Source: an uncultured Thermoleophilaceae bacterium (GTDB taxonomy: Bacteria; Actinomycetota; Thermoleophilia; Solirubrobacterales; Thermoleophilaceae). From it: a DNA stretch of 64,000 nucleotides. The stretch spans positions 408,606 through 472,605 of the forward strand of contig CAWJWD010000006.1 of assembly GCA_963846505.1 (NCBI GenBank), given 5' to 3'. The translations under genes were made by a program, and so were the position numbers. A model generated the notes under the pieces. That model worked only from the letters and a program-made list of their open reading frames with translations. It made no database searches and was not told where the DNA came from. Shown piece after piece: positions 1-64,000 of the stretch; position 1 is the stretch's first letter; every line of letters starts with the position of its first letter.

Positions 1-483
1 CTCGTCGTGGACCTCGGGGACGCGCTCGGCGAGGATGTCGAGCTGCTGGTCGAGCGCCTGTACGAACTGCCGAGCTGGGACGCCCGCTTCGACCTGCTCG
101 ACGTGCTGATCGGTCGCCGCCTCGAGGACGCCGCGCCGCCGCCGCCGGACGCCGCCTGGGCCTGGGGACGGCTCGGGCAGACGAGCGGCCGGCTGGCGAT
201 CGGCGCGCTGGCCGCCGAACTCGGCTGCAGCCGCCGTCACCTGAGCGCGCGCTTTCGCGACCAGGTCGGGCTGCCACCGAAGGCGGTCGCGCGCATCATG
301 CGCTTCCGGCGCGTGCTGGGCCTCCTCGGCCACGACGACGGCACGCGGCTGGCCGAGCTCGCCCAGGACTGCGGCTACTACGACCAGTCGCACCTCAACC
401 GGGACTTCCGCGAGCTTGCCGGGACGACCCCGAGCGCCTACGTCGGCAGCCGCCGCCCCGACGGTCTCGGCGTGGGCGCGTAG
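1..483 (+). CDS. AraC-family transcriptional regulator, C-terminal part (5' end outside the window)
   Basis: Frame +1 is open from base 1. The translation carries the AraC double-HTH signature (LGCSRRHLSARFRDQVGLPPKAVARIMRFRR ... GYYDQSHLNRDFRELAGTTPSAY). Stop TAG at 481-483. Confidence 0.8.
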   Translation, partial: LVVDLGDALGEDVELLVERLYELPSWDARFDLLDVLIGRRLEDAAPPPPDAAWAWGRLGQTSGRLAIGALAAELGCSRRHLSARFRDQVGLPPKAVARIMRFRRVLGLLGHDDGTRLAELAQDCGYYDQSHLNRDFRELAGTTPSAYVGSRRPDGLGVGA

Positions 484-532
484 ATCACATTCGTCCAAGC
501 CGGCGCAACGGTCCGGCCGTACCGTCTCTCGC

Positions 533-940
533 ATGCCCAAGGACCTCTATCCCATCCTCCAGTACCGCGACGCACCTGCGGCCATCGACTGGCTCGAGCG
601 CGCCTTCGGCGTCGAGCGCGTCACCGTCTCCGAGGCCGACGACGGCACGATCGCCCACGCCGAGCTGCGCTGCGGCGACGGCATGCTGATGCTGTCGTCC
701 CGGCGAGCGGACGGCGACAGTCGCTTCCCCGACCACACCGGCCGCGGCTGGATCTACGTCGTCGTCGACGACGCCGACGCCCACTACGAGACCGCGAAGG
801 CGGCCGGCGCGGAGATCGTCTACGAGCTGACCGACCAGGACTACGGCTCGCGCGACTACAGCGCGCGCGACCTCGAAGGCAACCTCTGGAGCTTCGGCAC
901 CTACCGGCCGACGCACGAAAGAGCCGCAGGCCGGACTTGA
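533..940 (+). CDS. VOC/glyoxalase-bleomycin-resistance family protein
   Basis: ATG at 533 (MPKDLYPILQYRDAPAAIDWLERAFG...) lies inside track ORF 416-940. The sequence is typical of small VOC proteins (AHAELRCGDGMLML ... YGSRDYSARDLEGNLWSFGTY). The Arg/Ala-rich stretch 416-532 looks non-coding. The last 19 nt overlap the antisense tRNA. Confidence 0.85.
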   Translation: MPKDLYPILQYRDAPAAIDWLERAFGVERVTVSEADDGTIAHAELRCGDGMLMLSSRRADGDSRFPDHTGRGWIYVVVDDADAHYETAKAAGAEIVYELTDQDYGSRDYSARDLEGNLWSFGTYRPTHERAAGRT

Positions 941-994
941 ACCGGCGACCCCGTCATTACGAATGACGTGCTCTACCAGCTGAGCTACTGCGGC
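922..994 (-). tRNA. tRNA-Thr (anticodon CGU)
   Basis: The reverse complement reads GCCGCAG TA GCTC AGCTGGTA GAGC A CGTCA TTCGTAA TGACG GGGTC GCCGG TTCAAGT CCGGC CTGCGGC T. It forms a perfect 7-bp acceptor stem plus D, anticodon and T stems, with a TTCAAGT T-loop. It is 73 nt and CCA is not encoded. Confidence 0.93.
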
Positions 995-1082
995 GGGCGG
1001 GCCCGAGTTTAGCCACGGCGCGACGGCACCGCGATCGTGGGGGCAGGGGGGCGAACTTCGCGCGCCGGCGACTTAGCCCGGT

Positions 1083-1740
1083 GTGCGACGACTCGAACGG
1101 CTGGAGCGAATCGACGTGGACGGCATCCGCGTGCACGTGGCCGAGGGGCTGCGGGCGCGGCTGCTCGGCCTCGCGCTGCTGGGCGACCTCGAACCCGACC
1201 AGGCGCTGCTGATCCCAGGCTGCCGCTCGGTGCACACCTTCGGCATGCGCGTCGCGCTCGACCTCGTCTTCCTCGACGAGCACAACGAGGTGGTGCGGAT
1301 CGAGCGGGGCGTCGGCCCCGGACGGATCGTCAGCTGCTGCGGCCGCGGAGGCGGTGATCGAGATCCCGGCGCCCGAGCGTGCAAGAATGCCGGCCGCGAT
1401 GGCTGGCCAGGCAAGCACGAATCGTCTCGCGGACGCGCTCAACCCGCGCGTGCCGATCTATCGCGACGCGTACAACGAGTACTTCGTCTTCATCCTGTCG
1501 GCGGTCGGCGCGTCGGTCATCGCGCCGGTCGTCTTCTACATCGCGATGGCGTTCAGCGACCTCTGGGGGCTGCTGGTCTTCGCCGTCGCCTGCGCGCTGC
1601 TCGAGCTGGTGCTGATCTTCGGCATCGCCCGGCCGCAGATGAAGCCGCAGGAGCGTCTCGGCTGGGCGCTGCTGTGGGGCGTCACGGCCTTCCTGCTCGG
1701 GCTCGCGTTCTACGAGCTCGTCGCAAGGCCGACGCTCTAG
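1083..1740 (+). pseudogene. DUF192-domain ORF whose frame breaks near 1332; the family-like C-terminus continues in frame +1 into a membrane segment
   Basis: Frame +3 from GTG 1083 gives a DUF192-like core (GLRARLLGL ... CRSVHTFGMRVALDLVFLDEHNEVVRIERGVGPGRIV). That frame has no stop until 2861 and runs antisense to holB. The expected DUF192 C-terminal motif (A-V-I-E-I-P-A, compare vLElpaG) appears only in frame +1 from about 1333, and frame +1 then reads on to stop 1740. Confidence 0.4.
1354..1740 (+). CDS. small integral membrane protein (alternative reading of the 3' part of the DUF192 locus; possible starts GTG 1354 or ATG 1387)
   Basis: Track ORF 1354-1740 has three hydrophobic spans (YFVFILSAVGASVIAPVVFYIAMAF, LWGLLVFAVACALLELVLIFGIA, GWALLWGVTAFLLGLAFYELV). 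Its stop overlaps the holB stop region, so the two genes are convergent. Confidence 0.45.
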   Translation: MIEIPAPERARMPAAMAGQASTNRLADALNPRVPIYRDAYNEYFVFILSAVGASVIAPVVFYIAMAFSDLWGLLVFAVACALLELVLIFGIARPQMKPQERLGWALLWGVTAFLLGLAFYELVARPTL

Positions 1741-2846
1741 CGCACCAGCTCCGCGAGCCGGAAGCCGAGCGCCGACAGCGCGAGGTCCTCGCTGACGTTC
1801 AGCTCCAGCGACTGGCGCGCGTCCTCGCAGCGCTGGGCGGCCTCGCGCAGGCGACGGCTGTCGGCGTCACCGGCCAGCTCGCTCAGCGTGGCAGCCCGGT
1901 CGCTGGCCAGCACCGCCTCGCCAGCTCCCTCGACGACGCAGACCAGGTCGCGGAAGGTGAGGCCGGTGAGGGTCAGCGCGAGGTCGAGCGCCTCAGTGCG
2001 GGCGCGGCGCCCGTCGCGCTTGGCCGCCTCCTCGAGCTCGCGCTCGATCGCGCGGCGCTCGCGGCCCTTCGGCTCCAGCTCCAGCCGCCGCTCGCGCTCG
2101 GCCGCAGCGACCTCCTCGGCCTGCTCGCGCCGCTGCTCCGCCCGTGCCAGCAGCGGCTGCCAGCCCGGATCGGCATCCGGGTCGAAGGCCGCGGCGGCGA
2201 ACGCTTCGACCTCGCGCCGCAGCTCCTCGCCCTCCGGCGAGGCCAGCCAGCGCGCGCGGTCGGCGTTGCCGAGCGCCAGCCGGGCGCAGGCCGCCGCCCG
2301 CTCGGCCGGCACGCCCTCGCGCTCCAGCGCCGCCGCGATGCTGGCCGCCGGCAGCGGATCGAAGCGCACCAGCTGGCAGCGCGAGACCACCGTCTCGAGC
2401 ACCTGGCCGAGCGAGTCGGTGAGCAGGATCAGGTGCACGAACGAGGGCGGCTCCTCGAGCGTCTTCAGCAGCCGGTTGGCGACCTCGTCGTTCATCGTGT
2501 CGACGCGCTCGAGCACGAACACGCGCCGCTTGGCCTCGAACGGCGTGCGCGTGGCGGCGGCGACGACCGGACCTTCGACGTCGTCGACGCGCATCACGTG
2601 GGCGCCGCTGGGACGCACCCAGGTGAGGTCGGGGTGCGTGCCCGCGTGCACGCGATGGCGCACGGCGTCGGAATCGGGCTGCCCCTCCGCCAGCAGCTCC
2701 GCCGCGAACGCCCGTGCGACGGTGCGCTTGCCCGTCCCCGCGGGTCCGTGCAGCAGGTAGGCGTGCGACGGCTGCGAGGCGAGCGCGGTGCCGAGCACCA
2801 TGCGCGCCTGCGGGTGCTCGGCGGTACCGGCGAGGACGACGCTCAT
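1737..2846 (-). CDS. holB: DNA polymerase III subunit delta-prime
   Basis: Contains HAYLLHGPAGTGKRTVARAFAAELL (Walker A), FVLERVDTMNDEVANRLLKTLEEPP and the SRCQLVRF sensor motif. ATG at 2846 is preferred over the track TTG at 2897. Confidence 0.88.
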   Translation of the reverse strand: MSVVLAGTAEHPQARMVLGTALASQPSHAYLLHGPAGTGKRTVARAFAAELLAEGQPDSDAVRHRVHAGTHPDLTWVRPSGAHVMRVDDVEGPVVAAATRTPFEAKRRVFVLERVDTMNDEVANRLLKTLEEPPSFVHLILLTDSLGQVLETVVSRCQLVRFDPLPAASIAAALEREGVPAERAAACARLALGNADRARWLASPEGEELRREVEAFAAAAFDPDADPGWQPLLARAEQRREQAEEVAAAERERRLELEPKGRERRAIERELEEAAKRDGRRARTEALDLALTLTGLTFRDLVCVVEGAGEAVLASDRAATLSELAGDADSRRLREAAQRCEDARQSLELNVSEDLALSALGFRLAELVR

Positions 2847-2910
2847 GCGCCGCGACCGTAGCAGCGGGGGCTCCCACTGGCCGGGTGCTTCGGACAACGT
2901 GAACTGCTAG

Positions 2911-2939
2911 TGGACTTTGAACTTATGAGGAGAGATACT
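2911..2939 (+). promoter_or_regulatory. candidate sigma-70-type promoter for the 2963 gene (TGGACT-N17-GATACT)
   Basis: Hexamer match only, in the lower-GC divergent spacer between holB and ORF 2963. A GAGAGGGA Shine-Dalgarno lies 6 nt before ATG 2963. Confidence 0.25.
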
Positions 2940-2962
2940 GGGACCCGTCGAGAGGGATTCGC

Positions 2963-4543
2963 ATGACCGCCATCGACGATCCAACACCGGCCCCAACGCC
3001 GGCCGAGCCGAGCGGCCTGCTCAACCGGCTCGCCGACTCCTTCGTCCAAGCTGCCCCGGCGCTGGTCGGGGCCATCAGCCTGGCGGGCTTCGTCGCCGTG
3101 GTCGGAGGCGCGATCTCCTGGGTGCGCTTCAACGCCGCCGAGCTCCCGGCCGATCAGGCCGTACGGGTGATGCCGCGCCAGGAGCTCGTCACGATCGGGG
3201 CCGTCTCGCTCGTCGGCTTCGTGCTGCTCGGACTGCTTACGGTGTTCGTCGTCTGGATGCTCGACCACAACGGCAACCTGACCGAGTCGACGCGCCGCGG
3301 CATCGTGGCGCTGGCCGTGATCGAGATGGCGGTCGCGATCTCGTACTCGCACCTGCCGCTGGGCGTCATCGTGCTGCTCGCGATCTGGCTGGCGCTGCTC
3401 GCGGCCCTCGGCTGGGCGGCACTCGCAGGCCTCACCGACACGACCCGGAAGGCGCAGGTCACGCGCGACGAGCGCGAGACGCTGCGCAATGCGCGAGACC
3501 GGTACCGCAGAGCCGACGACGCGCTGCAAGACGCCGAGCTCGATCGGCGGTGCTGGGACGAGCACGCCCGCGACCATCCCGCCGCCGCGGCCGAGGCCGA
3601 CGCCCGCCATGCCGCGGCACGGTCTGCTCGACAGGTCGCCAACCAGCGCTATACGCGCACCTTCAAATGCGTGTACGCAGCGGTCGAGGGCAAGCCCGGG
3701 GAGAACGTGGACTTGGACTCGGAGGAGTTCCGGGAGGACGCGGTCGAGGAGCTCCTACGCCCGGGCTCCAAGCTCCCGAACCCCGATCTGACGCTTCCGA
3801 ATCGGAACGAGCTGGCAAGGGCGAGGCGAGACGCCGCCGCCGCACTGAGGACATGGCGCGACAAGCTGCTGGGCAACGTCGTGCCGCTCGTCATGGTCGT
3901 CTGCGCAGCGGCGGGCATCGTCGCGCTGCTCTGGTTCCCGGAGACGACCTGGCTGGCGCAGATGGTCCTGGTGACGACCGGTCTGGCGATCGCGCTGCTG
4001 GTGATCTCGCGCACGACCAAGCGCTTCGCCTGGTACGGCCTGGCGGTGTTCTTCTCGGTGTTGATCTTCGGCGGCGTGCTGAGCGTCGCGCGCTTCGTGC
4101 GCACGCCGGAGGTCCAGCCGGCTGCCCTGATCCGCACCGCCGACAAGTTCCCGGTCTGCGGCGTGTACATCACCGAGACCGCGGACCGCATCTATCTCGG
4201 TCGCGTCGAGCTGGAGGGCCCCGGGCACGTCGGCGCGAAGGCCGACTCGGGACGCATCTGGTGGGTGCCGACCAAGGACGTCGACGTGCTCAAGGTCGGC
4301 TCGCTGCAATCGATCGAGAGCGCCCAGAGCAGCGCCGAGCAGCTGCGCCGCGAGCTGTACATCGACCGGGTCGAGACCCACCCGGAGCCACTGGCCCCGG
4401 AGGCGACCGTCGATACGCGCGGGGCGCCCGGCGGCCTGTCGACCGAGGTCAAGAGCCAACGGCCCGCCGAGCAGGTGCTGCCCCGGCGCAGTTACAAGCC
4501 GCCCCTGCCCAAGCATTGCTCGAGCGTGCACGTGCCCGGCTAG
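2963..4543 (+). CDS. hypothetical multi-pass membrane protein with a central charged coiled-coil segment
   Basis: 526 aa with a good SD. About 4 N-terminal TM helices are followed by a charged helical region (RDERETLRNARDRYRRADDALQDAELDRR...). About 3 more TM helices and a roughly 150-aa C-terminal soluble domain follow. I recognise no family motif. It overlaps the tmk stop by 4 nt (convergent). Confidence 0.75.
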   Translation: MTAIDDPTPAPTPAEPSGLLNRLADSFVQAAPALVGAISLAGFVAVVGGAISWVRFNAAELPADQAVRVMPRQELVTIGAVSLVGFVLLGLLTVFVVWMLDHNGNLTESTRRGIVALAVIEMAVAISYSHLPLGVIVLLAIWLALLAALGWAALAGLTDTTRKAQVTRDERETLRNARDRYRRADDALQDAELDRRCWDEHARDHPAAAAEADARHAAARSARQVANQRYTRTFKCVYAAVEGKPGENVDLDSEEFREDAVEELLRPGSKLPNPDLTLPNRNELARARRDAAAALRTWRDKLLGNVVPLVMVVCAAAGIVALLWFPETTWLAQMVLVTTGLAIALLVISRTTKRFAWYGLAVFFSVLIFGGVLSVARFVRTPEVQPAALIRTADKFPVCGVYITETADRIYLGRVELEGPGHVGAKADSGRIWWVPTKDVDVLKVGSLQSIESAQSSAEQLRRELYIDRVETHPEPLAPEATVDTRGAPGGLSTEVKSQRPAEQVLPRRSYKPPLPKHCSSVHVPG

Positions 4544-5139
4544 ACGCGCGCCTGCTCCACCGCCGCCAGCACCTCCGCGTGCACCGCCTCGGGCGGGCGC
4601 GTCGCGTCGATGCGCCGCCAGCGCTCGGGGTCGGCTTCGACCAGGTGCTCGTAGGCCGCCAGCACCGCCTCCTGCAGCGCGTCGCCCTCGTCCTCGAAGC
4701 GGTCGGCCTCGCCCGCACGGGCGGCGGCCTCCGCCGGCGGCAGGTCGAGCAGGATCGTCAGGTCCGGACGCAGGCCACGAGTCGCGAAGCTGTTGATGCG
4801 CTCGACGACGTCGATGCCGAGCGCCCGGGCGCCGCCCTGGTAGGCGAGCGAGGAGTCGAGGAAGCGGTCGGAGACCACCACCCGGCCTTCGGCGAGGCCC
4901 GGCAGGATCACCTCGGTGACGAGCTCCGAGCGCGCCGCGGCGAACAGCAGCGCCTCGCTCTCGGCCCCCAGCGGCACGGTCGCGTCCTTGAGGATCGCGC
5001 GCACGCGCTCCCCGAGCTCGGTGCCGCCCGGCTCGCGCACGCCGAGCGCCCGGTCGCCGAGCGCCTCGCAGAGCAGGCGCGCCTGGGTGGTCTTGCCCGA
5101 GCGGTCGATGCCCTCGAAGGTGACGAAGAGTCCGCGCAT
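4540..5139 (-). CDS. tmk: thymidylate kinase
   Basis: MRGLFVTFEGIDRSGKTTQARLL (P-loop), REPGGTELGERVR and DRFLDSSLAYQG motifs. 199 aa. Confidence 0.95.
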   Translation of the reverse strand: MRGLFVTFEGIDRSGKTTQARLLCEALGDRALGVREPGGTELGERVRAILKDATVPLGAESEALLFAAARSELVTEVILPGLAEGRVVVSDRFLDSSLAYQGGARALGIDVVERINSFATRGLRPDLTILLDLPPAEAAARAGEADRFEDEGDALQEAVLAAYEHLVEADPERWRRIDATRPPEAVHAEVLAAVEQARV

Positions 5140-5180
5140 GGGGCGGCGACGCTAGCACCGGTCGCGAACCGGTCACTAGC

Positions 5181-6116
5181 ATGCCGCGACCTATGCGAAC
5201 GATCGTCACCGGCGGCGCCGGCTTCATCGGCTCGAACATCGTCGACGCCCTGCTCGAGCGGGGCGACGAGGTCACCGTGCTCGACGACCTCTCGACCGGC
5301 AAGCGCGAGAACGTCACGGGCGCGCTCGAGCGCGGCGCACGGCTGGTCGAGCTCGACATCCGCGACGCGGCTGCGGTCGCCGACGCCGTCCAGGCGGCGC
5401 GGCCCGAGGCGATCTTCCACCTCGCGGCCCAGATCGACGTGCGCAAGTCGGTCGCCGACCCGGCCTTCGACGCGCGCACGAACGTGGAGGGCACGATCAA
5501 CGTGCTGCGCGCCGCCGAGGCCGTGGGAGCGCGCGTGGTCAACAGCTCGACCGGCGGCGCAATCTACGGCGAGGGTCAGATCATCCCGGCACCCGAGAGC
5601 CACCCGGTCGCGCCCAAGGCGCCGTACGGGCTGTCGAAGTTCTGCGCCGAGCACTACTGCGACCTGTTCACGCGCCTGCACGACGTCTCGACCGTGTCGC
5701 TGCGCTACGGCAACGTCTTCGGCCCGCGCCAGGATCCGCTCGGCGAGGCCGGCGTGATCGCGATCTTCTGCGGCCACCTGCTCGAGGGCACGCGTCCGAC
5801 CATCTTCGGCGACGGCTCCCAGACGCGCGACTACGTCTACGTCGGCGACGTCGTGGACGCCAACCTGCGCGCGGCGAGCTCGACCGTCGGCGGGGCGATC
5901 AACATCGGCACCGGCGTGCAGACCAGCGTGACCGACATCGTCGAGGCGCTCGCCGCGCTCGCCTCGGGCGACTTCGGCGCCGAGCACCTCGATCCGCGCC
6001 CGGGCGAGGTGCAGGACATCGCACTCGACGCCGGCCTCGCCAGGGACGCACTCGGCTGGGAGGCGCTGGTCGGACTCGAGCGTGGCCTCGAGCTGACGCT
6101 GGCCTCGCTGCGCTAG
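5181..6116 (+). CDS. NAD-dependent epimerase/dehydratase (UDP-glucose 4-epimerase-like SDR)
   Basis: TGGAGFIGSNIVDALL Rossmann motif and YGLSKFCAEHY (YxxxK). 311 aa. An alternative ATG lies at 5193. Confidence 0.9.
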   Translation: MPRPMRTIVTGGAGFIGSNIVDALLERGDEVTVLDDLSTGKRENVTGALERGARLVELDIRDAAAVADAVQAARPEAIFHLAAQIDVRKSVADPAFDARTNVEGTINVLRAAEAVGARVVNSSTGGAIYGEGQIIPAPESHPVAPKAPYGLSKFCAEHYCDLFTRLHDVSTVSLRYGNVFGPRQDPLGEAGVIAIFCGHLLEGTRPTIFGDGSQTRDYVYVGDVVDANLRAASSTVGGAINIGTGVQTSVTDIVEALAALASGDFGAEHLDPRPGEVQDIALDAGLARDALGWEALVGLERGLELTLASLR

Positions 6117-6252
6117 TCCCGCATCCTGCGACGAAATCGTCCGAAAGGATGATGCGCCCACCATCTGGGTGACGCACACTGTGCGCGCAGTCGGGCCAGG
6201 GACTCGCGTTCTCGGCCCCGCCCCCACTCCCGACAGTCCTAGGAGACTCACC

Positions 6253-7252
6253 ATGCACCTGCGGTTCACCCGCTGGCTGGTGGCCGCGATCGTGGCCACC
6301 TGCCTCGCCCCGGCGGCCGCCGCCGCCCAGGACGGCCCGCCCCCGCCGCCGACCGCGGCAGACGGCGCACCCGTCACGACGCTCGCCCAGGGACTCGGCA
6401 CGCCCACGTCGTTCGCCTTCGGCGGCGGCGTCGTGTTCGCCGGCACCGCGCCGAGCGAGGCGCCCGACGGTCCGGTCGGCGGCGTCTACGCGTTGAAGGG
6501 CGGCAAGGCCACCGCCGTCGCGGGCTTCCCGCCGATCGTCTTCGGCCTCGCCTGGCGCAAGGGCACGCTCTACGCCAGCTCCGGCAAGAACCTCTACGCC
6601 GCCAGCGGCTGGGACGGCGCGAAGTTCGCCAAGGTCAAGGCGATCTACAAGGGCGCGAAGACGTTCACCGGCTTCGGCGGCCTCGCCTTCGGCCCCAACG
6701 GACGCCTCTACGCCGGCGTCGCGCTGGACCCGAAGTTCGACCACAAGCTCGCGACCTCCCCGTTCGGGCAGTCGGTCGTGTCGATGAAGCCGAACGGCAA
6801 GGACATCGAGGTCGTCGCCGGCGGCCTGCGCCAGCCGTGGCAGCTGACGTTCGTCAAGGGCAACGACAACCCGTACGTGACGGTGCTGGCGCAGGACAAC
6901 CTGAAGGATTCCGCCGCCGGACTGGATCGTGGTCGCCAAGCCGAATCAGAACTACGGCTTCCCGACCTGCACCTGGGCCAAGCCCAAGCCCTGTCGCGGG
7001 CTGCCCAAGCCGCTGGTGCTGCTGCCGGATCACAGCTCGCCGATGGGCATCGGCGCGATCGGCCGGAAGCTCTACGTCGCCATGTTCGGCGGCCTCGGCA
7101 AGGGACCGGTCGTCGCCTCGATGACCGCGAAGGGCAAGCAGATCAAGCCGTTCCTGAGCGGGTTCGCCGCGCCGGTCGTCGCGCTCGGCACCCACAAGGG
7201 GACCGTCTACGCCGGCGACCTCACGGGGTCGCTCTACAGCGTCAAGCCGTAA
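6253..7252 (+). pseudogene. secreted PQQ-dependent sugar dehydrogenase / beta-propeller-like protein, frame broken at about 6907
   Basis: AGGAGA SD plus ATG 6253. Signal peptide MHLRFTRWLVAAIVATCLAPAAAAAQ. Frame +1 reads to ...VTVLAQDNLK and then turns into junk. Frame +2 (stop TGA at 6902-6904 just upstream) continues IPPPDWIVVAKPNQNYGFPTC ... to TAA 7250-7252. Skipping one G at 6906/6907 restores a continuous protein. Confidence 0.7.
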
Positions 7253-7261
7253 CTGGATCGT

Positions 7262-7290
7262 GGAAGAGGCCGCAATCTGCGGCCTCTTCC
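7262..7290 (+). terminator. perfect 13-bp stem / 3-nt loop hairpin after the dehydrogenase-like gene
   Basis: GGAAGAGGCCGCA-ATC-TGCGGCCTCTTCC, 10 nt after stop 7252. There is no clear U-tract (ACAACATCTT follows). Confidence 0.55.
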
Positions 7291-7339
7291 ACAACATCTT
7301 GTGCTTCGAGCAGGAATGAAGCACTACAGGTAGTAGAAT
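7290..7339 (+). promoter_or_regulatory. two tandem NrdR-box-like palindromes plus a TAGAAT -10 element upstream of nrdR
   Basis: Box 1 is CACAACATCTTGTG (7290-7303) and box 2 is CACTACAGGTAGTA (7322-7335), with centres 32 bp apart. Both resemble the published NrdR-box consensus acaCwAtATaTwGtgt. TAGAAT at 7334-7339 lies 7 nt before GTG 7347. Confidence 0.55.
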
Positions 7340-7346
7340 AAGGCGT

Positions 7347-7931
7347 GTGCATTGTCCGTTCTGCAGCTTCGAGGACACCCGCGTCGTGGACTCGCGTCTG
7401 AGCGAGGCGGGGGACGCCATCCGCCGGCGCCGCGAGTGCGCCCGCTGCGAGCGGCGCTTCACCACCTACGAGCGAGCGGAGGAGCTCGCGGTCACCGTGA
7501 TCAAGCGCGACGGGACGCGTCAGCGCTTCGATCGCCAGAAGCTTCTGCGCGGCCTCGTGCGCGCGGCCGGCGGCCGGCCGGTGAGCGGCGAGCAGCTCGA
7601 GGCGCTCGCCAGCTCGATCGCGGCCACGCTGCGTCGCGGCGGCGACGAGGTCGAGGCCGAGGACGTCGGCGACCTGGCCGAGCGCGGACTCGCGCGCCTG
7701 GACCCCGTCGCCGCGATTCAGTTCGCCTCCGTTTACCGCAATTTGGCGGATCTGGACGAGCTCGAAGCGGTCGTGCGCAGGTATAAGGAGGAACCGCTGC
7801 CGGGCGTCGATCAGCTGCCGCTACAAGGCCTTTCGAGTCCGTCCGATCCCGAGGTCAGCATCGATCGTTCCCCCTTGAAGGGGGCCCCACAAAGCACCGA
7901 GTCGAGGAGCCAGCATGTCCCACAGCCGTAG
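7347..7931 (+). CDS. nrdR: transcriptional repressor NrdR (with a roughly 45-aa C-terminal extension)
   Basis: MHCPFCSFEDTRVVDSR ... RRRRECARCERRFTTYE zinc ribbon followed by an ATP-cone (VIKRDGTRQRFDRQKLLRGL). GTG start. The 3' end overlaps nrdJ by 17 nt. Confidence 0.93.
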   Translation: MHCPFCSFEDTRVVDSRLSEAGDAIRRRRECARCERRFTTYERAEELAVTVIKRDGTRQRFDRQKLLRGLVRAAGGRPVSGEQLEALASSIAATLRRGGDEVEAEDVGDLAERGLARLDPVAAIQFASVYRNLADLDELEAVVRRYKEEPLPGVDQLPLQGLSSPSDPEVSIDRSPLKGAPQSTESRSQHVPQP

Positions 7932-10770
7932 CGCCGCCGCCCCAAGCATCATCGCGACCGACTCAGGGGTCGCCGTGGGACGGCGCTACACGCAGGAGGG
8001 CACGCACCCGTTCGACTGCGTCGAGTGGGAGATCCGCGACGCGATCATCGGCGATCCGGCCAATCCCGCCTTCGAGCAGCGCGGCGTCGAGTTCCCGACG
8101 AGCTGGTCCCAGAACGCGACCAACATCGTCGCCCAGAAGTACTTCCGCGGCCGCATGGACTCGGACGAGCGCGAGTCGTCGGTCAAGCAGATGGTCGCGC
8201 GCGTGTCCGGCACCATCGCCGGCTGGGGTCGCGAGGGCGGCTACTTCGCGACCGAGGCGGACGCGCAGGCCTTCGAGGACGAGCTGACGCACATCCTGCT
8301 CAACCAGCTGGCGGCCTTCAACTCGCCGGTCTGGTTCAACGTCGGCTTCGAGGAGCACCCGCAGTGCTCGGCCTGCTTCATCCTCTCGGTCGAGGACACG
8401 ATCGAGTCGATCCTCGACTGGAACACGAAGGAGGGCATGATCTTCCGCGGCGGCTCGGGCTCGGGGATCAACCTCTCGCGCATCCGCGCGTCGAAGGAGC
8501 ACCTCTCCAAGGGCGGGCTCGCCAGCGGCCCGGTCAGCTTCATGCGCGGCGCCGACGCCTGGGCCGGCACGATCAAGTCCGGCGGCAAGACCCGCCGCGC
8601 GGCCAAGATGGTCGTGCTCGACGTCGACCACCCGGACGTCCTCGACTTCATCTGGTGCAAGGCGCGCGAGGAGGAGAAGGCGGCCGCGCTGCGCGACGCC
8701 GGCTTCGACATGCGCCTCGACAGCGAGCACTTCGCGTCGATCCAGTACCAGAACGCCAACAACTCCGTGCGCGTGACCGACGAGTTCATGGAGCGCGCCG
8801 AGCGCAACGAGGACTGGGAGCTCACCGCGCGCGTGGACGGTGCCGAGATCGAGCGCGTCAACGCGCGCGAGCTGCTCGAGCAGCTCGCCGACGCCGCCTG
8901 GCGCTGCGCGGACCCGGGCATCCAGTACGACACCACCATCAACGCCTGGCACACGTGCCCGAACTCCGGTCGCATCAACGCGTCGAACCCGTGCTCGGAG
9001 TACATGCACGTCGACGACTCGGCCTGCAACCTGGCCTCGATCAACCTGATGAAGTTCCGCAACGCGGACGGCTCGTTCGACGTCGCGGGCTTCGAGCACG
9101 TGATCGACGTGATGATCCTCGCGCAGGAAATCGTCGTCTCGCCGTCGAGCTACCCGACCAAGGAGATCGGGCGCAACGCGCGCGACTTCCGCCAGCTCGG
9201 CCTCGGCTACGCCAACCTCGGCGCGCTGCTGATGGCCAACGGCGTCGGCTACGACTCGGACGGCGGCCGCGCGCTCTGCGGCGCGATCACCGCGCTGATG
9301 ACCGGCCGCGCCTACCGCACCTCGGCCGAGGTCGCCGGGGCGCTCGGCCCGTACGCGCAGTACGAGAAGAACCGCGACCCGCACCTGCACGTGATGCGCA
9401 AGCACCGCGACGCGGCGTACGCGATCGACACCACCGTGGTGCCGGACAGCCCGCTGCTCGAGGCCGCCCAGCGTGCCTGGGACGAGGCCGTCGAGGTCGG
9501 CGAGCGCAACGGCTACCGCAACGCGCAGGCGACGGTGCTCGCGCCCACCGGCACGATCTCCTTCCTGATGGACTGCGACACGACCGGCATCGAGCCGGAC
9601 TTCTCGCTGGTCAAGTTCAAGGAGCTCGTCGGCGGCGGTCAGATGACGATCGTCAATCGCACCGTGCCGCTGGCGCTGCGCACGCTCGGCTACGCCGAGC
9701 ACGAGGTCGAGCAGATCGAGGCGTACCTCGCCGAGCAGGGCACGATCGTCGGTGCGCCCGGCCTGAAGGACGAGCACCTCGAGGTCTTCGACGTGGCCGT
9801 CGGCGAGCGCGCGATCGGCGCGATGGGGCACGTGAGGATGATGGCCGCGGCGCAGCCGTTCCTCTCGGGCGCGATCTCGAAGACGGTCAACCTGCCCGAG
9901 TCGACCACGGTCGAGCAGATCGCCGAGGTCTACAGCGAGGGCTGGAAGCTCGGCCTCAAGGCGCTCGCGATCTACCGCGACGGCTCGAAGACCGCGCAGG
10001 CGCTGAAGACCGACGCCGGCGACAAGAAGACCGAGGAGACGACCGCGGCGCTCGAGCCGGCGCGGCCGGTCCGCCGCCGGATGCCGGGCGAGCGCCACTC
10101 GCTGACGCACAAGTTCTCGATCGCCGGGCACGAGGGCTACATCACGGCCGGCGAGTACGAGGACGGCTCGGTCGGCGAGATCTTCCTGACCGACATCGGC
10201 AAGGAAGGCTCGACGATCAAGGGCATGATGAACGCGTTCGCCACGGCGATCTCGATCGGCCTCCAGTACGGCGTGCCGCTCGAGACGTTCGTGCGCAAGT
10301 TCGCCTACATGCGCTTCGAGCCGGAGGGCATCACCCGCAACCCGGAGATCCCGTTCGCCAAGTCGCTGCCGGACTACATCATGCGCTGGGTCGCCTCCCG
10401 CTACGGCGACGCGGACCTGCACGAGGAGCTCGGCATCCTCACCAACGAGGCGCGGGCGCGCAAGGCGTCCGAGGAGGCCGCGCTGCGCGGCGACACCGCC
10501 GGGCCGAACGGCAACGGTGGCGGCAACGGGCACGCCGGCAACGGCGCGGCCAACGGCGGCGCGTCGACGGGCGCGGCCGTGCCCCAGGCCGGTGGCGGCG
10601 ACTCCGGCCAGCCCGCCGCGGCGGCCTTCACCGACGCCCCGCCCGCGCTCCCGGCCAAGCTCCAGGGCCTCGACCTCGGCCCGGCCTGCGCCCAGTGCGG
10701 CGGCATGATGCAGCGCACCGGCTCCTGCTACACCTGCTCGAGCTGCGGCAACAACACCGGCTGCGGCTGA
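7915..10770 (+). CDS. nrdJ: adenosylcobalamin-dependent (class II) ribonucleotide reductase
   Basis: 951 aa. Contains NSPVWFNVG, CSACFIL, NPCSEYMHVDDSACNLASINL and GISKTVNLP motifs, and a C-terminal Cys-rich tail (CAQCGGMMQRTGSCYTCSSCGNNTGCG) after a Gly/Asn-rich linker. Confidence 0.95.
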   Translation: MSHSRSAAAPSIIATDSGVAVGRRYTQEGTHPFDCVEWEIRDAIIGDPANPAFEQRGVEFPTSWSQNATNIVAQKYFRGRMDSDERESSVKQMVARVSGTIAGWGREGGYFATEADAQAFEDELTHILLNQLAAFNSPVWFNVGFEEHPQCSACFILSVEDTIESILDWNTKEGMIFRGGSGSGINLSRIRASKEHLSKGGLASGPVSFMRGADAWAGTIKSGGKTRRAAKMVVLDVDHPDVLDFIWCKAREEEKAAALRDAGFDMRLDSEHFASIQYQNANNSVRVTDEFMERAERNEDWELTARVDGAEIERVNARELLEQLADAAWRCADPGIQYDTTINAWHTCPNSGRINASNPCSEYMHVDDSACNLASINLMKFRNADGSFDVAGFEHVIDVMILAQEIVVSPSSYPTKEIGRNARDFRQLGLGYANLGALLMANGVGYDSDGGRALCGAITALMTGRAYRTSAEVAGALGPYAQYEKNRDPHLHVMRKHRDAAYAIDTTVVPDSPLLEAAQRAWDEAVEVGERNGYRNAQATVLAPTGTISFLMDCDTTGIEPDFSLVKFKELVGGGQMTIVNRTVPLALRTLGYAEHEVEQIEAYLAEQGTIVGAPGLKDEHLEVFDVAVGERAIGAMGHVRMMAAAQPFLSGAISKTVNLPESTTVEQIAEVYSEGWKLGLKALAIYRDGSKTAQALKTDAGDKKTEETTAALEPARPVRRRMPGERHSLTHKFSIAGHEGYITAGEYEDGSVGEIFLTDIGKEGSTIKGMMNAFATAISIGLQYGVPLETFVRKFAYMRFEPEGITRNPEIPFAKSLPDYIMRWVASRYGDADLHEELGILTNEARARKASEEAALRGDTAGPNGNGGGNGHAGNGAANGGASTGAAVPQAGGGDSGQPAAAAFTDAPPALPAKLQGLDLGPACAQCGGMMQRTGSCYTCSSCGNNTGCG

Positions 10771-10774
10771 TGGA

Positions 10775-10808
10775 GCGCTGGCCAGCGTAAACCGAGCGTT
10801 GGCCAGCA
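10775..10808 (+). terminator. GC-rich hairpin / repeated GCTGGCCAGC element downstream of nrdJ
   Basis: CGCTGGCCAGCG (10776-10787, a 12-nt palindrome) and GCGTTGGCCAGC (10796-10807) can pair as a roughly 10-bp stem with an 8-11-nt loop. There is no U-tract. Confidence 0.25.
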
Positions 10809-10851
10809 CTCTCGAGTCCTCCCGCCAGCTCGACGGCAGCGCCAATTAACC

Positions 10852-10880
10852 CTGACTTATTAGGGATTTCCAGGTAGCGT
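10852..10880 (+). promoter_or_regulatory. candidate promoter CTGACT-N17-TAGCGT giving a leaderless transcript for ORF 10888
   Basis: Hexamer match only. The -10 ends 7 nt before ATG 10888 and no SD is present (CCCGTTC-ATG). Confidence 0.25.
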
Positions 10881-10887
10881 CCCGTTC

Positions 10888-11796
10888 ATGGACGCGCAGA
10901 CGAACGTCGGCATCTACGGGAACGGGCTGTTCCAAGACGGCTCGACCCCGTATGACGAGCAGCTACGGCAGCTGCTCGCCGCCCGCTTCGACACGATCAC
11001 GCTCTGGGCGCTGCACGCGCACGAGAACGGGGACCTGTTCTACAACGACGATCTCGCCGTGCGCGACGGGCAGCTGATGACCGGGCAGGGCAAGCTCAAC
11101 CCGCTGCTGCCCGAGCTGGTGCGGAAGCTGCGGGTCTCGGCGGGTCTGCGCACGTTCGGCTTCAGCATCGGTCCGTTCGCGGAGGACTTCCAGCGCCTGG
11201 CGGCCGACACCGCGCGTGCCGCGACCAACCTGAAGCCGCTGATCGCGGCACTGGGAATCGACTCGGTCGACTTCGACTTCGAGGGCGCCTGCTCGGACGC
11301 CGACCGGCGGATGATCGTCGAGCTGACGCTGCTGATGCACGCGCTCGGCGTCGCCGTCAGCTACTGCCCGTACACGGCCGAGGACTTCTGGCTTGGCTGC
11401 CTGACCGACGTCTACGCCCAGCTCGGCAGCCAACCGGTGTGGGCGTACAACCTCCAGTGCTACGACGGCGGGGACGGCAACGATCCGATCGCGTGGGCGC
11501 AGACGCTGCAAGCGTCGGCGAGGCCGACCGGCGTCGCCGATCCGATCGCCTTCGTCCAACCGGGCTACTGGGTCGCCAACAGAGGGCCGGAGTCCTTCTA
11601 CGGCAAGTGTCCGAGGACGCTCGAGGGCATGTTCGCGGCGCTCGGCCCCCGCGGCGTCCGCGGGGGCTGGCTGTGGAACAGCGGCGACGTGTTCGCCAAC
11701 GAGCAGGCCGGGCTCTGTCCCGGCCAGGACGTGACCCCGGCCGGCTACCGCCAGGCGCTGGCCAAGGGACTCGGCGGCGTGCCGGCGCTGGCCTAG
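10888..11796 (+). CDS. hypothetical protein with a GH18-type DxxDxDxE motif (chitinase-like TIM barrel?), no signal peptide
   Basis: 302 aa with coding-type GC3 bias. Contains GIDSVDFDFEG (D-x-x-D-x-D-x-E) about one third of the way in and WAYNLQCYDGG later. The family assignment is by motif only. Confidence 0.65.
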   Translation: MDAQTNVGIYGNGLFQDGSTPYDEQLRQLLAARFDTITLWALHAHENGDLFYNDDLAVRDGQLMTGQGKLNPLLPELVRKLRVSAGLRTFGFSIGPFAEDFQRLAADTARAATNLKPLIAALGIDSVDFDFEGACSDADRRMIVELTLLMHALGVAVSYCPYTAEDFWLGCLTDVYAQLGSQPVWAYNLQCYDGGDGNDPIAWAQTLQASARPTGVADPIAFVQPGYWVANRGPESFYGKCPRTLEGMFAALGPRGVRGGWLWNSGDVFANEQAGLCPGQDVTPAGYRQALAKGLGGVPALA

Positions 11797-11839
11797 GCCG
11801 GCAGCGGCACGCCATCGGTGGTCGAGGCCTCGAGCGCGA

Positions 11840-12493
11840 CTACGCAGGCAGCGGCATGCCTCTAGCCGTCGGCGCCTCGGAGCGCGGCGCGCGGCCGAGC
11901 AGCGCGCGGACCGCGTGGGCGATGCCGAGCGCCAGGCCGCGGCAGATCCAGTAGGCGAGCGGCAGCAGGGCGACGCCGATCGCGACCCGCAGCACGGCGT
12001 AGCCGGCGGCAGGGTCCTCGAGGATCGCGGGGACGGGGTCGTCGTCGTCGGACACCGCCCACATCCACAGCGGCGAGCTGATCAGGCCGAGGACGCCGCT
12101 CCAGACCGAGACCGCGACGCTGAAACCGATCGTGCCGAACGCGAGCAGCAACAGCGACCAGAGCAGGTCGAGCCAGCTCGCGGCGTCGCCGACCACCGTC
12201 TTGGTCCGCTGCCAGAGGTTGCCGGCGAGCGGGCGCTCGGGCGCTGGGATCGGCTCGCCGAGCAGCAGCGCGGCTCGACGACGTTCGATCGCGGCGAACC
12301 AGCGGCAGACGACGAGCGTCGCGAGCAGGATCGGGATCCCGAGCAGCGTGATCGCCAGTCCGGCGGCGAGCGAGAGCCCGGTGACCGCGACGGTGAAGGT
12401 GACGATGCCGAGCGGCAGCCCGACGAGCAGGTAGGCGGCGTCGAGGCCGGCGTTGCGCAGCGGACGCAGGATGCGGGAGCGAGTGATGGTCAT
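11840..12493 (-). CDS. membrane protein of the actinobacterial 'putative sensor' domain type
   Basis: 217 aa with 4-5 TM helices and an N-terminal LRNAGLDAAYLLVGLPLGIVTF... No kinase domain follows it. Confidence 0.75.
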   Translation of the reverse strand: MTITRSRILRPLRNAGLDAAYLLVGLPLGIVTFTVAVTGLSLAAGLAITLLGIPILLATLVVCRWFAAIERRRAALLLGEPIPAPERPLAGNLWQRTKTVVGDAASWLDLLWSLLLLAFGTIGFSVAVSVWSGVLGLISSPLWMWAVSDDDDPVPAILEDPAAGYAVLRVAIGVALLPLAYWICRGLALGIAHAVRALLGRAPRSEAPTARGMPLPA

Positions 12494-12537
12494 GCCGACG
12501 ATCGTCGCCGCAGCGAGCGCTCGAAGCGATGGGGCAG

Positions 12538-12586
12538 GCTCCCGAGCGGAGGTGCGGCTAGCCGCACGCCGGCCGCCTCCGGGAGC
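12538..12586 (-). terminator. compound GC-rich hairpin between the LLM gene and the sensor-domain gene
   Basis: The inner element is a perfect 16-nt palindrome GTGCGGCTAGCCGCAC (12552-12567). The outer arms GCTCCCG..GAGG / CCTCCGGGAGC are complementary. It starts 8 nt downstream of the LLM stop and has no U-tract. Confidence 0.3.
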
Positions 12587-12593
12587 CGACGCC

Positions 12594-13623
12594 CTAGGCG
12601 CCGGCGGCGGACCGCGAGGCCTGCCGCCCGAGCCCCATCGCCTCGGCGACCAGCTCGTACGAACGCCGGCGGGCGGCGTGCTCGTAGGTGATCGTGAGGA
12701 TCGTCAGCTCCTGCGCCTGGTACTCCTGCGCGACTTCCTCGAGTCCGGCGCGCACCGTCTCGGGCGAGCCGATGATCGCGCGGCGGCGGCCGCCGCCGGG
12801 TGCGCGCGGCTCGGAGTCGCGCGACTCCCAGTAGCGCAGCGCCTTCTCGACCGGCGGGATCTCGATCAGGTGGCCCTGGCGCAGCAGCGAGAACGCCATC
12901 CGGCCGCTGGCCGCCAGCTGCTGGGCCTCCTCGTCGGTCTCGGCGCAGATGACGTTGACGCCCACGGCGACGAGCGGGGCGGCCAGGCGCTCGGAGTCGA
13001 CGAAGCGGGCGCGGTAGTCGGCGGCGATGGCCGCGCCCTGGGGGTTGATGAAGTCGGCGAACGAATACGGCAGCCCCAGCTCGCCGGCCCAGATGCCGCT
13101 CTGCGGCGAGGAGCCGAGCAGCCATGGGCAGGCCGGGCAGCGTGCGCGCCAGGCGCGCGAACGGGTGGTTGGGCGCCATGCGGTCCTCGAGATAGGCCAG
13201 CAGCTCGGTCAGCTGCTCGGGGAAGTCGTCGCGCAGCACGTGATTGCGGTCGCGCTGCAGCGCCAGCATCGTCAGCTGGTCGGTGCCCGGCGCGCGGCCG
13301 AGCCCGAGGTCGATGCGCCCCGGCGCCAGGCCGCTGAGCATGCTGAACTGCTCGGCCACCTTGAGCGGGCTGTAGTGAGGCAGCATGACGCCGCCGCTGC
13401 CGACGCGGATGCGCTCGGTCGCGAAGGCGACCGGGCCGATCATCACCTCGGGAGCCGCGCAGGCGAGCATCGGGGTGGCGTGGTGCTCGGCGACCCAGTA
13501 GCGGTGGTAGCCGAGCCGGTCGGCGAGGCGGGCGAGGTCGAGCGTGTCGTGCAGCGCCTCGGCGGCGGTGGAGCCCTCGGAGATCGGCGACTGATCGAGG
13601 ACGTTGAGTCGCAGCTCGGCCAT
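12594..13623 (-). pseudogene. LLM-class flavin-dependent oxidoreductase (luciferase-like, YhbW-type), frame broken at about 13122-13128
   Basis: The N-terminal frame reads MAELRLNVLDQSPISEG ... YHRYWVAEHH ... ARTLPGLP. The other frame continues WLLGSSPQSGIWAGELGLPYSFADFINP ... VGVNVICAETDEEAQ ... to stop 12594. The junction reads ctg-ccc-a-tgg-ctg, so one base too many (CCC versus CC) explains it. Confidence 0.75.
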
Positions 13624-13689
13624 GCCGCTTCGAGGGTAGAGACGGGCCGCCACACGACAACTGAATGGTCGTTCAGTCAAACTGGGCGC

Positions 13690-14778
13690 ATGGCCCACCC
13701 CCTCCACTTCCTCACCGGCTTCCCCGGCTTCATCGGCCGCCGGCTCGTACGCTCGCTGCTCGAGCGCGACCCGGACGCCCGTGTCGTCGCCCTCGTCGAG
13801 GAGCGCATGCTCGACAGCGCCCGTCAGGCCGCCACCGCGATCGACGCGCAGCGGATCGAGCTGCTGACCGGCGACATCGCCACCCGCGGCCTCGGCCTCG
13901 GCGCCGAGGACTGGCAGCGCATGAGCGCCGAGGTCACCCACGTCCACCACCTCGCCGCGATCTACAACCTCGCAGTGCCGCTCGAGCTCGCCCAGCGCGT
14001 GAACGTCGACGGCACCGGCAACGTGCTCGAGCTCTGCCTCGCCGCCGAGAAGCTCGAGCGGCTCATGTACATCAGCACCGCCTATGTCGCCGGCATGCGC
14101 ACCGGCGTCGTCTACGAGCACGAGCTGTCGCTCGGCCAACGGCACAAGAACCACTACGAGTCGACGAAGTTCCAGGCCGAGCTCTGGGTGCGGCAGCTGA
14201 TGGACCGCGTGCCGACCACGGTCCTGCGGCCGGCGATCGTCGTCGGCGACTCGCAGACGGGCGAGACCGAGAAGTTCGACGGTCCCTACTTCCTGCTGCG
14301 CACGATCGCCCAGGCCCACCGCAACCGCCGCCCGGTGCCGCAGTTCGGCCGCGCGCGGGCGACCTTCAACGTCGTGCCGGTCGACTACGTCGTCAAGGCG
14401 CTGACCGCGCTCGCCGACGATCCCGCGGCCGTCGGCCAGACGCTGCACCTCGTCGATCCCGAGCCGCTGCCCACGCGCGAGCTCGTGACGACGCTCTCGC
14501 GCGAGTACGCCGGGCGCGAGCCGCGCGGCTCGCTGCCCCCGGTACTGGCGGAGAACTCGCTGCGCCTACCGCCGGTGCGCAAGCTGCTCGGCGGCGCGCC
14601 CTGGCAGTCGATCGTCTACCTCAACCACGCCGTCACCTTCGACACCCGGCGCGCGCTCGACCTGCTCGAGCCGCACGGGCTGCGCCCGCCGAACTTCGCG
14701 ACCTATGTGTCCGCGATGGTGCGCTACTTCCGCGAGCACGAGGGCGATCCGCGCTTCGTGCCGGCCATCGCCGCCTAG
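13690..14778 (+). CDS. SDR-family oxidoreductase of the thioester/acyl-CoA reductase (NAD_binding_4) type
   Basis: ATG 13690 lies inside track ORF 13027-14778. Contains FLTGFPGFIGRRLV (Rossmann) and YESTKFQAE (YxxxK). 362 aa. Confidence 0.85.
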   Translation: MAHPLHFLTGFPGFIGRRLVRSLLERDPDARVVALVEERMLDSARQAATAIDAQRIELLTGDIATRGLGLGAEDWQRMSAEVTHVHHLAAIYNLAVPLELAQRVNVDGTGNVLELCLAAEKLERLMYISTAYVAGMRTGVVYEHELSLGQRHKNHYESTKFQAELWVRQLMDRVPTTVLRPAIVVGDSQTGETEKFDGPYFLLRTIAQAHRNRRPVPQFGRARATFNVVPVDYVVKALTALADDPAAVGQTLHLVDPEPLPTRELVTTLSREYAGREPRGSLPPVLAENSLRLPPVRKLLGGAPWQSIVYLNHAVTFDTRRALDLLEPHGLRPPNFATYVSAMVRYFREHEGDPRFVPAIAA

Positions 14779-15794
14779 CGGCGGCGCGCGGCCGGCTCGA
14801 GCGCCGGGTTCGTGAAGTTCTGATCGCGCGGGTTGAGCGTCACGCCCGGGGGCACGATCTCGTCGATGGCGTCGAGCACGTCGTCGGAGAGCTCGACCTC
14901 GGCCGCCGGCAGCTGCGACTCGAGGTGCTCCAGCGTGCGCGGGCCGATGATCGCCGCCGTCACCGCCGGGTGGCGGATCACGAACCCGAGCGCCAACTCG
15001 ATCAGCGTGATGCCGGCCTGCTCGGCCAGCTGCGCCAGCGCCTCCGTCGCCTCCAGCTTCTGCTGGTTCCCCGGCAGCTCCATGTCGTACATGTGCGGGA
15101 CCAGCGCGCTGCGCCGCGAGGCGACCTCCTGCCCCTTGCGAAAGCGCCCGGTCAGCCAGCCGCCGGCGAGCGGACTCCAGGGGATCACGCCCATGCCGTA
15201 GCGCTGGCAGGTCGGCAGCACGTCCGCCTCCACCCCGCGCACGAGGATCGAGTACGGCGGCTGCTCGCACATGAAGCGCTCGCGCCCGCGCCGCTCGGCC
15301 GTCCACTGCGCCTCGACGATCTGGCTGGCGGGGAAGGTCGAGCTGCCGATCGCGCGCACCTTGCCGGCGTGGATGAGGTCCGACAGCGCGCCGAGCGTCT
15401 CGTCGACGTCGGTGTCCGCGCGCGGGCGGTGCAGCTGGTAGAGGTCGATCCAGTCGGTCTTCAGCCGCCGCAGGCTGTTCTCGACCTCGCGCACGATCCA
15501 GCGCCGGGAGGCGCCGCCGGCGTTCGGGTCGTCGCCCATCTTGCCGTGGAACTTCGTCGCCAGGATCACGTCGTCGCGGCGACCGCCCGTGAGCGCCTTG
15601 CCGACGATCTCCTCCGACTCGCCGCCCGAGTAGACGTCGGCGGTATCGATAAAGTTCACGCCTGCGTCGAGGGCGCGATGGATGATCCGGATCGACTGGT
15701 CGTGATCCGGCTCGCCCCACGCTCCGAACATCATCGCTCCAAGGCAGAGGGGACTGACCTGCATGCCGGTGGAGCCGAGGGTGCGATATCTCAT
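14775..15794 (-). CDS. aldo/keto reductase
   Basis: MRYRTLGSTGMQVSPLCLGAMMFG ... INFIDTADVYSGGESEEIVGKAL ... 339 aa. It overlaps the SDR gene by 4 nt (convergent). Confidence 0.93.
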   Translation of the reverse strand: MRYRTLGSTGMQVSPLCLGAMMFGAWGEPDHDQSIRIIHRALDAGVNFIDTADVYSGGESEEIVGKALTGGRRDDVILATKFHGKMGDDPNAGGASRRWIVREVENSLRRLKTDWIDLYQLHRPRADTDVDETLGALSDLIHAGKVRAIGSSTFPASQIVEAQWTAERRGRERFMCEQPPYSILVRGVEADVLPTCQRYGMGVIPWSPLAGGWLTGRFRKGQEVASRRSALVPHMYDMELPGNQQKLEATEALAQLAEQAGITLIELALGFVIRHPAVTAAIIGPRTLEHLESQLPAAEVELSDDVLDAIDEIVPPGVTLNPRDQNFTNPALEPAARRR

Positions 15795-15865
15795 GCTCGC
15801 GACAGTAGTCGACGCTCTGCTGTTGGAATCCTCTCCGCGGGACTACTAACCTTGCACGGTCACGA

Positions 15866-17710
15866 ATGACGCACCGGTCTGACATACGCAACGTGGCGAT
15901 CATCGCCCACGTCGATCACGGCAAGACGACGCTCGTGGACGGCATGCTGCGCCAAGCGGGCGTCTTCGGCGCGCACGAGGACCTCACCGATCGCGTGATG
16001 GACTCGATGGACCAGGAGCGCGAGCGCGGCATCACGATCCTCGCCAAGAACGCCGCCGTGCGCTACACGACGACCACAGGCGAGCAGATCAAGCTCAACC
16101 TCGTCGACACCCCCGGCCACGCGGACTTCGGCGGCGAGGTCGAGCGCGGACTGACGATGGTCGACGGCGTGCTGCTGCTCGTCGACGCCTCCGAGGGTCC
16201 GCTGCCGCAGACCCGCTTCGTGCTGCGCAAGGCGCTGGAGGCGAGACTGCCGGTCGTCCTCTGCATCAACAAGGTCGACCGCCCGGACGCCCGCATCGGC
16301 GAGGTGATCGACGAGGTCTACGAGCTCTTCCTCGACCTCGACGCCGACGAGGAGCAGATCGAGTTCCCGATCGTCTACACGAACGCCCGCGCCGGCCAGG
16401 CGTCGCTCGAGGAGGGCGTGGAGGGGACGGACCTGCGGCCGCTGTTCGACCTGCTCGTGGAGCGCATTCCCGCGCCCGTCTACGACGAGGGCCATCCGCT
16501 GCAGGCGCGCGTGACCAACCTCGACGCCGACAGCTACGTCGGCCGCCTCGCTCTCTGCCGCGTCCATCAGGGGACGATCCGCAAGGGCCAGCAGGTCGCC
16601 TGGTGTCGCAGCGACGGCAGCGTCGAGTCCGTGAAGGTGGTCGAGCTCTACGTCACCGAGGGGCTGCGGCGCACGCCCGCCGAGGAGGCCGGCGCGGGTG
16701 ACGTGATCGCGCTCGCCGGCATCCCCGAGATCACGATCGGCGAGACGATCGCCGACCTCGCCGACCCGCGGCCGCTGCCGGTGATCCACGTCGAGGAGCC
16801 GGCGCTGGGCATGACCGTCGGCATCAACACCTCGCCGCTGGCGGGCAGATCGGGCACACGCCTGACCGCCCGCATGGTGCGCGACCGGCTCGACCGCGAG
16901 CTGGTCGGCAACGTGGCGATCAAGGTGCTCGACACCGACCGCGCCGACACCTGGGAGGTCCAGGGCCGCGGCGAGCTGCAGCTCGCCGTGCTCGTCGAGG
17001 GCATGCGACGCGAGGGCTTCGAGCTCACCGTCGGCAAGCCCCAGGTGGTCACGCGCACAGTCGACGGGCAGCTGCAGGAGCCGATGGAGCGGCTCTCGAT
17101 CGACATCCCCGAGGACCACCTCGGCACGGTCACGCAGATGCTCGCGCCGCGCAAGGGCCGGATGGAGAACATGGTCAACCACGGCACCGGCTGGATCCGG
17201 CTCGAGTTCCTGGTGCCGGCGCGCGGGCTGATCGGCTTTCGCACCGAGTTCATGACCGAGACGCGCGGCACCGGCATCCTGCACGCGATCTTCGAGGGCT
17301 ACGAGAACTGGCAGGGCGAGATCCGCACGCGCGAGAGCGGCTCGCTGGTCGCCGATCGCCCGGGCGAGACCGTCACCTACTCGCTGATCAGACTGCAGGA
17401 CCGCGGGGATCTGTTCGTCGGTCCCGGCGAGCAGGTCTACGAGGGCATGGTGATCGGCGAGAACGCTCGCGCGGACGACCTCGACGTCAACGCCGTGCGC
17501 GAGAAGAACCTCACCAACATGCGCGCGGCCGGCTCGGACAACACCGTCAAGCTCGTCCCGCACAGAGAGCTGTCGCTCGACCAGGCGCTGGAGTTCATCC
17601 GCGAGGACGAGTGCGTCGAGGTGACGCCCGACATCGTGCGGCTGCGCAAGCTCGTGCTCGACTCGATCACCCGCGGCAAGGTCACCAGAGCGCGCAAGAG
17701 AGCGAGCTAG
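15866..17710 (+). CDS. typA: translational GTPase TypA/BipA
   Basis: [33 protein letters not shown] and NKVDR G-motifs. 614 aa. Confidence 0.96.
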
Positions 17711-17720
17711 CGCCCAGCCG

Positions 17721-19403
17721 CTACTGGTCCTGCTTCAGGCACCAGTCCGAGTAGTCGTTGTAGTAGACCGGGTGGAAGCGCGAGCAGTTCTCGAAGTCCA
17801 TCCGCTCCGAGAGGAACGTCGGCAGCTTGATGAAGCCGAACGGCACGATCCAGGCGCGCTCGACGAGCTTCTCGTTGACGTCGCCCCACTGCGCGGCGAC
17901 CCCGGGCGTGAGCTTGGACTCGCGGCTGAGCCTGGCGATGTCGCGGTTGATGTCCGGATCGTCGACGTTGCCGTAGTTCTGGTTGTTGGTCGGCTGGATC
18001 ACCGAACCTTGGAAGTGGAACAGGAAGTTCTTCGGGTGCGGGAAGTCCTGGAACCAGTTCGCGAAGCCGGTCTGGGCCTCGGTCTTGGCGTTCCCGATGA
18101 CCTGGAAGTAGACGGCGCCGTCGACGATCTTCGCCTTGGCGTCGAGGCCGATCTTGCGCAGCATGTCGGCGTAGGCCTCGGTGACCTGCGGCGTCGGCCC
18201 GTCGCCGTTGCCCCAGACGCTGACCTTGGCGCCCTTGGCGCCGGCCTCGTCGATGAGCTTGCGGGCCTTGGCGAGATCCGGCGCCTCGCGCGGGTCGCCC
18301 CAAGGACAGTCCTCGTGGTCGAACGCCTCGTCGTAGCCCGGCATCGTCGGCGGCAGGTACGAGCAGCCCGGCGCGAGGTCGCCGCCGTAGAGGCGGGCGA
18401 TCGCCGTCTTGTCGACGCCGTAGTTGACGGCCTCGCGCACCTTCGGATCGTCGAACGGCGGCACGCGGCTGTTGAGGAAGAAGTAGTACGTCGAGGTGGT
18501 GACCGTCGTGCGGTAGCGGTCCGAGTAGCGCTCCTCGACCTCGGGGCGGACGTCCGGCGGCAGCGGGTCCTGCATGTAGTCGAGGTCGCCGCGGATGACG
18601 TCCTGGGCCTGGCGCGTGGTGCTCTTGACGATCTTCGTCGTGATCGTGTCGAGGTTGCCGGCCGGGACGCCCGGGAGGTCGAAGCCCTTGACCTTCTGCA
18701 GCACGAACTCGCGATTGGGCACGGACTTCGTGAACTTGTACGGCCCGACGCCCGGCGGCGGATCCGCGCTCATGTTCTTGAACGGCGTGTCGCCCGGCAC
18801 GGGTGCGGAGAAGGGCATCGCCAGCACGTTCGAGAACGTGCCGTCCGGCTCGATCAGGCGGATCGTGATCTCGCCCGTCTCGTCGTCGGTCTCGATGCCG
18901 GAGATGTCCGCCTTCGGATCGCCGTTCTCGAGGAACTCGGTCGCGCCCTCGATGATCTCGTAGAAGGCGGAACCGCCGGACTCGAGGTTGAGCACGCGCT
19001 TGATCGAGTGCTCGACGTCGGACGCCTTCACCGGGCGACCGTCGGAGTACTTCAGGCCCTTGCGCAGCGTCAGCCTGTACGTCTTGCCGTCCTCGGAGAT
19101 CTCGGGCAGCGACGTGGCGAGGCCGGGGATCAGCTCGGTTCCCTCGTCGCCCTCGACGCGCTTGTAGGTCACCGGCGGCGTGTAGACGAGCCAGAGCGCC
19201 TCCCAGGCGTTCTGGGTGTAGCTGAGCGCCGGGTCGAGGGCGTCCGGCTGCGACGTCTGCGCGATCGTGACCGAGCCGCCGCTGGCGGCCGCACCGCCAG
19301 CCGTCGAATCGTCATCGCTGCCGCAGGCGGCGAGCCCGATGCATGCCGCAAGGGCAAGCGCCGCGACGCTGCGCCGGTATCGACCTGGTGCTGTCATGTC
19401 CAC
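17721..19403 (-). CDS. ABC transporter substrate-binding lipoprotein, family 5 (peptide/nickel type)
   Basis: Lipobox ALALAACIGLAAC-G and a typical family-5 body (TLRKGLKYSDGRPVKASDVEHSIKR...). GTG start. No permease or ATPase genes lie adjacent. Confidence 0.9.
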   Translation of the reverse strand: MDMTAPGRYRRSVAALALAACIGLAACGSDDDSTAGGAAASGGSVTIAQTSQPDALDPALSYTQNAWEALWLVYTPPVTYKRVEGDEGTELIPGLATSLPEISEDGKTYRLTLRKGLKYSDGRPVKASDVEHSIKRVLNLESGGSAFYEIIEGATEFLENGDPKADISGIETDDETGEITIRLIEPDGTFSNVLAMPFSAPVPGDTPFKNMSADPPPGVGPYKFTKSVPNREFVLQKVKGFDLPGVPAGNLDTITTKIVKSTTRQAQDVIRGDLDYMQDPLPPDVRPEVEERYSDRYRTTVTTSTYYFFLNSRVPPFDDPKVREAVNYGVDKTAIARLYGGDLAPGCSYLPPTMPGYDEAFDHEDCPWGDPREAPDLAKARKLIDEAGAKGAKVSVWGNGDGPTPQVTEAYADMLRKIGLDAKAKIVDGAVYFQVIGNAKTEAQTGFANWFQDFPHPKNFLFHFQGSVIQPTNNQNYGNVDDPDINRDIARLSRESKLTPGVAAQWGDVNEKLVERAWIVPFGFIKLPTFLSERMDFENCSRFHPVYYNDYSDWCLKQDQ

Positions 19404-19445
19404 GCTCCTCTATCGGCCTTCGGACGTCGTTCTGGAGTCCTGCCG

Positions 19446-19469
19446 AAAAACCACCGTACTCCTACGTGG
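19446..19469 (-). terminator. weak hairpin plus T5 run downstream of the small ORF
   Basis: The minus strand reads CCACG-TAGGAGTA-CGGTGG followed by TTTTT. The stem is short and bulged. This is the only T5 run in the spacer. Confidence 0.2.
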
Positions 19470-19513
19470 ACAAATGCTCGCGCAGCGTTCGGACGCCACG
19501 GCCTACCGAATAC

Positions 19514-19678
19514 TCAGAGCAACCAGACGATCAGCAGGATCAGCAGCGCGATCCCGAGCCCCACGCCCGCGATGCTGAGCGGGACCTTGCCTCGCCAGAA
19601 GTCCGGATCGGCGCGGTCGGCCGTGTAGCGGCCCTCGGGCGGCTCGCCGACCCAGTCGTCGTCGTCGCGCGCGTCCAT
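19514..19678 (-). CDS. possible 54-aa single-pass membrane protein (below the ORF-track size cut-off)
   Basis: ATG 19678 to TGA 19514, translating to MDARDDDDWVGEPPEGRYTADRADPDFWRGKVPLSIAGVGLGIALLILLIVWLL. It has an acidic N-terminus, one C-terminal TM helix and G/C-rich third codon positions. Confidence 0.35.
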   Translation of the reverse strand: MDARDDDDWVGEPPEGRYTADRADPDFWRGKVPLSIAGVGLGIALLILLIVWLL

Positions 19679-19691
19679 GACCTGACGGTAG

Positions 19692-20927
19692 CTAGTCTCG
19701 CCGGCACTGGGGGCTCTCGACCAGCGTCCGTAGCTCGCGATAGGCGACGCGACCGGCGTCGACCTGGCGCCGGGCCGCTCCGATCAACGCGTCCCGCGAC
19801 GTCGGCGCTTCATCCCAGAGGCGCTGCACGGCCGCAGCCATGCGAGCAGGCGCGTCGGAGCCTGCCAGCGAGATGACGTCGCACCCGGTGCCGAACTGCT
19901 GGCGCAGGCCCTCGAACTTCGCCTCGTAGTAGTCGGAGGCCGTCAGACAGACGACCGGGATTCCCAGCGCGAGCGCGAACACGGCGGCGTGGTAGGTCCC
20001 CGTCACCAGCACGCGCGCGGCGGCGATGCGCTCGATCGCTGCGGCTGCATCTGCCGGGATCGCGGCCGGCGTCTCGCAGAGCCGCGAGAGAACGTCCGCG
20101 TCGGGCTCGGCGGGATGCGAGGAGAGCGCGAGCGGCGCGAGCGGCGCATCGAGGCGATCGGCCGTCTCGCGCAGCGCCAGGACCACCCGCTCGGCATCTG
20201 ACGCGCCGACGCCAGCGTAGTCGGCGACGCGCAGGCTGACTGCGAGCTCCGTGCCCGACGGCGCGGAAGGGCGCTCCGCCAGCGCCAGCTCGATCGCGTC
20301 GTCGCCGGTCACGTGAACGCGTGCGGCCGGCACGCCGAGCCGCTCCAGCAGCGGGGGGCCAACCAGGTCTTCGCGTAGGGCGATCGCACCGACGCGTGAC
20401 AGGACGTCGGCGGCACGGCGCCTGAGCTCCGGCCCGAGGGGACCGATGCCCTGGCCGAGCATGGCGCTTGGGATGCCGGCGGCGTCGGCCATCCTCAGCT
20501 CCTCGAGCATCGCGACGGCCTCGTCGGCAAACGCGTCGGTCAGGGCGCCGCGGCCGCTGAGGACGAACAGGTCCGCACTCAGCAGCTCACGCACGAACGC
20601 AGCCGGATCGCCGCTCTCGCCCCGGCGGCGACGAGCCTCCATGCCAAGCGCGCGACGGGCTGCCGCGGTGGGCAAGCGGCGCGCCAGCCTGCGCTCCGGG
20701 GTGGGCGTCGCGGTCGCCCGCGGCTGGCGCAGCCAGGCGTAGCGGCCCTGGGCGTCGACTGGCTCGGCGCCGGGACACGAGCGCTCGAGCAGATCCGGCG
20801 CAGCGGTGATCACCGCGATGCGCGCGTGCGGCCACTGCTCGCGTAGGCGCGCGACGCAGACCTGCAGCATCGCGACGTCGCCGACGTTCAGCAGGTGGTG
20901 GCTGCCGGGGTCGATCAGGATCCTCAC
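19692..20927 (-). CDS. polysaccharide pyruvyl transferase family protein
   Basis: RILIDPGSHHLLNVGDVAMLQV... is the N-terminal motif of PS_pyruv_trans proteins. GTG 20927 forms a GTGA overlap with the upstream stop, so it is preferred over the track start 20978. Confidence 0.85.
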   Translation of the reverse strand: MRILIDPGSHHLLNVGDVAMLQVCVARLREQWPHARIAVITAAPDLLERSCPGAEPVDAQGRYAWLRQPRATATPTPERRLARRLPTAAARRALGMEARRRRGESGDPAAFVRELLSADLFVLSGRGALTDAFADEAVAMLEELRMADAAGIPSAMLGQGIGPLGPELRRRAADVLSRVGAIALREDLVGPPLLERLGVPAARVHVTGDDAIELALAERPSAPSGTELAVSLRVADYAGVGASDAERVVLALRETADRLDAPLAPLALSSHPAEPDADVLSRLCETPAAIPADAAAAIERIAAARVLVTGTYHAAVFALALGIPVVCLTASDYYEAKFEGLRQQFGTGCDVISLAGSDAPARMAAAVQRLWDEAPTSRDALIGAARRQVDAGRVAYRELRTLVESPQCRRD

Positions 20928-21697
20928 AGCCCTGCTCCGTCCATGTAGCCGCGCACGCGGGCGTAGAGGGCGGGCCATGCGCCGGGTGTGCGCGGGTGGC
21001 GCACGGCGAGGTCGAGCAGCGCGGCGATCGCCCCGGCCTCGAGACCGCGCGTGTCGTAGCTCTTGCCGCGTGTCGGCTCGGGCCAGCGGTAGCGCGCGAG
21101 GCGACGATCGACGTAGGCGAAGCGCCAGCCCGCCGCCGCCAGGCGCAGGTAGAGGTTCCAGTCCTCCACGCTCTTGAGCCAGCCGCTGTAGCCGCCGATC
21201 GCGCGCATCGCGGTCGTCCGCATCGACGCCGTCGGGCAGGGGATCGGATTGGCGTCGAGCAGCTCGGGAAAGCGATCGCGGGGATGGATCGAGGGATCGC
21301 CGATGTAGTCCTCATGCCCCGTCGGATGGCCGAGGATCGTGGTGTTCGCGTAGACGAGACCCACCGCAGGGTCCTCGAACGCCGGCAGCACCGCCTCCAG
21401 GTAATCGGGCTCCCAGAGGTCGTCCGCGTCGAGCTGGCAGACGACCGGGGCGCGGGCAAGCCGCAGCGCCGAGTTGCGCGCCTGTCCGGTACCGCCGTTG
21501 CGGGTGCGGCGCACGATCCGCAGCCGCGGGTCTCGCACGTCGGCGAGCGCGTCGGAGACCGGCAATGGCGAGGCGTCGTCCGCGACGATCACCTCGACCT
21601 GCTCGACCGTCTGGGCCAGAGCCGAGTCGACCGACTCGCGCAGCGTGGCCTCGGCCGCGTAGGCGGGCACCATCACGCTCGCGCGGGGCGCGGTCAC
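20924..21697 (-). CDS. glycosyltransferase family 2
   Basis: SVMVPAYAAEATLRESVDSALAQT ... VIVADDAS ... QLDADD (DxD). 257 aa. GTGA overlap with the upstream gene. Confidence 0.9.
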   Translation of the reverse strand: MTAPRASVMVPAYAAEATLRESVDSALAQTVEQVEVIVADDASPLPVSDALADVRDPRLRIVRRTRNGGTGQARNSALRLARAPVVCQLDADDLWEPDYLEAVLPAFEDPAVGLVYANTTILGHPTGHEDYIGDPSIHPRDRFPELLDANPIPCPTASMRTTAMRAIGGYSGWLKSVEDWNLYLRLAAAGWRFAYVDRRLARYRWPEPTRGKSYDTRGLEAGAIAALLDLAVRHPRTPGAWPALYARVRGYMDGAGL

Positions 21698-22488
21698 GAC
21701 GCGGCCGCCGACTCGCGCCGAAGGTCATGGGCTATGCGCTCGAGTTGCGTCGAGGAGCGAAACCACTCGGCCTTGCGGCGACCCGCCAGCTGGATCCGCC
21801 GGAAGGCATGCGGGCGCCGCAGCGCGTTCTCGGCGGCGATGAAGAGGTCGTCGGGATCGCGCGCCTCGAGATAGTCGACCCCCGGCTCGAGCCCGAGCGC
21901 CGGCGAGAGCGTCTCGCTGACCAGCAGGCAGCCCGACGCCAGCGCCAGCGCCAGCTCATGCGTGACCCAGCCGCGCCCCTGCTCGGGCAGGTTGACGGCG
22001 ACGTCGCCGCCGGTGACGTCGACCAAGTCCATGACGGCACCGGACCGACTCGTAGGGGAGAGCGCGTCCGCCCCCGGCCACGTGGCCGCCCCGGCGTGCC
22101 TGCACAGGAGCTCCTCCCGGCGCGCGCCTCCCGGCCCGATCCAGCGCACGCCGCGGGTCGGCGGCGGCAACGGCGGCGGCATGAAGCTCGCGTCGGCGAC
22201 GGGCAACGGCAGCGTCCGCCAAGCGCCGGCGGTCTGCGGATCGGTCGCGATCAGCCGATCGCAGGCGCGCAGCGCGACGGACGGCTGCTCGCCCGCGTCG
22301 AGCCAGACGACCGTTGGCGGAGCGTCCGCCTCGGGCGCGCTGGCGGGGACGCCGAGCGCGATCGCCAGCTCCGTGTCGTCAGACGGCGGCTGGCCGCTCG
22401 GGACGAGCTCGACCGTGTCCAGCTCGGGCGCGCAGGCGAGCAGGCGCTCGACGTCGCCGGTCAGTGCGATGCGGACAGTGGCAGCCAT
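21694..22488 (-). CDS. CgeB/Glyco_trans_1_2-like protein (GT1-type C-terminal domain only)
   Basis: The C-terminal half (HELALALASGCLLVSETLSPALGLEPGVDYLEARDPDDLFIAAENAL) resembles the GT-B C-terminal lobe. The N-terminal half has no motif I recognise. Confidence 0.65.
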   Translation of the reverse strand: MAATVRIALTGDVERLLACAPELDTVELVPSGQPPSDDTELAIALGVPASAPEADAPPTVVWLDAGEQPSVALRACDRLIATDPQTAGAWRTLPLPVADASFMPPPLPPPTRGVRWIGPGGARREELLCRHAGAATWPGADALSPTSRSGAVMDLVDVTGGDVAVNLPEQGRGWVTHELALALASGCLLVSETLSPALGLEPGVDYLEARDPDDLFIAAENALRRPHAFRRIQLAGRRKAEWFRSSTQLERIAHDLRRESAAAS

Positions 22489-22538
22489 CGAGGCGTCGAT
22501 CCTATGCAGCCGAGTCCCGCTAGCCTGCGCGCGCGGCC

Positions 22539-23777
22539 ATGGCCCTCCGAATCTGCTTCGTCCTCAGCCGGCTCGGCCCCTCGGGCGGCGAGCGCGTGGC
22601 GCTCGACCATGCCCGGCTGCTGGCGCGCGAGCACGGTCACCAGGTGACGATCGCGATCGTCGAGCAGTCGCCGCCGGCCGGCCGCGACGGCCAGCTCGAG
22701 CTGGCCGCGCTCGCCGACCTGCGCGAGCGCGAGTTCGACCTGGCGCTGGCCACCTGGTGGCGCACCGCGCTGTCGCTGTTCGAGCTGCGCGCACGACGCC
22801 GGGCGTACTTCACCCAGAACCTCGAGGAGCGCCTCTACCGCCCCGGCGACGTCGAGCGCGTCGGCGCGCTCGCGACCCAGTCGCTGCCGTTGGCGATCGT
22901 CACCGAGGCCGCCTGGCTGGCCGAGCTGCTGCAGGAGCTCCAGCCCCGGCGCGTCCCACGGCACGTCGCCAACGGGATCGACAAGCGGTTGTTCGCAATC
23001 CCCGAGCACCCGCCGCAACACGACGGCCCGTTGCGGATCCTGATCGAGGGCAGCTCGGCGCTCTGGTTCAAGGGCGTCGGCGACGCGCTCGACGCCGTCG
23101 CCGCCATGCGTCGACCGCGGCACGTCACGTTCGTCGGTCCCGACCCGCCGGACGACCCCAGGGGTCTGATCGACCGCACGCTCGGCCCCCAGCCCTACGA
23201 CGCCATGCCGACCGTCTACGACGACGCCGACGTGCTGCTCAAGCTCTCGCGCGTGGAGGGCGTGTTCACGCCGCCGCTCGAGGGCTTCCACCGCGGCGCC
23301 ACCTGCGTCGTGACCCCGGTCACCGGGCACGACGAGTACGTCGCCCACGGCGTCAACGGGCTCGTCGCCGACTGGGACGATCCGCACGGCACCGCACGCC
23401 GGCTCGACCTGCTCGCCGCCGACCGCACGCTGCTCCACGAGCTGCGCACCGGCGCGCTGACCACCGCCCGCGGCTGGCCCTCGAGCGAACGGGCCACGGC
23501 GGCGATGGACGCGGCGCTGCGGGCGATCGCAGCCGAGCCGCCGCCGCCCACCGACGCGGCCGCGGCCCAGCTGCTGGCCGACGTCGAGGTGGCGATGGAG
23601 GAGCAGCGCCTGGCGCAGCTGCGCCTGCGGCGCCGCGCAGAGTCGGCCGAGTGGCTGCTGGACGGCGAGCGCGACCACGCCGCGACGCTGCAGGATCGGA
23701 TCTGGGAGCTCGAGGGCAAGCTCTCGCGCGGACCGCTGGGGCAGCTGCGGCGACTGAAGGCGCTGCTGCGCCGGTGA
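22539..23777 (+). CDS. glycosyltransferase family 4 (GT-B) with a C-terminal coiled-coil tail
   Basis: MALRICFVLSRLGPSGGERVALDHARLLAREHGH... at the N-terminus. The last roughly 70 aa are heptad-like and charged (LLADVEVAMEEQRLAQLRLRRRAESAEWLLDGERDHAATLQDRIWELEGKLS). Confidence 0.88.
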   Translation: MALRICFVLSRLGPSGGERVALDHARLLAREHGHQVTIAIVEQSPPAGRDGQLELAALADLREREFDLALATWWRTALSLFELRARRRAYFTQNLEERLYRPGDVERVGALATQSLPLAIVTEAAWLAELLQELQPRRVPRHVANGIDKRLFAIPEHPPQHDGPLRILIEGSSALWFKGVGDALDAVAAMRRPRHVTFVGPDPPDDPRGLIDRTLGPQPYDAMPTVYDDADVLLKLSRVEGVFTPPLEGFHRGATCVVTPVTGHDEYVAHGVNGLVADWDDPHGTARRLDLLAADRTLLHELRTGALTTARGWPSSERATAAMDAALRAIAAEPPPPTDAAAAQLLADVEVAMEEQRLAQLRLRRRAESAEWLLDGERDHAATLQDRIWELEGKLSRGPLGQLRRLKALLRR

Positions 23778-23814
23778 GGAGTCGCCCCCCGATCCTCTAG
23801 CGTTCCCGCGGCCG

Positions 23815-25080
23815 ATGAGCAGCGACACCGGATCCCGCCTGCAGGAGCGGCGCGCCGCGCTTGCGCAGGCGCCCGCGGCAGTCGTCGTCGACCACGTCTC
23901 GAAGACGTTCCGGATCCCGCATCAGCAGTACCACACGCTCAAGGAGCGGATGCTGCACCCGGGCCGCTCGCGCACCTTCGAGGAGTTCCATGCGCTGCGG
24001 GACGTCGAGGTGAGCGTCAAGGAGGGCGAGTTCTTCGGCATCGTCGGGCGCAACGGCTCGGGCAAGAGCACGCTGCTCAAGTGCCTGGCCGGCATCTACC
24101 GTCCCGACGCAGGCCGCGTCGAGGTGCACGGACGGCTGTCGCCGTTCATCGAGCTCGGCGTCGGCTTCAACCCCGATCTCGCCGCGCGCGACAACGTCGT
24201 CATCAACGCGGTGATGATGGGCCTCTCGCGGGCCGAGGCGCGCAGGCGCTTCGACGAGATCATCGCCTTCGCCGAGCTGGAGGAGTTCGTCGACCTCAAG
24301 CTCAAGAACTACTCCTCCGGCATGGCCGTGCGACTCGGCTTCGCGGTCTCGACCCAGGTCGACGCCGAGGTGCTGCTCGTCGACGAGGTGCTGGCCGTCG
24401 GCGACGCCTCGTTCCAGCAGAAGTGCTTCGACGTCTTTCGCCGCCTCAAGGCCGAGGGCAAGACGATCCTGCTCGTGACCCATGACATGGGGCTGGTCGA
24501 GCAGTTCGCCGACCGGGCGATGCTGATCGAGCGCGGCGAGGTGCTGAAGGTCGGCGATCCGCACGAGATCGGGCGCATGTACAACCAGGTCAACTTCGGC
24601 GAGCTGATCCACGACAAGCCCGCCGAGGAGCGCGAGCCGACCCAGCGCGCCGCCCAGATCACCGCCTGCTGGTTCGAGGTAGACGGCGAGCGGGTGACCG
24701 ACCTGCCCCAGGGCGAGCTGCTCGAGATCGTCGCCGAGGTCCGCTTCGAGGCGACGGTCGAGGATCCGGTGTTCGGACTCTCGCTGCGCAACGACGCCGG
24801 CCACACGGTCTTCGCCACCTCGACCCAGTGGGACACGCCCGAGACCGGTCGCTTCGAGGCCGGCGACACGGCGATCGCGCGCGTCAAGGTGCCGGCCTGG
24901 TTCGCGCCCAGCCGCTATCGGGCGACGCCGTCGCTGGCGCGACCCGGCGGGGGCGCGGCGACGCTCGACGTGCGCGAGGACCTGGCCTCCTTCATCCTCC
25001 ACTCCACGCGCGCGTCCGGTGGCGTGATCGACCCGCCGCACACGGTGGAGCTGGAGCGCGTGCGGGAGGCCGCGCGATGA
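23815..25080 (+). CDS. wzt: polysaccharide ABC exporter ATP-binding protein Wzt with a C-terminal beta-sandwich (Wzt_C-like) domain
   Basis: GIVGRNGSGKSTLLK (Walker A), YSSGMAVRLGFA (signature) and LLVDEVLAVGD (Walker B). About 170 extra C-terminal residues follow (ITACWFEVDGERVTDLPQGELLEIVAEVRFEATVEDPVFGLSLRNDAGHTVF...). Confidence 0.93.
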   Translation: MSSDTGSRLQERRAALAQAPAAVVVDHVSKTFRIPHQQYHTLKERMLHPGRSRTFEEFHALRDVEVSVKEGEFFGIVGRNGSGKSTLLKCLAGIYRPDAGRVEVHGRLSPFIELGVGFNPDLAARDNVVINAVMMGLSRAEARRRFDEIIAFAELEEFVDLKLKNYSSGMAVRLGFAVSTQVDAEVLLVDEVLAVGDASFQQKCFDVFRRLKAEGKTILLVTHDMGLVEQFADRAMLIERGEVLKVGDPHEIGRMYNQVNFGELIHDKPAEEREPTQRAAQITACWFEVDGERVTDLPQGELLEIVAEVRFEATVEDPVFGLSLRNDAGHTVFATSTQWDTPETGRFEAGDTAIARVKVPAWFAPSRYRATPSLARPGGGAATLDVREDLASFILHSTRASGGVIDPPHTVELERVREAAR

Positions 25081-25907
25081 ACGCGGCCGCGGGCGACGTG
25101 CGCGCCGGCATGGTCGTCGGAGACTTCTCGCGCTTCGCCGCCCTGACCTGGACGCTGGCGGTCACCGACTGGAAGCTGCGCTTCTACGGCTCGGTGCTCG
25201 GCTACCTCTGGCAGCTGGTGCGGCCGTTCGCGTTCTTCGGCGTGATCTACGTCGTCTTCACCCAGATCGTCGGGCTCGGCGACGACGTGCCCAACTACGG
25301 CGTCTACATCCTGTTCGCGCTGGTGCTGTTCAACTTCTTCAGCGAGGTCACCAACGGCTGCGTGACGTCGCTGATGACGCGCGAGAACCTGCTGCGCAAG
25401 ATCTCCTTCCCGCGCCTGGCGATCCCGATGGCGGTCACGCTCGCCGGCCTGTTCAACCTCGTCGGGACGCTCGTGGCGGTGTTCATCTTCGCCGTCGGCA
25501 ACGGCATCTACCCGACCTGGAGCTGGCTCGAGCTGATCGTGCTGGTGCTGCTGCTGGCGATGCTCGCGAGCGGCGTCGGGATGCTGCTGAGCGTGCTCTA
25601 CGTGCGCTATCGCGACGTGCAGCCGATCTGGGAGGTGCTGACGCAGATCCTCTTCTACGCCTCCCCGATCCTCTACGTCAGCTCGCTCGTCGACGAGTGC
25701 TGTCAGCACCCGTACGTGGCGAATCCGATCGCGGCGATCCTGACCCAGATGCGCAACGCGGTGATCGACCCGACCGCACCGACGGTCTCGGCCGCGATCG
25801 GGGGCAGCGTGCGGCTGCTGATCCCGCTTGCGATCATCGTCGGCCTGTTCGGACTCGGGCTCTGGGTCTTCAACCGCGAGGCGCCGAAGATCGCCGAGCA
25901 CCTGTAG
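25077..25907 (+). CDS. wzm: ABC-2 type polysaccharide exporter permease Wzm
   Basis: ATG 25077 forms an ATGA overlap with the wzt stop. 276 aa with 6 TM helices and an ABC-2 pattern (FYGSVLGYLWQLVRPFAFFGVIYVVF...). Confidence 0.9.
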   Translation: MNAAAGDVRAGMVVGDFSRFAALTWTLAVTDWKLRFYGSVLGYLWQLVRPFAFFGVIYVVFTQIVGLGDDVPNYGVYILFALVLFNFFSEVTNGCVTSLMTRENLLRKISFPRLAIPMAVTLAGLFNLVGTLVAVFIFAVGNGIYPTWSWLELIVLVLLLAMLASGVGMLLSVLYVRYRDVQPIWEVLTQILFYASPILYVSSLVDECCQHPYVANPIAAILTQMRNAVIDPTAPTVSAAIGGSVRLLIPLAIIVGLFGLGLWVFNREAPKIAEHL

Positions 25908-25918
25908 CGTCGGCCCTC

Positions 25919-27211
25919 ATGGCGACCGATCCGAGCACCGAATCCCCCGAGCTCGAGCAGCTGCGCGAGCGCCTCGACGAGCTCGAGCGCGAGGCGGCCG
26001 AGCGCACGGCGCGCGCCAACCTGGCGCTGGCGGAGGCCCAGGACCGCTCCTACTGGCTCGATCGCTGGCACCTCGACCTCAACGCGCTCATGCGCCGGCC
26101 CGGTGCCAGCGAGCTGCGCGCGGCGCTGCGGGCTGCGCGCTCGGTCTACCGCTCGCTCTACGACGCACGCAGCCGCCTGCGCGACCACAAGAACTCGGTG
26201 CCGCTGCGCGTCTCGGCCGCCAAGCAGGCGCTCGAGGAGGAGCGCTCGCTGGCCGAGGAGCCCGGCGTCGAGGCCGAGCGCTACGGGCGCACGCTGTCGC
26301 CCGACCGGCTGCAGGCCGCACCGATCAGCGAGCTGCTCTACGCCCGGCTGGACGAGCGCGACGTCGCGGCCGTGGAGGAGCGGCTGAGCGCGTCCGAAGC
26401 GGCACTCTGGGAGACCGCCGGCGCACGCGATCGCACGCGCTACGCGCTCGCCTTCGCCGTCCACCACGGGCTCGAGGGTGCGCTCGAGCGCACCGGGCTG
26501 CGCGCCGCGATGCCGCCGGCCGGCGTGCACGCGATGGCGCACGGACCCCAGGCCGCGGGCGGCTCGTACTACTACGCGGACCTCGTCGCCGACGCGCTGC
26601 GCGAGAGCGGCGCCGAGCTCGCCCCCGGCCAGCGCGTGCTCGACTTCGGCTGCTCGTCCGGTCGCGTGGTGCGCGTGCTGGCGGCCGCGCTGCCGGAGCT
26701 CGAGTGGCACGGCTGCGACCCGATCCCCGACGCGATCGAGTGGGCGCGCGCCAACCTGCCGGGAATCGCCTTCGAGCGCAGTCCCGAGTACCCGCCGCTG
26801 CCGTACGAGGAGGCGAGCTTCGACGCGGTCTACGCGATCTCGATCTGGAGCCACTTCGCCGAGGGCGCGGCGCTCGACTGGCTGGCCGAGATGCGCCGCA
26901 TCGTCAAGCCAGGCGGTCGGCTGGCGCTCAGCACGCACGGCGAGCAGACGGTCACCCACACCCATCGTGCTGGGCTGCGCTCGGCCGAGCAGCTCGAATC
27001 GGTGCGGGCAGCGCTGTTCGAGCGAGGCTTCTGGTATGCGGCGGAGTTCGGCGAGCAGGGCGACCACGGGGTCGCCAACCCCGACTGGGGCACGGCGTTC
27101 CTGTCGGCGGAGTGGCTGCTCGCGAAGCTGACCCCGGACTGGCGCGTGGTCCTGTTCCACCCCGGGCGGGTGGAGGACAACCAGGACCTGTACGTGCTCG
27201 AGCGCCGGTGA
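25919..27211 (+). CDS. class I SAM-dependent methyltransferase with a long N-terminal coiled-coil region
   Basis: ATG 25919. The N-terminus ELEQLRERLDELEREAAERTARANLALAEAQ... is coiled-coil-like. The C-terminal half carries VLDFGCSSGRV (motif I) and RIVKPGGRLALS. Confidence 0.88.
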   Translation: MATDPSTESPELEQLRERLDELEREAAERTARANLALAEAQDRSYWLDRWHLDLNALMRRPGASELRAALRAARSVYRSLYDARSRLRDHKNSVPLRVSAAKQALEEERSLAEEPGVEAERYGRTLSPDRLQAAPISELLYARLDERDVAAVEERLSASEAALWETAGARDRTRYALAFAVHHGLEGALERTGLRAAMPPAGVHAMAHGPQAAGGSYYYADLVADALRESGAELAPGQRVLDFGCSSGRVVRVLAAALPELEWHGCDPIPDAIEWARANLPGIAFERSPEYPPLPYEEASFDAVYAISIWSHFAEGAALDWLAEMRRIVKPGGRLALSTHGEQTVTHTHRAGLRSAEQLESVRAALFERGFWYAAEFGEQGDHGVANPDWGTAFLSAEWLLAKLTPDWRVVLFHPGRVEDNQDLYVLERR

Positions 27212-27224
27212 GGGCGCGGCGTCC

Positions 27225-29369
27225 GTGAGGTCCGCCTCGGTCGTGATCCCGGTGCTGAACGCCGGGCCGCTGCTCGACGAGGTGCTCGCCGGCGTGCGCG
27301 AGCAGGGCGAGCTCGAGCTGCTGGTGATCGACTCCGGCTCGGGCGACGGCTCGGTCGAGCGCGCACGGGCCGCGGGTGCGCGCGTGATCGAGATCCCCCA
27401 GCGGGAGTTCGGCCACGGCCGCACGCGCAACCTCGGCGCCGAGCGGACCTCCGGCGAGCTGATCTGCTTCCTGACCCAGGACGCGGTGCCGCTGCCCGGC
27501 TGGCTCGACGCCTACCGCGAGGCGTTCGAGCTCGACGGGCGCGTGGGGGCTGCCTTCGGTCCGCATCTCCCCCGGCCGGAGACGAGTCCGATGATCGCGC
27601 GCGAGCTGACCGAGTTCTTCGCCGGCTTCGCCCCCAACGGGACGCCGAGCCTGCAGCGTGCCGGCGAGCTGACGTTCCTCTCGAACGTGAACGCCTGCTA
27701 CGCCCGCGCCTGTTGGGAGCAGCTGCGCTTTCCCGACGTCGAGTACGCCGAGGACCAGGCGTTCGGGGTCCTGATGCTGGAGTCCGGCTGGGTCAAGGCC
27801 TACCAGCCCCGTGCCGCCGTGCGCCACGCGCACGACTACGGCCCGGTCGAGTTCATGCGCCGCTACTTCGACGAGTACCGCGGCCTGCGCGAGGTCAGCG
27901 GGCACGTCGAGCCGCTGGAGCTGAGCGCGGCGGCGCGCGAGGTGCGCGGGGACGCGCGCTGGCTGCGCGAGCAGGGAGTGGCGGGGCCGCGGCGCGCGCG
28001 CTGGCTGGCACGCTCGGCCGTCCACCACGGCGGGCGGCGGGTGGCGTCTGCGCTGGGCTCCCGAGCGGAGCGGCTGCCGGGCGCGGTGCAGCAGGCGCTG
28101 TCGCTGGAGGGCCGGTCCGGCCAGGGGCGCGACGACGAGCTGGCGGCGGAAGCGGCCGCTCCCGACCAGGACGCCCCGCCCAGCGGCGCGGCGACCGAGA
28201 CGGCCGTGCTGCCGAGCGGGCGCCACGTCCCGGCTCGTCCGGGCCCCGGACCCCACGAGGAGATCCTGCGCGTGCACCGCGAGGGGCCGGCACCGCTCGA
28301 CGACCCGGTCCCGGGCACCGCCGAGCGCGGCACGCTCCATCTCGCGATCGTGATTCCGCCGTTCGCGCGCGGCAGCGGCGGCCACAACACGATTTTCACC
28401 CTGGTCGCCCGCCTGGAGCGGATGGGCCACACCTGTTCGATCTGGATGTACGACCCTCACCACCGCCACCACGAGTCCGCCTCGGTGCTGCGCCGGCGGG
28501 TGATCGACGAGTTCACGCCGCTGCGCGCACCGGTGCACAAGGGCTTCGGCGGCTGGGCCGGGGCCGACGTCGCGATCGCGACGGGCTGGGACACCGCCTA
28601 CCAGGTCGCGTTGCTGCCCGCCTGCCGCGCACGGGCCTACCTGATCAACGACCACGAGCCGGAGTTCTTCGCCACCTCCGCCGAGTCGCTCTGGGCCGAG
28701 AACACCTATCGCCTCGGCCTCTACGGCATCTCCGCCAGCCGCTGGCTGCGCGACCTGCTGCAGCAGCGCTACGGCCAGCGGGGCAGCTGGTTCCGACTCG
28801 GCGCGGAACCCGGCATCTACCGCCCGCGGCCGGTCGAGCGCCGGCGCGACACGGTCATCTTCTACGCCCGCGGCTTCACCCCCCGGCGCGCCGTGCCGCT
28901 GGGCGCGCTCGCGCTCGAGGAGCTGCACCGGCGCCGGCCCGGCGCCCGCTTCGTGCTCTTCGGACAGGCGGAGGAGCTCGACCTGCCGTTCGACTACGAG
29001 CTGCTCGGCGTCGTGAGTCCCGAGACGCTCGCCTGGCACTACTCGCAGGCCACCGCGGGCCTCTGCCTGTCGCTGACCAACTACTCGCTGATCCCGCAGG
29101 AGATGCTCGCCTGTGGCCTGCCCTGCGTCGATCTCTCGGGCAGCAGCACCGAGAGCGAGATCGGTCCCCTCGGCGGCGTGGAGTTCGCTCCCGCCGACCC
29201 GGTCGCGCTCGCCGACGCGCTCGAGCGGCTGCTCGCCGACGAGGGACGCTGGCAGCAGCAGTCGCAGGCCGGGCTGGCGTTCGTCGAGACGGCGTCGTGG
29301 GACGTGGCGGCCAGCCAGGTCGAGGCGGCGCTGCGCGAAGCCCTGCGCGAGCGCGAAGCCGGCAGCTAG
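27225..29369 (+). CDS. two-domain glycosyltransferase: N-terminal GT2 plus C-terminal WsaF-like GT-B (rhamnosyltransferase-like)
   Basis: N-terminal VVIPVLNAGPLLDEVLAGV ... LVIDSGSGDGS ... FLTQDAVP. A roughly 100-aa low-complexity linker follows. C-terminal LHLAIVIPPFARGSGGHNTIFTLVARLERMGH... resembles WsaF-family enzymes. Confidence 0.85.
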   Translation: MRSASVVIPVLNAGPLLDEVLAGVREQGELELLVIDSGSGDGSVERARAAGARVIEIPQREFGHGRTRNLGAERTSGELICFLTQDAVPLPGWLDAYREAFELDGRVGAAFGPHLPRPETSPMIARELTEFFAGFAPNGTPSLQRAGELTFLSNVNACYARACWEQLRFPDVEYAEDQAFGVLMLESGWVKAYQPRAAVRHAHDYGPVEFMRRYFDEYRGLREVSGHVEPLELSAAAREVRGDARWLREQGVAGPRRARWLARSAVHHGGRRVASALGSRAERLPGAVQQALSLEGRSGQGRDDELAAEAAAPDQDAPPSGAATETAVLPSGRHVPARPGPGPHEEILRVHREGPAPLDDPVPGTAERGTLHLAIVIPPFARGSGGHNTIFTLVARLERMGHTCSIWMYDPHHRHHESASVLRRRVIDEFTPLRAPVHKGFGGWAGADVAIATGWDTAYQVALLPACRARAYLINDHEPEFFATSAESLWAENTYRLGLYGISASRWLRDLLQQRYGQRGSWFRLGAEPGIYRPRPVERRRDTVIFYARGFTPRRAVPLGALALEELHRRRPGARFVLFGQAEELDLPFDYELLGVVSPETLAWHYSQATAGLCLSLTNYSLIPQEMLACGLPCVDLSGSSTESEIGPLGGVEFAPADPVALADALERLLADEGRWQQQSQAGLAFVETASWDVAASQVEAALREALREREAGS

Positions 29370-29376
29370 CCGCCGG

Positions 29377-31785
29377 CTATCCGCGCGGGTCGACGGCCTC
29401 GACCCAGACCAGTCGCGGGCCGCAGAGCTCGCGCCAGCGCCGCGACGGCGCCTGCACGAGCGCCGGAGCGCGTTCGGCCGGCACCAGCGCGAGCGGGCCC
29501 AGCCGGCGCGGACCGTCGCCGTTGCCGGGCCTGAGGCTGCCGCCGCCGCGCAGCAACTCGACCCTGTGCCTGCCCGCCGCGAGACGCACGCGGCCGAGGT
29601 CGTTCCAGCCGCTTGGCTGAGCCAGCTCCTCGCCGATCTCGGCAACTGCGCGGCCGTCGATCACGACCCTCACGGGACGACCGATCGAGCCGGCGAGCCA
29701 GAGCTCGTAGTCGCCTGCGCGCGTGAGCGGAACCGAGCCCTGGACGGCACCGGGACCGACGGTCTGCACGAGCGGCGGATCGCCCCCGAGCGCCGCCCAG
29801 CCCGGTGGCAGCGGGCGCGAGGCGGTGTCGAGCCGCCCACCAGGCGGGGCGTAGGCGGCGACCAGCTGCTCCCCGGGACCAGCCTGGCGTGCGAGCCGGC
29901 GCACGGCGCGGCAGCTGGGTGCGGCCTCGGCCGTCTGCGCGGTCACCGCCGGCGCGTCGGTGCGCCGCCAGATCTCGTACCAGTGCCCGCTCCACTCGCG
30001 ACGCCAGTTGGCCGGCGGGCGGTCGCCGTCGGGGTTGCGACGTGTGACGGCCAGGTCGAAGCGCTCGACGTCGGGCAACGCCAGCGACGCCATCTTCGTG
30101 TTGGTCGCGAACGCTGGCCGACCGCCGGTCGCCAACTGCGGCGAGAGGCCCTCGACGGTGAAGCCCTCGGCAGCGCCCACCGGCTGCGAGTCGCGCAGGA
30201 AGTGCTTGCCGAACTCCTCGAACTCCGTGTACAGCAGCGGGCCGCGACCCGCGGTGCGCTTGCCGACGTCGGCAAGCTCCTCGAGCCGGTCCTGCGGCGC
30301 CAGGCTGACGTCGTGGTAGGCCATGGCGTTCGACACCAGCACGCCGGCCGCAAGCACCAGCGCCACCAGTCCGGCCTCCACGCGCGCGCCCATCGACTCC
30401 AGGGCCACCGGCCCGAGTGCCGCCGCCAACAGCACGGCCGGCGATGCGATCGCCAGCGCCTTGCCGTCGGCCCAGGGCGAGCCTGTGCGTGTGACGTACC
30501 AGAGCGCGAGCAGCGAGCTGACGACGAACAGCAGCGGGCCGAGCGCACGCCGTCGCACGAGCCAGGCGACGCCGAAGATCGCCGCCACCAGCGCCAGCCC
30601 GACGAGTGCATAGGTCAACTCGAGCGAGTCGAGGCCGGTGCCGGATCGCGGCGTGAGGCGGAAGTCCCCGTTGAGCCAGACGCCCGCCACCTCCTGCACC
30701 GGCAACGGGGTGAGCAGGTTGCCGAACTCCTCCTGCGCGGTGACGACTGCCCTAGTCACGTCGAGGTAGCTGCCGAGATCGACCAGCGTCGGAATCGACA
30801 GCAGCGCCAAGGCGGCGGCGAAGCCGAGCGCCAGGCCGGCGATCCGAACCGGCTCGCGTGGCCTGCGCGAGACGACGACCGCGAGCGCGACCAGCAGGAT
30901 CGGCCCCAGCCACGGCGCGACGGCCACGCCGATCGCGGCGATCCCGGCGGCGCTCGCGATCGCCAGCGGCAGCAGTTGGCGCGGGCCGTAGCGGAACGTC
31001 CCCCCCGCGGCGCCCGGCAGGGCCGCGAGCGCGGCGACCAGCGCGGCCAGCAGCGGCACCAGCCAGAGCGTGGCCAGCTCCTTGACGCTGCCCTGCAGCG
31101 CGTAGGCGTAGACGAGCGCCGGCTGGGCGGCGATCGTCGCGACGGCCGCGCGCCGCCAGGCCGATCGCACCAGGTCGCGCACGAGCGCGACGAGCGTGAG
31201 CGTCAGCATCGCGGCGAGCAGGGCCAGGAACGGCTGGAACGCCCAGGCGACGTCGACGAACGCCAGCGGACGCACCGCGCCGAGCGCGGCGTGCGCGCCG
31301 AGCGGGTAGCCCGTCGAGAGGTAGGTCTCGACTGCCTCCTGGTAGGACGACGGCGGCAGCCCCTCGACGTTCGTCCCGTGCGTCGCGATGCGGTCGACCA
31401 GGGCGAAGTGGACGCTGTGGTCGCCGAGGATCGTGTAGCCGGCGAAGGTGGCGCTGCCGCTGAGCACCACGGGAGCCGCGAACGCTGCGAAGACGACCAG
31501 TGCCGCCCCGACCGCCCACGGGTCGACGTCGGCCGGTCGCAGCCGCTCGCGGCCGAGGACGAACCCCGCGACCGCGAGCACGACCACGAGCGGGGTCGCC
31601 AACTCGGCCGTGAAGTCCCACGTCATCAGGGCGCGTGCCGCGACGACGATCGTCGCGAGCCCGACCGGCACCAGCAGCGCTCCCGCCAGGCGCGTCCCGC
31701 TCAGGCGCTCGACCAACAGGCCGCAACCGAGCGACAGTGCCGCGAGCAGCACCGGAAACAGCAGCCAGGCCTTCAGGAAGAGCAC
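29377..31785 (-). CDS. large polytopic membrane protein, GT-C-like candidate glycosyltransferase with a roughly 330-aa C-terminal extracytoplasmic domain
   Basis: 802 aa, GTG start. About 13 TM helices fill the first 470 aa, with an early loop GYTILGDHSVHFALVDR. The soluble C-terminus is beta-rich in composition. No named family could be assigned by eye. Confidence 0.8.
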   Translation of the reverse strand: MLFLKAWLLFPVLLAALSLGCGLLVERLSGTRLAGALLVPVGLATIVVAARALMTWDFTAELATPLVVVLAVAGFVLGRERLRPADVDPWAVGAALVVFAAFAAPVVLSGSATFAGYTILGDHSVHFALVDRIATHGTNVEGLPPSSYQEAVETYLSTGYPLGAHAALGAVRPLAFVDVAWAFQPFLALLAAMLTLTLVALVRDLVRSAWRRAAVATIAAQPALVYAYALQGSVKELATLWLVPLLAALVAALAALPGAAGGTFRYGPRQLLPLAIASAAGIAAIGVAVAPWLGPILLVALAVVVSRRPREPVRIAGLALGFAAALALLSIPTLVDLGSYLDVTRAVVTAQEEFGNLLTPLPVQEVAGVWLNGDFRLTPRSGTGLDSLELTYALVGLALVAAIFGVAWLVRRRALGPLLFVVSSLLALWYVTRTGSPWADGKALAIASPAVLLAAALGPVALESMGARVEAGLVALVLAAGVLVSNAMAYHDVSLAPQDRLEELADVGKRTAGRGPLLYTEFEEFGKHFLRDSQPVGAAEGFTVEGLSPQLATGGRPAFATNTKMASLALPDVERFDLAVTRRNPDGDRPPANWRREWSGHWYEIWRRTDAPAVTAQTAEAAPSCRAVRRLARQAGPGEQLVAAYAPPGGRLDTASRPLPPGWAALGGDPPLVQTVGPGAVQGSVPLTRAGDYELWLAGSIGRPVRVVIDGRAVAEIGEELAQPSGWNDLGRVRLAAGRHRVELLRGGGSLRPGNGDGPRRLGPLALVPAERAPALVQAPSRRWRELCGPRLVWVEAVDPRG

Positions 31786-31797
31786 GTGGCGTCGCCG

Positions 31798-32979
31798 CTA
31801 CCGACGGCGACGGAGGCCCAGGATGCTGAGCAGGAAGGATGAGAAGAAGATCTGGATGCCGACGATGATCAGCGTCGCGGCGAGGATGGCCAGTCGTTCC
31901 TCGGAGAGCTCGCCGAAGCCGCGATCGATCCAGATGCCGGCGATGGCCGCCGCGACGGCGAGGCCTGAGAACAGCACCGCCCCACCGAACACGAGCCCGT
32001 GCTCGAGCCGGAAGCGGGCGCGCATGCGGTCGAACCACGGGTCCTGCTCGCCCATGAAGTAGGTCGCATACGTGTGCGCGCAGAGCCCGAGCCCGAGCAC
32101 CTGCGTGCCGACGATCATCAGCAACGCGCCGGCGACCATCGAGTGCAGGTCCCACGCTCGCCCGAAGACGTCGAGCTGCAGCAGCACGGTGAGCGAGACG
32201 AGCACGCCCAGGAACGCCATCACGGCGCCGGGGACGATGAACAGCCACGTCGGGCTGTGGACCAGCAGGAAGCGCAGGTGGCGCCAGCCGTCGCGGAAGC
32301 TCGACAGCTTCGACTCGCCCTCCCGCGGGTGGTAGTGGATGCCGATCTCCTCGATCGCCAGCCGCTCCTTGCCGGCGCGGATCACCATCTCGGAGGCGAA
32401 CTCCATGCCGGTCGTGCGCAGGTCCAGCCGTGGCAGCGCCTCGCGCCGGACCGCGCGCATGCCGCAGTGGGCGTCGCGCACGCCGGTGCGGAAGAAGAGG
32501 TTGAGCAGGCCCGTCAGGACCGGGTTGCCGATGTAGCGGTGCAGCCACGGCATCGCACCGGGCTGGATGCCCTGCATGCGGTTGCCCATCACCAGCTCCG
32601 CCCCGTCGTCGAGCCGCTCGACGAAGCGCGGGATGTCCGCGAAGTCGTACGTCAGGTCGGCGTCGGCCATGACGATGTACTCGCCCTGGGCGGCGGCGAA
32701 GCCGGCCAGGTAGGCGCTGCCGTAGCCGCGACGGGGTTCGTGCACGACGAGGGCGCCGGCGGCCTTGGCCAGCTCGGGGCTGCCGTCCTCCGAGCCGTTG
32801 TCGGCGACGATCACCTCGCCCTCCCAGTCCTGCTCCTCGAACGCGGCCAGCGCCTTCTGCACGCAGCGCTGGATCGACGCCTGCTCGTTCAGGCAGGGGA
32901 TCACGACCGAGACCTTGATCGGCGCGGAGCCTTGGCGCTCGGTGCGCGCGAAGCGAGATTTGTGCTCGACGGTGCTCAC
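31798..32979 (-). CDS. GT2 polyprenyl-phosphate glycosyltransferase (DPM1/GtrB/ArnC-like) with a C-terminal 4-TM domain
   Basis: GTG 32979 lies behind GGGAGG. Contains VSVVIPCLNEQASI ... VADNGSEDGS ... MADADLTYD ... HCGMRAVRR, then 4 TM helices. The track start 33114 would consume the divergent spacer. Confidence 0.88.
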   Translation of the reverse strand: MSTVEHKSRFARTERQGSAPIKVSVVIPCLNEQASIQRCVQKALAAFEEQDWEGEVIVADNGSEDGSPELAKAAGALVVHEPRRGYGSAYLAGFAAAQGEYIVMADADLTYDFADIPRFVERLDDGAELVMGNRMQGIQPGAMPWLHRYIGNPVLTGLLNLFFRTGVRDAHCGMRAVRREALPRLDLRTTGMEFASEMVIRAGKERLAIEEIGIHYHPREGESKLSSFRDGWRHLRFLLVHSPTWLFIVPGAVMAFLGVLVSLTVLLQLDVFGRAWDLHSMVAGALLMIVGTQVLGLGLCAHTYATYFMGEQDPWFDRMRARFRLEHGLVFGGAVLFSGLAVAAAIAGIWIDRGFGELSEERLAILAATLIIVGIQIFFSSFLLSILGLRRRR

Positions 32980-33095
32980 AAGCAGGAAGCCTCCCGGGAG
33001 GGCCGGATGCCACCGTATGGAACGCGCGACCCGTACCAAAGTCGCGCGCAAGGGCGCGATCCTATCGAACGGTCTGACAGCCTTTCGGCTCCCTG

Positions 33096-34259
33096 ATGCG
33101 CATCTGCCTCGCATATGACTGTCTCTTCCCCCACACGGTGGGGGGCGCCGAGCGCTGGTATCGCAACCTCGCGCTCGCGCTCGTGGACGCCGGTCACGAG
33201 GTCACCTACCTCACCCGACGCCAGTGGGCCGAGGGCGAGACGCCCGATCTGCCCGGCGTGCGCGTGGTCGCGGTGTCGCGCTTCGACGCTCTCTACGACG
33301 ACGAGGGTCGTCGCCTGATCGGCCCGCCGCTGCGCTTCGGCGCGGGGGTGCTGCGCCACCTGCTCGCCAACCGCGACCGCTACGACGCACTGCACCTGTG
33401 CTCGTTTCCCTACTTCTCCCTGCTCGCCGCGCGCCTCGGGCTGGCGGGCAGCGGGACGCCGATCGGGGTCGATTGGTTCGAGGTCTGGTCGCGCGGCTAC
33501 TGGCGCGACTACCTCGGGCCGGTGGGCGGCCGCGTCGGCGAGCTCGTGCAGCGGCTCTGCGCCCGGCTGACGCCGCAGGCCTACGTCTTCTCGCGGCTGC
33601 ACGCGCGCCGGCTGACGCAACTCGGCCTGCGCGGCGAGCCCGTCGCGCTCGCCGGCCTCTACGCCGGTCCGACCGAGCTCCAACGGCAGCAGCGGCGCGA
33701 GCGCCCCCCGCTGGCGGTCTTCGCCGGACGCCACATCCCGGAGAAGCAGCCGCAGCTCGTGCCGGGCGCGGTGGCTGCGGCACGCACACGCGTCCCGGGC
33801 CTGCGTGGCCTCGTCGTCGGCGACGGCCCGCTGCGCCCGACCGTGCTGGAGGCCGTCGCGGCCGCCGGGGCCGGCGACTTCGTCCAGGTACCCGGCTTCG
33901 TCGCCTCCGAGACCGTGCGCGAGGCCCTCGCCGACGCGACCTGCCACGTGCTGCCCTCCAGCCGCGAGGGCTACGGGCTGGTGGTCATCGAGGCCGCCGC
34001 CTACGGCACGCCGACCGTCGTGGTGGCCGGGGACGACAACGCCGCCGTCGAGCTGATCGAGCCGGGCGTCAACGGCTTCGTCGCGAGTGGAGCGGATCAG
34101 CTCGCGGACGCGATCGTGGCGGTCCACGAGGGGGGCGAGCAGCTGCGCGCGAGCACCGCCCGCTGGTTCGCCGAGCGCGCGCCGCAGCTGAGCGTGCAGG
34201 CGTCGATGCGGACCATCCTGAGCCAGTTGGAGGCCACGGCTGAGCGGCGGTCGGCGTAG
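33096..34259 (+). CDS. glycosyltransferase family 4
   Basis: MRICLAYDCLFPHTVGGAERWYRNLALALVDAGHEV ... SREGYGLVVIEAAAYGTPTVV (EX7E region). Confidence 0.9.
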   Translation: MRICLAYDCLFPHTVGGAERWYRNLALALVDAGHEVTYLTRRQWAEGETPDLPGVRVVAVSRFDALYDDEGRRLIGPPLRFGAGVLRHLLANRDRYDALHLCSFPYFSLLAARLGLAGSGTPIGVDWFEVWSRGYWRDYLGPVGGRVGELVQRLCARLTPQAYVFSRLHARRLTQLGLRGEPVALAGLYAGPTELQRQQRRERPPLAVFAGRHIPEKQPQLVPGAVAAARTRVPGLRGLVVGDGPLRPTVLEAVAAAGAGDFVQVPGFVASETVREALADATCHVLPSSREGYGLVVIEAAAYGTPTVVVAGDDNAAVELIEPGVNGFVASGADQLADAIVAVHEGGEQLRASTARWFAERAPQLSVQASMRTILSQLEATAERRSA

Positions 34260-34419
34260 CGCCCGCCCGCGCGGAGGCGCAGGAGTGCCGCTTCCACCCT
34301 CGACAAGGCCAGCTGTCGGGTGCTGGGAGACGATTTCGAAATAATACGCTTTTAATTGAGAATTAGCGAGCGATTAATGATCTGGTTCTGTTTAGGCTGG
34401 TCTGAGCGATATGTGTCCG

Positions 34420-35545
34420 CTAGCTCGCCGTCAGCGCCCGCCGATAGCTCGCGACGGTCAGCTCGGCCGTGCGCTCCCAGCTGAACCGCGCGGCCTGCCG
34501 CGTACCAGCCGCCGTCAGGCGCGCACGCAACGGGCCGTCGTCGAGCAGCCGCTCCATGGCCTGGCGGATCGCCGTCACGTCCTCCGGATCGAAGGACAGC
34601 GCGGCATCGCCGGCCACCTCGGGCAGCGACGACCGATTCGAGCAGGCGACCGGCACCCCCCGGGCCATCGCCTCGAGCACCGGCAGCCCGAAGCCCTCGT
34701 AGAGCGAGGGAAAGACCACGCCGCTGGCCACGGCGTAGAGACCCTCGAGGTCGGGCTCGGAGATCCAGGCCGGCAGGCGCAGGTCCGCGTCGATTCCGAG
34801 CTCCCGAGCGAGCGCGCGCAGCTCGGCCTCGTGGGGAGTCGGATACCCCGGAACCACGAGCATCGGCCGCTGGGGGGGCGGGATCGCCGCCAACGCCCGC
34901 CACAACCGCACGAGGTTCTTGTGCGGCCGCTTGGCCGACGGCGACAACAGGACCGGCCGCTCGCCGAGCTCGAGCGTCGAGCGGAGCGTCGACGCCGGCG
35001 TGGGCGCCGCCGCCGCAGCGCTGCGCGCGGCCAAGGGCACCGACGTCGACCCGCTCGGGCGACACGCCGAGATGAGTCGCGAGGTCGTCGCGCGTCGAGG
35101 CGGCGTCGACCATGATGCGTCGCGAGCGCCGGGCCGCGGCCGGGACGAGCAGGCGCATGCCCAGCGCCCGCACGCGCGAGTGAGCGTCCGGGACGAGCTT
35201 GTAGTTGAGGTCGTGGATCGTGGTCACGCGCACGAAGCGGCCGTACAGCGGCGCCGTCGACGCCAGGCTGTGGACGACGTCCACCCCTGCCCGGGCGGCC
35301 AGGCGCGGCAGCAGCTGCTGCTCGCCGCGCACCCATTCCGAGCGACGCCGGGGATCGACCGGCACGACGATCTGGCGTCCGTGCTCCGCCCACGGTCCGC
35401 CGGCACCAGCCGCCGGCCGGTTCACGAAGCTGGTCACGCGCACGTCCTCGCGTGCGGCCAGCCGCGGGATGAGCTCCCGGGCGACCGTCTCCATGCCACC
35501 GACCTCGCCCGGCACGAGGTAGACCAGGTTGAGACCTACGTGCAC
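34420..35545 (-). pseudogene. glycosyltransferase family 4, frame broken at about 35041
   Basis: The N-terminal frame reads MHVGLNLVYLVPGEVGGMETVAREL ... LGVSPERVDV. The other frame reads VPLAARS ... LVVPGYPTPHEAELRALA ... FPSLYEGFGLPVLEAMARGVPV ... to TAG 34420. The junction is gtc-gac-gtc-g-gtg-ccc, with one extra G. Confidence 0.75.
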
Positions 35546-35600
35546 CGCGAGCAGGCTACCCGGCGACCGATCAGGTGGACCAGCCCGATGGACGAGACCA

Positions 35601-36557
35601 TCAACCCGTCTTCGGGGCGCTCACGCCGCGGCGCAGGCGCATGCTCTCGGCGAAGGAGATGCGCTCGTCGAGGGCCTCGGCGCCGGGACCCGGCCGCGGA
35701 GACCGCCCGCCGGCGGCTCGCCAGCCGTCGACGCGGCCGCGCAGCGCCGCCAGGTCGCGCGAGATGACGGCATCCGCGGTCGCCACGAGCGCCTCGGTGG
35801 CGAGTGCGCGCGGCGCCGCGCGCGAGCGCAGGACGCCGTAGCGGCGCAGGATGTAGCCACGACCGAAGCCTGCGCCGTGGCGGCGGAAGGCGGTTTGATG
35901 TGCGCGCGTCGCCGAGCGCAGGTGGACGGCGACCGCATCCTCGGCGAGCGTCACCCGCCAACCGGCGGCCTGGATGCGCAGCCCGAGCTCGAAGTCGTCG
36001 TGATGCGGCAGCTCTTCGTCGATGCCGCCGAGCTGCTCCCAGACGTCGCGCCGATAGGCGGCGGTCGCGCCGTCGGCGGCCGCGAGCACCGGCAGCTCCT
36101 CTGTCAGCAGCGACACGTCTCGACCCTGGCCGTGGGCGAACGGCGCAAGCGTTGCGTCGGCGACGATGCCGAGACTGTCGATCACCTGCTCGCCCGGGCT
36201 GAGCAGCACGGCCGCGACCGAGCCGACGTGCGCGGCAGCCTCGAGCGGCGCGACCAGCCGCTCCAGGAAGTCCGGGCGAGCGTCGACGTCGTTGTTCATG
36301 ATCACCACGAAGTCGCCGTCGCCCGCGGCCACGACGCGATTGCAGGCGACCGCGAACTGCGCGTTCTGCTCGAGCCGCTCGACCCGCACGTCGGGGAACT
36401 CGGCCCGCACGCGCTCGGCGGTGCCCTCGTCGCAGCCGTTGTCGAGGACGTAGACGCGATGCGCGCGCGTCTGGGCGGCGAGATGGCGCAGGCAGCTGCT
36501 GGTGAGCTCCCAGTGCCGATAGGCGACGATCGCGACGTCGACGCTCGGCGCTGCCAT
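35601..36557 (-). CDS. glycosyltransferase family 2 (paralogue 1 of 3)
   Basis: VDVAIVAYRHWELTSSCLRHLAAQT ... VLDNGCDEGT ... IMNNDVD. It carries the shared C-terminal GRGYILRRYGVLRSRAA...RDLAALRGRVDGWRA module. Its ATG shares 1 nt with the upstream stop. Confidence 0.9.
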   Translation of the reverse strand: MAAPSVDVAIVAYRHWELTSSCLRHLAAQTRAHRVYVLDNGCDEGTAERVRAEFPDVRVERLEQNAQFAVACNRVVAAGDGDFVVIMNNDVDARPDFLERLVAPLEAAAHVGSVAAVLLSPGEQVIDSLGIVADATLAPFAHGQGRDVSLLTEELPVLAAADGATAAYRRDVWEQLGGIDEELPHHDDFELGLRIQAAGWRVTLAEDAVAVHLRSATRAHQTAFRRHGAGFGRGYILRRYGVLRSRAAPRALATEALVATADAVISRDLAALRGRVDGWRAAGGRSPRPGPGAEALDERISFAESMRLRRGVSAPKTG

Positions 36558-37579
36558 CAGGGCGCCACGGCGTCGGGCGTCGAGGACCGGGGACGTTCCG
36601 CCCGGCGGGGACCGACCGGTTCGTGCGCGTAGAAGCTGCGGCGCATGCGCAGGCTGTCCGCGAACGTCGCGCCGTCGACGTCGGCCGCTGTCGGCCGCGC
36701 GTGACGCGGCAGGCCCGCACCCGCCCGCCAGCCGGCGACGCGGCCGCGCAGGGCGGCCAGGTCGCGCGACACGACCGCGTCGCCGGCGACGGCGAGCGCC
36801 TCCGTCAGCAGCGCCCGCCCAGCGGCGCGCGAGCGCAACACGCCGTAGCGGCGCAGCAAATACCCACGACCAAAGCCGCCCAGCCGCCGGGACGAGGCGG
36901 AGCGGTGGCCGTGCGTCGCCGAGCCCAGGTGCACGGCGACCGCGTCGAGCGCCATCGCCGTCCGCCAGCCGGCGGCGCTCAACCGCAGCAGCAGGTCGAA
37001 GTCCTCGTAGTAGGCGAAGATCGTGGGGTCGAGGCCGCCGACCTGGTCCCAGGCGCTGCGACGAAACGCCGCCGCGCCGCCACCGGGACCGATCAGCACC
37101 GGCTCGTCGGCCCGCGCGGCTGCGGGCTCGTGACCGTGCCAGCGCGGGAACGGCGCGAGCGTCCGGTCGGCCAGCATCCCCGCGCTGTCGATCGCCTGCT
37201 CGCCCGGGCGCAACAGCAGCGGCGCCGCCGAGCCCACCTCGGCGTCGGCCTCCAGCGGCGCGACCAGCCGCTCGAGGAAGTCCGGTCGCACGTCGACGTC
37301 GTTGTTGAGGGTCACGACGACGTCGGCGTCGCCGGCCGCCACCGCGGCGTTGCAGGCGACGGGGTAGGGCATGTTGCGCTCCAGCCGCTGCACCTCGACG
37401 TCGGGAAAGTCCGCGCGCGCCCGTTCGGCAGTGCCTTCGTCGCAGCCGTTGTCGCAGAGATGGACCCGGTGGGGACGCGTCTGGGCCTGCAGGTGCTCGA
37501 GGCAGCTGCGCGTCAGGTCCCAGCGCCGATAGGCGACCAGGGCGATGTCGATCGAGAGCGGCAGCTCAGCTCCCGGCAC
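36557..37579 (-). CDS. glycosyltransferase family 2 (paralogue 2 of 3)
   Basis: LSIDIALVAYRRWDLTRSCLEHLQAQT ... CDNGCDEGT ... LNNDVD with the same C-terminal module. The start is uncertain: GTG 37579 (14-nt overlap) is chosen over the track start 37648. Confidence 0.85.
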   Translation of the reverse strand: MPGAELPLSIDIALVAYRRWDLTRSCLEHLQAQTRPHRVHLCDNGCDEGTAERARADFPDVEVQRLERNMPYPVACNAAVAAGDADVVVTLNNDVDVRPDFLERLVAPLEADAEVGSAAPLLLRPGEQAIDSAGMLADRTLAPFPRWHGHEPAAARADEPVLIGPGGGAAAFRRSAWDQVGGLDPTIFAYYEDFDLLLRLSAAGWRTAMALDAVAVHLGSATHGHRSASSRRLGGFGRGYLLRRYGVLRSRAAGRALLTEALAVAGDAVVSRDLAALRGRVAGWRAGAGLPRHARPTAADVDGATFADSLRMRRSFYAHEPVGPRRAERPRSSTPDAVAP

Positions 37580-38525
37580 CTGCGGTGTGCGAGACGTCCA
37601 GCGCGTCGCCGGGCGATCTCGCCCGCGCCTGGTCGCGCCACCAGGCAAAGGTGGTGGCCAGCCCCTCGGAGAGCCCGATGCGCGGGCGAAAGCCGACCTC
37701 GTCGCGCAGGCGGGTGGTGTCGGCCAACAACTCCTCGGGATCGCCCGGCCGTTGCGGCAGGGCGCCGACGTCGAGCAGCTCCTTGCGCCCGGAAACCTCG
37801 CCCAGCGTGTCGATCAGCGCGCGCAGCGGGGGCGCCTGGCCCGAGCCGATGTTGATCGGCCCGCAGGCGTCGGAGTCGACCAGCGCCGCGAACGCCCCGC
37901 CCACGTCGGAGACGTGGAGGAAGTCTCGTCGCTGCGTCCCGGCGCTGGTCCCGACCCGCTCTCCGCTCGCGAGCCCGTGCGCGACCGCGGCCACGAGTCG
38001 GCGCTTGTCCTCGTCCGGGCCGTAGAGGAAGAACACCCGGCCCCAGCCGACGCTGAGCTCGAGCTCGACCGCAGCCCCCTCGACGACCGCCCGGGTCGCG
38101 TCCTTGGTGATCCCGTAGAGCGTCGCCGGACATCGGGGAGACGTGCGCTCGACACGTGGCCCCGGCGACCCCCACTCGTACTCGGCACAACTACCGGCGA
38201 AGACGGCTCGCTTCCCGCCGAAGGCGGCGAAGGTGCGCACGAGCGCAAGCGTCGCCTCGACCCAGAGCACGTTCTCCAGCGAGGACCAGCAGCGTCCGGG
38301 CTCGGTGCACCAGGCCAGATGGAGCAGTCGCTCGGGGGCCACCTCGGCGACCACCCCGGCAGGGTCGACGAGCAGGTCGCGCTGGTGCCACGTCACGCCC
38401 GGCGGCGAGCCTGTGACCGGCGGGCGCCGGGAGGCGACGTGCACTTCGTGACCGGCTTCGGCGAGCGCGGCGACCGCGTGCCGCCCGATGAAGCCCGTGC
38501 CGCCCGTCACGAGCACTCGGCTCAT
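37566..38525 (-). CDS. NAD-dependent epimerase/dehydratase-family reductase (paralogue A)
   Basis: MSRVLVTGGTGFIGRHAV ... YGITKDATR (YxxxK). By eye about two thirds identical to the 45473-46381 product. Confidence 0.9.
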   Translation of the reverse strand: MSRVLVTGGTGFIGRHAVAALAEAGHEVHVASRRPPVTGSPPGVTWHQRDLLVDPAGVVAEVAPERLLHLAWCTEPGRCWSSLENVLWVEATLALVRTFAAFGGKRAVFAGSCAEYEWGSPGPRVERTSPRCPATLYGITKDATRAVVEGAAVELELSVGWGRVFFLYGPDEDKRRLVAAVAHGLASGERVGTSAGTQRRDFLHVSDVGGAFAALVDSDACGPINIGSGQAPPLRALIDTLGEVSGRKELLDVGALPQRPGDPEELLADTTRLRDEVGFRPRIGLSEGLATTFAWWRDQARARSPGDALDVSHTAGAGS

Positions 38526-38555
38526 GGCCCTTCCTCACCGGACGGATGCCATCCC

Positions 38556-38585
38556 ATAATCGTTGCATCTTAATAGATCAAACAA
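38556..38585 (-). promoter_or_regulatory. candidate internal promoter (TTGTTT-N18-GATTAT on the minus strand) in a 75-nt AT-rich spacer
   Basis: Hexamer match only. The spacer 38526-38600 is about 40% GC by hand count. GGTGAGGAAGGG precedes ATG 38525. Confidence 0.2.
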
Positions 38586-38600
38586 GCTATTTCGACTAAA

Positions 38601-40085
38601 TCAGTCCTTGTGATTCGGCGAGTCTCGAGGCGCCGCGCGGAAGGGCAGCAGTTCCAGGACCTCCTCCGGCACCGCGCGCACGAGCAGGACCAGCAGCGCA
38701 TAGGCGCCCAGCCCCAAGACGGTCGCGACGACCGCGGGCAGCGGCGCCAATGCCAGCGCGGCGCACGGCAACGCCACGACGAGCGCGCGCAGCGCGCTGG
38801 AGAAGCCGGGAGCGACGCTCGGCGCGCTCCGGCGCAGCGCGATCCAATAGGAGATCGCCAGCGTGCTCTCGCCGATCACCGTGCCCAGCGCGGCCCCTTC
38901 GGGGCCGAAGGCAGCCGCGAGCGACGTGACGCCGGCCAACGTGACCAACAACGCGGTGCTGTTGGCGATCAGCAGGGCGCGATGGAGGTGCATCGACAAC
39001 AGCGCGAAGCCGAGCGGCGCGAGCACGAAGGTCGCCGTCATCGTCACGCCGAGGATCCGCAGCGGTCCCACCGCTCCGGCGAAGCTGGCGCCCGCCATCA
39101 CGTCGATGATCACGGGCGCGCCGAGGACCACTCCGAGCGCGGCGGCCAGGCCGACGACGCTCGCCGCGTCGAGCAGCCGCTGCACCGCGTACGCCAGCCG
39201 GTCGCGGTCGTCCCGCGCGGCCCGGGAGAGCAGCGGGAACGCGACGGACACGATCAGCCCCGGAACCGCTCCGGCGATCACGAAGACGCGGAAGGCCGCC
39301 GAGAAGAGGCCGGTCTCCTCGCCGTTGGTGACCGCCGCCGTCAAGATCTGCGCCGCATAGAGGTAGATCGTGCCGACCGTGGTCGCGGCGGCGAAGGCGG
39401 CGGCGGCGCGCAGCAGCCGCGCCCACTCCGCCGGCTGCAGCGACGGGCGCAGCGGCATCTGGCCGCGCACCAGCAGCGCCACGACGACCACCAGGATCAC
39501 CCCGACCGGGACGGGCACGGCGAGGAAGGCCACCACGCCCGCCCCAGCCAGCACGAGCAGCCCGTAGGCGCCGACGGTCAGCAGCTGGCGCAGGACGTCG
39601 ACGGCCGTCAGGGTGACGTTGCGCATGCCGACCATGAGCGGGATCGTCAGGGTCGTCAGCAGCACCAGCAAGCCCAGGCCCACGCCCGCGAGCGCGACGC
39701 CGAGCAGCAACTCGCGGTCATAGCCGATCGCAGCCGCGATCGAGATCGAGATCACGATGCCGAGCACGGTCAGCGCCATCCGCAAGCCCAGCAACGCCCG
39801 CATCAGCCGGTCGCGATCGGGGCCGCTGCGTTGGGCGAACTCGCGCACGCCGAGCGCCGACATCCCGACGTCGGTCAGCGATCCGACGATCAAGATGAGC
39901 GAGACCACGGTCTGGAAGCGGCCGAAGTCGACCACGCCCAAGTGCCGCGTCAGCAACACCACGCCGAGCAGCGCGATCAGCGTCGACGCCACGTAGCCGG
40001 CGGTGCGCACGATCCCACCGCGGATCACGAGGCCACCCGCCTCGCTGGTGTCGAGCACGTCCTGCGGTGGCTCTTGACTAGCCAC
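38601..40085 (-). CDS. MOP-superfamily polysaccharide flippase (Wzx-like), copy 1
   Basis: About 12-14 TM helices. Typical N-terminus GGLVIRGGIVRTAGYVASTLIALLGVVLLTRHLGVVDFGRF. GTG 40085 lies 2 nt after the upstream stop. Confidence 0.85.
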   Translation of the reverse strand: MASQEPPQDVLDTSEAGGLVIRGGIVRTAGYVASTLIALLGVVLLTRHLGVVDFGRFQTVVSLILIVGSLTDVGMSALGVREFAQRSGPDRDRLMRALLGLRMALTVLGIVISISIAAAIGYDRELLLGVALAGVGLGLLVLLTTLTIPLMVGMRNVTLTAVDVLRQLLTVGAYGLLVLAGAGVVAFLAVPVPVGVILVVVVALLVRGQMPLRPSLQPAEWARLLRAAAAFAAATTVGTIYLYAAQILTAAVTNGEETGLFSAAFRVFVIAGAVPGLIVSVAFPLLSRAARDDRDRLAYAVQRLLDAASVVGLAAALGVVLGAPVIIDVMAGASFAGAVGPLRILGVTMTATFVLAPLGFALLSMHLHRALLIANSTALLVTLAGVTSLAAAFGPEGAALGTVIGESTLAISYWIALRRSAPSVAPGFSSALRALVVALPCAALALAPLPAVVATVLGLGAYALLVLLVRAVPEEVLELLPFRAAPRDSPNHKD

Positions 40086-40087
40086 GC

Positions 40088-41257
40088 TCAGATACGCACG
40101 GCGGCACGCGGCTGGCGCGCCTCGATCCAGGCGCTGAACTCCACGATGTCGGATACCTCGGCCACCGGCCGCATCCCGGGCCACAATGCCGACGTCGCCG
40201 CCCCGCCGCCCAGCGCGAGCCGCCGCCGCAGCTTGCCGGGCCGGACGCGCTTGGCCAGCAGGCGCGTGAGCCCGAGCACGTCGCCGCCGGTCAGCTGGCG
40301 CAGCCGCCCGAGCATCTGACGCGGCGCCAGTGATCCAAGCCGTAGCTGGACGTACCAGGAGTAGGCCTGCTGCCAGACGTACTCATCGCGATCGATCTCG
40401 ACCCCCGGCAGAGCCACGGCGAAGTCGGCCTGCAAGGCGAGCAGCGTCTCGTAGTGGCCGTTCATGACCTCGCTGCCAGGCAGGCGCCCCTCGAAGCGAG
40501 GATCGATCCCGAGATAGCCCTGCGCCCGCTCGACGGACTCGCTCGAGTGCACCGTGAGCCCGAACGACTTCGGCGACACGCCGATCACGACGAGCCGCTC
40601 GGACGACACAGCACACCGAGCCGCGGTCAGGAGTAGGCCACCGAACGCGTAGAAGTCTGGGAACGGCGGTTTGAACAGTCCATCCGGCAGCCCCACCAGA
40701 GCCCGCCGGGCGACCAGGGCCGTCTGCATGTTGAGCGGGATCGGAAAGTCGAACCGAAAGAGGTCTGCGACGATGCCGCGACGGTCGGCGACCGACAGCA
40801 TGCCGTTGGCTGGCAGCGACCCGGCGGGCTCGGCAAACGAATCCGTGTAGTGGCTGACCGCGCTGCCGGTGAAACCGGGAAACGCGAACGCGTATGCGTT
40901 GTAGAGCAGGAAATCGGGGTCGTCGTAGCGGGCGAGCAGGGCATCGGCGCGGTCGAAATAGCCCGGCAGCAGCACGTCGTCGTCGCCGATCAAGGTGATC
41001 CGCTCGCCGCTGCTCACCGCCAACGCGGCATTCCAGTTGTCCGTCACCTCCAACGGCTGATCCTGGCGTAGAACCCGCACCCGCGGATCGTCTGCGTAAC
41101 GGGCGATGATCTCAGGTGCGGCGTCCGAGCTCGCGTTGTCAGAGATCACCAACTCGAAGTCCTCGTAGGGCTGGTCGAGCACCGAGCGGATGCAGCCGTC
41201 GAGCAGATCCCCCCCATTGCGCGTGGGAAGCAGCACCGAGTAGCGGGGAGTAGTCAT
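40088..41257 (-). CDS. glycosyltransferase family 2
   Basis: ATG 41257 (ATGA overlap). Contains YSVLLPTRNGGDLLDGCIRSVLDQ ... LVISDNASSD ... IGDDD. Confidence 0.88.
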   Translation of the reverse strand: MTTPRYSVLLPTRNGGDLLDGCIRSVLDQPYEDFELVISDNASSDAAPEIIARYADDPRVRVLRQDQPLEVTDNWNAALAVSSGERITLIGDDDVLLPGYFDRADALLARYDDPDFLLYNAYAFAFPGFTGSAVSHYTDSFAEPAGSLPANGMLSVADRRGIVADLFRFDFPIPLNMQTALVARRALVGLPDGLFKPPFPDFYAFGGLLLTAARCAVSSERLVVIGVSPKSFGLTVHSSESVERAQGYLGIDPRFEGRLPGSEVMNGHYETLLALQADFAVALPGVEIDRDEYVWQQAYSWYVQLRLGSLAPRQMLGRLRQLTGGDVLGLTRLLAKRVRPGKLRRRLALGGGAATSALWPGMRPVAEVSDIVEFSAWIEARQPRAAVRI

Positions 41258-42192
41258 GCCTCGCCCTTGACGAAGACCGCCGTATACGCCGCGCCGCGCA
41301 TGCCGGTGTGCTCGACGGGCCGCAGCGCGAGGGTCATGCCCAAAGCGACGAGCTCGACCGACTTGGGCGCCGGGCCAGCCGCCGGCCGCCTGCGCAAGCC
41401 GTACTCCCACCCGAACCGGTTCCAGTGCCTTCCCGAAGGGTCCGACGTGGTCACCGCGACCTGGCGCAGGCCCGTGGACGCCAGTCGCTCACGAAGCGCC
41501 TCCAGCGGTACGAGCGTGAGATGACGAGGCGCATCGACGTGCGCCCATCGCGCTCCGAGAACGCGGAACTGCAGCGAACCGGGATTTGGCGTACCCAACG
41601 CGAGCACCCCTCCCGGCTCGAGGTTCGCGGCCGCCGCGGTCAACACCCCCGCCGGATCCGGTAGGTGCTCGAGCACGTGCCACATCGCGATCGCGCGCGA
41701 CGGCGGAAGTCCGGCCAGCACGGTCGCGGGATCGTCGCTGTTGATCGCTCGTACACCAACCGCATCGCGCAGGTGGTCGCAGGCACGAGCATCCATCTCG
41801 ATCGCCGTCACGTCGAAGCCGGCCCGGCGTGCAGCGTACGCGAAGACGCCCTCTCCCGGACCGATCTCGACGAGCCGCCCGGGCTCGACCCGTGCCCGCA
41901 GGAAGGCGACCTTGTGTGCCTCGGTCGGAATCAGGCGGTCCAGCTCTTCCGCCGGTGGGAGGCGGTAGTAGGACGGTGGGTAGAAGCGCCCGAGATCACG
42001 GGGCACGTCGACCAGCGAAAGCGTCGCGCAGTCGAGGCAACGGCGGTAGCAGAAGCGCTCGTCGCTCAACTCGCGGTTGCGGTCGAAGGCCTCCAAGCCA
42101 TGCTCGGTTCGCCCACCACAGAGTCGGCACCTTGCCGCTTCGACTCGGCCCTCACCCGTTTGAGCAGAGAGGTTCTCGATGGCGTTCGTCAT
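41254..42192 (-). CDS. class I SAM-dependent methyltransferase with an N-terminal Cys4 zinc ribbon
   Basis: ATG 42192 (ATGA overlap). Contains CRLCGG...CYRRCLDC, then VEIGPGEGVFAYAA (motif I) and LEPGGVLALGTPN. Confidence 0.88.
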   Translation of the reverse strand: MTNAIENLSAQTGEGRVEAARCRLCGGRTEHGLEAFDRNRELSDERFCYRRCLDCATLSLVDVPRDLGRFYPPSYYRLPPAEELDRLIPTEAHKVAFLRARVEPGRLVEIGPGEGVFAYAARRAGFDVTAIEMDARACDHLRDAVGVRAINSDDPATVLAGLPPSRAIAMWHVLEHLPDPAGVLTAAAANLEPGGVLALGTPNPGSLQFRVLGARWAHVDAPRHLTLVPLEALRERLASTGLRQVAVTTSDPSGRHWNRFGWEYGLRRRPAAGPAPKSVELVALGMTLALRPVEHTGMRGAAYTAVFVKGEA

Positions 42193-43172
42193 CGGGCGGC
42201 CCCCACCGTAGACGATCGCCCGGTCTCGGACGACCAACCGCGACTACCCCAGGCATAGCGAGCCAGCGCTTGCCGGTCGGCTTCCGACGCCCGGTCGTAG
42301 GCACGGGTTTGGTTGTCCGCCACAAGCAGGTCGCGCTGCGCGCCCTGCCAGTAGATCTCGCGCTCCGGCCACTGCTCGGGTGCGAGCGGCTCACCGTCCC
42401 GCCCGACTATCAGCGACGCGAGGCCACGCCGCCGCAGCTGCTCGGTGAGACTCGAGCTGCCAGCTTCGAGGCGGTAGTTGGCAGCCTTGCTCCCCAGCCG
42501 GCCGGAGCGCAACGACAGCAGCAACCCGCGCTCTACGAGAAACGCGTTCGTCCGAACGTGCGGAGCGGGAAAGCCGCGATGGCCCACGATCTCGTTGCCG
42601 AGCCCGCCGACCGTCTCGATCAGGCGTCCCAGCGATCGGCGTTCGCCGCTGGCCCCCGAGCCGCCGGCTCCTGAGTCAGCCGCACCTGCGAGGGCCGTAC
42701 CCATCGCGGCACGGCTGCCAAGCGACCCCCGGTAGCCGTTCGGCAGGCGCAGCAGCCAGAGCGCGAACGATCGGTGGCTCCCCCACGATCCGGTCGCTCC
42801 GGTCACTCCCGCCCCGTGCGTCTCGAGCCCACGGGCCAGGAGCGCGAGCCAGCCGGATACCAGGATCGTGCTGTACGAGTTGAGGAAGCAGAGGCGCGGA
42901 TGCGGCAGCGCCCTGGCTGCGGCCCCATAGGCCGCAAGATCCAAGCCGCGGTCGTCGACGAACAGCTCATGCGCGGAGAGACCGGCGGCCTGGCGACGGT
43001 AGGGGGTGAGCTCGTCCGCGTCGGCAAAGCCCTTGAACAGCAAGACGAGCTCATGCGGCTCGCCGGCCTCGTGCGCGCGATGGGAGGCCAGGAAGCGCTC
43101 GAACGGTTCGAGCCCGTTGGCCCGCCGCACGAGATGGACGATCGCAGTACCGGTGCTCACAGCGAGGGCCAT
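42189..43172 (-). CDS. hypothetical protein conserved within the glycan operon, no recognisable motif
   Basis: Coding-type composition and translationally coupled on both sides. The start is ATG 43172 or GTG 43160 (GTGA overlap). There is an internal Gly/Ser/Ala-rich insert. Confidence 0.65.
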   Translation of the reverse strand: MALAVSTGTAIVHLVRRANGLEPFERFLASHRAHEAGEPHELVLLFKGFADADELTPYRRQAAGLSAHELFVDDRGLDLAAYGAAARALPHPRLCFLNSYSTILVSGWLALLARGLETHGAGVTGATGSWGSHRSFALWLLRLPNGYRGSLGSRAAMGTALAGAADSGAGGSGASGERRSLGRLIETVGGLGNEIVGHRGFPAPHVRTNAFLVERGLLLSLRSGRLGSKAANYRLEAGSSSLTEQLRRRGLASLIVGRDGEPLAPEQWPEREIYWQGAQRDLLVADNQTRAYDRASEADRQALARYAWGSRGWSSETGRSSTVGAAR

Positions 43173-44476
43173 GGGACACGTGCCAGCTCGAGCGAGCGCC
43201 GAGTGACTCGGTAGCCCGTGCTGCGCGCCATGTGCCCCGGACGCCGAGCGGCGGGACGGCCCTCTTCGCTCAAGCGAGGAGGACGCTCGCCCGACCGCAG
43301 CCAGCGACGCAAGGGCTCCGCGACGACCGGCCACGCATATTGCGCCGCGACACGCTGCAAGCCGGCTGCGAATGCCGGCCGTCCTCGCCCCAGCACGTGC
43401 TCGAGGCCACGAGCGACTCCTTCGTGGTCGCCAGTGGGCACCACGGCACCGAGACCATCGCGATCGACCCGCTCGGCGAGCTCATCGCCTTCGGTGCAGA
43501 CCAGAGGCAGTCCTGTCCAGAAGCAGTCGAGGAAGCGCGTGCGAAAGGCATAGCGAGCCTCGAGCCTGTCGAGCCCGACGGCAAGCGCGCAGTCCGCTTC
43601 GAGCAACCAGGTCGCGCGCTCGTCGTATGGGACCCAACCGTCGGCGAACAGGACGCTGGAACCGAGCAGCCCGAGCGATGCCGCCAGCGAGCGCACCGCG
43701 TCCGTGGTGTCGTGCGCCGTCACCGAGGCGCCGCCGCTCATGAACACGAGCTTCACCCGCGGCCGACGCTCGACCAGCGCAGCGATCGCGCGCACGGCAG
43801 TGGCGGCGTCGAACCATCGCCACAGGCCACCGTTCCACAACACCAGTTCGTCGTCGTCGGCAAGGCCGAAGCGAGCCCGCGGCCCTTGCCCGCGCGCCTG
43901 CGGTGGTTCTGCCGGAGCTCCGAAGGACAACGGCTCCAGCACGTCGTGCAGGCTGGGATCGCGGTCGTAGGTGGCGGGTGTGATCAAACGCTGCCCGAGC
44001 AGGGCGCCGACCCAGAGATCGCGCTGGGCTTGGCCGGCGCAGACGAAGTGATGGCCGGTGCGCAGTGCATCCTCGAGCCGGTCGAGCGTGAGGGCGTTGG
44101 TGAGCCGCCGGAGCGCCCAGCGCCCGTTGGCGAACGTCTCCAGCGTCTCGAGCGTCTCTGGGCAGTAGAGGTCGACCACCACGCGCGCGTCGGAGTCGCG
44201 CAGCCATTTCGAGACGACCGGCCACTGAGGCGGGGCCACGATCATGTCCGCGGCTGCGATCTCGCCAGCGAGATCGCGCGGCGAGTGCGGCAGATAACTG
44301 GTCACCCGCACGCCGTCCGGCGCAGCACCTCCGCCGGGATCGCCGGATGCGACGACGACTTCCGCCTCCGTCGCGAGCACTCGTGCCAGCTCGGTGTAGC
44401 GAATGCCGAGCCCGCGCATGCGCTCACCGACCGCATCCGGCGAGATGAAGAGGATCCGCTTGTGGCCCTCGGCCAT
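43157..44476 (-). CDS. glycosyltransferase (GT-B fold, GT1/GT4-like)
   Basis: MAEGHKRILFISPDAVGERMRGLGIRYTELARVL ... the C-terminal lobe carries LEADCALAV ... FWTGLPLVCTEGDELAERV. Confidence 0.85.
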   Translation of the reverse strand: MAEGHKRILFISPDAVGERMRGLGIRYTELARVLATEAEVVVASGDPGGGAAPDGVRVTSYLPHSPRDLAGEIAAADMIVAPPQWPVVSKWLRDSDARVVVDLYCPETLETLETFANGRWALRRLTNALTLDRLEDALRTGHHFVCAGQAQRDLWVGALLGQRLITPATYDRDPSLHDVLEPLSFGAPAEPPQARGQGPRARFGLADDDELVLWNGGLWRWFDAATAVRAIAALVERRPRVKLVFMSGGASVTAHDTTDAVRSLAASLGLLGSSVLFADGWVPYDERATWLLEADCALAVGLDRLEARYAFRTRFLDCFWTGLPLVCTEGDELAERVDRDGLGAVVPTGDHEGVARGLEHVLGRGRPAFAAGLQRVAAQYAWPVVAEPLRRWLRSGERPPRLSEEGRPAARRPGHMARSTGYRVTRRSLELARVPWPSL

Positions 44477-45435
44477 CAGGCGGCTTTGCGCGCGTAGACG
44501 CCCCGGCGGCGCCGCAAGCTGTCAGCGAACGAGATGTCGTTGTCGACGACATCATCCGCCGGCAGCGGATGGCGGGGCGCATCAGCGCCAGCACGCCAGC
44601 CCTCGATCCGTCCTCGCAAGGCTGCCGCGTCGCGGGAGACGACGAGATCGCCCGCGACGATCAACGCCTCGGTGGCGAGAGTCCGCAACGCCGCGCCGGA
44701 GCGCAGCACGCCGTAGCGCCGCAGGAGATATCCACGCCCGAAGGCGGCGCTCCGTCGCGACGCTGTTGAGCGGTGCCCAAAGGTCGCCGAGCCGACGTGC
44801 ACCGCGACCGCGTCGAGCGCAAGCGCGACGCCCCAGCCTGCGTTGCGCAGCCGCACGCCGAGGTCGAAATCCTCCATGTAGGCCAGGATCGTCTCGTCTA
44901 GACCCCCCACCTGTTCCCAGGCGACGCGCCGAAACGCCGCCGCGGCGCCTGCGGGAGCGGTCAGGACGGGCTCGGCGTCGCTGACGAGCGCGGGGTCATG
45001 TCCCTGCCAGCGGGGAAAGGCCGCCAGGGTACGGTCTGCGACCAGCCCGGCGCTGTCCACCGCCTGCGCCCCGGGCTGCACCAGCAAGGGCGCGACCGAC
45101 CCGATCAGCGAGTCGGCCTCGAGCGGCGCGACCAAGCGCTCGACGAAGTCGGGACGGGCGTCGACGTCGTTGTTCATCATCACCACGAAGTCGCCGTCGC
45201 CCGCGGCCACGGCGCGATTGCACGCGACCGCGTACGGCATGTTGCGCTCGAGCCGCAGCACGTGGACCTCCGGGAAGTCCGCTCGCACGCGTTCGGCGGT
45301 GCCCTCGTCGCAGCCGTTGTCGCAGAGGTACACCTGATGCGCGTACGTCTGTGCTCGGAGGTGCTCGAGGCAGCTACGCGTCAGATCCCAGCGCCGGTAG
45401 GCGACGAGCGCGATGTCAATCGACAACGAACTCAT
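44476..45435 (-). CDS. glycosyltransferase family 2 (paralogue 3 of 3)
   Basis: MSSLSIDIALVAYRRWDLTRSCLEHLRAQT ... CDNGCDEGT ... MNNDVD, with the same C-terminal module as 35601 and 36557. Confidence 0.9.
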   Translation of the reverse strand: MSSLSIDIALVAYRRWDLTRSCLEHLRAQTYAHQVYLCDNGCDEGTAERVRADFPEVHVLRLERNMPYAVACNRAVAAGDGDFVVMMNNDVDARPDFVERLVAPLEADSLIGSVAPLLVQPGAQAVDSAGLVADRTLAAFPRWQGHDPALVSDAEPVLTAPAGAAAAFRRVAWEQVGGLDETILAYMEDFDLGVRLRNAGWGVALALDAVAVHVGSATFGHRSTASRRSAAFGRGYLLRRYGVLRSGAALRTLATEALIVAGDLVVSRDAAALRGRIEGWRAGADAPRHPLPADDVVDNDISFADSLRRRRGVYARKAA

Positions 45436-45472
45436 TGCTGGCCTGACCTCACGATACAGCGATGCGAGCGCA

Positions 45473-46381
45473 CTACCCGGTGCCGGCGCGCTCGCGCCAC
45501 CAGGCGACCGTCTCGGCCAGCCCCTCGCGCAGGCCGATCCGCGGGCGGAAGCCGGCCTCGTCGCGCAGCCGCGTCACGTCCGCGACCAGCCGCTCGGGGT
45601 CCCCGGGACGGGTGGGCAGGGCGCCGACGTCGAGCAGGTCGGGCCGGCCGGCCGCCTCGCCGATCGCCTCGATCACCTCGCGCAGCGTGCGGTCCTCGCC
45701 CGAGGCGACGTTGACGGCACCGTGCACGGGCGCGTCCACGAGCGTGGCGAAGGCCGCCCCGACGTCGGCGACGTGCATGAAGTCGCGGCGTTGGGCACCC
45801 GCGCTGGTGGGGGCGCGCTCGCCGCGCGCCAGCGCGCTCGCGACCGACCCCACGAGCCGTCGCTCGTCCTCGTCCGGTCCGTAGAGGAAGAACACCCGCC
45901 CCCAGGCGAGCTCGAGGTCCAGGTCGCCGGCGGCGGTCTCCAGCAGCTCGCGCGTGGCGTTCTTGGCGACGCCGTAGAGCGTGGCGGGGCGCAGCGGCGT
46001 CATCTCCTCGACGCAAGGACCGGGCAGTCCCCACTCGTACTCCGCGCACGAGCCCGCGCAGACGGCGCGCCGGCCACCGGCGGCGGCGAACGCCCGCACG
46101 AGCGCAAGCGTCGCCTCGACCCAGCGCAGGTTCTCGAGCGAGGTCCAGAAGCGCCCGTGCTCGGCATACCAGGCGAGGTGCAGGAGGCGCTCGGGCGCGA
46201 GCTCGGCGACGAGCCCGCCTGGATCCGCCAGCAGGTCGGCGCGGTGCCACTCGACTCCCGCGGGGGATGCCGCCGCCGCACGCGTGGAGACGGCGTGGAC
46301 CTCGTGACCGGCGGCGACCAAGGGGGCGAGCGCGTGGCGGCCGACGAAGCCGCTCGCGCCCGTCACGAGCACCCGGCTCAC
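45473..46381 (-). CDS. NAD-dependent epimerase/dehydratase-family protein, candidate NDP-4-ketohexose reductase (paralogue B)
   Basis: GTG 46381 (GTGA overlap). Contains VSRVLVTGASGFVGRHAL ... YGVAKNATR (YxxxK). Confidence 0.88.
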   Translation of the reverse strand: MSRVLVTGASGFVGRHALAPLVAAGHEVHAVSTRAAAASPAGVEWHRADLLADPGGLVAELAPERLLHLAWYAEHGRFWTSLENLRWVEATLALVRAFAAAGGRRAVCAGSCAEYEWGLPGPCVEEMTPLRPATLYGVAKNATRELLETAAGDLDLELAWGRVFFLYGPDEDERRLVGSVASALARGERAPTSAGAQRRDFMHVADVGAAFATLVDAPVHGAVNVASGEDRTLREVIEAIGEAAGRPDLLDVGALPTRPGDPERLVADVTRLRDEAGFRPRIGLREGLAETVAWWRERAGTG

Positions 46382-46917
46382 GGGGTGTAGTCGGGGTAGC
46401 TCGCGTCGCGCTCGGAGATCGTGCGCCCGTGTGCCGGCGGCGCGGGCCACTCGACGCCGAACGCCGGGTCGTCCCAGCGCACCCCGCCCGCGGCCGCGGG
46501 CACGTACTCGTGTCCCATCACGTAGAGCACCTCGGTGTCGTCGGCGAGCGTCTGGAAGCCGTGCGCGAGCCCGACCGGGACGTAGAGCGAGCGGCCGTCG
46601 TCGGCGCTCAGCTCGACCCCGACCCAGCCGCGATGGGTCGGCGAGTCCGGCCGCAGGTCGACGATCACGTCGTAGATCGCTCCCCGGGTGCAGCGGATCA
46701 GCTTGGGCTCGCCGTGCGGCTCGGCCTGCAGGTGCATCCCCCGCAGGGTGCCGGTGCGCGGGTTGAAGGAGACGTTGCACTGCACGACGCCCGGGTCCAT
46801 GCCGCGCGCGACCCACTCGTCGCGATCGAAGGTCCGCGCGAAGTAGCCGCGCTCGTCCTCGAGGCGGTCGGGGTCGATCACCCACGCCCCGCTCAAGCTG
46901 GTCTCGGCGAATCTCAC
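46378..46917 (-). CDS. NDP-4-keto-6-deoxyhexose 3,5-epimerase (RmlC fold)
   Basis: GTG 46917 (GTGA overlap). Contains DERGYFARTF ... TLRGMHLQ ... KLIRCTRGAIYDVIVDLR ... YVPVGLAHGFQTL. Confidence 0.9.
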   Translation of the reverse strand: MRFAETSLSGAWVIDPDRLEDERGYFARTFDRDEWVARGMDPGVVQCNVSFNPRTGTLRGMHLQAEPHGEPKLIRCTRGAIYDVIVDLRPDSPTHRGWVGVELSADDGRSLYVPVGLAHGFQTLADDTEVLYVMGHEYVPAAAGGVRWDDPAFGVEWPAPPAHGRTISERDASYPDYTP

Positions 46918-48140
46918 TCGAACAGCTGCAGGTCGGGCGCCCGCGCCGCGAAGCGCCCACCCCACTCGCGGATGAACGAGAGCTGCTCGATGATCTCGTC
47001 CTTCAGGTTCCAGGGCAGGATCAGCACGACGTCCGGGCGGTCCTCGCGCAGCACGTCCGGGGAGCGGATCGGGATGTGGGTGCCGGGCAGCAGGTGGTCC
47101 TGCTTGTGCGGGTTGAGGTCGCAGGTGTAGTCGAGGAAGTCCGTGCCCACGCCGCAGTAGTTGAGCAGCGTGTTGCCCTTCGCCGGTGCGCCGTAGCCCA
47201 CGATCCGCTTGCCGTCGCGCTTGAGGGCGATCAGGAACTCGAGGATCTGACGCTTCTCCTCCTCCACCCGCCGTCCGTAGTCGGCGTAGAGCTCGATGCC
47301 GCCATAGCCGGCCGCCCGTTCGCGCTCGAGCAGTTCCTCGGCGCGCGGCTCGCGCGGACGCGGGTCCTCCGCGTGGCAGCCGTAGATGCGCAGCGAGCCG
47401 CCGTGGGTCGGCAGCTCGTCGACGTCGAACAGCCGCAGGCCGTGTGCCTCGAACACCTGCGCGACGGTCCCGAACGAGAAGTACGAGAAGTGCTCGTGGT
47501 AGATCGTGTCCCACTGGTTGTCCTCGACAAGCCGCAGCAGGTGAGGGAACTCCATCGTGATCTGCCCGCCCTCGGCGAGCAGCACCTTCATGCCGCCGAC
47601 GAAGTCGTTGAGGTCCGGCACGTGAGCGAGCACGTTGTTGCCGAGCAGCAGGTCGGCCTTGCGCTCGCCCGTCAGCGAACGTGCCGTCTCGACGCCGAAG
47701 AACTCGACCAGGGTCGGGATGCCCTTCTGCAGCGCCACCTTGGCGACGTTCGCGGCGGGCTCGATCCCGAGCACCGGGATGTGGCGCTCGTGGAAGAACT
47801 GCAGCAGATAGCCGTCGTTGGAGGCCACCTCCACGACGTGGCTCGACTCGCCGAGGCCGAAGCGGTCGACCATCGTCTCCACGTAGCGGCGCGAGTGCTC
47901 GAGCCAGGTCGTCGAGTAGGACGAGAAGTAGGCGTAGTCGCCGAAGATGTGCTCGGGCGTCTCGAACTCCTCCAGCTGCACGAGGAAGCAGCGCTCGCAG
48001 ACGAGTGCGCGCAGCGGATAGAACGGCTCCATGCCGTTGCCCTGCTCCGGCGACAGGTAGGAGTTCGCCAGCGGGGACATCCCGAGGTCCGCGAACACCG
48101 TCGTCAGCGGGGCGGAGCAGAAGCGGCAACTAGCGGTCAA
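46914..48140 (-). CDS. NDP-hexose C-methyltransferase (TylCIII/EvaC-type)
   Basis: TTG 48140 (TTGA overlap with the rfbG stop). Contains the N-terminal Zn ribbon CRFCSAPL...LVCERCFLVQ, the SAM motif VVEVASNDGYLL, and the C-terminal domain GYGAPAKGNTLLNYCGV...DLNPHKQDHLLPGTHIPI. Confidence 0.88.
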   Translation of the reverse strand: MTASCRFCSAPLTTVFADLGMSPLANSYLSPEQGNGMEPFYPLRALVCERCFLVQLEEFETPEHIFGDYAYFSSYSTTWLEHSRRYVETMVDRFGLGESSHVVEVASNDGYLLQFFHERHIPVLGIEPAANVAKVALQKGIPTLVEFFGVETARSLTGERKADLLLGNNVLAHVPDLNDFVGGMKVLLAEGGQITMEFPHLLRLVEDNQWDTIYHEHFSYFSFGTVAQVFEAHGLRLFDVDELPTHGGSLRIYGCHAEDPRPREPRAEELLERERAAGYGGIELYADYGRRVEEEKRQILEFLIALKRDGKRIVGYGAPAKGNTLLNYCGVGTDFLDYTCDLNPHKQDHLLPGTHIPIRSPDVLREDRPDVVLILPWNLKDEIIEQLSFIREWGGRFAARAPDLQLFE

Positions 48141-49203
48141 TGGGACACCTCGAGTCCGGTCGGTGCGAACGAGTCGATTTGGGCCAGCGTCACCTCGCGC
48201 ATGTCCGCGCCGTCGCGCAGTGCCGTGTACCAGCTCGCGATCGAGTCGAGCGCGCTGCCGAGGTCCCAGCGGGGCGTCCAGCCCAGCTCGGTGCCGGCCT
48301 TGGTGGAGTCGAGCGCGAGGAACTGGGCCTCGTGGGGATGGGGGCCAGGGTCGACCTCCCAGCGCAGGTCGGTGTCCCAGCGCTCGGCGAGGCGATCGGC
48401 GATCCAGCGCACCGGGCGGGCGTCGTCGAGCGCCGGGCCGAAGTTCCAGCCGCCCTGCGCGGCCGGGGAGTCCGTGAGCGCCTGCGCCAGCTGCAGGTAG
48501 CCGCTGAGCGGGTTCAGCACGTGCTGCCAGGGCCGCACCGCCTCGGGGTTGCGGATCGGGATCGGCACGCCCTCGAGCGCGCCCCGCATGACGTCCGGGA
48601 TCAGACGGTCCTCGCCCCAGTCGCCGCCGCCGATCACGTTGCCGGCGCGCCCGGAGGCCAGGCGCGGCCCGTCCGGGTTCGGCACGAAGAACGAGCGCAG
48701 ATAGGCGTCGGCGACCAGCTCGGCGCAGCCCTTGGAGTTCGAGTACGGGTCGTGCCCGCCCATCGGGTCGTCCTCGCGAAACGGCCGGCCCTGCTCGCGG
48801 TTGTCGTAGCACTTGTCCGACGTGACGCTGACGACCGCGCGCACGCCGGCGCTCGCCCGGACCGCCTCCAGCACGTTGACGGTGCCCATCACGTTGACCT
48901 CGTAGGTGCTGCGCGGATCCTGGAACGAGCGCCGCACGAACGGCTGGGCGGCCATGTGGATCACGACCTCCGGCTCGTGCTCGAACGCCGCCGCGACGGC
49001 CGCGGGATCGCGCACGTCGCCGCGCAGGTCGACGATGCCGTCGCCGGCACGGGTCAGCTCGTAGAGCGAGGGCGTGGTCGGCACCGTGTCGGCGAAGCCG
49101 ATCACCTCCGCGCCCATGCGACGCAGCCAGAGCGTCAGCCAGGCGCCCTTGAAGCCGGTGTGGCCGGTCAGCAGGACGCGCCGGCCGTGCCAGAAGCCGG
49201 GAT

Positions 49204-51013
<1,810 letters not shown>

Positions 51014-51109
51014 CGCCGCGCGTGAGCAACGCCCGCTCGCGGCCGTTGCTCTGGCGTGACCACGAGCGCGCCGTCCATCCAGCCTGAGACCGCGGATACG
51101 CTCGCGCCC

Positions 51110-52300
51110 ATGAGCGCGTCGCCCGTGGCCCCCGACCAGTGCGACCTCGTCGTCGTCGGCGCCGGAATCGTCGGCCTCGCCGTCGCACGCGAGCTGACGA
51201 ACCGCCAACCGGACCTGCGCGTGGCCGTGCTGGAGGCCGCGCCGGAGATCGCGACCGGCCAGACCGGCAACAACTCGGGCGTCATCCATGCCGGCATCTA
51301 CTACCTCCCCGGCTCGCTCAAGGCCCAGCTCTGCCGGGCCGGCGCGGACGACATGTTCGCCTTCTGCGAGCGGCACGAGATCGCGCACGAGCGCTGCGGC
51401 AAGCTGATCGTCGCCCGCGACGCGAGCGAGCTGGTCAAGCTCGACGAGCTCGAGCGGCGTGGACGCGAGAACGGCGTGCCGGGCCTGCGGCGCCTGGACG
51501 CCGACGGGCTGCGGGAGATCGAGCCGCACGTGCGTGGCGTCGCCGCCCTGCACTCGCCCGAGACCGGCATCGTCGACTTCTCGGACGTGGCCCGTGCGCT
51601 GGCGGCCGAGCTGAGCGATCGCGGCGTCCCGGTGGTGACGGACTGCGGCGTCGAGGGCGTGTCCCAGGCCGCCGGGAGGATCGCGCTGCGCCATCCGCAG
51701 GGCCGGACGAGCGCTCGCTTCGCGGTCTTCTGCGCCGGCGGGCGCTCGGACCGGCTGGCGGTGATGGCCGGGGCATCCCCCGACCCGCGCATCGTGCCCT
51801 TCCGCGGCGCCTACCTCCACCTGCGTCCCGAGCGCCGCACGCTCGTCAAGGGCCTGATCTACCCCGTGCCGGATCCGAGCTTGCCCTTCCTCGGCGTGCA
51901 CTTGTCCCGCCACATCGACGGGGAGGTCTCGCTCGGCCCGACCGCGCTGCTCGCACCGGGCCGTCACCTTCCCCGCACGGCGGCCTGGCCCGGGACCTGG
52001 CGCATGGCGCGCCGCTGGTGGCGTACCGGCCTGACCGAACTGCACCATGCCGTCAGCCGCCGTTCGCTCGCCCGCGCGGCGGCCGAGTACGTGCCGGAGA
52101 TCGAGCCGCAGGACTTCACGAGCGGCTTCGCCGGCGTGCGCGCCCAGGCACTCGGTCGCGACGGCAAGCTCGTCGACGACTTCGTCATCTCCGAGACCGA
52201 ACGCGCCCTGCACGTGCGCAACGCACCGTCGCCCGCCGCGACCTCGTCGCTGGCGCTAGCCCGGCTGATCGCCGACCGCGCCGAGCCGGCGCTCGCGTAG
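51110..52300 (+). CDS. lhgO: FAD-dependent oxidoreductase, L-2-hydroxyglutarate oxidase (LhgO)-like
   Basis: DLVVVGAGIVGLAVAREL ... TGNNSGVIHAGIYY ... An alternative GTG start lies at 51056. Confidence 0.85.
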   Translation: MSASPVAPDQCDLVVVGAGIVGLAVARELTNRQPDLRVAVLEAAPEIATGQTGNNSGVIHAGIYYLPGSLKAQLCRAGADDMFAFCERHEIAHERCGKLIVARDASELVKLDELERRGRENGVPGLRRLDADGLREIEPHVRGVAALHSPETGIVDFSDVARALAAELSDRGVPVVTDCGVEGVSQAAGRIALRHPQGRTSARFAVFCAGGRSDRLAVMAGASPDPRIVPFRGAYLHLRPERRTLVKGLIYPVPDPSLPFLGVHLSRHIDGEVSLGPTALLAPGRHLPRTAAWPGTWRMARRWWRTGLTELHHAVSRRSLARAAAEYVPEIEPQDFTSGFAGVRAQALGRDGKLVDDFVISETERALHVRNAPSPAATSSLALARLIADRAEPALA

Positions 52301-52355
52301 CCGGGAGGCGACCCGGGTCAGCTCGGCGCCACCTAGTCGCCGACCTCGGAGCCGA

Positions 52356-53891
52356 TCAGCCTGGGCGGCGCCCCAGCGACACGACGAAGGCGCGTTCGGC
52401 CTCGTCGAGGCAGAGCGCCCAGAAGCCCGCCCAGAAGGCCAGCACGCCGGCGACGGCGATGCCGGCCAGGGCCGGCAAGCCGGACGGGTCGAACAGCAGC
52501 CGCGTGCCGATCAGGATCACGGCGAGCAAGGCCGCCAGCGAGTAGGCGGGCAGCCAGGCGCGCCGAGCCAGCTCCGCGAGCGGCACGTCCGCGACGCCGA
52601 GCCCGACGCGCAGCAGGAACGGGAACGCGACCAGGAACGGGATCGCCGTGCCGAGCGCCGGTCCCTCCAGCCCGAGCCCCGGCGTCAGGATCAGCGACAG
52701 GACGACGTTCGCCACGGCCGCGGCGACGATGATCCGCGCCGCCTCGCGCGCGCGGCCGGCGCCGACGAGGAAGCCGGGCGTGACCACCAGCGCGCCGTAG
52801 AGCAGCCAGTAGGAGACGAGGATCGTCAGCGCCGTGGCGCCGTCGGCGTAGCGGTCGCCCAACCAGGCCGCGAGCAGCGGCTGGGCGAGGCACATCAACG
52901 TCACCACCAGCGGCGTGAACAGCGCCAGCGTGTAGCGGCTGCCGCGCACCACCAGCTCGCGCAGACGGCGCGCGTCGCCGGTGGCGACGTAGCGCGAGGC
53001 GGTCGGCACGGTCGGCACCGCGAGCGCGCCGCCGAGCGCGTAGAGCAGGTTGTGCGCCCGCACGGGCCCCTCGTAGAGACCGACGTCGCGCGGGCTCTTG
53101 AAGGCGCCGAGCAGGACGCGGTCGAAGGCGTACATGACGAGCGTCGAGAGCTCGATCACGAGCAGCCAGCCGGCCGTCGGAACGATCCGCATCACCCGCT
53201 CGCGCGTGACGCCGGCGCGTGCGAAGCGCAACGGCAGGCGCAGGCGACGCAGCATCAGCGCCGACAGCAGCCCGCTCAGCAGCGGCAGCGCGCCGCTGGC
53301 AGCCATCACCGCCCCCAGGCCGGCGCCGCCCAGGATCAGCGCCAGCATCAGCGCGAGGTAGATCGCGACGGCGACGATCTCCAGCAGCGCCGCGCGCACG
53401 AAGCGGCGCTCGGCGCGCAGCGCGTCGAGGTTGACCGAGACGGCGATCCCGAGCGCGGTGAGCACGCCGAGCCCGAGCCCGCCGAGGCGGGCGTCGCGCG
53501 CCAGCGACCCGTCCAGGATCGCCGCCGCGATCGCGAGCGCGGCGAGCGCGATCAGCAGGCCGGTGGCCAGGCCGACCGCGGCGTAGAGCGCCGCGGCGGC
53601 GCTAAACACGCGCGACCGCTCGACCGGCTCGACGGCGGCGGCCAGCGCCCGCACAGCCGAGCTCGCCACGCTGTTGCGCAACACCAGCAGGTAGCCCGCG
53701 AGCGAGGCGACGAGGCCGTAGGCACCCAGCTCGGCGACCGTCAGCCGGCGGGCCAGCACCGTCACCACGACCAGCAGCACGAGCAGGCCGCTCGCCTGCG
53801 CGACCTGCTGCACGAGCGCCCCGGAGGCCAGCAGCCGCGCCTCGCCGCGACCCTGCGCGTCCTCGGCCTGCGCAACCTCGGGCTCACGCAC
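52356..53891 (-). CDS. MOP-superfamily polysaccharide flippase (Wzx-like), copy 2
   Basis: About 12-14 TM helices. N-terminus LLASGALVQQVAQASGLLVLLVVVTVLARRLTVAELGAYG. The start is uncertain: GTG 53891 is chosen, the track ORF starts at 54107. Confidence 0.8.
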   Translation of the reverse strand: MREPEVAQAEDAQGRGEARLLASGALVQQVAQASGLLVLLVVVTVLARRLTVAELGAYGLVASLAGYLLVLRNSVASSAVRALAAAVEPVERSRVFSAAAALYAAVGLATGLLIALAALAIAAAILDGSLARDARLGGLGLGVLTALGIAVSVNLDALRAERRFVRAALLEIVAVAIYLALMLALILGGAGLGAVMAASGALPLLSGLLSALMLRRLRLPLRFARAGVTRERVMRIVPTAGWLLVIELSTLVMYAFDRVLLGAFKSPRDVGLYEGPVRAHNLLYALGGALAVPTVPTASRYVATGDARRLRELVVRGSRYTLALFTPLVVTLMCLAQPLLAAWLGDRYADGATALTILVSYWLLYGALVVTPGFLVGAGRAREAARIIVAAAVANVVLSLILTPGLGLEGPALGTAIPFLVAFPFLLRVGLGVADVPLAELARRAWLPAYSLAALLAVILIGTRLLFDPSGLPALAGIAVAGVLAFWAGFWALCLDEAERAFVVSLGRRPG

Positions 53892-54039
53892 GGGTTCGCA
53901 CCATATATGGCAGCAGTCGTCGTCCACCGGAGGCCGAGATAGACTCCCCCGTCGTCGAGCCGGCAGGCCCCCTCGGCGCGCACCGCGCACCGCCCGCCAT
54001 CGCCGACGCACCACCACGAGAGCCTCGAGAGCCGAGTCC

Positions 54040-54849
54040 ATGACCAGCGCACAGCCGCACTCGCACGCATCCGCCGCGACGGCCACACCGTCCGTGCGTC
54101 GGCGCACGCTGCTCGACGTGCCGGTGGGGATGACCGACTACGACGAGGCGATCGAGACGATGGACGCGCTCGTCGCCAACCGCGAGCGCGGCTATCTCTG
54201 CGCGGCCCCCGTGCACGCGCTGATGGTCGCTCGCGACGATCCCGAGATGCTCCAGGCGCTGCGGCGCGCGACGCTCGTCGTGCCCGACGGCATGCCGCTC
54301 GTGTGGGCCGCCAACGCGCTTGGCGAGTCGCTCGACGATCGGGTCTACGGCCCCGAGCTGATGGCCCGCTACAGCGACCGCTGCGCCGAGCGCGGGCACC
54401 GCGTCTGGCTCTACGGCGGCCGCGACCAGGGCACCCTCGTGCAGCTCGCGCTCAGCCTGCGTCAGCGCCATCCCGGCATCCAGATCGTGGGTGGATACTC
54501 GCCGCCGTTCCGCACGCTCACCGAGGAGGAGGAGGACGCGCTCGTACGCCAGATCAACGAGGCGCGTCCCGACGTGCTCTGGGTGGGCATCGGCGTACCC
54601 AAGCAGGAGAAGTGGATGCTGCGCATGCGCGACCGCCTCGAGGTGCCGGTGATGGTCGGCGTCGGCGCCGCCTTCGACTTCCACGCCGGCCGTGTCTCGA
54701 TGGCGCCGAGCTGGATGCAGGACCACGGGCTGGAGTGGATCTACCGCATCGCCCAGGAGCCGCGGCGGCTGCTGATGCGCTACCTCACCACGAACCCTCG
54801 CTTCGTGCTGGCCTTCGCACGCCAGTACTTCGCCGAGCGGCGCGCGTAG
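54040..54849 (+). CDS. WecB/TagA/CpsF-family glycosyltransferase (GT26)
   Basis: VPDGMPLVWAA ... YGPELM ... LWVGIGVPKQEKWM ... VGAAFDFHAG are family-diagnostic motifs. Confidence 0.92.
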   Translation: MTSAQPHSHASAATATPSVRRRTLLDVPVGMTDYDEAIETMDALVANRERGYLCAAPVHALMVARDDPEMLQALRRATLVVPDGMPLVWAANALGESLDDRVYGPELMARYSDRCAERGHRVWLYGGRDQGTLVQLALSLRQRHPGIQIVGGYSPPFRTLTEEEEDALVRQINEARPDVLWVGIGVPKQEKWMLRMRDRLEVPVMVGVGAAFDFHAGRVSMAPSWMQDHGLEWIYRIAQEPRRLLMRYLTTNPRFVLAFARQYFAERRA

Positions 54850-54859
54850 ACTGCCCCGC

Positions 54860-56096
54860 ATGCCAGGCAGCGTCGCGGTCGTCGGCCTCGGACGAGTAGG
54901 CCTGCCGCTCGCGCTCTCGTTCGCCGACCGCGGGCTGGAGGTGATCGGCGTCGAGCGCCGTCAGGACGTGCTCGACCAGGTCGCCGCCGGCCGGATGCCG
55001 TTCGACGAGACCGGCACGCAGGAACTGCTCGGGCGCGTGCTCGCGGGCGGCCGCCTGACGATCGGCGCCGACGCGCGCGACGCGGCCCGCGCCGACCACA
55101 TCGTGCTCGACGCTCGGCACGCCCTCCTACGAGCACGTCGAGATCGACGTGTCCCAGATCCGCGGGGTGCTCGACGACCTGCTGGGCGTGCTGCGTCCAG
55201 GGCACACGCTGATCCTGCGCTCGACCGTCGCGCCCGGCACCACCGAGTGGGTGGCCGGCTACGTCGAGCAGCGGCGCGGCCTGCGCGTCGGCGAGGACGT
55301 CTTCGTCGCGCACGTGCCGGAACGGATCGCCGCCAACCACTTCCTCGAGGAGATCGCGACGCTGCCGTGCATCGTCGGCGGCGTCGGCGAGGCGTCCGGC
55401 GCCCGAGCCGCGGAGCCGTTCGAGGTCTTCGGCACGGAGATCGTGCAGACCACGCCGGTCCAGGCCGAGCTCGCGAAGATCTGGACCAACATCCTGCGCT
55501 ACGCCGAGTTCGCGCTGCCGAACCTGCTGATGATGGAGTGCGAGCAGTACGGCGCGAACGTCTTCGACGTGGTCGAGCTGATCAACCGCGACTACCCGCG
55601 CGGCGGCATGGGCCGGCCGGGGCTGACCGGCGGCGCCTGCCTGCGCAAGGACTTCACCTTCTCCGAGGAGCGCTCCAGCGCGCCCGGCATGCTGCTCGCC
55701 GTCTCGCGCGTGCACGAGACCGTGCCGCTGTTCCTCGTCAAGGGGCTCAAGTCGCGGCTCGGCGGCTCGCTGCGCGACCTCAAGGTCGCCGTGCTCGGGC
55801 TCTCGTTCAAGCGGGACTCCGACGACGTGCGCGACTCGCTCTCCTACAAGCTGATCCGGCTGCTCGAACGCGAGCTCGCCCACGTGGTGCGCCACGACCC
55901 GTACGTGCCGGCCGAGTCCGAGCCGCTGGAGGCCGCGCTCGAGGACGCCGACGCGGTCGTGATCGCCACCAACCACTCCGCCTTCGAGGGGCTGCTGGGA
56001 CAGCTGCCCGCGAACGCGCTCGTGGTCGACCCGTGGAACGTGCTCGGGACGGCGCAGGTGTTCGGGACCGTCGAGACCCTGGCTCGCGTCGAGTGA
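54860..56096 (+). pseudogene. nucleotide-sugar 6-dehydrogenase (UDP-glucose/GDP-mannose dehydrogenase family, TviB/WbpO/WecC-like), frame broken at about 55105-55110
   Basis: The N-terminal frame reads VAVVGLGRVGLPLALSFADRGLEVIGVE ... ADHIVL. The next frame reads TLGTPSYEHVEIDVSQIRGVLDDL ... ILRSTVAPGTT ... GGACLRKD ... LGLSFKRDSDDVRDS to TGA 56096. Skipping one base (ctc-g-acg-ctc) restores IVLTLGTP. Confidence 0.75.
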
Positions 56097-57058
56097 GCCG
56101 CGTCCTGGTCACCGGAGGCGCCGGCACGATCGGCGCGGCGGTCGTGCGTCGGCTCGTGCGCGACCCCGCCTGGGACGTGCGCGTCTCCGACCAGCGCGAG
56201 GCACCGGCCTGGATGCGCGAGTCCTGCGAGGTCCACACCGGCGACCTGCGCGTGGTCGAGGAGGCGGCGACCGCCGTCGAGGGCTGCTCGCACGTGATCC
56301 ACCTGGCGGCGATCGTCGGCGGCATCGCCAACTTCCACAAGCTGCCCCACACGCTGCTGGAGGTGAACACCGGCCTCTACAACGGCGTCTTTCGCGCGGC
56401 GCTGGGCGCGCGGGTCGAGCGGCTCGTGTACGTGTCGTCCTCGATGGTGTTCGAGCGCGCGACCGAGTTTCCGACGACCGAGGAGCACGTCTGGGAGTGC
56501 GCGGCGCCGTGGTCGGCCTACGGCTTCTCGAAGCTCGCCGGCGAGGCCTACTGCCGTGCGCTGCACGACGAGCACGAGCTGCCGTTCACGATCTGCCGGC
56601 CGTTCAACGCCTACGGGCCAGGCGAGGTGCCGGACGCCGAGCCCGGCATCGCGCACGCCGTTCCGGACCTGATCCGCAAGGTGCTGTCGGGCCAGCAGCC
56701 GCTGCAGATCTTCGGCTCGGGCGAGCAGACGCGCACCCTCACCCACGTCGACGACATCGCCGACGGGATCGTCTGCGCGATGGCCCATCCGGCGGGCGAG
56801 AACGAGGACTTCAACGTCTCGGCCTCGGACGAGCGCACCGTCGCCGAGATCGCGCGCGTGATCTGGGAGGCCTGCGGCGAGGACCCGGACGAGTTCGCGC
56901 TCGAGCACCTGCCGAGCTTCGCCGTCGACGTGCAGCGCCGCTGGCCGTCGGTGGAGAAGGCCAAGCGGCTGCTCGGCTGGGAGGCCCAGATCGGGCTGGC
57001 GGAGGGGATCGCGGGGACGGTGGAGTGGCTGCGCGAACGCGAGCCGGCGCAGTCCTAG
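56093..57058 (+). CDS. NAD-dependent nucleotide-sugar epimerase (TviC/WbpP-like partner of the dehydrogenase)
   Basis: GTG 56093 (GTGA overlap). Contains VLVTGGAGTIGAAVV ... YGFSKLAGEAY (YxxxK). Confidence 0.9.
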   Translation: MSRVLVTGGAGTIGAAVVRRLVRDPAWDVRVSDQREAPAWMRESCEVHTGDLRVVEEAATAVEGCSHVIHLAAIVGGIANFHKLPHTLLEVNTGLYNGVFRAALGARVERLVYVSSSMVFERATEFPTTEEHVWECAAPWSAYGFSKLAGEAYCRALHDEHELPFTICRPFNAYGPGEVPDAEPGIAHAVPDLIRKVLSGQQPLQIFGSGEQTRTLTHVDDIADGIVCAMAHPAGENEDFNVSASDERTVAEIARVIWEACGEDPDEFALEHLPSFAVDVQRRWPSVEKAKRLLGWEAQIGLAEGIAGTVEWLREREPAQS

Positions 57059-57070
57059 GAAACCGCCGCG

Positions 57071-57973
57071 ATGGCTGACGGCGTGTTCGTCACCGGCGGC
57101 GCGGGCTTCGCGGGCCGTCACCTGCTCGACCGCCTCCACGCCGGTGCCGACGACGTCACGGCACCCACGCGCGCCGAGCTCGACCTGCTCGACGCCGACG
57201 CCGTGCGCCAGGCCGTCGCCGCCGCGGCCCCGCGCGCGGTCTTCCACCTCGCCGCCCTGGCCTCCGTCGGTCGCTCCTGGGAGACGCCCGCCGCGACGAT
57301 CGACGCCAACCTGCGCATGACGCTCAACGTGCTCGAGGCCGTCCGCGCCGAGGCGCCCGCCGCCACCGTGCTGCTCAGCGGCTCCGGCGAGATCTACGGG
57401 CCGCCGGCGCGGCTGCCGGTCGACGAGGACGCGCCGCTGCGCCCCCAGAACCCCTACGCCGTGTCGAAGGCCGCCTGCGACCTGCTCGGCGGCCAGTACG
57501 CCGACGCGCATGGCCTGCACGTGGTGCGCACCCGCTCCTTCAACCACGCCGGTCCGGGCCAGACCGACGAGTACGTCGTCGGCACGATCGCCCGCCAGAT
57601 CGCCACGGCGGAGCTCGCCGGCGAGCCGGCGCTGCTGCGCACCGGCAACCCCGACTCGGCACGCGACTTCACCGACGTACGCGACGTCGTGCGCGCCTAC
57701 GTCGCCGCGCTGGAGCTGCCGCCGGGCGCCTACAACGTCTGCTCCGGCCGCACCGCGACCGTACGCGAGCTGGTCGAGCTGGCCCGCGCCGCCGCGCGCG
57801 TCGAGGTCCGGCACGAAGTCCACCCGGCGCGCGTGCGCGCCCACGACGTGCCCGAGGTCCGCGGCTCGTCCGAGCGCCTGCGCGCGGGCACCGGCTGGGA
57901 GCCGACGATCCCGCTCGCCCAGACGGTCGCCGACGCGCTCGAGGGCTGGCGAGAGCGGCTGGCGACTCGATAA
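57071..57973 (+). CDS. rmd: GDP-4-keto-6-deoxy-D-mannose reductase-like SDR (Rmd-like)
   Basis: VFVTGGAGFAGRHLL ... YAVSKAACD ... RSFNHAGPGQTDEYVVGTIARQI, which is a Gmd-related short form as in Rmd enzymes. The symbol is given with moderate certainty. Confidence 0.7.
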   Translation: MADGVFVTGGAGFAGRHLLDRLHAGADDVTAPTRAELDLLDADAVRQAVAAAAPRAVFHLAALASVGRSWETPAATIDANLRMTLNVLEAVRAEAPAATVLLSGSGEIYGPPARLPVDEDAPLRPQNPYAVSKAACDLLGGQYADAHGLHVVRTRSFNHAGPGQTDEYVVGTIARQIATAELAGEPALLRTGNPDSARDFTDVRDVVRAYVAALELPPGAYNVCSGRTATVRELVELARAAARVEVRHEVHPARVRAHDVPEVRGSSERLRAGTGWEPTIPLAQTVADALEGWRERLATR

Positions 57974-57974
57974 G

Positions 57975-58008
57975 ACCTGCGGCAACCATGCCTATTTGCA
58001 GGTGTTTT
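57975..58008 (+). terminator. intrinsic-terminator-like hairpin plus T-run after rmd
   Basis: ACCTGC-GGCA-acca-TGCC-tattt-GCAGGT followed by GTTTTCC. A second, weaker GCGC-tagcag-GCGC plus GATTTTCC lies at 58011-58032. Confidence 0.4.
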
Positions 58009-58104
58009 CCGCGCTAGCAGGCGCGATTTTCCGACTTGGCAGGCAAATGAGTTGCGAACGAACCGCGGGGTGCCGCCCGCGCGATCGGCACTCTAACGAC
58101 CGTC

Positions 58105-58163
58105 ATAACGGTAGCTCAATATATGGCACAACGGTAGCTCTTATGCCGTCAGAATGGTAGCCT
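58105..58163 (+). repeat. three direct repeats with an exact 23-bp period (A-AA-Y-GGTAGC-Y-Y) upstream of the AAA/DUF4143 gene
   Basis: ATAACGGTAGCTC at 58105, ACAACGGTAGCTC at 58128 and AGAATGGTAGCCT at 58151. The third copy overlaps a TAGCCT -10-like hexamer 8 nt before ATG 58172. Confidence 0.6.
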
Positions 58164-58171
58164 AGAGAGCT

Positions 58172-59458
58172 ATGGAAGTCTCGGGGCGACCCTATCGCGC
58201 TCGCGTGGTGGACAACGAGCTGGACGAGCTGTCGCGCCAGCTGCCGGCACTTGCGCTCGAGGGACCGAAGGGAGTCGGGAAGACCGTCACGGCCTCGCGG
58301 CGCGCCACCACCGTGCACGCGCTCGACGACCCGGGTCAGCGCAGTCTGGCCATCGGCAACCCGCAGCGACTGCTCGCGGCTCCGCCTCCGGTGCTGATCG
58401 ACGAGTGGCAGTACGTGCCCGAGACCTGGGATCTGGTCCGGCGAAGCGTGGACGCGGGCGCGAGCCCCGGCCAGTTCCTGCTCACAGGCTCTACGTCTCC
58501 CAAGGGGCTGAGCACGCACTCCGGAGCTGGGCGCATCGTGACCGTTCGCATGCGCCCCCTGTCTTTGGAAGAGCGCACCGAAGAGGAGCCCACCGTTCGC
58601 CTGAGCGATCTCCTCTCCGGCAGACGTCCGGATGTCCACGGAAGGACCGAGTGGACGCTCGAGAGCTACGCGAACGAGATCGTCCAATCCGGCCTGCCGG
58701 GCCTCCGCGACTTCTCAGGTCGGGCCCTGCGCGGACAACTCGACAGCTATCTCCGACGGATCGTCGACCGCGACTTTCCCGAGCTCGGACACGAGCTTCG
58801 CAACCCGCCCGCGCTCCTGCGCTGGATGAGTGCCTACGCCGCTGCTTCCTCGACCACGACGAGCTTCGAGAAGATCCGTGACGCCGCCACCAGCGGGCAG
58901 GGTGAGAAGCCGGCAAGGACCGCCACCCAGCCCTACCGGGACATCCTCGAAAGATTGTGGATCCTCGATCCGGTCCCGGCGTGGGCATCGACCCGCAGCC
59001 GCATTCGTCGGCTCACTCTGCCGCCGAAGCACCAGCTGGCCGATCCGGCGTTGGCCGCCCGCCTCCTCGACGTAGACGCGGAAGCCCTGCTCGGAGGTGA
59101 ACCCGCGGGTCCGCGGCTCCCTCGCGACGGCGTCCTGCTCGGCGCGCTGTTCGAGTCGCTGGTAGCGCTCAGCGCCCGTGTCTATGCCCAGGCGGCCGAG
59201 GCCGAGGTCTTTCACCTTCGCACCGGCGGAGGCGAACACGAGGTCGACCTGATCGTGCAGCGTGGCGACGGGTGCATCGTGGCGATCGAGGTCAAGCTGG
59301 CCCGCACCATCGGCGATCAAGACGTGCGCCAGTTGAAGTGGCTTGCCCGCCAAGTCGGCGACGAACTGCTCGACGCCATCGTGGTCACCACCGGCCCGGA
59401 GGCCTACCGCCGCCGGGACGGCATCGCTGTGGTCCCTGCCTCGCTGCTCTGTTCCTAG
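58172..59458 (+). CDS. AAA-type ATPase with a DUF4143-like C-terminal domain
   Basis: LEGPKGVGKT (Walker A), VLIDEWQ (Walker B) and FLLTGS, with a C-terminal EVDLIVQRGDGCIVAIEVK nuclease-fold-like motif typical of this family. Its GC looks visibly lower than its neighbours. Confidence 0.88.
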   Translation: MEVSGRPYRARVVDNELDELSRQLPALALEGPKGVGKTVTASRRATTVHALDDPGQRSLAIGNPQRLLAAPPPVLIDEWQYVPETWDLVRRSVDAGASPGQFLLTGSTSPKGLSTHSGAGRIVTVRMRPLSLEERTEEEPTVRLSDLLSGRRPDVHGRTEWTLESYANEIVQSGLPGLRDFSGRALRGQLDSYLRRIVDRDFPELGHELRNPPALLRWMSAYAAASSTTTSFEKIRDAATSGQGEKPARTATQPYRDILERLWILDPVPAWASTRSRIRRLTLPPKHQLADPALAARLLDVDAEALLGGEPAGPRLPRDGVLLGALFESLVALSARVYAQAAEAEVFHLRTGGGEHEVDLIVQRGDGCIVAIEVKLARTIGDQDVRQLKWLARQVGDELLDAIVVTTGPEAYRRRDGIAVVPASLLCS

Positions 59459-59557
59459 CCCTACGGCGAGCACAGGCTGCTGGTCCTGCGCGGCGAAGCC
59501 GGAATCGGCAAGACGCGGCTGCTCGACGTGGTACGCGCCCCGCGCCCCGCCGACTAG
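59459..59557 (+). pseudogene. 33-codon remnant of a LuxR/AfsR-type NTPase regulator (Walker A fragment)
   Basis: Translates to PYGEHRLLVLRGEAGIGKTRLLDVVRAPRPAD-stop. There is no start codon, and it begins immediately (and in frame) after the TAG of the ATPase gene. Confidence 0.35.
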
Positions 59558-59585
59558 CTGCCGGTTCCGGCCATCGCCCGAGCGA

Positions 59586-60716
59586 TCACGCTCGACGGCC
59601 GACGCAGTCCTCGTACAGCCGCGTCAGCGACTCGATGAAGCGTCGCTCGGCATGCGCGGCGCGCACGCGAGCGAGCAGCACCTCGCCCTCGCGCGCGCGC
59701 TCGACAGGGTTGGTCCAGAGCGTTCGAACGCGTGCTTCAAGCGCAGCGGCGTCGCCAGGCTCGACACAGCGCTGCACGCCGAGCAGCTCCGGCAGGCCGC
59801 CCATGCGCGTCGCGACGACGGGCACGCCGGCCGCCGCAGCCTCGAGCGCAGAGTAGGGGGAGAACTCGTGGTAGCGGGAGGGCATCAGCACCATCGCCGC
59901 TCCCGCGAGCAGTGAGGACATGCGCGCTCGGTCCACCCGGCCGAGGAACTCGACGTCGCCATCGCCGGCTGCCTGAAGCTCCTTCGCCGCCGGGCCTTCG
60001 CCCGCGATCTTCAGCGGCACCCGCGCCCGCGAGCATGCAGCGATGGCGGCGTCGACGCCCTTCTCGCGCGAGAGACGCGAGGTCACGAGGGCATAGGCGC
60101 CCTCGGCCGCTCGGGAGCGCTCGGCGAAGGCCTCGGCCGGCAGGTAGTGCTCGAGCACCGTGAGGCGATCCGCCGGGAGCCCGAGGAGCGCGAGTTGGCT
60201 GGCCGCGTAGCGGCTGGGAGCGACGAAGCGGTCGACGGCGTCGAGCACGCGCGGCTGGTGCAGCGCGAGGGCGGTCGCGTAGGCGGCGGACTCGGGCAGC
60301 GAGCCGCGGCAGTTGAGCACCGCGCCGGGCAGCGTCAGGCGGTGGTGGCAGCGAAAGCAGGGGCCGCCGTCGCGGGAGGCGACGCCGATCGCGCAGAACA
60401 GGCGCAGGTTGTGCAGGTGCAGGACCACCCGCGCACCGGTCTCCCCCGCCGCCTCCAGCCCGCGCGGGCCGATCAGCGGTTGCATGTTGTGCACGTGGAC
60501 GACGTCCGCGCCGCGGGCGGCGGCCGCGAGCGCCGTGGGATCGTCGCCGCCACGCAGCAGGGCCGCGGCGGCGGCGGCCTTGCCGACCTCGGTCGAGCGG
60601 CGCTCGTAGAGATCGTGGTCGATGCCGGCGTCGGCGAGTGCCTGCAGCTGCAGGTCGACCGAGCGTTCCTCGCCACCCTCGACCCGGTAGCGGTTGTGGA
60701 CCACGAGCACGCGCAT
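59586..60716 (-). CDS. glycosyltransferase family 4
   Basis: ATG 60716. Contains MRVLVVHNRYRVEGGEERSV ... PSRYHEFSPYSALEAAAAGVPVV. Confidence 0.9.
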   Translation of the reverse strand: MRVLVVHNRYRVEGGEERSVDLQLQALADAGIDHDLYERRSTEVGKAAAAAALLRGGDDPTALAAAARGADVVHVHNMQPLIGPRGLEAAGETGARVVLHLHNLRLFCAIGVASRDGGPCFRCHHRLTLPGAVLNCRGSLPESAAYATALALHQPRVLDAVDRFVAPSRYAASQLALLGLPADRLTVLEHYLPAEAFAERSRAAEGAYALVTSRLSREKGVDAAIAACSRARVPLKIAGEGPAAKELQAAGDGDVEFLGRVDRARMSSLLAGAAMVLMPSRYHEFSPYSALEAAAAGVPVVATRMGGLPELLGVQRCVEPGDAAALEARVRTLWTNPVERAREGEVLLARVRAAHAERRFIESLTRLYEDCVGRRA

Positions 60717-60837
60717 CGGACCGGGCAACGCTACCTGTGCCGAGACCTGGCAGCGCACGCGGACCGCGGGCAGCCCCGGCCGCGCGGCAATGCGGGTGCG
60801 AAGCCACGCGCCGCGGCGCAGTTACGCTTGCGCCGCG

Positions 60838-61725
60838 ATGGCGGCAGACTCCCCAGCCACGGACTCGGCACCGCTCGTCAGCGTGGTCGTACCGACGCGC
60901 CGACGGCCGGAGTACCTGTGTGTGACGCTCGCCTCGCTGCTCGATCAGGAGACCGACGCGCCCCACGAGCTGCTCGTGATCGACGACGGCCCCGACCCCG
61001 AGACCGCCGCCGTGGCCGCCGCCGCGGGCGTGCGCTGCCTGCCGACCGGCGCCGGGCACGGGCTCAACGCGGCGCGCAACGCCGGCCTGCGCGCGGCCGC
61101 CGCGCCGCTCGTGGCGTTCGTCGACGACGACGTGCACGCCCCCCCGAGCTGGCTTGGGGAGCTCGTGGCCGGCGCGGCCCGCCACCCCGAGGCGGAGGCC
61201 TTCGGCGGACCGATCCGCGCCCGCTTCGAGGGCCATCCGCCGCGCGGCTGCGGCCGCGAGGACCCGCCGATCACGACGCTCGACCTCGGCCCCGAGGATC
61301 GCGAGGCGGAGATGGTCTGGGGCGCGAACGTGGCCGTGCGACGCTCGGCGGTGGAGCGGATCGGGCCGTTCGAGGAGCGGCTGCGCCGCGGGCATGGCGA
61401 CGAGGAGGAGTGGCTGGAGCGGCTGCGTGCCGCCGGCGGCACGATCGTCTACCTCGCCCACGCCGGCCTCGACCACCGCCGCGCCCGGGGCGACGCGCGC
61501 CTGCTGCCGCTCGCCCGTGCCGCCTACCACCGCGGTCGCGGCGCTCGCGCCAGTGACCGCCGTCGCGGCCGCGCCCCCTCCGTCGCCCACGAGCTGCGCG
61601 TGCTGGCCGGCTGCGGCTGGCACACCGTCCGCCGAGGCTGTCCCCAGGGGATCGTGATGGGCGCCCACGCCGCCGGCCGTGTCGCCGAAGCGGTCCGTCC
61701 CCGACCGGCCCTCGATCCCGGATGA
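60838..61725 (+). CDS. glycosyltransferase family 2
   Basis: ATG 60838. Contains VSVVVPTRRRPEYLCVTLASLLDQ ... LVIDDGPD ... FVDDDV. Confidence 0.88.
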   Translation: MAADSPATDSAPLVSVVVPTRRRPEYLCVTLASLLDQETDAPHELLVIDDGPDPETAAVAAAAGVRCLPTGAGHGLNAARNAGLRAAAAPLVAFVDDDVHAPPSWLGELVAGAARHPEAEAFGGPIRARFEGHPPRGCGREDPPITTLDLGPEDREAEMVWGANVAVRRSAVERIGPFEERLRRGHGDEEEWLERLRAAGGTIVYLAHAGLDHRRARGDARLLPLARAAYHRGRGARASDRRRGRAPSVAHELRVLAGCGWHTVRRGCPQGIVMGAHAAGRVAEAVRPRPALDPG

Positions 61726-62687
61726 GCGGCGAACGGCCCCACCGCTCCCCCGCAGACCGTGCCTCGCCGGACAGAAGCGCCGACGTGGAGGACGCTCCGC
61801 CGCCCACGGCCGCCGACCTCGCGCAGGATGCTCCACGGGGCGCCGATCCCGCCAGCTTCCTCTCCGGCGACGCCGGCGACGTGACCGCCCCCTGGCGGCG
61901 GCTGAAGCGGTCGCTGGGTGAGCGCGGCTTCGACCTGATCGACGCTGCGCGCCGGATCCACCGGCGCGTCGAGCGCATGGCCGACGAGCAGGCGCCGCTG
62001 CGCGTGCTCGTGCTCGGCGTCGTGCGACCGGGCTCGCTGATGGCGGCGGCGCTGCCGGCGCTGCGCTCCGAGCGCCACGACGTGACGTTCTCGCTCGGCG
62101 CGATCGGTCAGCCGGACGCCGAACTGCGCGACCAGACGCTCGTCTCGGGCCTCGGCGGCGGGAAGTTCGAGAACCTCAACAGCCTGCTCGCCGCCGGCCC
62201 CGACCCGGCAGGCTTCGACTGGCTCGTCGTCAGCGACGACGACCTCGCGCTCCCAATGCGCTTCCTCGACCGCTTCCTCGCCCTCTGCGAGCGCTTCGAG
62301 CTCGACCTCGCGCAGCCGGCCCAGACGCTCAGGAGCCACTCCGCCTGGAAGGTCACCCGCCGCCGCGCCGGCTCGCTCGCGCGCGAGACCCGTTTCGTCG
62401 AGATCGGCCCGCTGACCGCCTTCCGCATGGCGAGCGCCGGCGCCGCCTTGACGCCCTTCCCGGCGCTGCGCTTCGGCTGGGGGCTCGACCTGCACTGGGC
62501 CGCGCTGGCCGCCGAGCGCGGCTGGCGCCTCGGCGTGGTCGACGCCACGCCGGTGCGCCACGAGACCGGCCTCGTCGCCGCCGGCTACTCGCACGACGAC
62601 GCGATCGCCGAGGCCTCGGCCTTCCTCGCCGAGCGACCGTACCTGCCGGCCGCCGCGGCCGGCGACGTGCTCGCCGTCCACCGCTGA
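61722..62687 (+). CDS. hypothetical protein, possibly GT-A-like (DDD motif), with a disordered N-terminus
   Basis: ATGA overlap with the GT2 stop. Contains GGGKFENLNSLL ... FDWLVVSDDDLALP ... LDLAQPAQ. It resembles DUF707-type proteins only from memory. Confidence 0.7.
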   Translation: MSGERPHRSPADRASPDRSADVEDAPPPTAADLAQDAPRGADPASFLSGDAGDVTAPWRRLKRSLGERGFDLIDAARRIHRRVERMADEQAPLRVLVLGVVRPGSLMAAALPALRSERHDVTFSLGAIGQPDAELRDQTLVSGLGGGKFENLNSLLAAGPDPAGFDWLVVSDDDLALPMRFLDRFLALCERFELDLAQPAQTLRSHSAWKVTRRRAGSLARETRFVEIGPLTAFRMASAGAALTPFPALRFGWGLDLHWAALAAERGWRLGVVDATPVRHETGLVAAGYSHDDAIAEASAFLAERPYLPAAAAGDVLAVHR

Positions 62688-62784
62688 GGCCGGCGGGGCG
62701 TCGGACCGAGGCCCGCTGCGGCGACGATCGGCTCTTCGTCGAGCGCGGTTGCGCGCGGGGCGCCTCGCTGACAGGGTTCGGCTC

Positions 62785-64000
62785 ATGCGTGGCGGGGTCA
62801 TGTGGCGAGCGGTGGCGATGACAGCCGGCCTCTGCGTGCTCTGCTGGCCGCTCGACGGCGCGCAGGCCGGAAAGCCGGCGCGCAGCCTGCCGACCGTCGG
62901 CGGGACCGTCTGGGTCGACGCCGACCGCGACGGCCTGCGCGACCGGGGCGAGCGCGGAGCGTCGAAGGTGCGGCTGAGCCTGCAGCGCGCCGCCAAGCGA
63001 CGCGGCAGGCTCGTCTACCGGAAGGCGGCTCAGACGACCAGCGGCAAGGGCGGGCGCTGGTCCTTCAGGCCCACCGAGGCGGGCACGTACCGGGTCGAGG
63101 TGGCGCTTCCGAGCGGCTACGGCGGGTTCTCGCCCAAGCGACGCGGACGCACGCGCACGCTCGACTCGGACGTGCAGCCCAGCAGCGGCCTCACACCGCG
63201 GGCGACGCTCGCGCGCGGCGGCAAGGCGGTGCGCTTCGACGTGGGTCTGCTGCCGGCCGCCGCGTCGGGGCCGAGCCCAGCGCCGCCGGCGCCCTCGCCC
63301 AAGCCGTCGTTCCAGATCGGCGGCATCGTCTGGCGCGACAACGGCGACGGCTATCGCGACTCGATCGAGACCGCTCGCCCAGAGAGCACCATCGAGCTCT
63401 GGAGCGCGGACGGGTCCCAGCTGCTCACCAGCACGACCACCGACGCCCTCGGTGCCTGGAAGCTGACCGTGCCCGGCGGCATCGACTACCGCGTGCGCAG
63501 GATCGGGAGCAACAGCTACTCCGAGCTCGCGCCAAAGGACCAGGGCGGCGACGACACGCGCGACTCGGACTTCAACCGCAGCGGCCCCCACAAGGGCTAC
63601 ACGGACGTGATCGCGGCGAACACGGGCAGCCTCAGCCTCGACGCCGCGGCGACGACGCCCGCCAGCATCGGCAACCTCGTCTGGCGCGACACCAACCAGA
63701 ACGGCCGGCAGGACGCGGGCGAGCCCGGGGAGCCGAACGTGACGCTCGAGCTCTGGGACTTCAGCAAGACCGAGCTGCTCGACGTCACGGTCACCGACGC
63801 CGGCGGCGTCTACCAGCTGACGGCGCCCAGCGGCGGCCAGGCCTACCGCGTGCGCGCGCTACTCCCCGCCGGCACCGCCTTCGTGCCCAAGAACGGCAGC
63901 CTGGACGATGGGCTCGACTCCGACGTCAACCCGAGTGGTGTCGATGCCGGCTACACCGACGTCATCTTCACCGCAACCAACCTGATCTCGGCCCCGGGCT
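62785..64000 (+). CDS. secreted protein with at least 3 SdrD-B-like (Cna-B-type) repeat modules; 3' end outside the window
   Basis: It is absent from the ORF track because no stop occurs before the window ends. I translated frame +1 by hand from ATG 62785 to 64000 and found no stop. The signal peptide is MRGGVMWRAVAMTAGLCVLCWPLDGAQA. Modules start at about 62899, 63316 and 63667 (GGTVWVDADRDG, IGGIVWRDNGDG, IGNLVWRDTNQNGRQDAGEPG). Each ends in a DSD-x-N motif. Confidence 0.85.
   Translation, partial: MRGGVMWRAVAMTAGLCVLCWPLDGAQAGKPARSLPTVGGTVWVDADRDGLRDRGERGASKVRLSLQRAAKRRGRLVYRKAAQTTSGKGGRWSFRPTEAGTYRVEVALPSGYGGFSPKRRGRTRTLDSDVQPSSGLTPRATLARGGKAVRFDVGLLPAAASGPSPAPPAPSPKPSFQIGGIVWRDNGDGYRDSIETARPESTIELWSADGSQLLTSTTTDALGAWKLTVPGGIDYRVRRIGSNSYSELAPKDQGGDDTRDSDFNRSGPHKGYTDVIAANTGSLSLDAAATTPASIGNLVWRDTNQNGRQDAGEPGEPNVTLELWDFSKTELLDVTVTDAGGVYQLTAPSGGQAYRVRALLPAGTAFVPKNGSLDDGLDSDVNPSGVDAGYTDVIFTATNLISAPG

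Follow-up and report, generated by a model that had tools for sequence, protein, structure and literature searches.

Gene organization of the locus

The window analyzed here, a 64,000-nucleotide stretch of DNA from an uncultured Thermoleophilaceae bacterium, contains five closely packed plus-strand open reading frames with a third-position GC (GC3) of 0.88–0.95. They encode a GT4-family glycosyltransferase (22539..23777; 412 aa, GC3 0.95), the ATPase Wzt (23815..25080), the permease Wzm (25077..25907), a methyltransferase (MT; 25919..27211) and a fused GT2-WsaF glycosyltransferase (27225..29369). Wzt and wzm overlap in an ATGA, and the remaining gaps are only 37, 11 and 13 nt. The order and coordinates given in an initial annotation, made from the letters alone, were borne out by the open reading frames, the GC3 and the Pfam domains. 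Judged from the sequence, the five genes are a true operon for making and exporting a cell-surface sugar polymer, ordinary in outline, and their content supports assignment to the ABC-transporter-dependent glycan loci.

Wzt (421 aa) consists of a nucleotide-binding domain (ABC_tran, residues 61–192 in Pfam) and a C-terminal domain of the carbohydrate-binding type. The initial annotation had suspected a Wzt_C domain there, and the HMM search confirmed it at residues 273–406 (24631..25032, plus strand; PF14524, E 2.3e-15, 57.3 bits against a cut-off of 30.4). Among solved structures, its best matches come from full-length Aquifex aeolicus WzmWzt, in which Wzt includes the carbohydrate-binding domain (7k2t, 8dku; E ~1e-59, residues 51–375 aligned), and the tail alone aligns weakly with crystal structures of the Aquifex carbohydrate-binding domain (6o14, 8dky). 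Wzm is an ABC-2 permease of 276 aa (ABC2_membrane, PF01061, E 1.5e-14).

The last gene of the operon encodes the candidate polymerase, a bifunctional protein with a GT2 domain (residues 5–213; Pfam GT2 at 5–127, 68.6 bits) and a WsaF-like GT-B domain (447–690; Glyco_trans_1_4, WsaF_N at 25.4 bits and WsaF_C). Genes of the dTDP-rhamnose type (an RmlC domain, a nucleotidyl transferase, a 4,6-dehydratase and a reductase) are also present in the window. The glycan probably contains rhamnose, which we only infer because the WsaF assignment is borderline (29.3 bits for WsaF_C against a cut-off of 27).

Three minus-strand genes flank the operon. Upstream, a divergent 264-aa protein of unassigned function (21694..22488) gave no Pfam match beyond a weak Glyco_trans_1_2 hint (E 0.044); it is a recurrent partner of the GT4 gene, to which its homologues are adjacent in loci L007, L047, L066, L084 (twice) and L086. 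Downstream, an 802-aa polytopic membrane protein (29377..31785), without a Pfam match in the window, is a candidate GT-C-type extracytoplasmic glycosyltransferase: tblastn homologues with 33–66% identity occupy the equivalent position in many related loci, and DUF2142/PMT-family proteins are encoded nearby in two of these (L002, L003). The third gene (31798..33114) encodes a Pfam-assigned GT2 protein with C-terminal transmembrane segments that resembles polyprenyl-phosphate sugar synthases (NCBIfam matches AglJ, dolichyl-phosphate hexose transferase, ArnC and PpgS) and is kept in nearly all related loci.

Helical segments of the GT4 and the methyltransferase

The GT4 enzyme (Pfam Glyco_trans_1_4 at residues 175–294, and Glycos_transf_1) has a GT-B fold over residues 1–332 in the AlphaFold2 model (mean pLDDT 89.9), and its Foldseek matches are retaining GT4 enzymes such as BshA, MshA, PglA and WaaG. 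Its tail (23553..23771, plus strand), for which Pfam returned no match, is modeled as an unbroken helix from 339 to 397 (59 residues, pLDDT 87–92) followed by a short basic helix (399–411). The roughly 70-residue coiled-coil-like tail of the initial annotation is thus helical, but its coiled-coil character is marginal: over residues 340–375 it scores 0.41 for heptads, where the 95th percentile of shuffled sequences is 0.36, and of 112 homologues only 57 pass the threshold. Among these homologues the tail varies from 66 to 131 aa, with a mean net charge of +6.1 in the last 20 aa.

The MT had likewise been credited with a heptad-like N-terminus of about 100 residues. Residues 10–112 are indeed predicted to be helical, but heptads are confined to residues 6–45 (~40 residues), where the score of 0.53 compares with 0.59–0.60 for GCN4 and tropomyosin, the two controls on which our home-made and crude scorer was checked. 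A phmmer run divided the N-terminus into two modules, A and B. In module A (residues 1–92; 25919..26194, plus strand), the coil is followed by an invariant motif at residues 38–59 that is not coil-like (AAQDRSYWLDRWxxDLNxxMRR; AEAQDRSYWLDRWHLDLNALMR in the window) and by an amphipathic, arginine-striped helix at residues 63–92 (hydrophobic moment 0.68, p ~0.005). Module A matches no Pfam or NCBIfam family and has 919 homologues, mostly free-standing proteins of 74–131 aa; the mean heptad score of the family is 0.51, and 116 of 118 members exceed the threshold. The coil, ~41 residues or ~6 nm, is of constant length throughout.

Module A is joined by a flexible linker (residues 93–130; 26195..26308, plus strand), with pLDDT below 50–57, poor conservation and insertions and deletions, to module B, a helical N-terminal extension (~131–229), and the class I SAM-dependent methyltransferase domain (230–430; together 26309..27211, plus strand). 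The last two are modeled with pLDDT >90, and the whole protein appears as a globular MT on a tether. Module B and the MT domain also occur together without module A, in proteins of ~340–400 aa. The MT domain matches Methyltransf_25 (residues 240–333), 12, 11 and 23 in Pfam, and class I methyltransferases, including the sugar O-methyltransferases RebM and AtmM, in Foldseek; no WbdD chain was found among the PDB sequence matches or the 50 best fold matches. It is a generic class I enzyme.

Conservation across the Thermoleophilia

Synteny was surveyed in 83 Thermoleophilia loci, with counts given over 77 related or 69 full-flank loci. The order wzt (with Wzt_C), wzm, module A, GT2-WsaF is nearly invariant. 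All but one of the 77 related loci (76/77) have a Wzt_C homologue, and Wzt_C divergence follows that of the nucleotide-binding domain (r = 0.95). GT2-WsaF directly follows module A in 70/77 loci and a module A–MT fusion in six more (76/77 together). By homology, module A is autonomous, and in most relatives it is a separate ~90-residue protein encoded directly upstream of the polymerase gene.

The fused form found in the window is a minority variant of the Thermoleophilaceae, shared with L007, L014, L017, L041, L047 and L049. Elsewhere, the MT is either a separate gene upstream of wzt or joined to the polymerase, as in the 1024-aa GT2-WsaF–MT protein of L003; in L001, MT, module A and GT2-WsaF are all separate genes. 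Both kinds of fusion point to a functional linkage of the partners, and they lend Rosetta-stone support to the terminator/polymerase complex of the initial annotation.

A proposed model for scaffolded glycan export

What does the locus make? It is conserved across the class Thermoleophilia, and its product is a surface or cell-wall glycan made by an ABC-transporter-dependent route. The reading we favor, and consider probable to a modest degree, is the export of a methyl-capped glycan, gated by Wzt_C and organized by a module A scaffold. The two-module GT2-WsaF enzyme would build the chain at the cytoplasmic face, attached to a polyprenyl carrier, until its growth is halted by modification at the non-reducing end, where the MT most likely adds an O-methyl group. 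The finished end would then be read by the Wzt_C domain, licensing export through Wzm-Wzt, and the exported chain might be decorated by the neighboring polyprenyl-phosphate sugar synthase and large membrane protein. Module A, with its 40-residue oligomerizing coil, docking-type motif (YWLDRW-DLN-M) and arginine-striped amphipathic helix, would be a membrane-peripheral scaffold that places the polymerase and, directly or indirectly, the terminator beside the exporter. In the lineage of the window, its union with the MT through a flexible tether would fix the terminator in the complex, while the GT4 stalk would keep the GT4 catalytic domain ~9 nm off the membrane.

The computational analysis shows the gene content, the domains, the helices, the synteny and how the modules are fused or split among genomes; from these we infer capping by methylation, recognition of the cap, the role as scaffold and binding to the membrane. 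For module A, oligomerization, membrane binding and the identity of its partners are suggested by sequence pattern and gene order. Given the nearly invariant synteny and the Wzt_C and MT homologies, a cap-recognizing exporter with an MT terminator is plausible. Cap-gated systems that combine Wzt_C with an in-cluster MT include E. coli O8/O9a, K. pneumoniae O3/O5/O7, the P. syringae TET operon and G. stearothermophilus WsaE, and both MT terminators and GT-MT fusions are known in Wzt_C systems (PMC11231755, PMC7820976, PMC2943079). An MT in such an operon is the genetic hallmark of cap-gated export.

Alternative explanations

Do the helical segments form a ruler? The initial annotation proposed one of the WbdD/WbbB type. 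On the MT itself this is unsupported, because the domain order is wrong and the coil is short and fixed in length: coil, motif, amphipathic helix and flexible linker precede the MT, leaving the coil at the far end from the catalytic domain, and most relatives do not carry it on the MT at all. A heteromeric ruler, in which the MT coil pairs with the GT4 tail to set chain length, could appeal to the presence of both segments in one operon, each with a heptad signal above shuffles, and to coiled coils as a terminator hallmark in this pathway (PMC11231755). It is nevertheless very improbable, since a GT4-stalk homologue accompanies module A in only 3/69 full-flank loci, the segments are not homologous in sequence and differ in length (41 versus 59 residues), the module A coil does not vary in length within its family and does not lie between a membrane anchor and the MT domain, and a disordered, variable linker separates it from the MT. 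The GT4 stalk, with its 59-residue helix, basic tip and variable length, is the better candidate for a spacer. The GT4 could even be the true coiled-coil terminator, a capping transferase held off the membrane like the Kdo-transferase module of WbbB or K. pneumoniae O4 ORF7, with the MT methylating either the GT4-made cap or internal residues. Its layout of catalytic domain, long helix and basic C-terminus is that of WbdD and O4 ORF7 (PMC11231755, PMC5082667). The range of tail lengths fits a tunable spacer, the homologues always lie in Wzt_C/Wzm loci, and L086 has the GT4-stalk gene, wzt, wzm, module A and the polymerase, but no MT. We treat this as a tentative and rather unlikely possibility, set against the marginal coiled-coil propensity, a stalk of ~9 nm rather than the ~20 nm of WbdD and the absence of the gene within 10 kb of most module A loci. 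Moreover, GT4 enzymes of ABC-dependent pathways are often adaptor transferases (WbdB, WbdC).

The position of module A, at most 150 nt downstream of wzm in 69/77 loci and often overlapping it, would also suit an accessory subunit of the transporter, such as a gate or regulator, rather than a scaffold for polymerase and terminator. Mis-called Wzm–module A fusion proteins (P0244, P0269, P0334) also count in its favor. Against it, module A is fused to the MT and was never seen in frame with Wzm or Wzt. Where the genes are split, module A stays next to the polymerase gene, with wzm and wzt elsewhere (L008, L057, L060, L066, L070), and the second Wzt_C/Wzm locus of L084, which has a WsaF-like gene but no fused GT2-WsaF gene, lacks module A. 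In a mirror-tree analysis, which is a weak test, the partial correlation with module A was 0.40 for the WsaF domain and 0.25 for the GT2 domain, and Wzm (-0.11) and Wzt (0.06–0.09) showed no residual co-variation. A transporter subunit is thus improbable. It is fairly doubtful, too, that the MT is no terminator but decorates internal sugars or another substrate, with Wzt_C reading some other feature of the chain. The generic fold would allow this, as would the 22/69 full-flank loci that keep Wzt_C with no close MT homologue within 10 kb, and the link between Wzt_C divergence and MT presence is only marginal. On the other hand, in 47/69 loci the MT lies either within the transport/polymerase operon or a short way upstream of wzt, L003 has it joined to the polymerase and the window has it joined to module A, and characterized Wzt_C systems with an in-cluster MT cap their chains with methyl or methylphosphate (PMC11231755, PMC2943079). 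On the favored reading of a capped chain, the loci without a close MT, L086 among them, suggest that the cap may be non-methyl or lineage-dependent.

Comparison with known systems

Mycobacterial galactan is likewise an actinobacterial cell-wall glycan made by an ABC-dependent route, with Wzm-Wzt (Rv3783/Rv3781) and the polymerase GlfT2, and the exported chain is decorated outside the membrane by GT-C enzymes that use polyprenyl-phosphate sugars. Unlike its counterpart in the window, however, the mycobacterial Wzt lacks a carbohydrate-binding domain, and neither a cap nor an MT terminator is known for galactan export (PMC13018209). The P. syringae CPA "TET" operon shares four functions with the window operon, namely wzm, wzt with Wzt_C, an O-methyltransferase and a bifunctional glycosyltransferase, and some strains have GT-MT fusions (PMC7820976), but its product is an LPS antigen of a Gram-negative bacterium, its polymerase is of the GT4+GT4 type, and it lacks module A.

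In Gram-positive bacteria, the S-layer glycan cluster of G. stearothermophilus NRS 2004/3a makes an ABC-dependent rhamnan with a 2-O-methyl cap; wzm and wzt lie directly 5′ of the polymerizing transferases, wsaE (an MT and two rhamnosyltransferase domains) and wsaF (PMC2943079, PMC3898925). A WsaF-like domain, with rml genes in its vicinity, is also present in the window, and the L003 fusion of GT modules and MT is WsaE-like. In the window, on the other hand, no glycosyltransferase is fused to the MT, the match to WsaF is borderline and no oligosaccharyltransferase or S-layer gene was identified, while NRS 2004/3a has no counterpart of module A.

With E. coli O9a and K. pneumoniae O3 (polymerase WbdA, kinase-methyltransferase WbdD with its coiled-coil ruler, and Wzm-Wzt with a carbohydrate-binding module), the window shares the ABC-dependent route, Wzt_C, a SAM-dependent MT, a two-module polymerase, and a coiled coil and amphipathic membrane-type helix among the assembly proteins. 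The window MT, however, has no kinase domain and no specific relation to WbdD, its coil is ~6 nm rather than ~20 nm (PMC5082667), the domain order is reversed with a flexible linker, and most relatives encode the coil module as a protein of its own. The polymerase combines GT2 with a WsaF-like domain instead of two GT4 domains, and as the host is an actinobacterium, and hence Gram-positive, its product cannot be LPS.

The initial annotation considered the arrangement to differ from those described. This claim is weakened by K. pneumoniae O7 ORF6, O4 ORF7 and O12 WbbB, where terminator, coiled-coil and polymerase modules are variably distributed on one, two or three proteins (PMC11231755). The O7 system combines an MT terminator with rhamnosyltransferase GT2 modules, and in O4 ORF7 a C-terminal coil comes after the catalytic domain, as in the window GT4 (PMC11231755). 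The window proteins have no sequence similarity to these three, in which, unlike in the window, the coiled-coil protein itself carries the terminator, placed at the far tip of a long coil. None of the formats described there (PMC11231755) is a free-standing coiled-coil protein of ~90 residues without a catalytic domain, and it is this family, module A, that appears to be the new element here.

The operon and its exporter

The window has an overall G+C content of 72%, and its third-position GC reveals five closely spaced genes that form one operon on the plus strand. These encode a GT4 glycosyltransferase (22539–23777, +, 412 aa), the exporter ATPase Wzt (23815–25080, +, 421 aa), the permease Wzm (25077–25907, +, 276 aa), a methyltransferase (MT; 25919–27211, +, 430 aa) and the bifunctional glycosyltransferase GT2-WsaF, the candidate polymerase (27225–29369, +, 714 aa). 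In gene order, neighbouring genes are separated by 37, 11 and 13 nt, except that the start of wzm overlaps the end of wzt in ATGA. The lengths of MT (430 aa) and GT4 (412 aa) agree with the gene calls of the protein collection (P0001 and P0121), and MT has no usable start codon other than its ATG at 25919 in the stretch that follows the stop codon of wzm. All of the domains named in the initial annotation were recovered by Pfam search.

Wzm is an ABC-2 type permease (PF01061, E 1.5e-14; 54.5 bits, cut-off 26.9), and the nucleotide-binding domain of Wzt is of the O-antigen/teichoic-acid exporter type, matching ABC_tran and the NCBIfam TagH and galactan Wzt models (E 1e-49 to 1e-52). The proposal that the tail of Wzt is a Wzt_C domain was confirmed by an HMM search, in which PF14524 matched residues 273–406 with 57.3 bits (cut-off 30.4). 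The top solved relative is the full-length Aquifex aeolicus WzmWzt ATPase (7k2t, E 2e-59; 8dku), and the alignment extends well into its carbohydrate-binding domain, up to residue 375. The assignment to the pathway in which a polymer is made in the cytoplasm and leaves through a Wzm–Wzt transporter whose ATPase bears a carbohydrate-binding-type domain, as in the O9a, O12 and Aquifex systems, can be regarded as secure. By analogy with characterised systems that have an in-cluster methyltransferase, MT most likely caps the non-reducing end (PMC11231755, PMC7820976, PMC2943079), and the candidate cap is most likely what Wzt_C recognises there.

The methyltransferase and its N-terminal helices

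Coiled-coil character was assessed with a home-made heptad scorer, using shuffled sequences, GCN4 (0.59) and tropomyosin (0.60) as controls; by this measure no heptad periodicity was seen in Wzt or GT2-WsaF. In an AlphaFold2 model of MT (mean pLDDT 80.8), there are helices at residues 10–50, 54–58 (short), 63–92 and 94–112 (low confidence), with disorder up to about residue 130, followed by a confident globular body (131–430, pLDDT >90). Residues 6–45 have a heptad score of 0.53. The heptad-like N-terminus of roughly 100 residues that had been noted on MT is thus real as a helical extension, but only about 40 residues of it are coil.

More than 1200 homologues of MT were found; the top 120 are full-length, with identities of 52–90%, and those that are named are Thermoleophilaceae MAG proteins. 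The consensus of their alignment contains an invariant block, AAQDRSYWLDRWxxDLNxxMRR (residues 38–59); after it comes a helix in which the arginines at 67, 71, 74 and 78 are invariant. There is no second YWLDRW-type motif in any of the six frames of the window. (Three homologues, P0023, P0027 and P0096, are 662–674 aa long, about 240 residues longer than the window's MT. The module B match in P0096 starts at residue 366, and P0027 and P0096 have additional methyltransferase Pfam families; these three may be double methyltransferases.)

An exhaustive phmmer search with MT residues 1–230 divided this region into two parts: module A (~5–90) and module B (~120–229). Module B is the N-terminal extension of the methyltransferase domain, and is also found in methyltransferases of ~340–400 aa that do not carry module A. 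A fold search, meant as a test of a specific relationship to the terminator WbdD, returned only generic class I methyltransferases. No WbdD chain was present among the PDB profile matches (E <= 0.01) or the 50 best Foldseek matches to MT, and no kinase domain was found by Pfam search.

Module A as a separate protein

A search with module A alone (MT residues 1–92) yielded 919 proteins, mostly free-standing and 74–131 aa in length, with a median of 93. They are mostly annotated as hypothetical or given unrelated automatic names and have no Pfam domain, and no family match for module A was found in Pfam or NCBIfam. Across 118 family members, the coil has a mean heptad score of 0.51, with all but two (116/118) above threshold, and there are ~44 residues before the motif and ~46 after it. 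With a hydrophobic moment of 0.68 (p ~0.005), the C-terminal helix is strongly amphipathic, and its net charge is about +7.

The loci examined came from 80 species-representative genomes, together with three metagenome loci; matches were found in 184 species in total. Those genomes that bear a name are all from Thermoleophilia: Solirubrobacterales, Solirubrobacteraceae, Thermoleophilaceae, Conexibacter and two species of Solirubrobacter in culture, S. taibaiensis KCTC 29222 (L070) and S. phytolaccae KCTC 29190 (L083). When the window's proteins were used as tblastn queries, the gene order proved near-invariant: wzt (with Wzt_C)–wzm–module A–GT2-WsaF. The polymerase gene starts less than 450 nt from module A in 70 of 77 loci, and follows a fusion of module A, module B and MT in six more; wzm ends at most 150 nt upstream of module A in 69/77, and Wzt_C was found in all but one (76/77). 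In five loci (L008, L057, L060, L066 and L070), wzm and wzt are elsewhere or absent from the 20-kb stretch, and even there the polymerase gene comes directly after module A. The triad wzm–module A–GT2 is also seen on an 808-nt contig of 48% G+C (L088, 1–808), which encodes the C-terminus of Wzm, module A (113 aa) and the N-terminus of a GT2; the range of module A therefore probably extends beyond the high-GC Thermoleophilia. L084, from this same class, is a Wzt_C/Wzm locus of a second type: it has neither the fused GT2-WsaF, having only a WsaF-like gene, nor module A. Besides this gene, L084 contains two GT4 paralogues with a helical tail, a cupin, GtrA and several methyltransferases.

MT itself (module B plus the catalytic domain) is present in 47 of the 69 loci with full flanks; in 41 of these full-flank loci there is a separate MT gene, without the coil, upstream of wzt. 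The remaining 22 have no close MT homologue nearby and keep Wzt_C. Divergence of Wzt_C showed a small effect of MT presence, in a weak co-variation test confounded by phylogeny and therefore given no weight here. The MT is fused behind module A in a subset of Thermoleophilaceae (the window, L007, L014, L017, L041, L047 and L049). In L003, a free-standing 89-aa module A gene is followed by a single 1024-aa protein (8267–11341) comprising GT2, a WsaF-like domain and module B–MT, in which the MT is at the C-terminus of GT2-WsaF; this is a WsaE-like polymerase–terminator fusion. In L001, a separate 324-aa MT gene (Methyltransf_23/11) directly precedes a separate module A gene. These patterns of fission and fusion imply that module A, MT and the polymerase are functionally tied. 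Mirror-tree analysis, a weak test, gave partial correlations with module A of 0.40 for the WsaF domain, 0.25 for the GT2 domain, −0.11 for Wzm and 0.06–0.09 for Wzt, a weak hint that module A varies together with the polymerase domains and not with the transporter.

The GT4 protein and its tail

The AlphaFold2 model of GT4, built on a 30-sequence alignment (mean pLDDT 89.9), has a GT-B fold (1–332), a single helix of 59 residues (339–397, pLDDT 87–92) and a basic helix of 13 residues (399–411). The tail had been described as coiled-coil-like. The long helix is real, but its coiled-coil character is only marginal: residues 340–375 score 0.41, where the 95th percentile of shuffled sequences is 0.36, a value exceeded in 57 of 112 homologous tails. 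Among homologues, the tail is 66 to 131 residues long when counted from a conserved WPS motif, and is always basic at its end (mean net charge of the last 20 aa +6.1, 120 homologues). No homology was found between the tail and module A, and a fold search with GT4 returned only generic retaining GT4 enzymes.

Close tail-bearing GT4 homologues are common in Thermoleophilia, and few loci have one alongside module A (L007, L014, L047, L066 and L086). L086, a distant relative, has a 264-aa hypothetical protein on the minus strand, then the tailed GT4, wzt, wzm, module A (81 aa) and GT2-WsaF, with no MT. This 264-aa protein, which has no Pfam family, repeatedly adjoins genes for tailed GT4 proteins: at 21694–22488 (−) with 22539–23777 (+) in the window, twice in L084 (3560–6252 and 8001–9212) and once in L086 (7246–9194). 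The recurrence points to a conserved unit of two proteins. At its C-terminus, the 264-aa protein has a faint match to Glyco_trans_1_2 (E 0.044).

Ruler or scaffold?

What is the coil on MT for? The initial annotation had proposed candidate cap-and-ruler termination from the coiled coils on MT and GT4, by comparison with the molecular rulers of the WbdD and WbbB systems. A rigid ruler of the WbdD type finds no support in MT. Its coil is short (~6 nm vs ~20 nm), is on the wrong side of the amphipathic helix, is joined to the MT domain via a variable, disordered linker and, in most genomes, is not attached to MT at all. No insertions or deletions were found in the coil across the family, and such a fixed length argues against tuning of chain length by coil length. 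The order of elements, namely coil (10–50, ~41 residues), motif, amphipathic helix (63–92), disordered linker (93–130) and MT domain, also differs from the WbdD layout, in which the catalytic domain is distal on an extended coil and the membrane anchor and polymerase docking site are at the other end. The layout of GT4, on the other hand, with a catalytic domain, a long helix and a basic C-terminus of membrane-proximal type, fits that of coiled-coil terminators. WbdD and ORF7 of K. pneumoniae O4 share this geometry (PMC5082667, PMC11231755), which makes GT4, rather than MT, the better candidate for a stalk-spaced enzyme.

The best-supported role for module A would be that of a membrane-peripheral, oligomeric scaffold for the polymerase, which in the window's lineage would also tether the terminator. 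A wider proposal is that module A represents a new family of small coiled-coil proteins that stand free and occur throughout the class, and that, as a subunit, it organises ABC-transporter-dependent glycan assembly in Thermoleophilia and possibly sets chain length. On this view it would correspond to the coil of WbdD near the membrane and its recruitment region, but in a detachable form devoid of a catalytic domain, and in the window it would be fused to the terminator. This proposal is tentative, and we consider it less likely than not. If module A were a membrane tether only, the locus would be a routine new member of the Wzt_C/terminator class. All of the evidence for module A and for the reading of the operon is computational.

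The polymer and the wider locus

The polymer is probably rhamnose-based, judging from the WsaF-like domain of the polymerase and the dTDP-rhamnose-type genes in the window. GT2-WsaF matches WsaF_C with 29.3 bits (cut-off 27) and WsaF_N with 25.4 bits, which is under the cut-off of 27; no WsaF chain was present among its PDB sequence matches (E <= 0.01). The dTDP-L-rhamnose-type genes comprise an RmlC domain (within 46378–48129, −), an NDP-sugar reductase-like gene (48137–49243), a nucleotidyl transferase (49204–50058, −) and a 4,6-dehydratase (49841–51013, +). They lie ~17–22 kb from the operon, a distance at which we infer, rather than observe, their tie to its polymer. The long ORF that bears the RmlC domain at its C-terminus probably starts later than listed. 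Head-to-head overlap of the transferase and dehydratase ORFs makes it probable that one or both of their start codons are misplaced. After export, the chain is probably decorated by way of a polyprenyl-phosphate sugar synthase-like GT2 with transmembrane segments, which matches the AglJ, ArnC and PpgS models, and a large membrane protein. No family match was found for the adjoining 802-aa membrane protein in the window, the candidate GT-C partner of a putative three-component extracytoplasmic glycosylation system; in L002 and L003, nearby genes encode DUF2142/PMT-family proteins.

The glycan super-locus in the window spans ~45 kb and has many more GT2 and GT4 genes. Its genes at 38601–40184, 52356–54107, 19692–20978 and 41254–42237 (all −) and 54040–54849 (+) encode a second methyltransferase, two flippases of Wzx-like type (Polysacc_synt), a polysaccharide pyruvyl transferase and a TagA/WecG-family transferase. 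This last enzyme is a hint of a linkage unit for a polymer bound to peptidoglycan, and the window may direct the synthesis of more than one polymer. AT skew peaks of 0.26–0.31 (30001–32000, 38001–40000 and 52001–54000) coincide with minus-strand genes for polytopic membrane proteins, namely the 802-aa protein and the two flippases, and probably reflect T-rich hydrophobic codons on the coding strand rather than a structural DNA feature. The window (7915–10770) and L086 (588–3437) each encode a class II ribonucleotide reductase a few kb upstream of their glycan genes, so the chromosomal neighbourhood seems conserved.

Relation to known systems

To our knowledge, chain-length control in ABC-transporter-dependent glycan synthesis is understood for only a few Gram-negative O antigens, and in those systems the ruler is part of the terminator enzyme. 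Our literature searches found no description of a free-standing coiled-coil protein without a catalytic domain that is conserved beside the polymerase gene, and searches on Thermoleophilia envelope glycans or module A-like proteins returned nothing relevant. Thermoleophilia are abundant soil bacteria, and the locus is probably their main cell-envelope glycan locus. A small coiled-coil protein conserved class-wide beside the polymerase gene, and fused to the terminator in one lineage, offers a concrete and testable candidate factor.

In its overall logic, the window's locus belongs with the Wzt_C/terminator class, in which a variable spread of terminator, coil and polymerase modules has already been documented (PMC11231755). 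For the S-layer rhamnan of G. stearothermophilus, an unidentified chain-length factor has been suggested as possibly required in vivo (PMC2943079), and module A is a candidate for a factor of this kind in Thermoleophilia.
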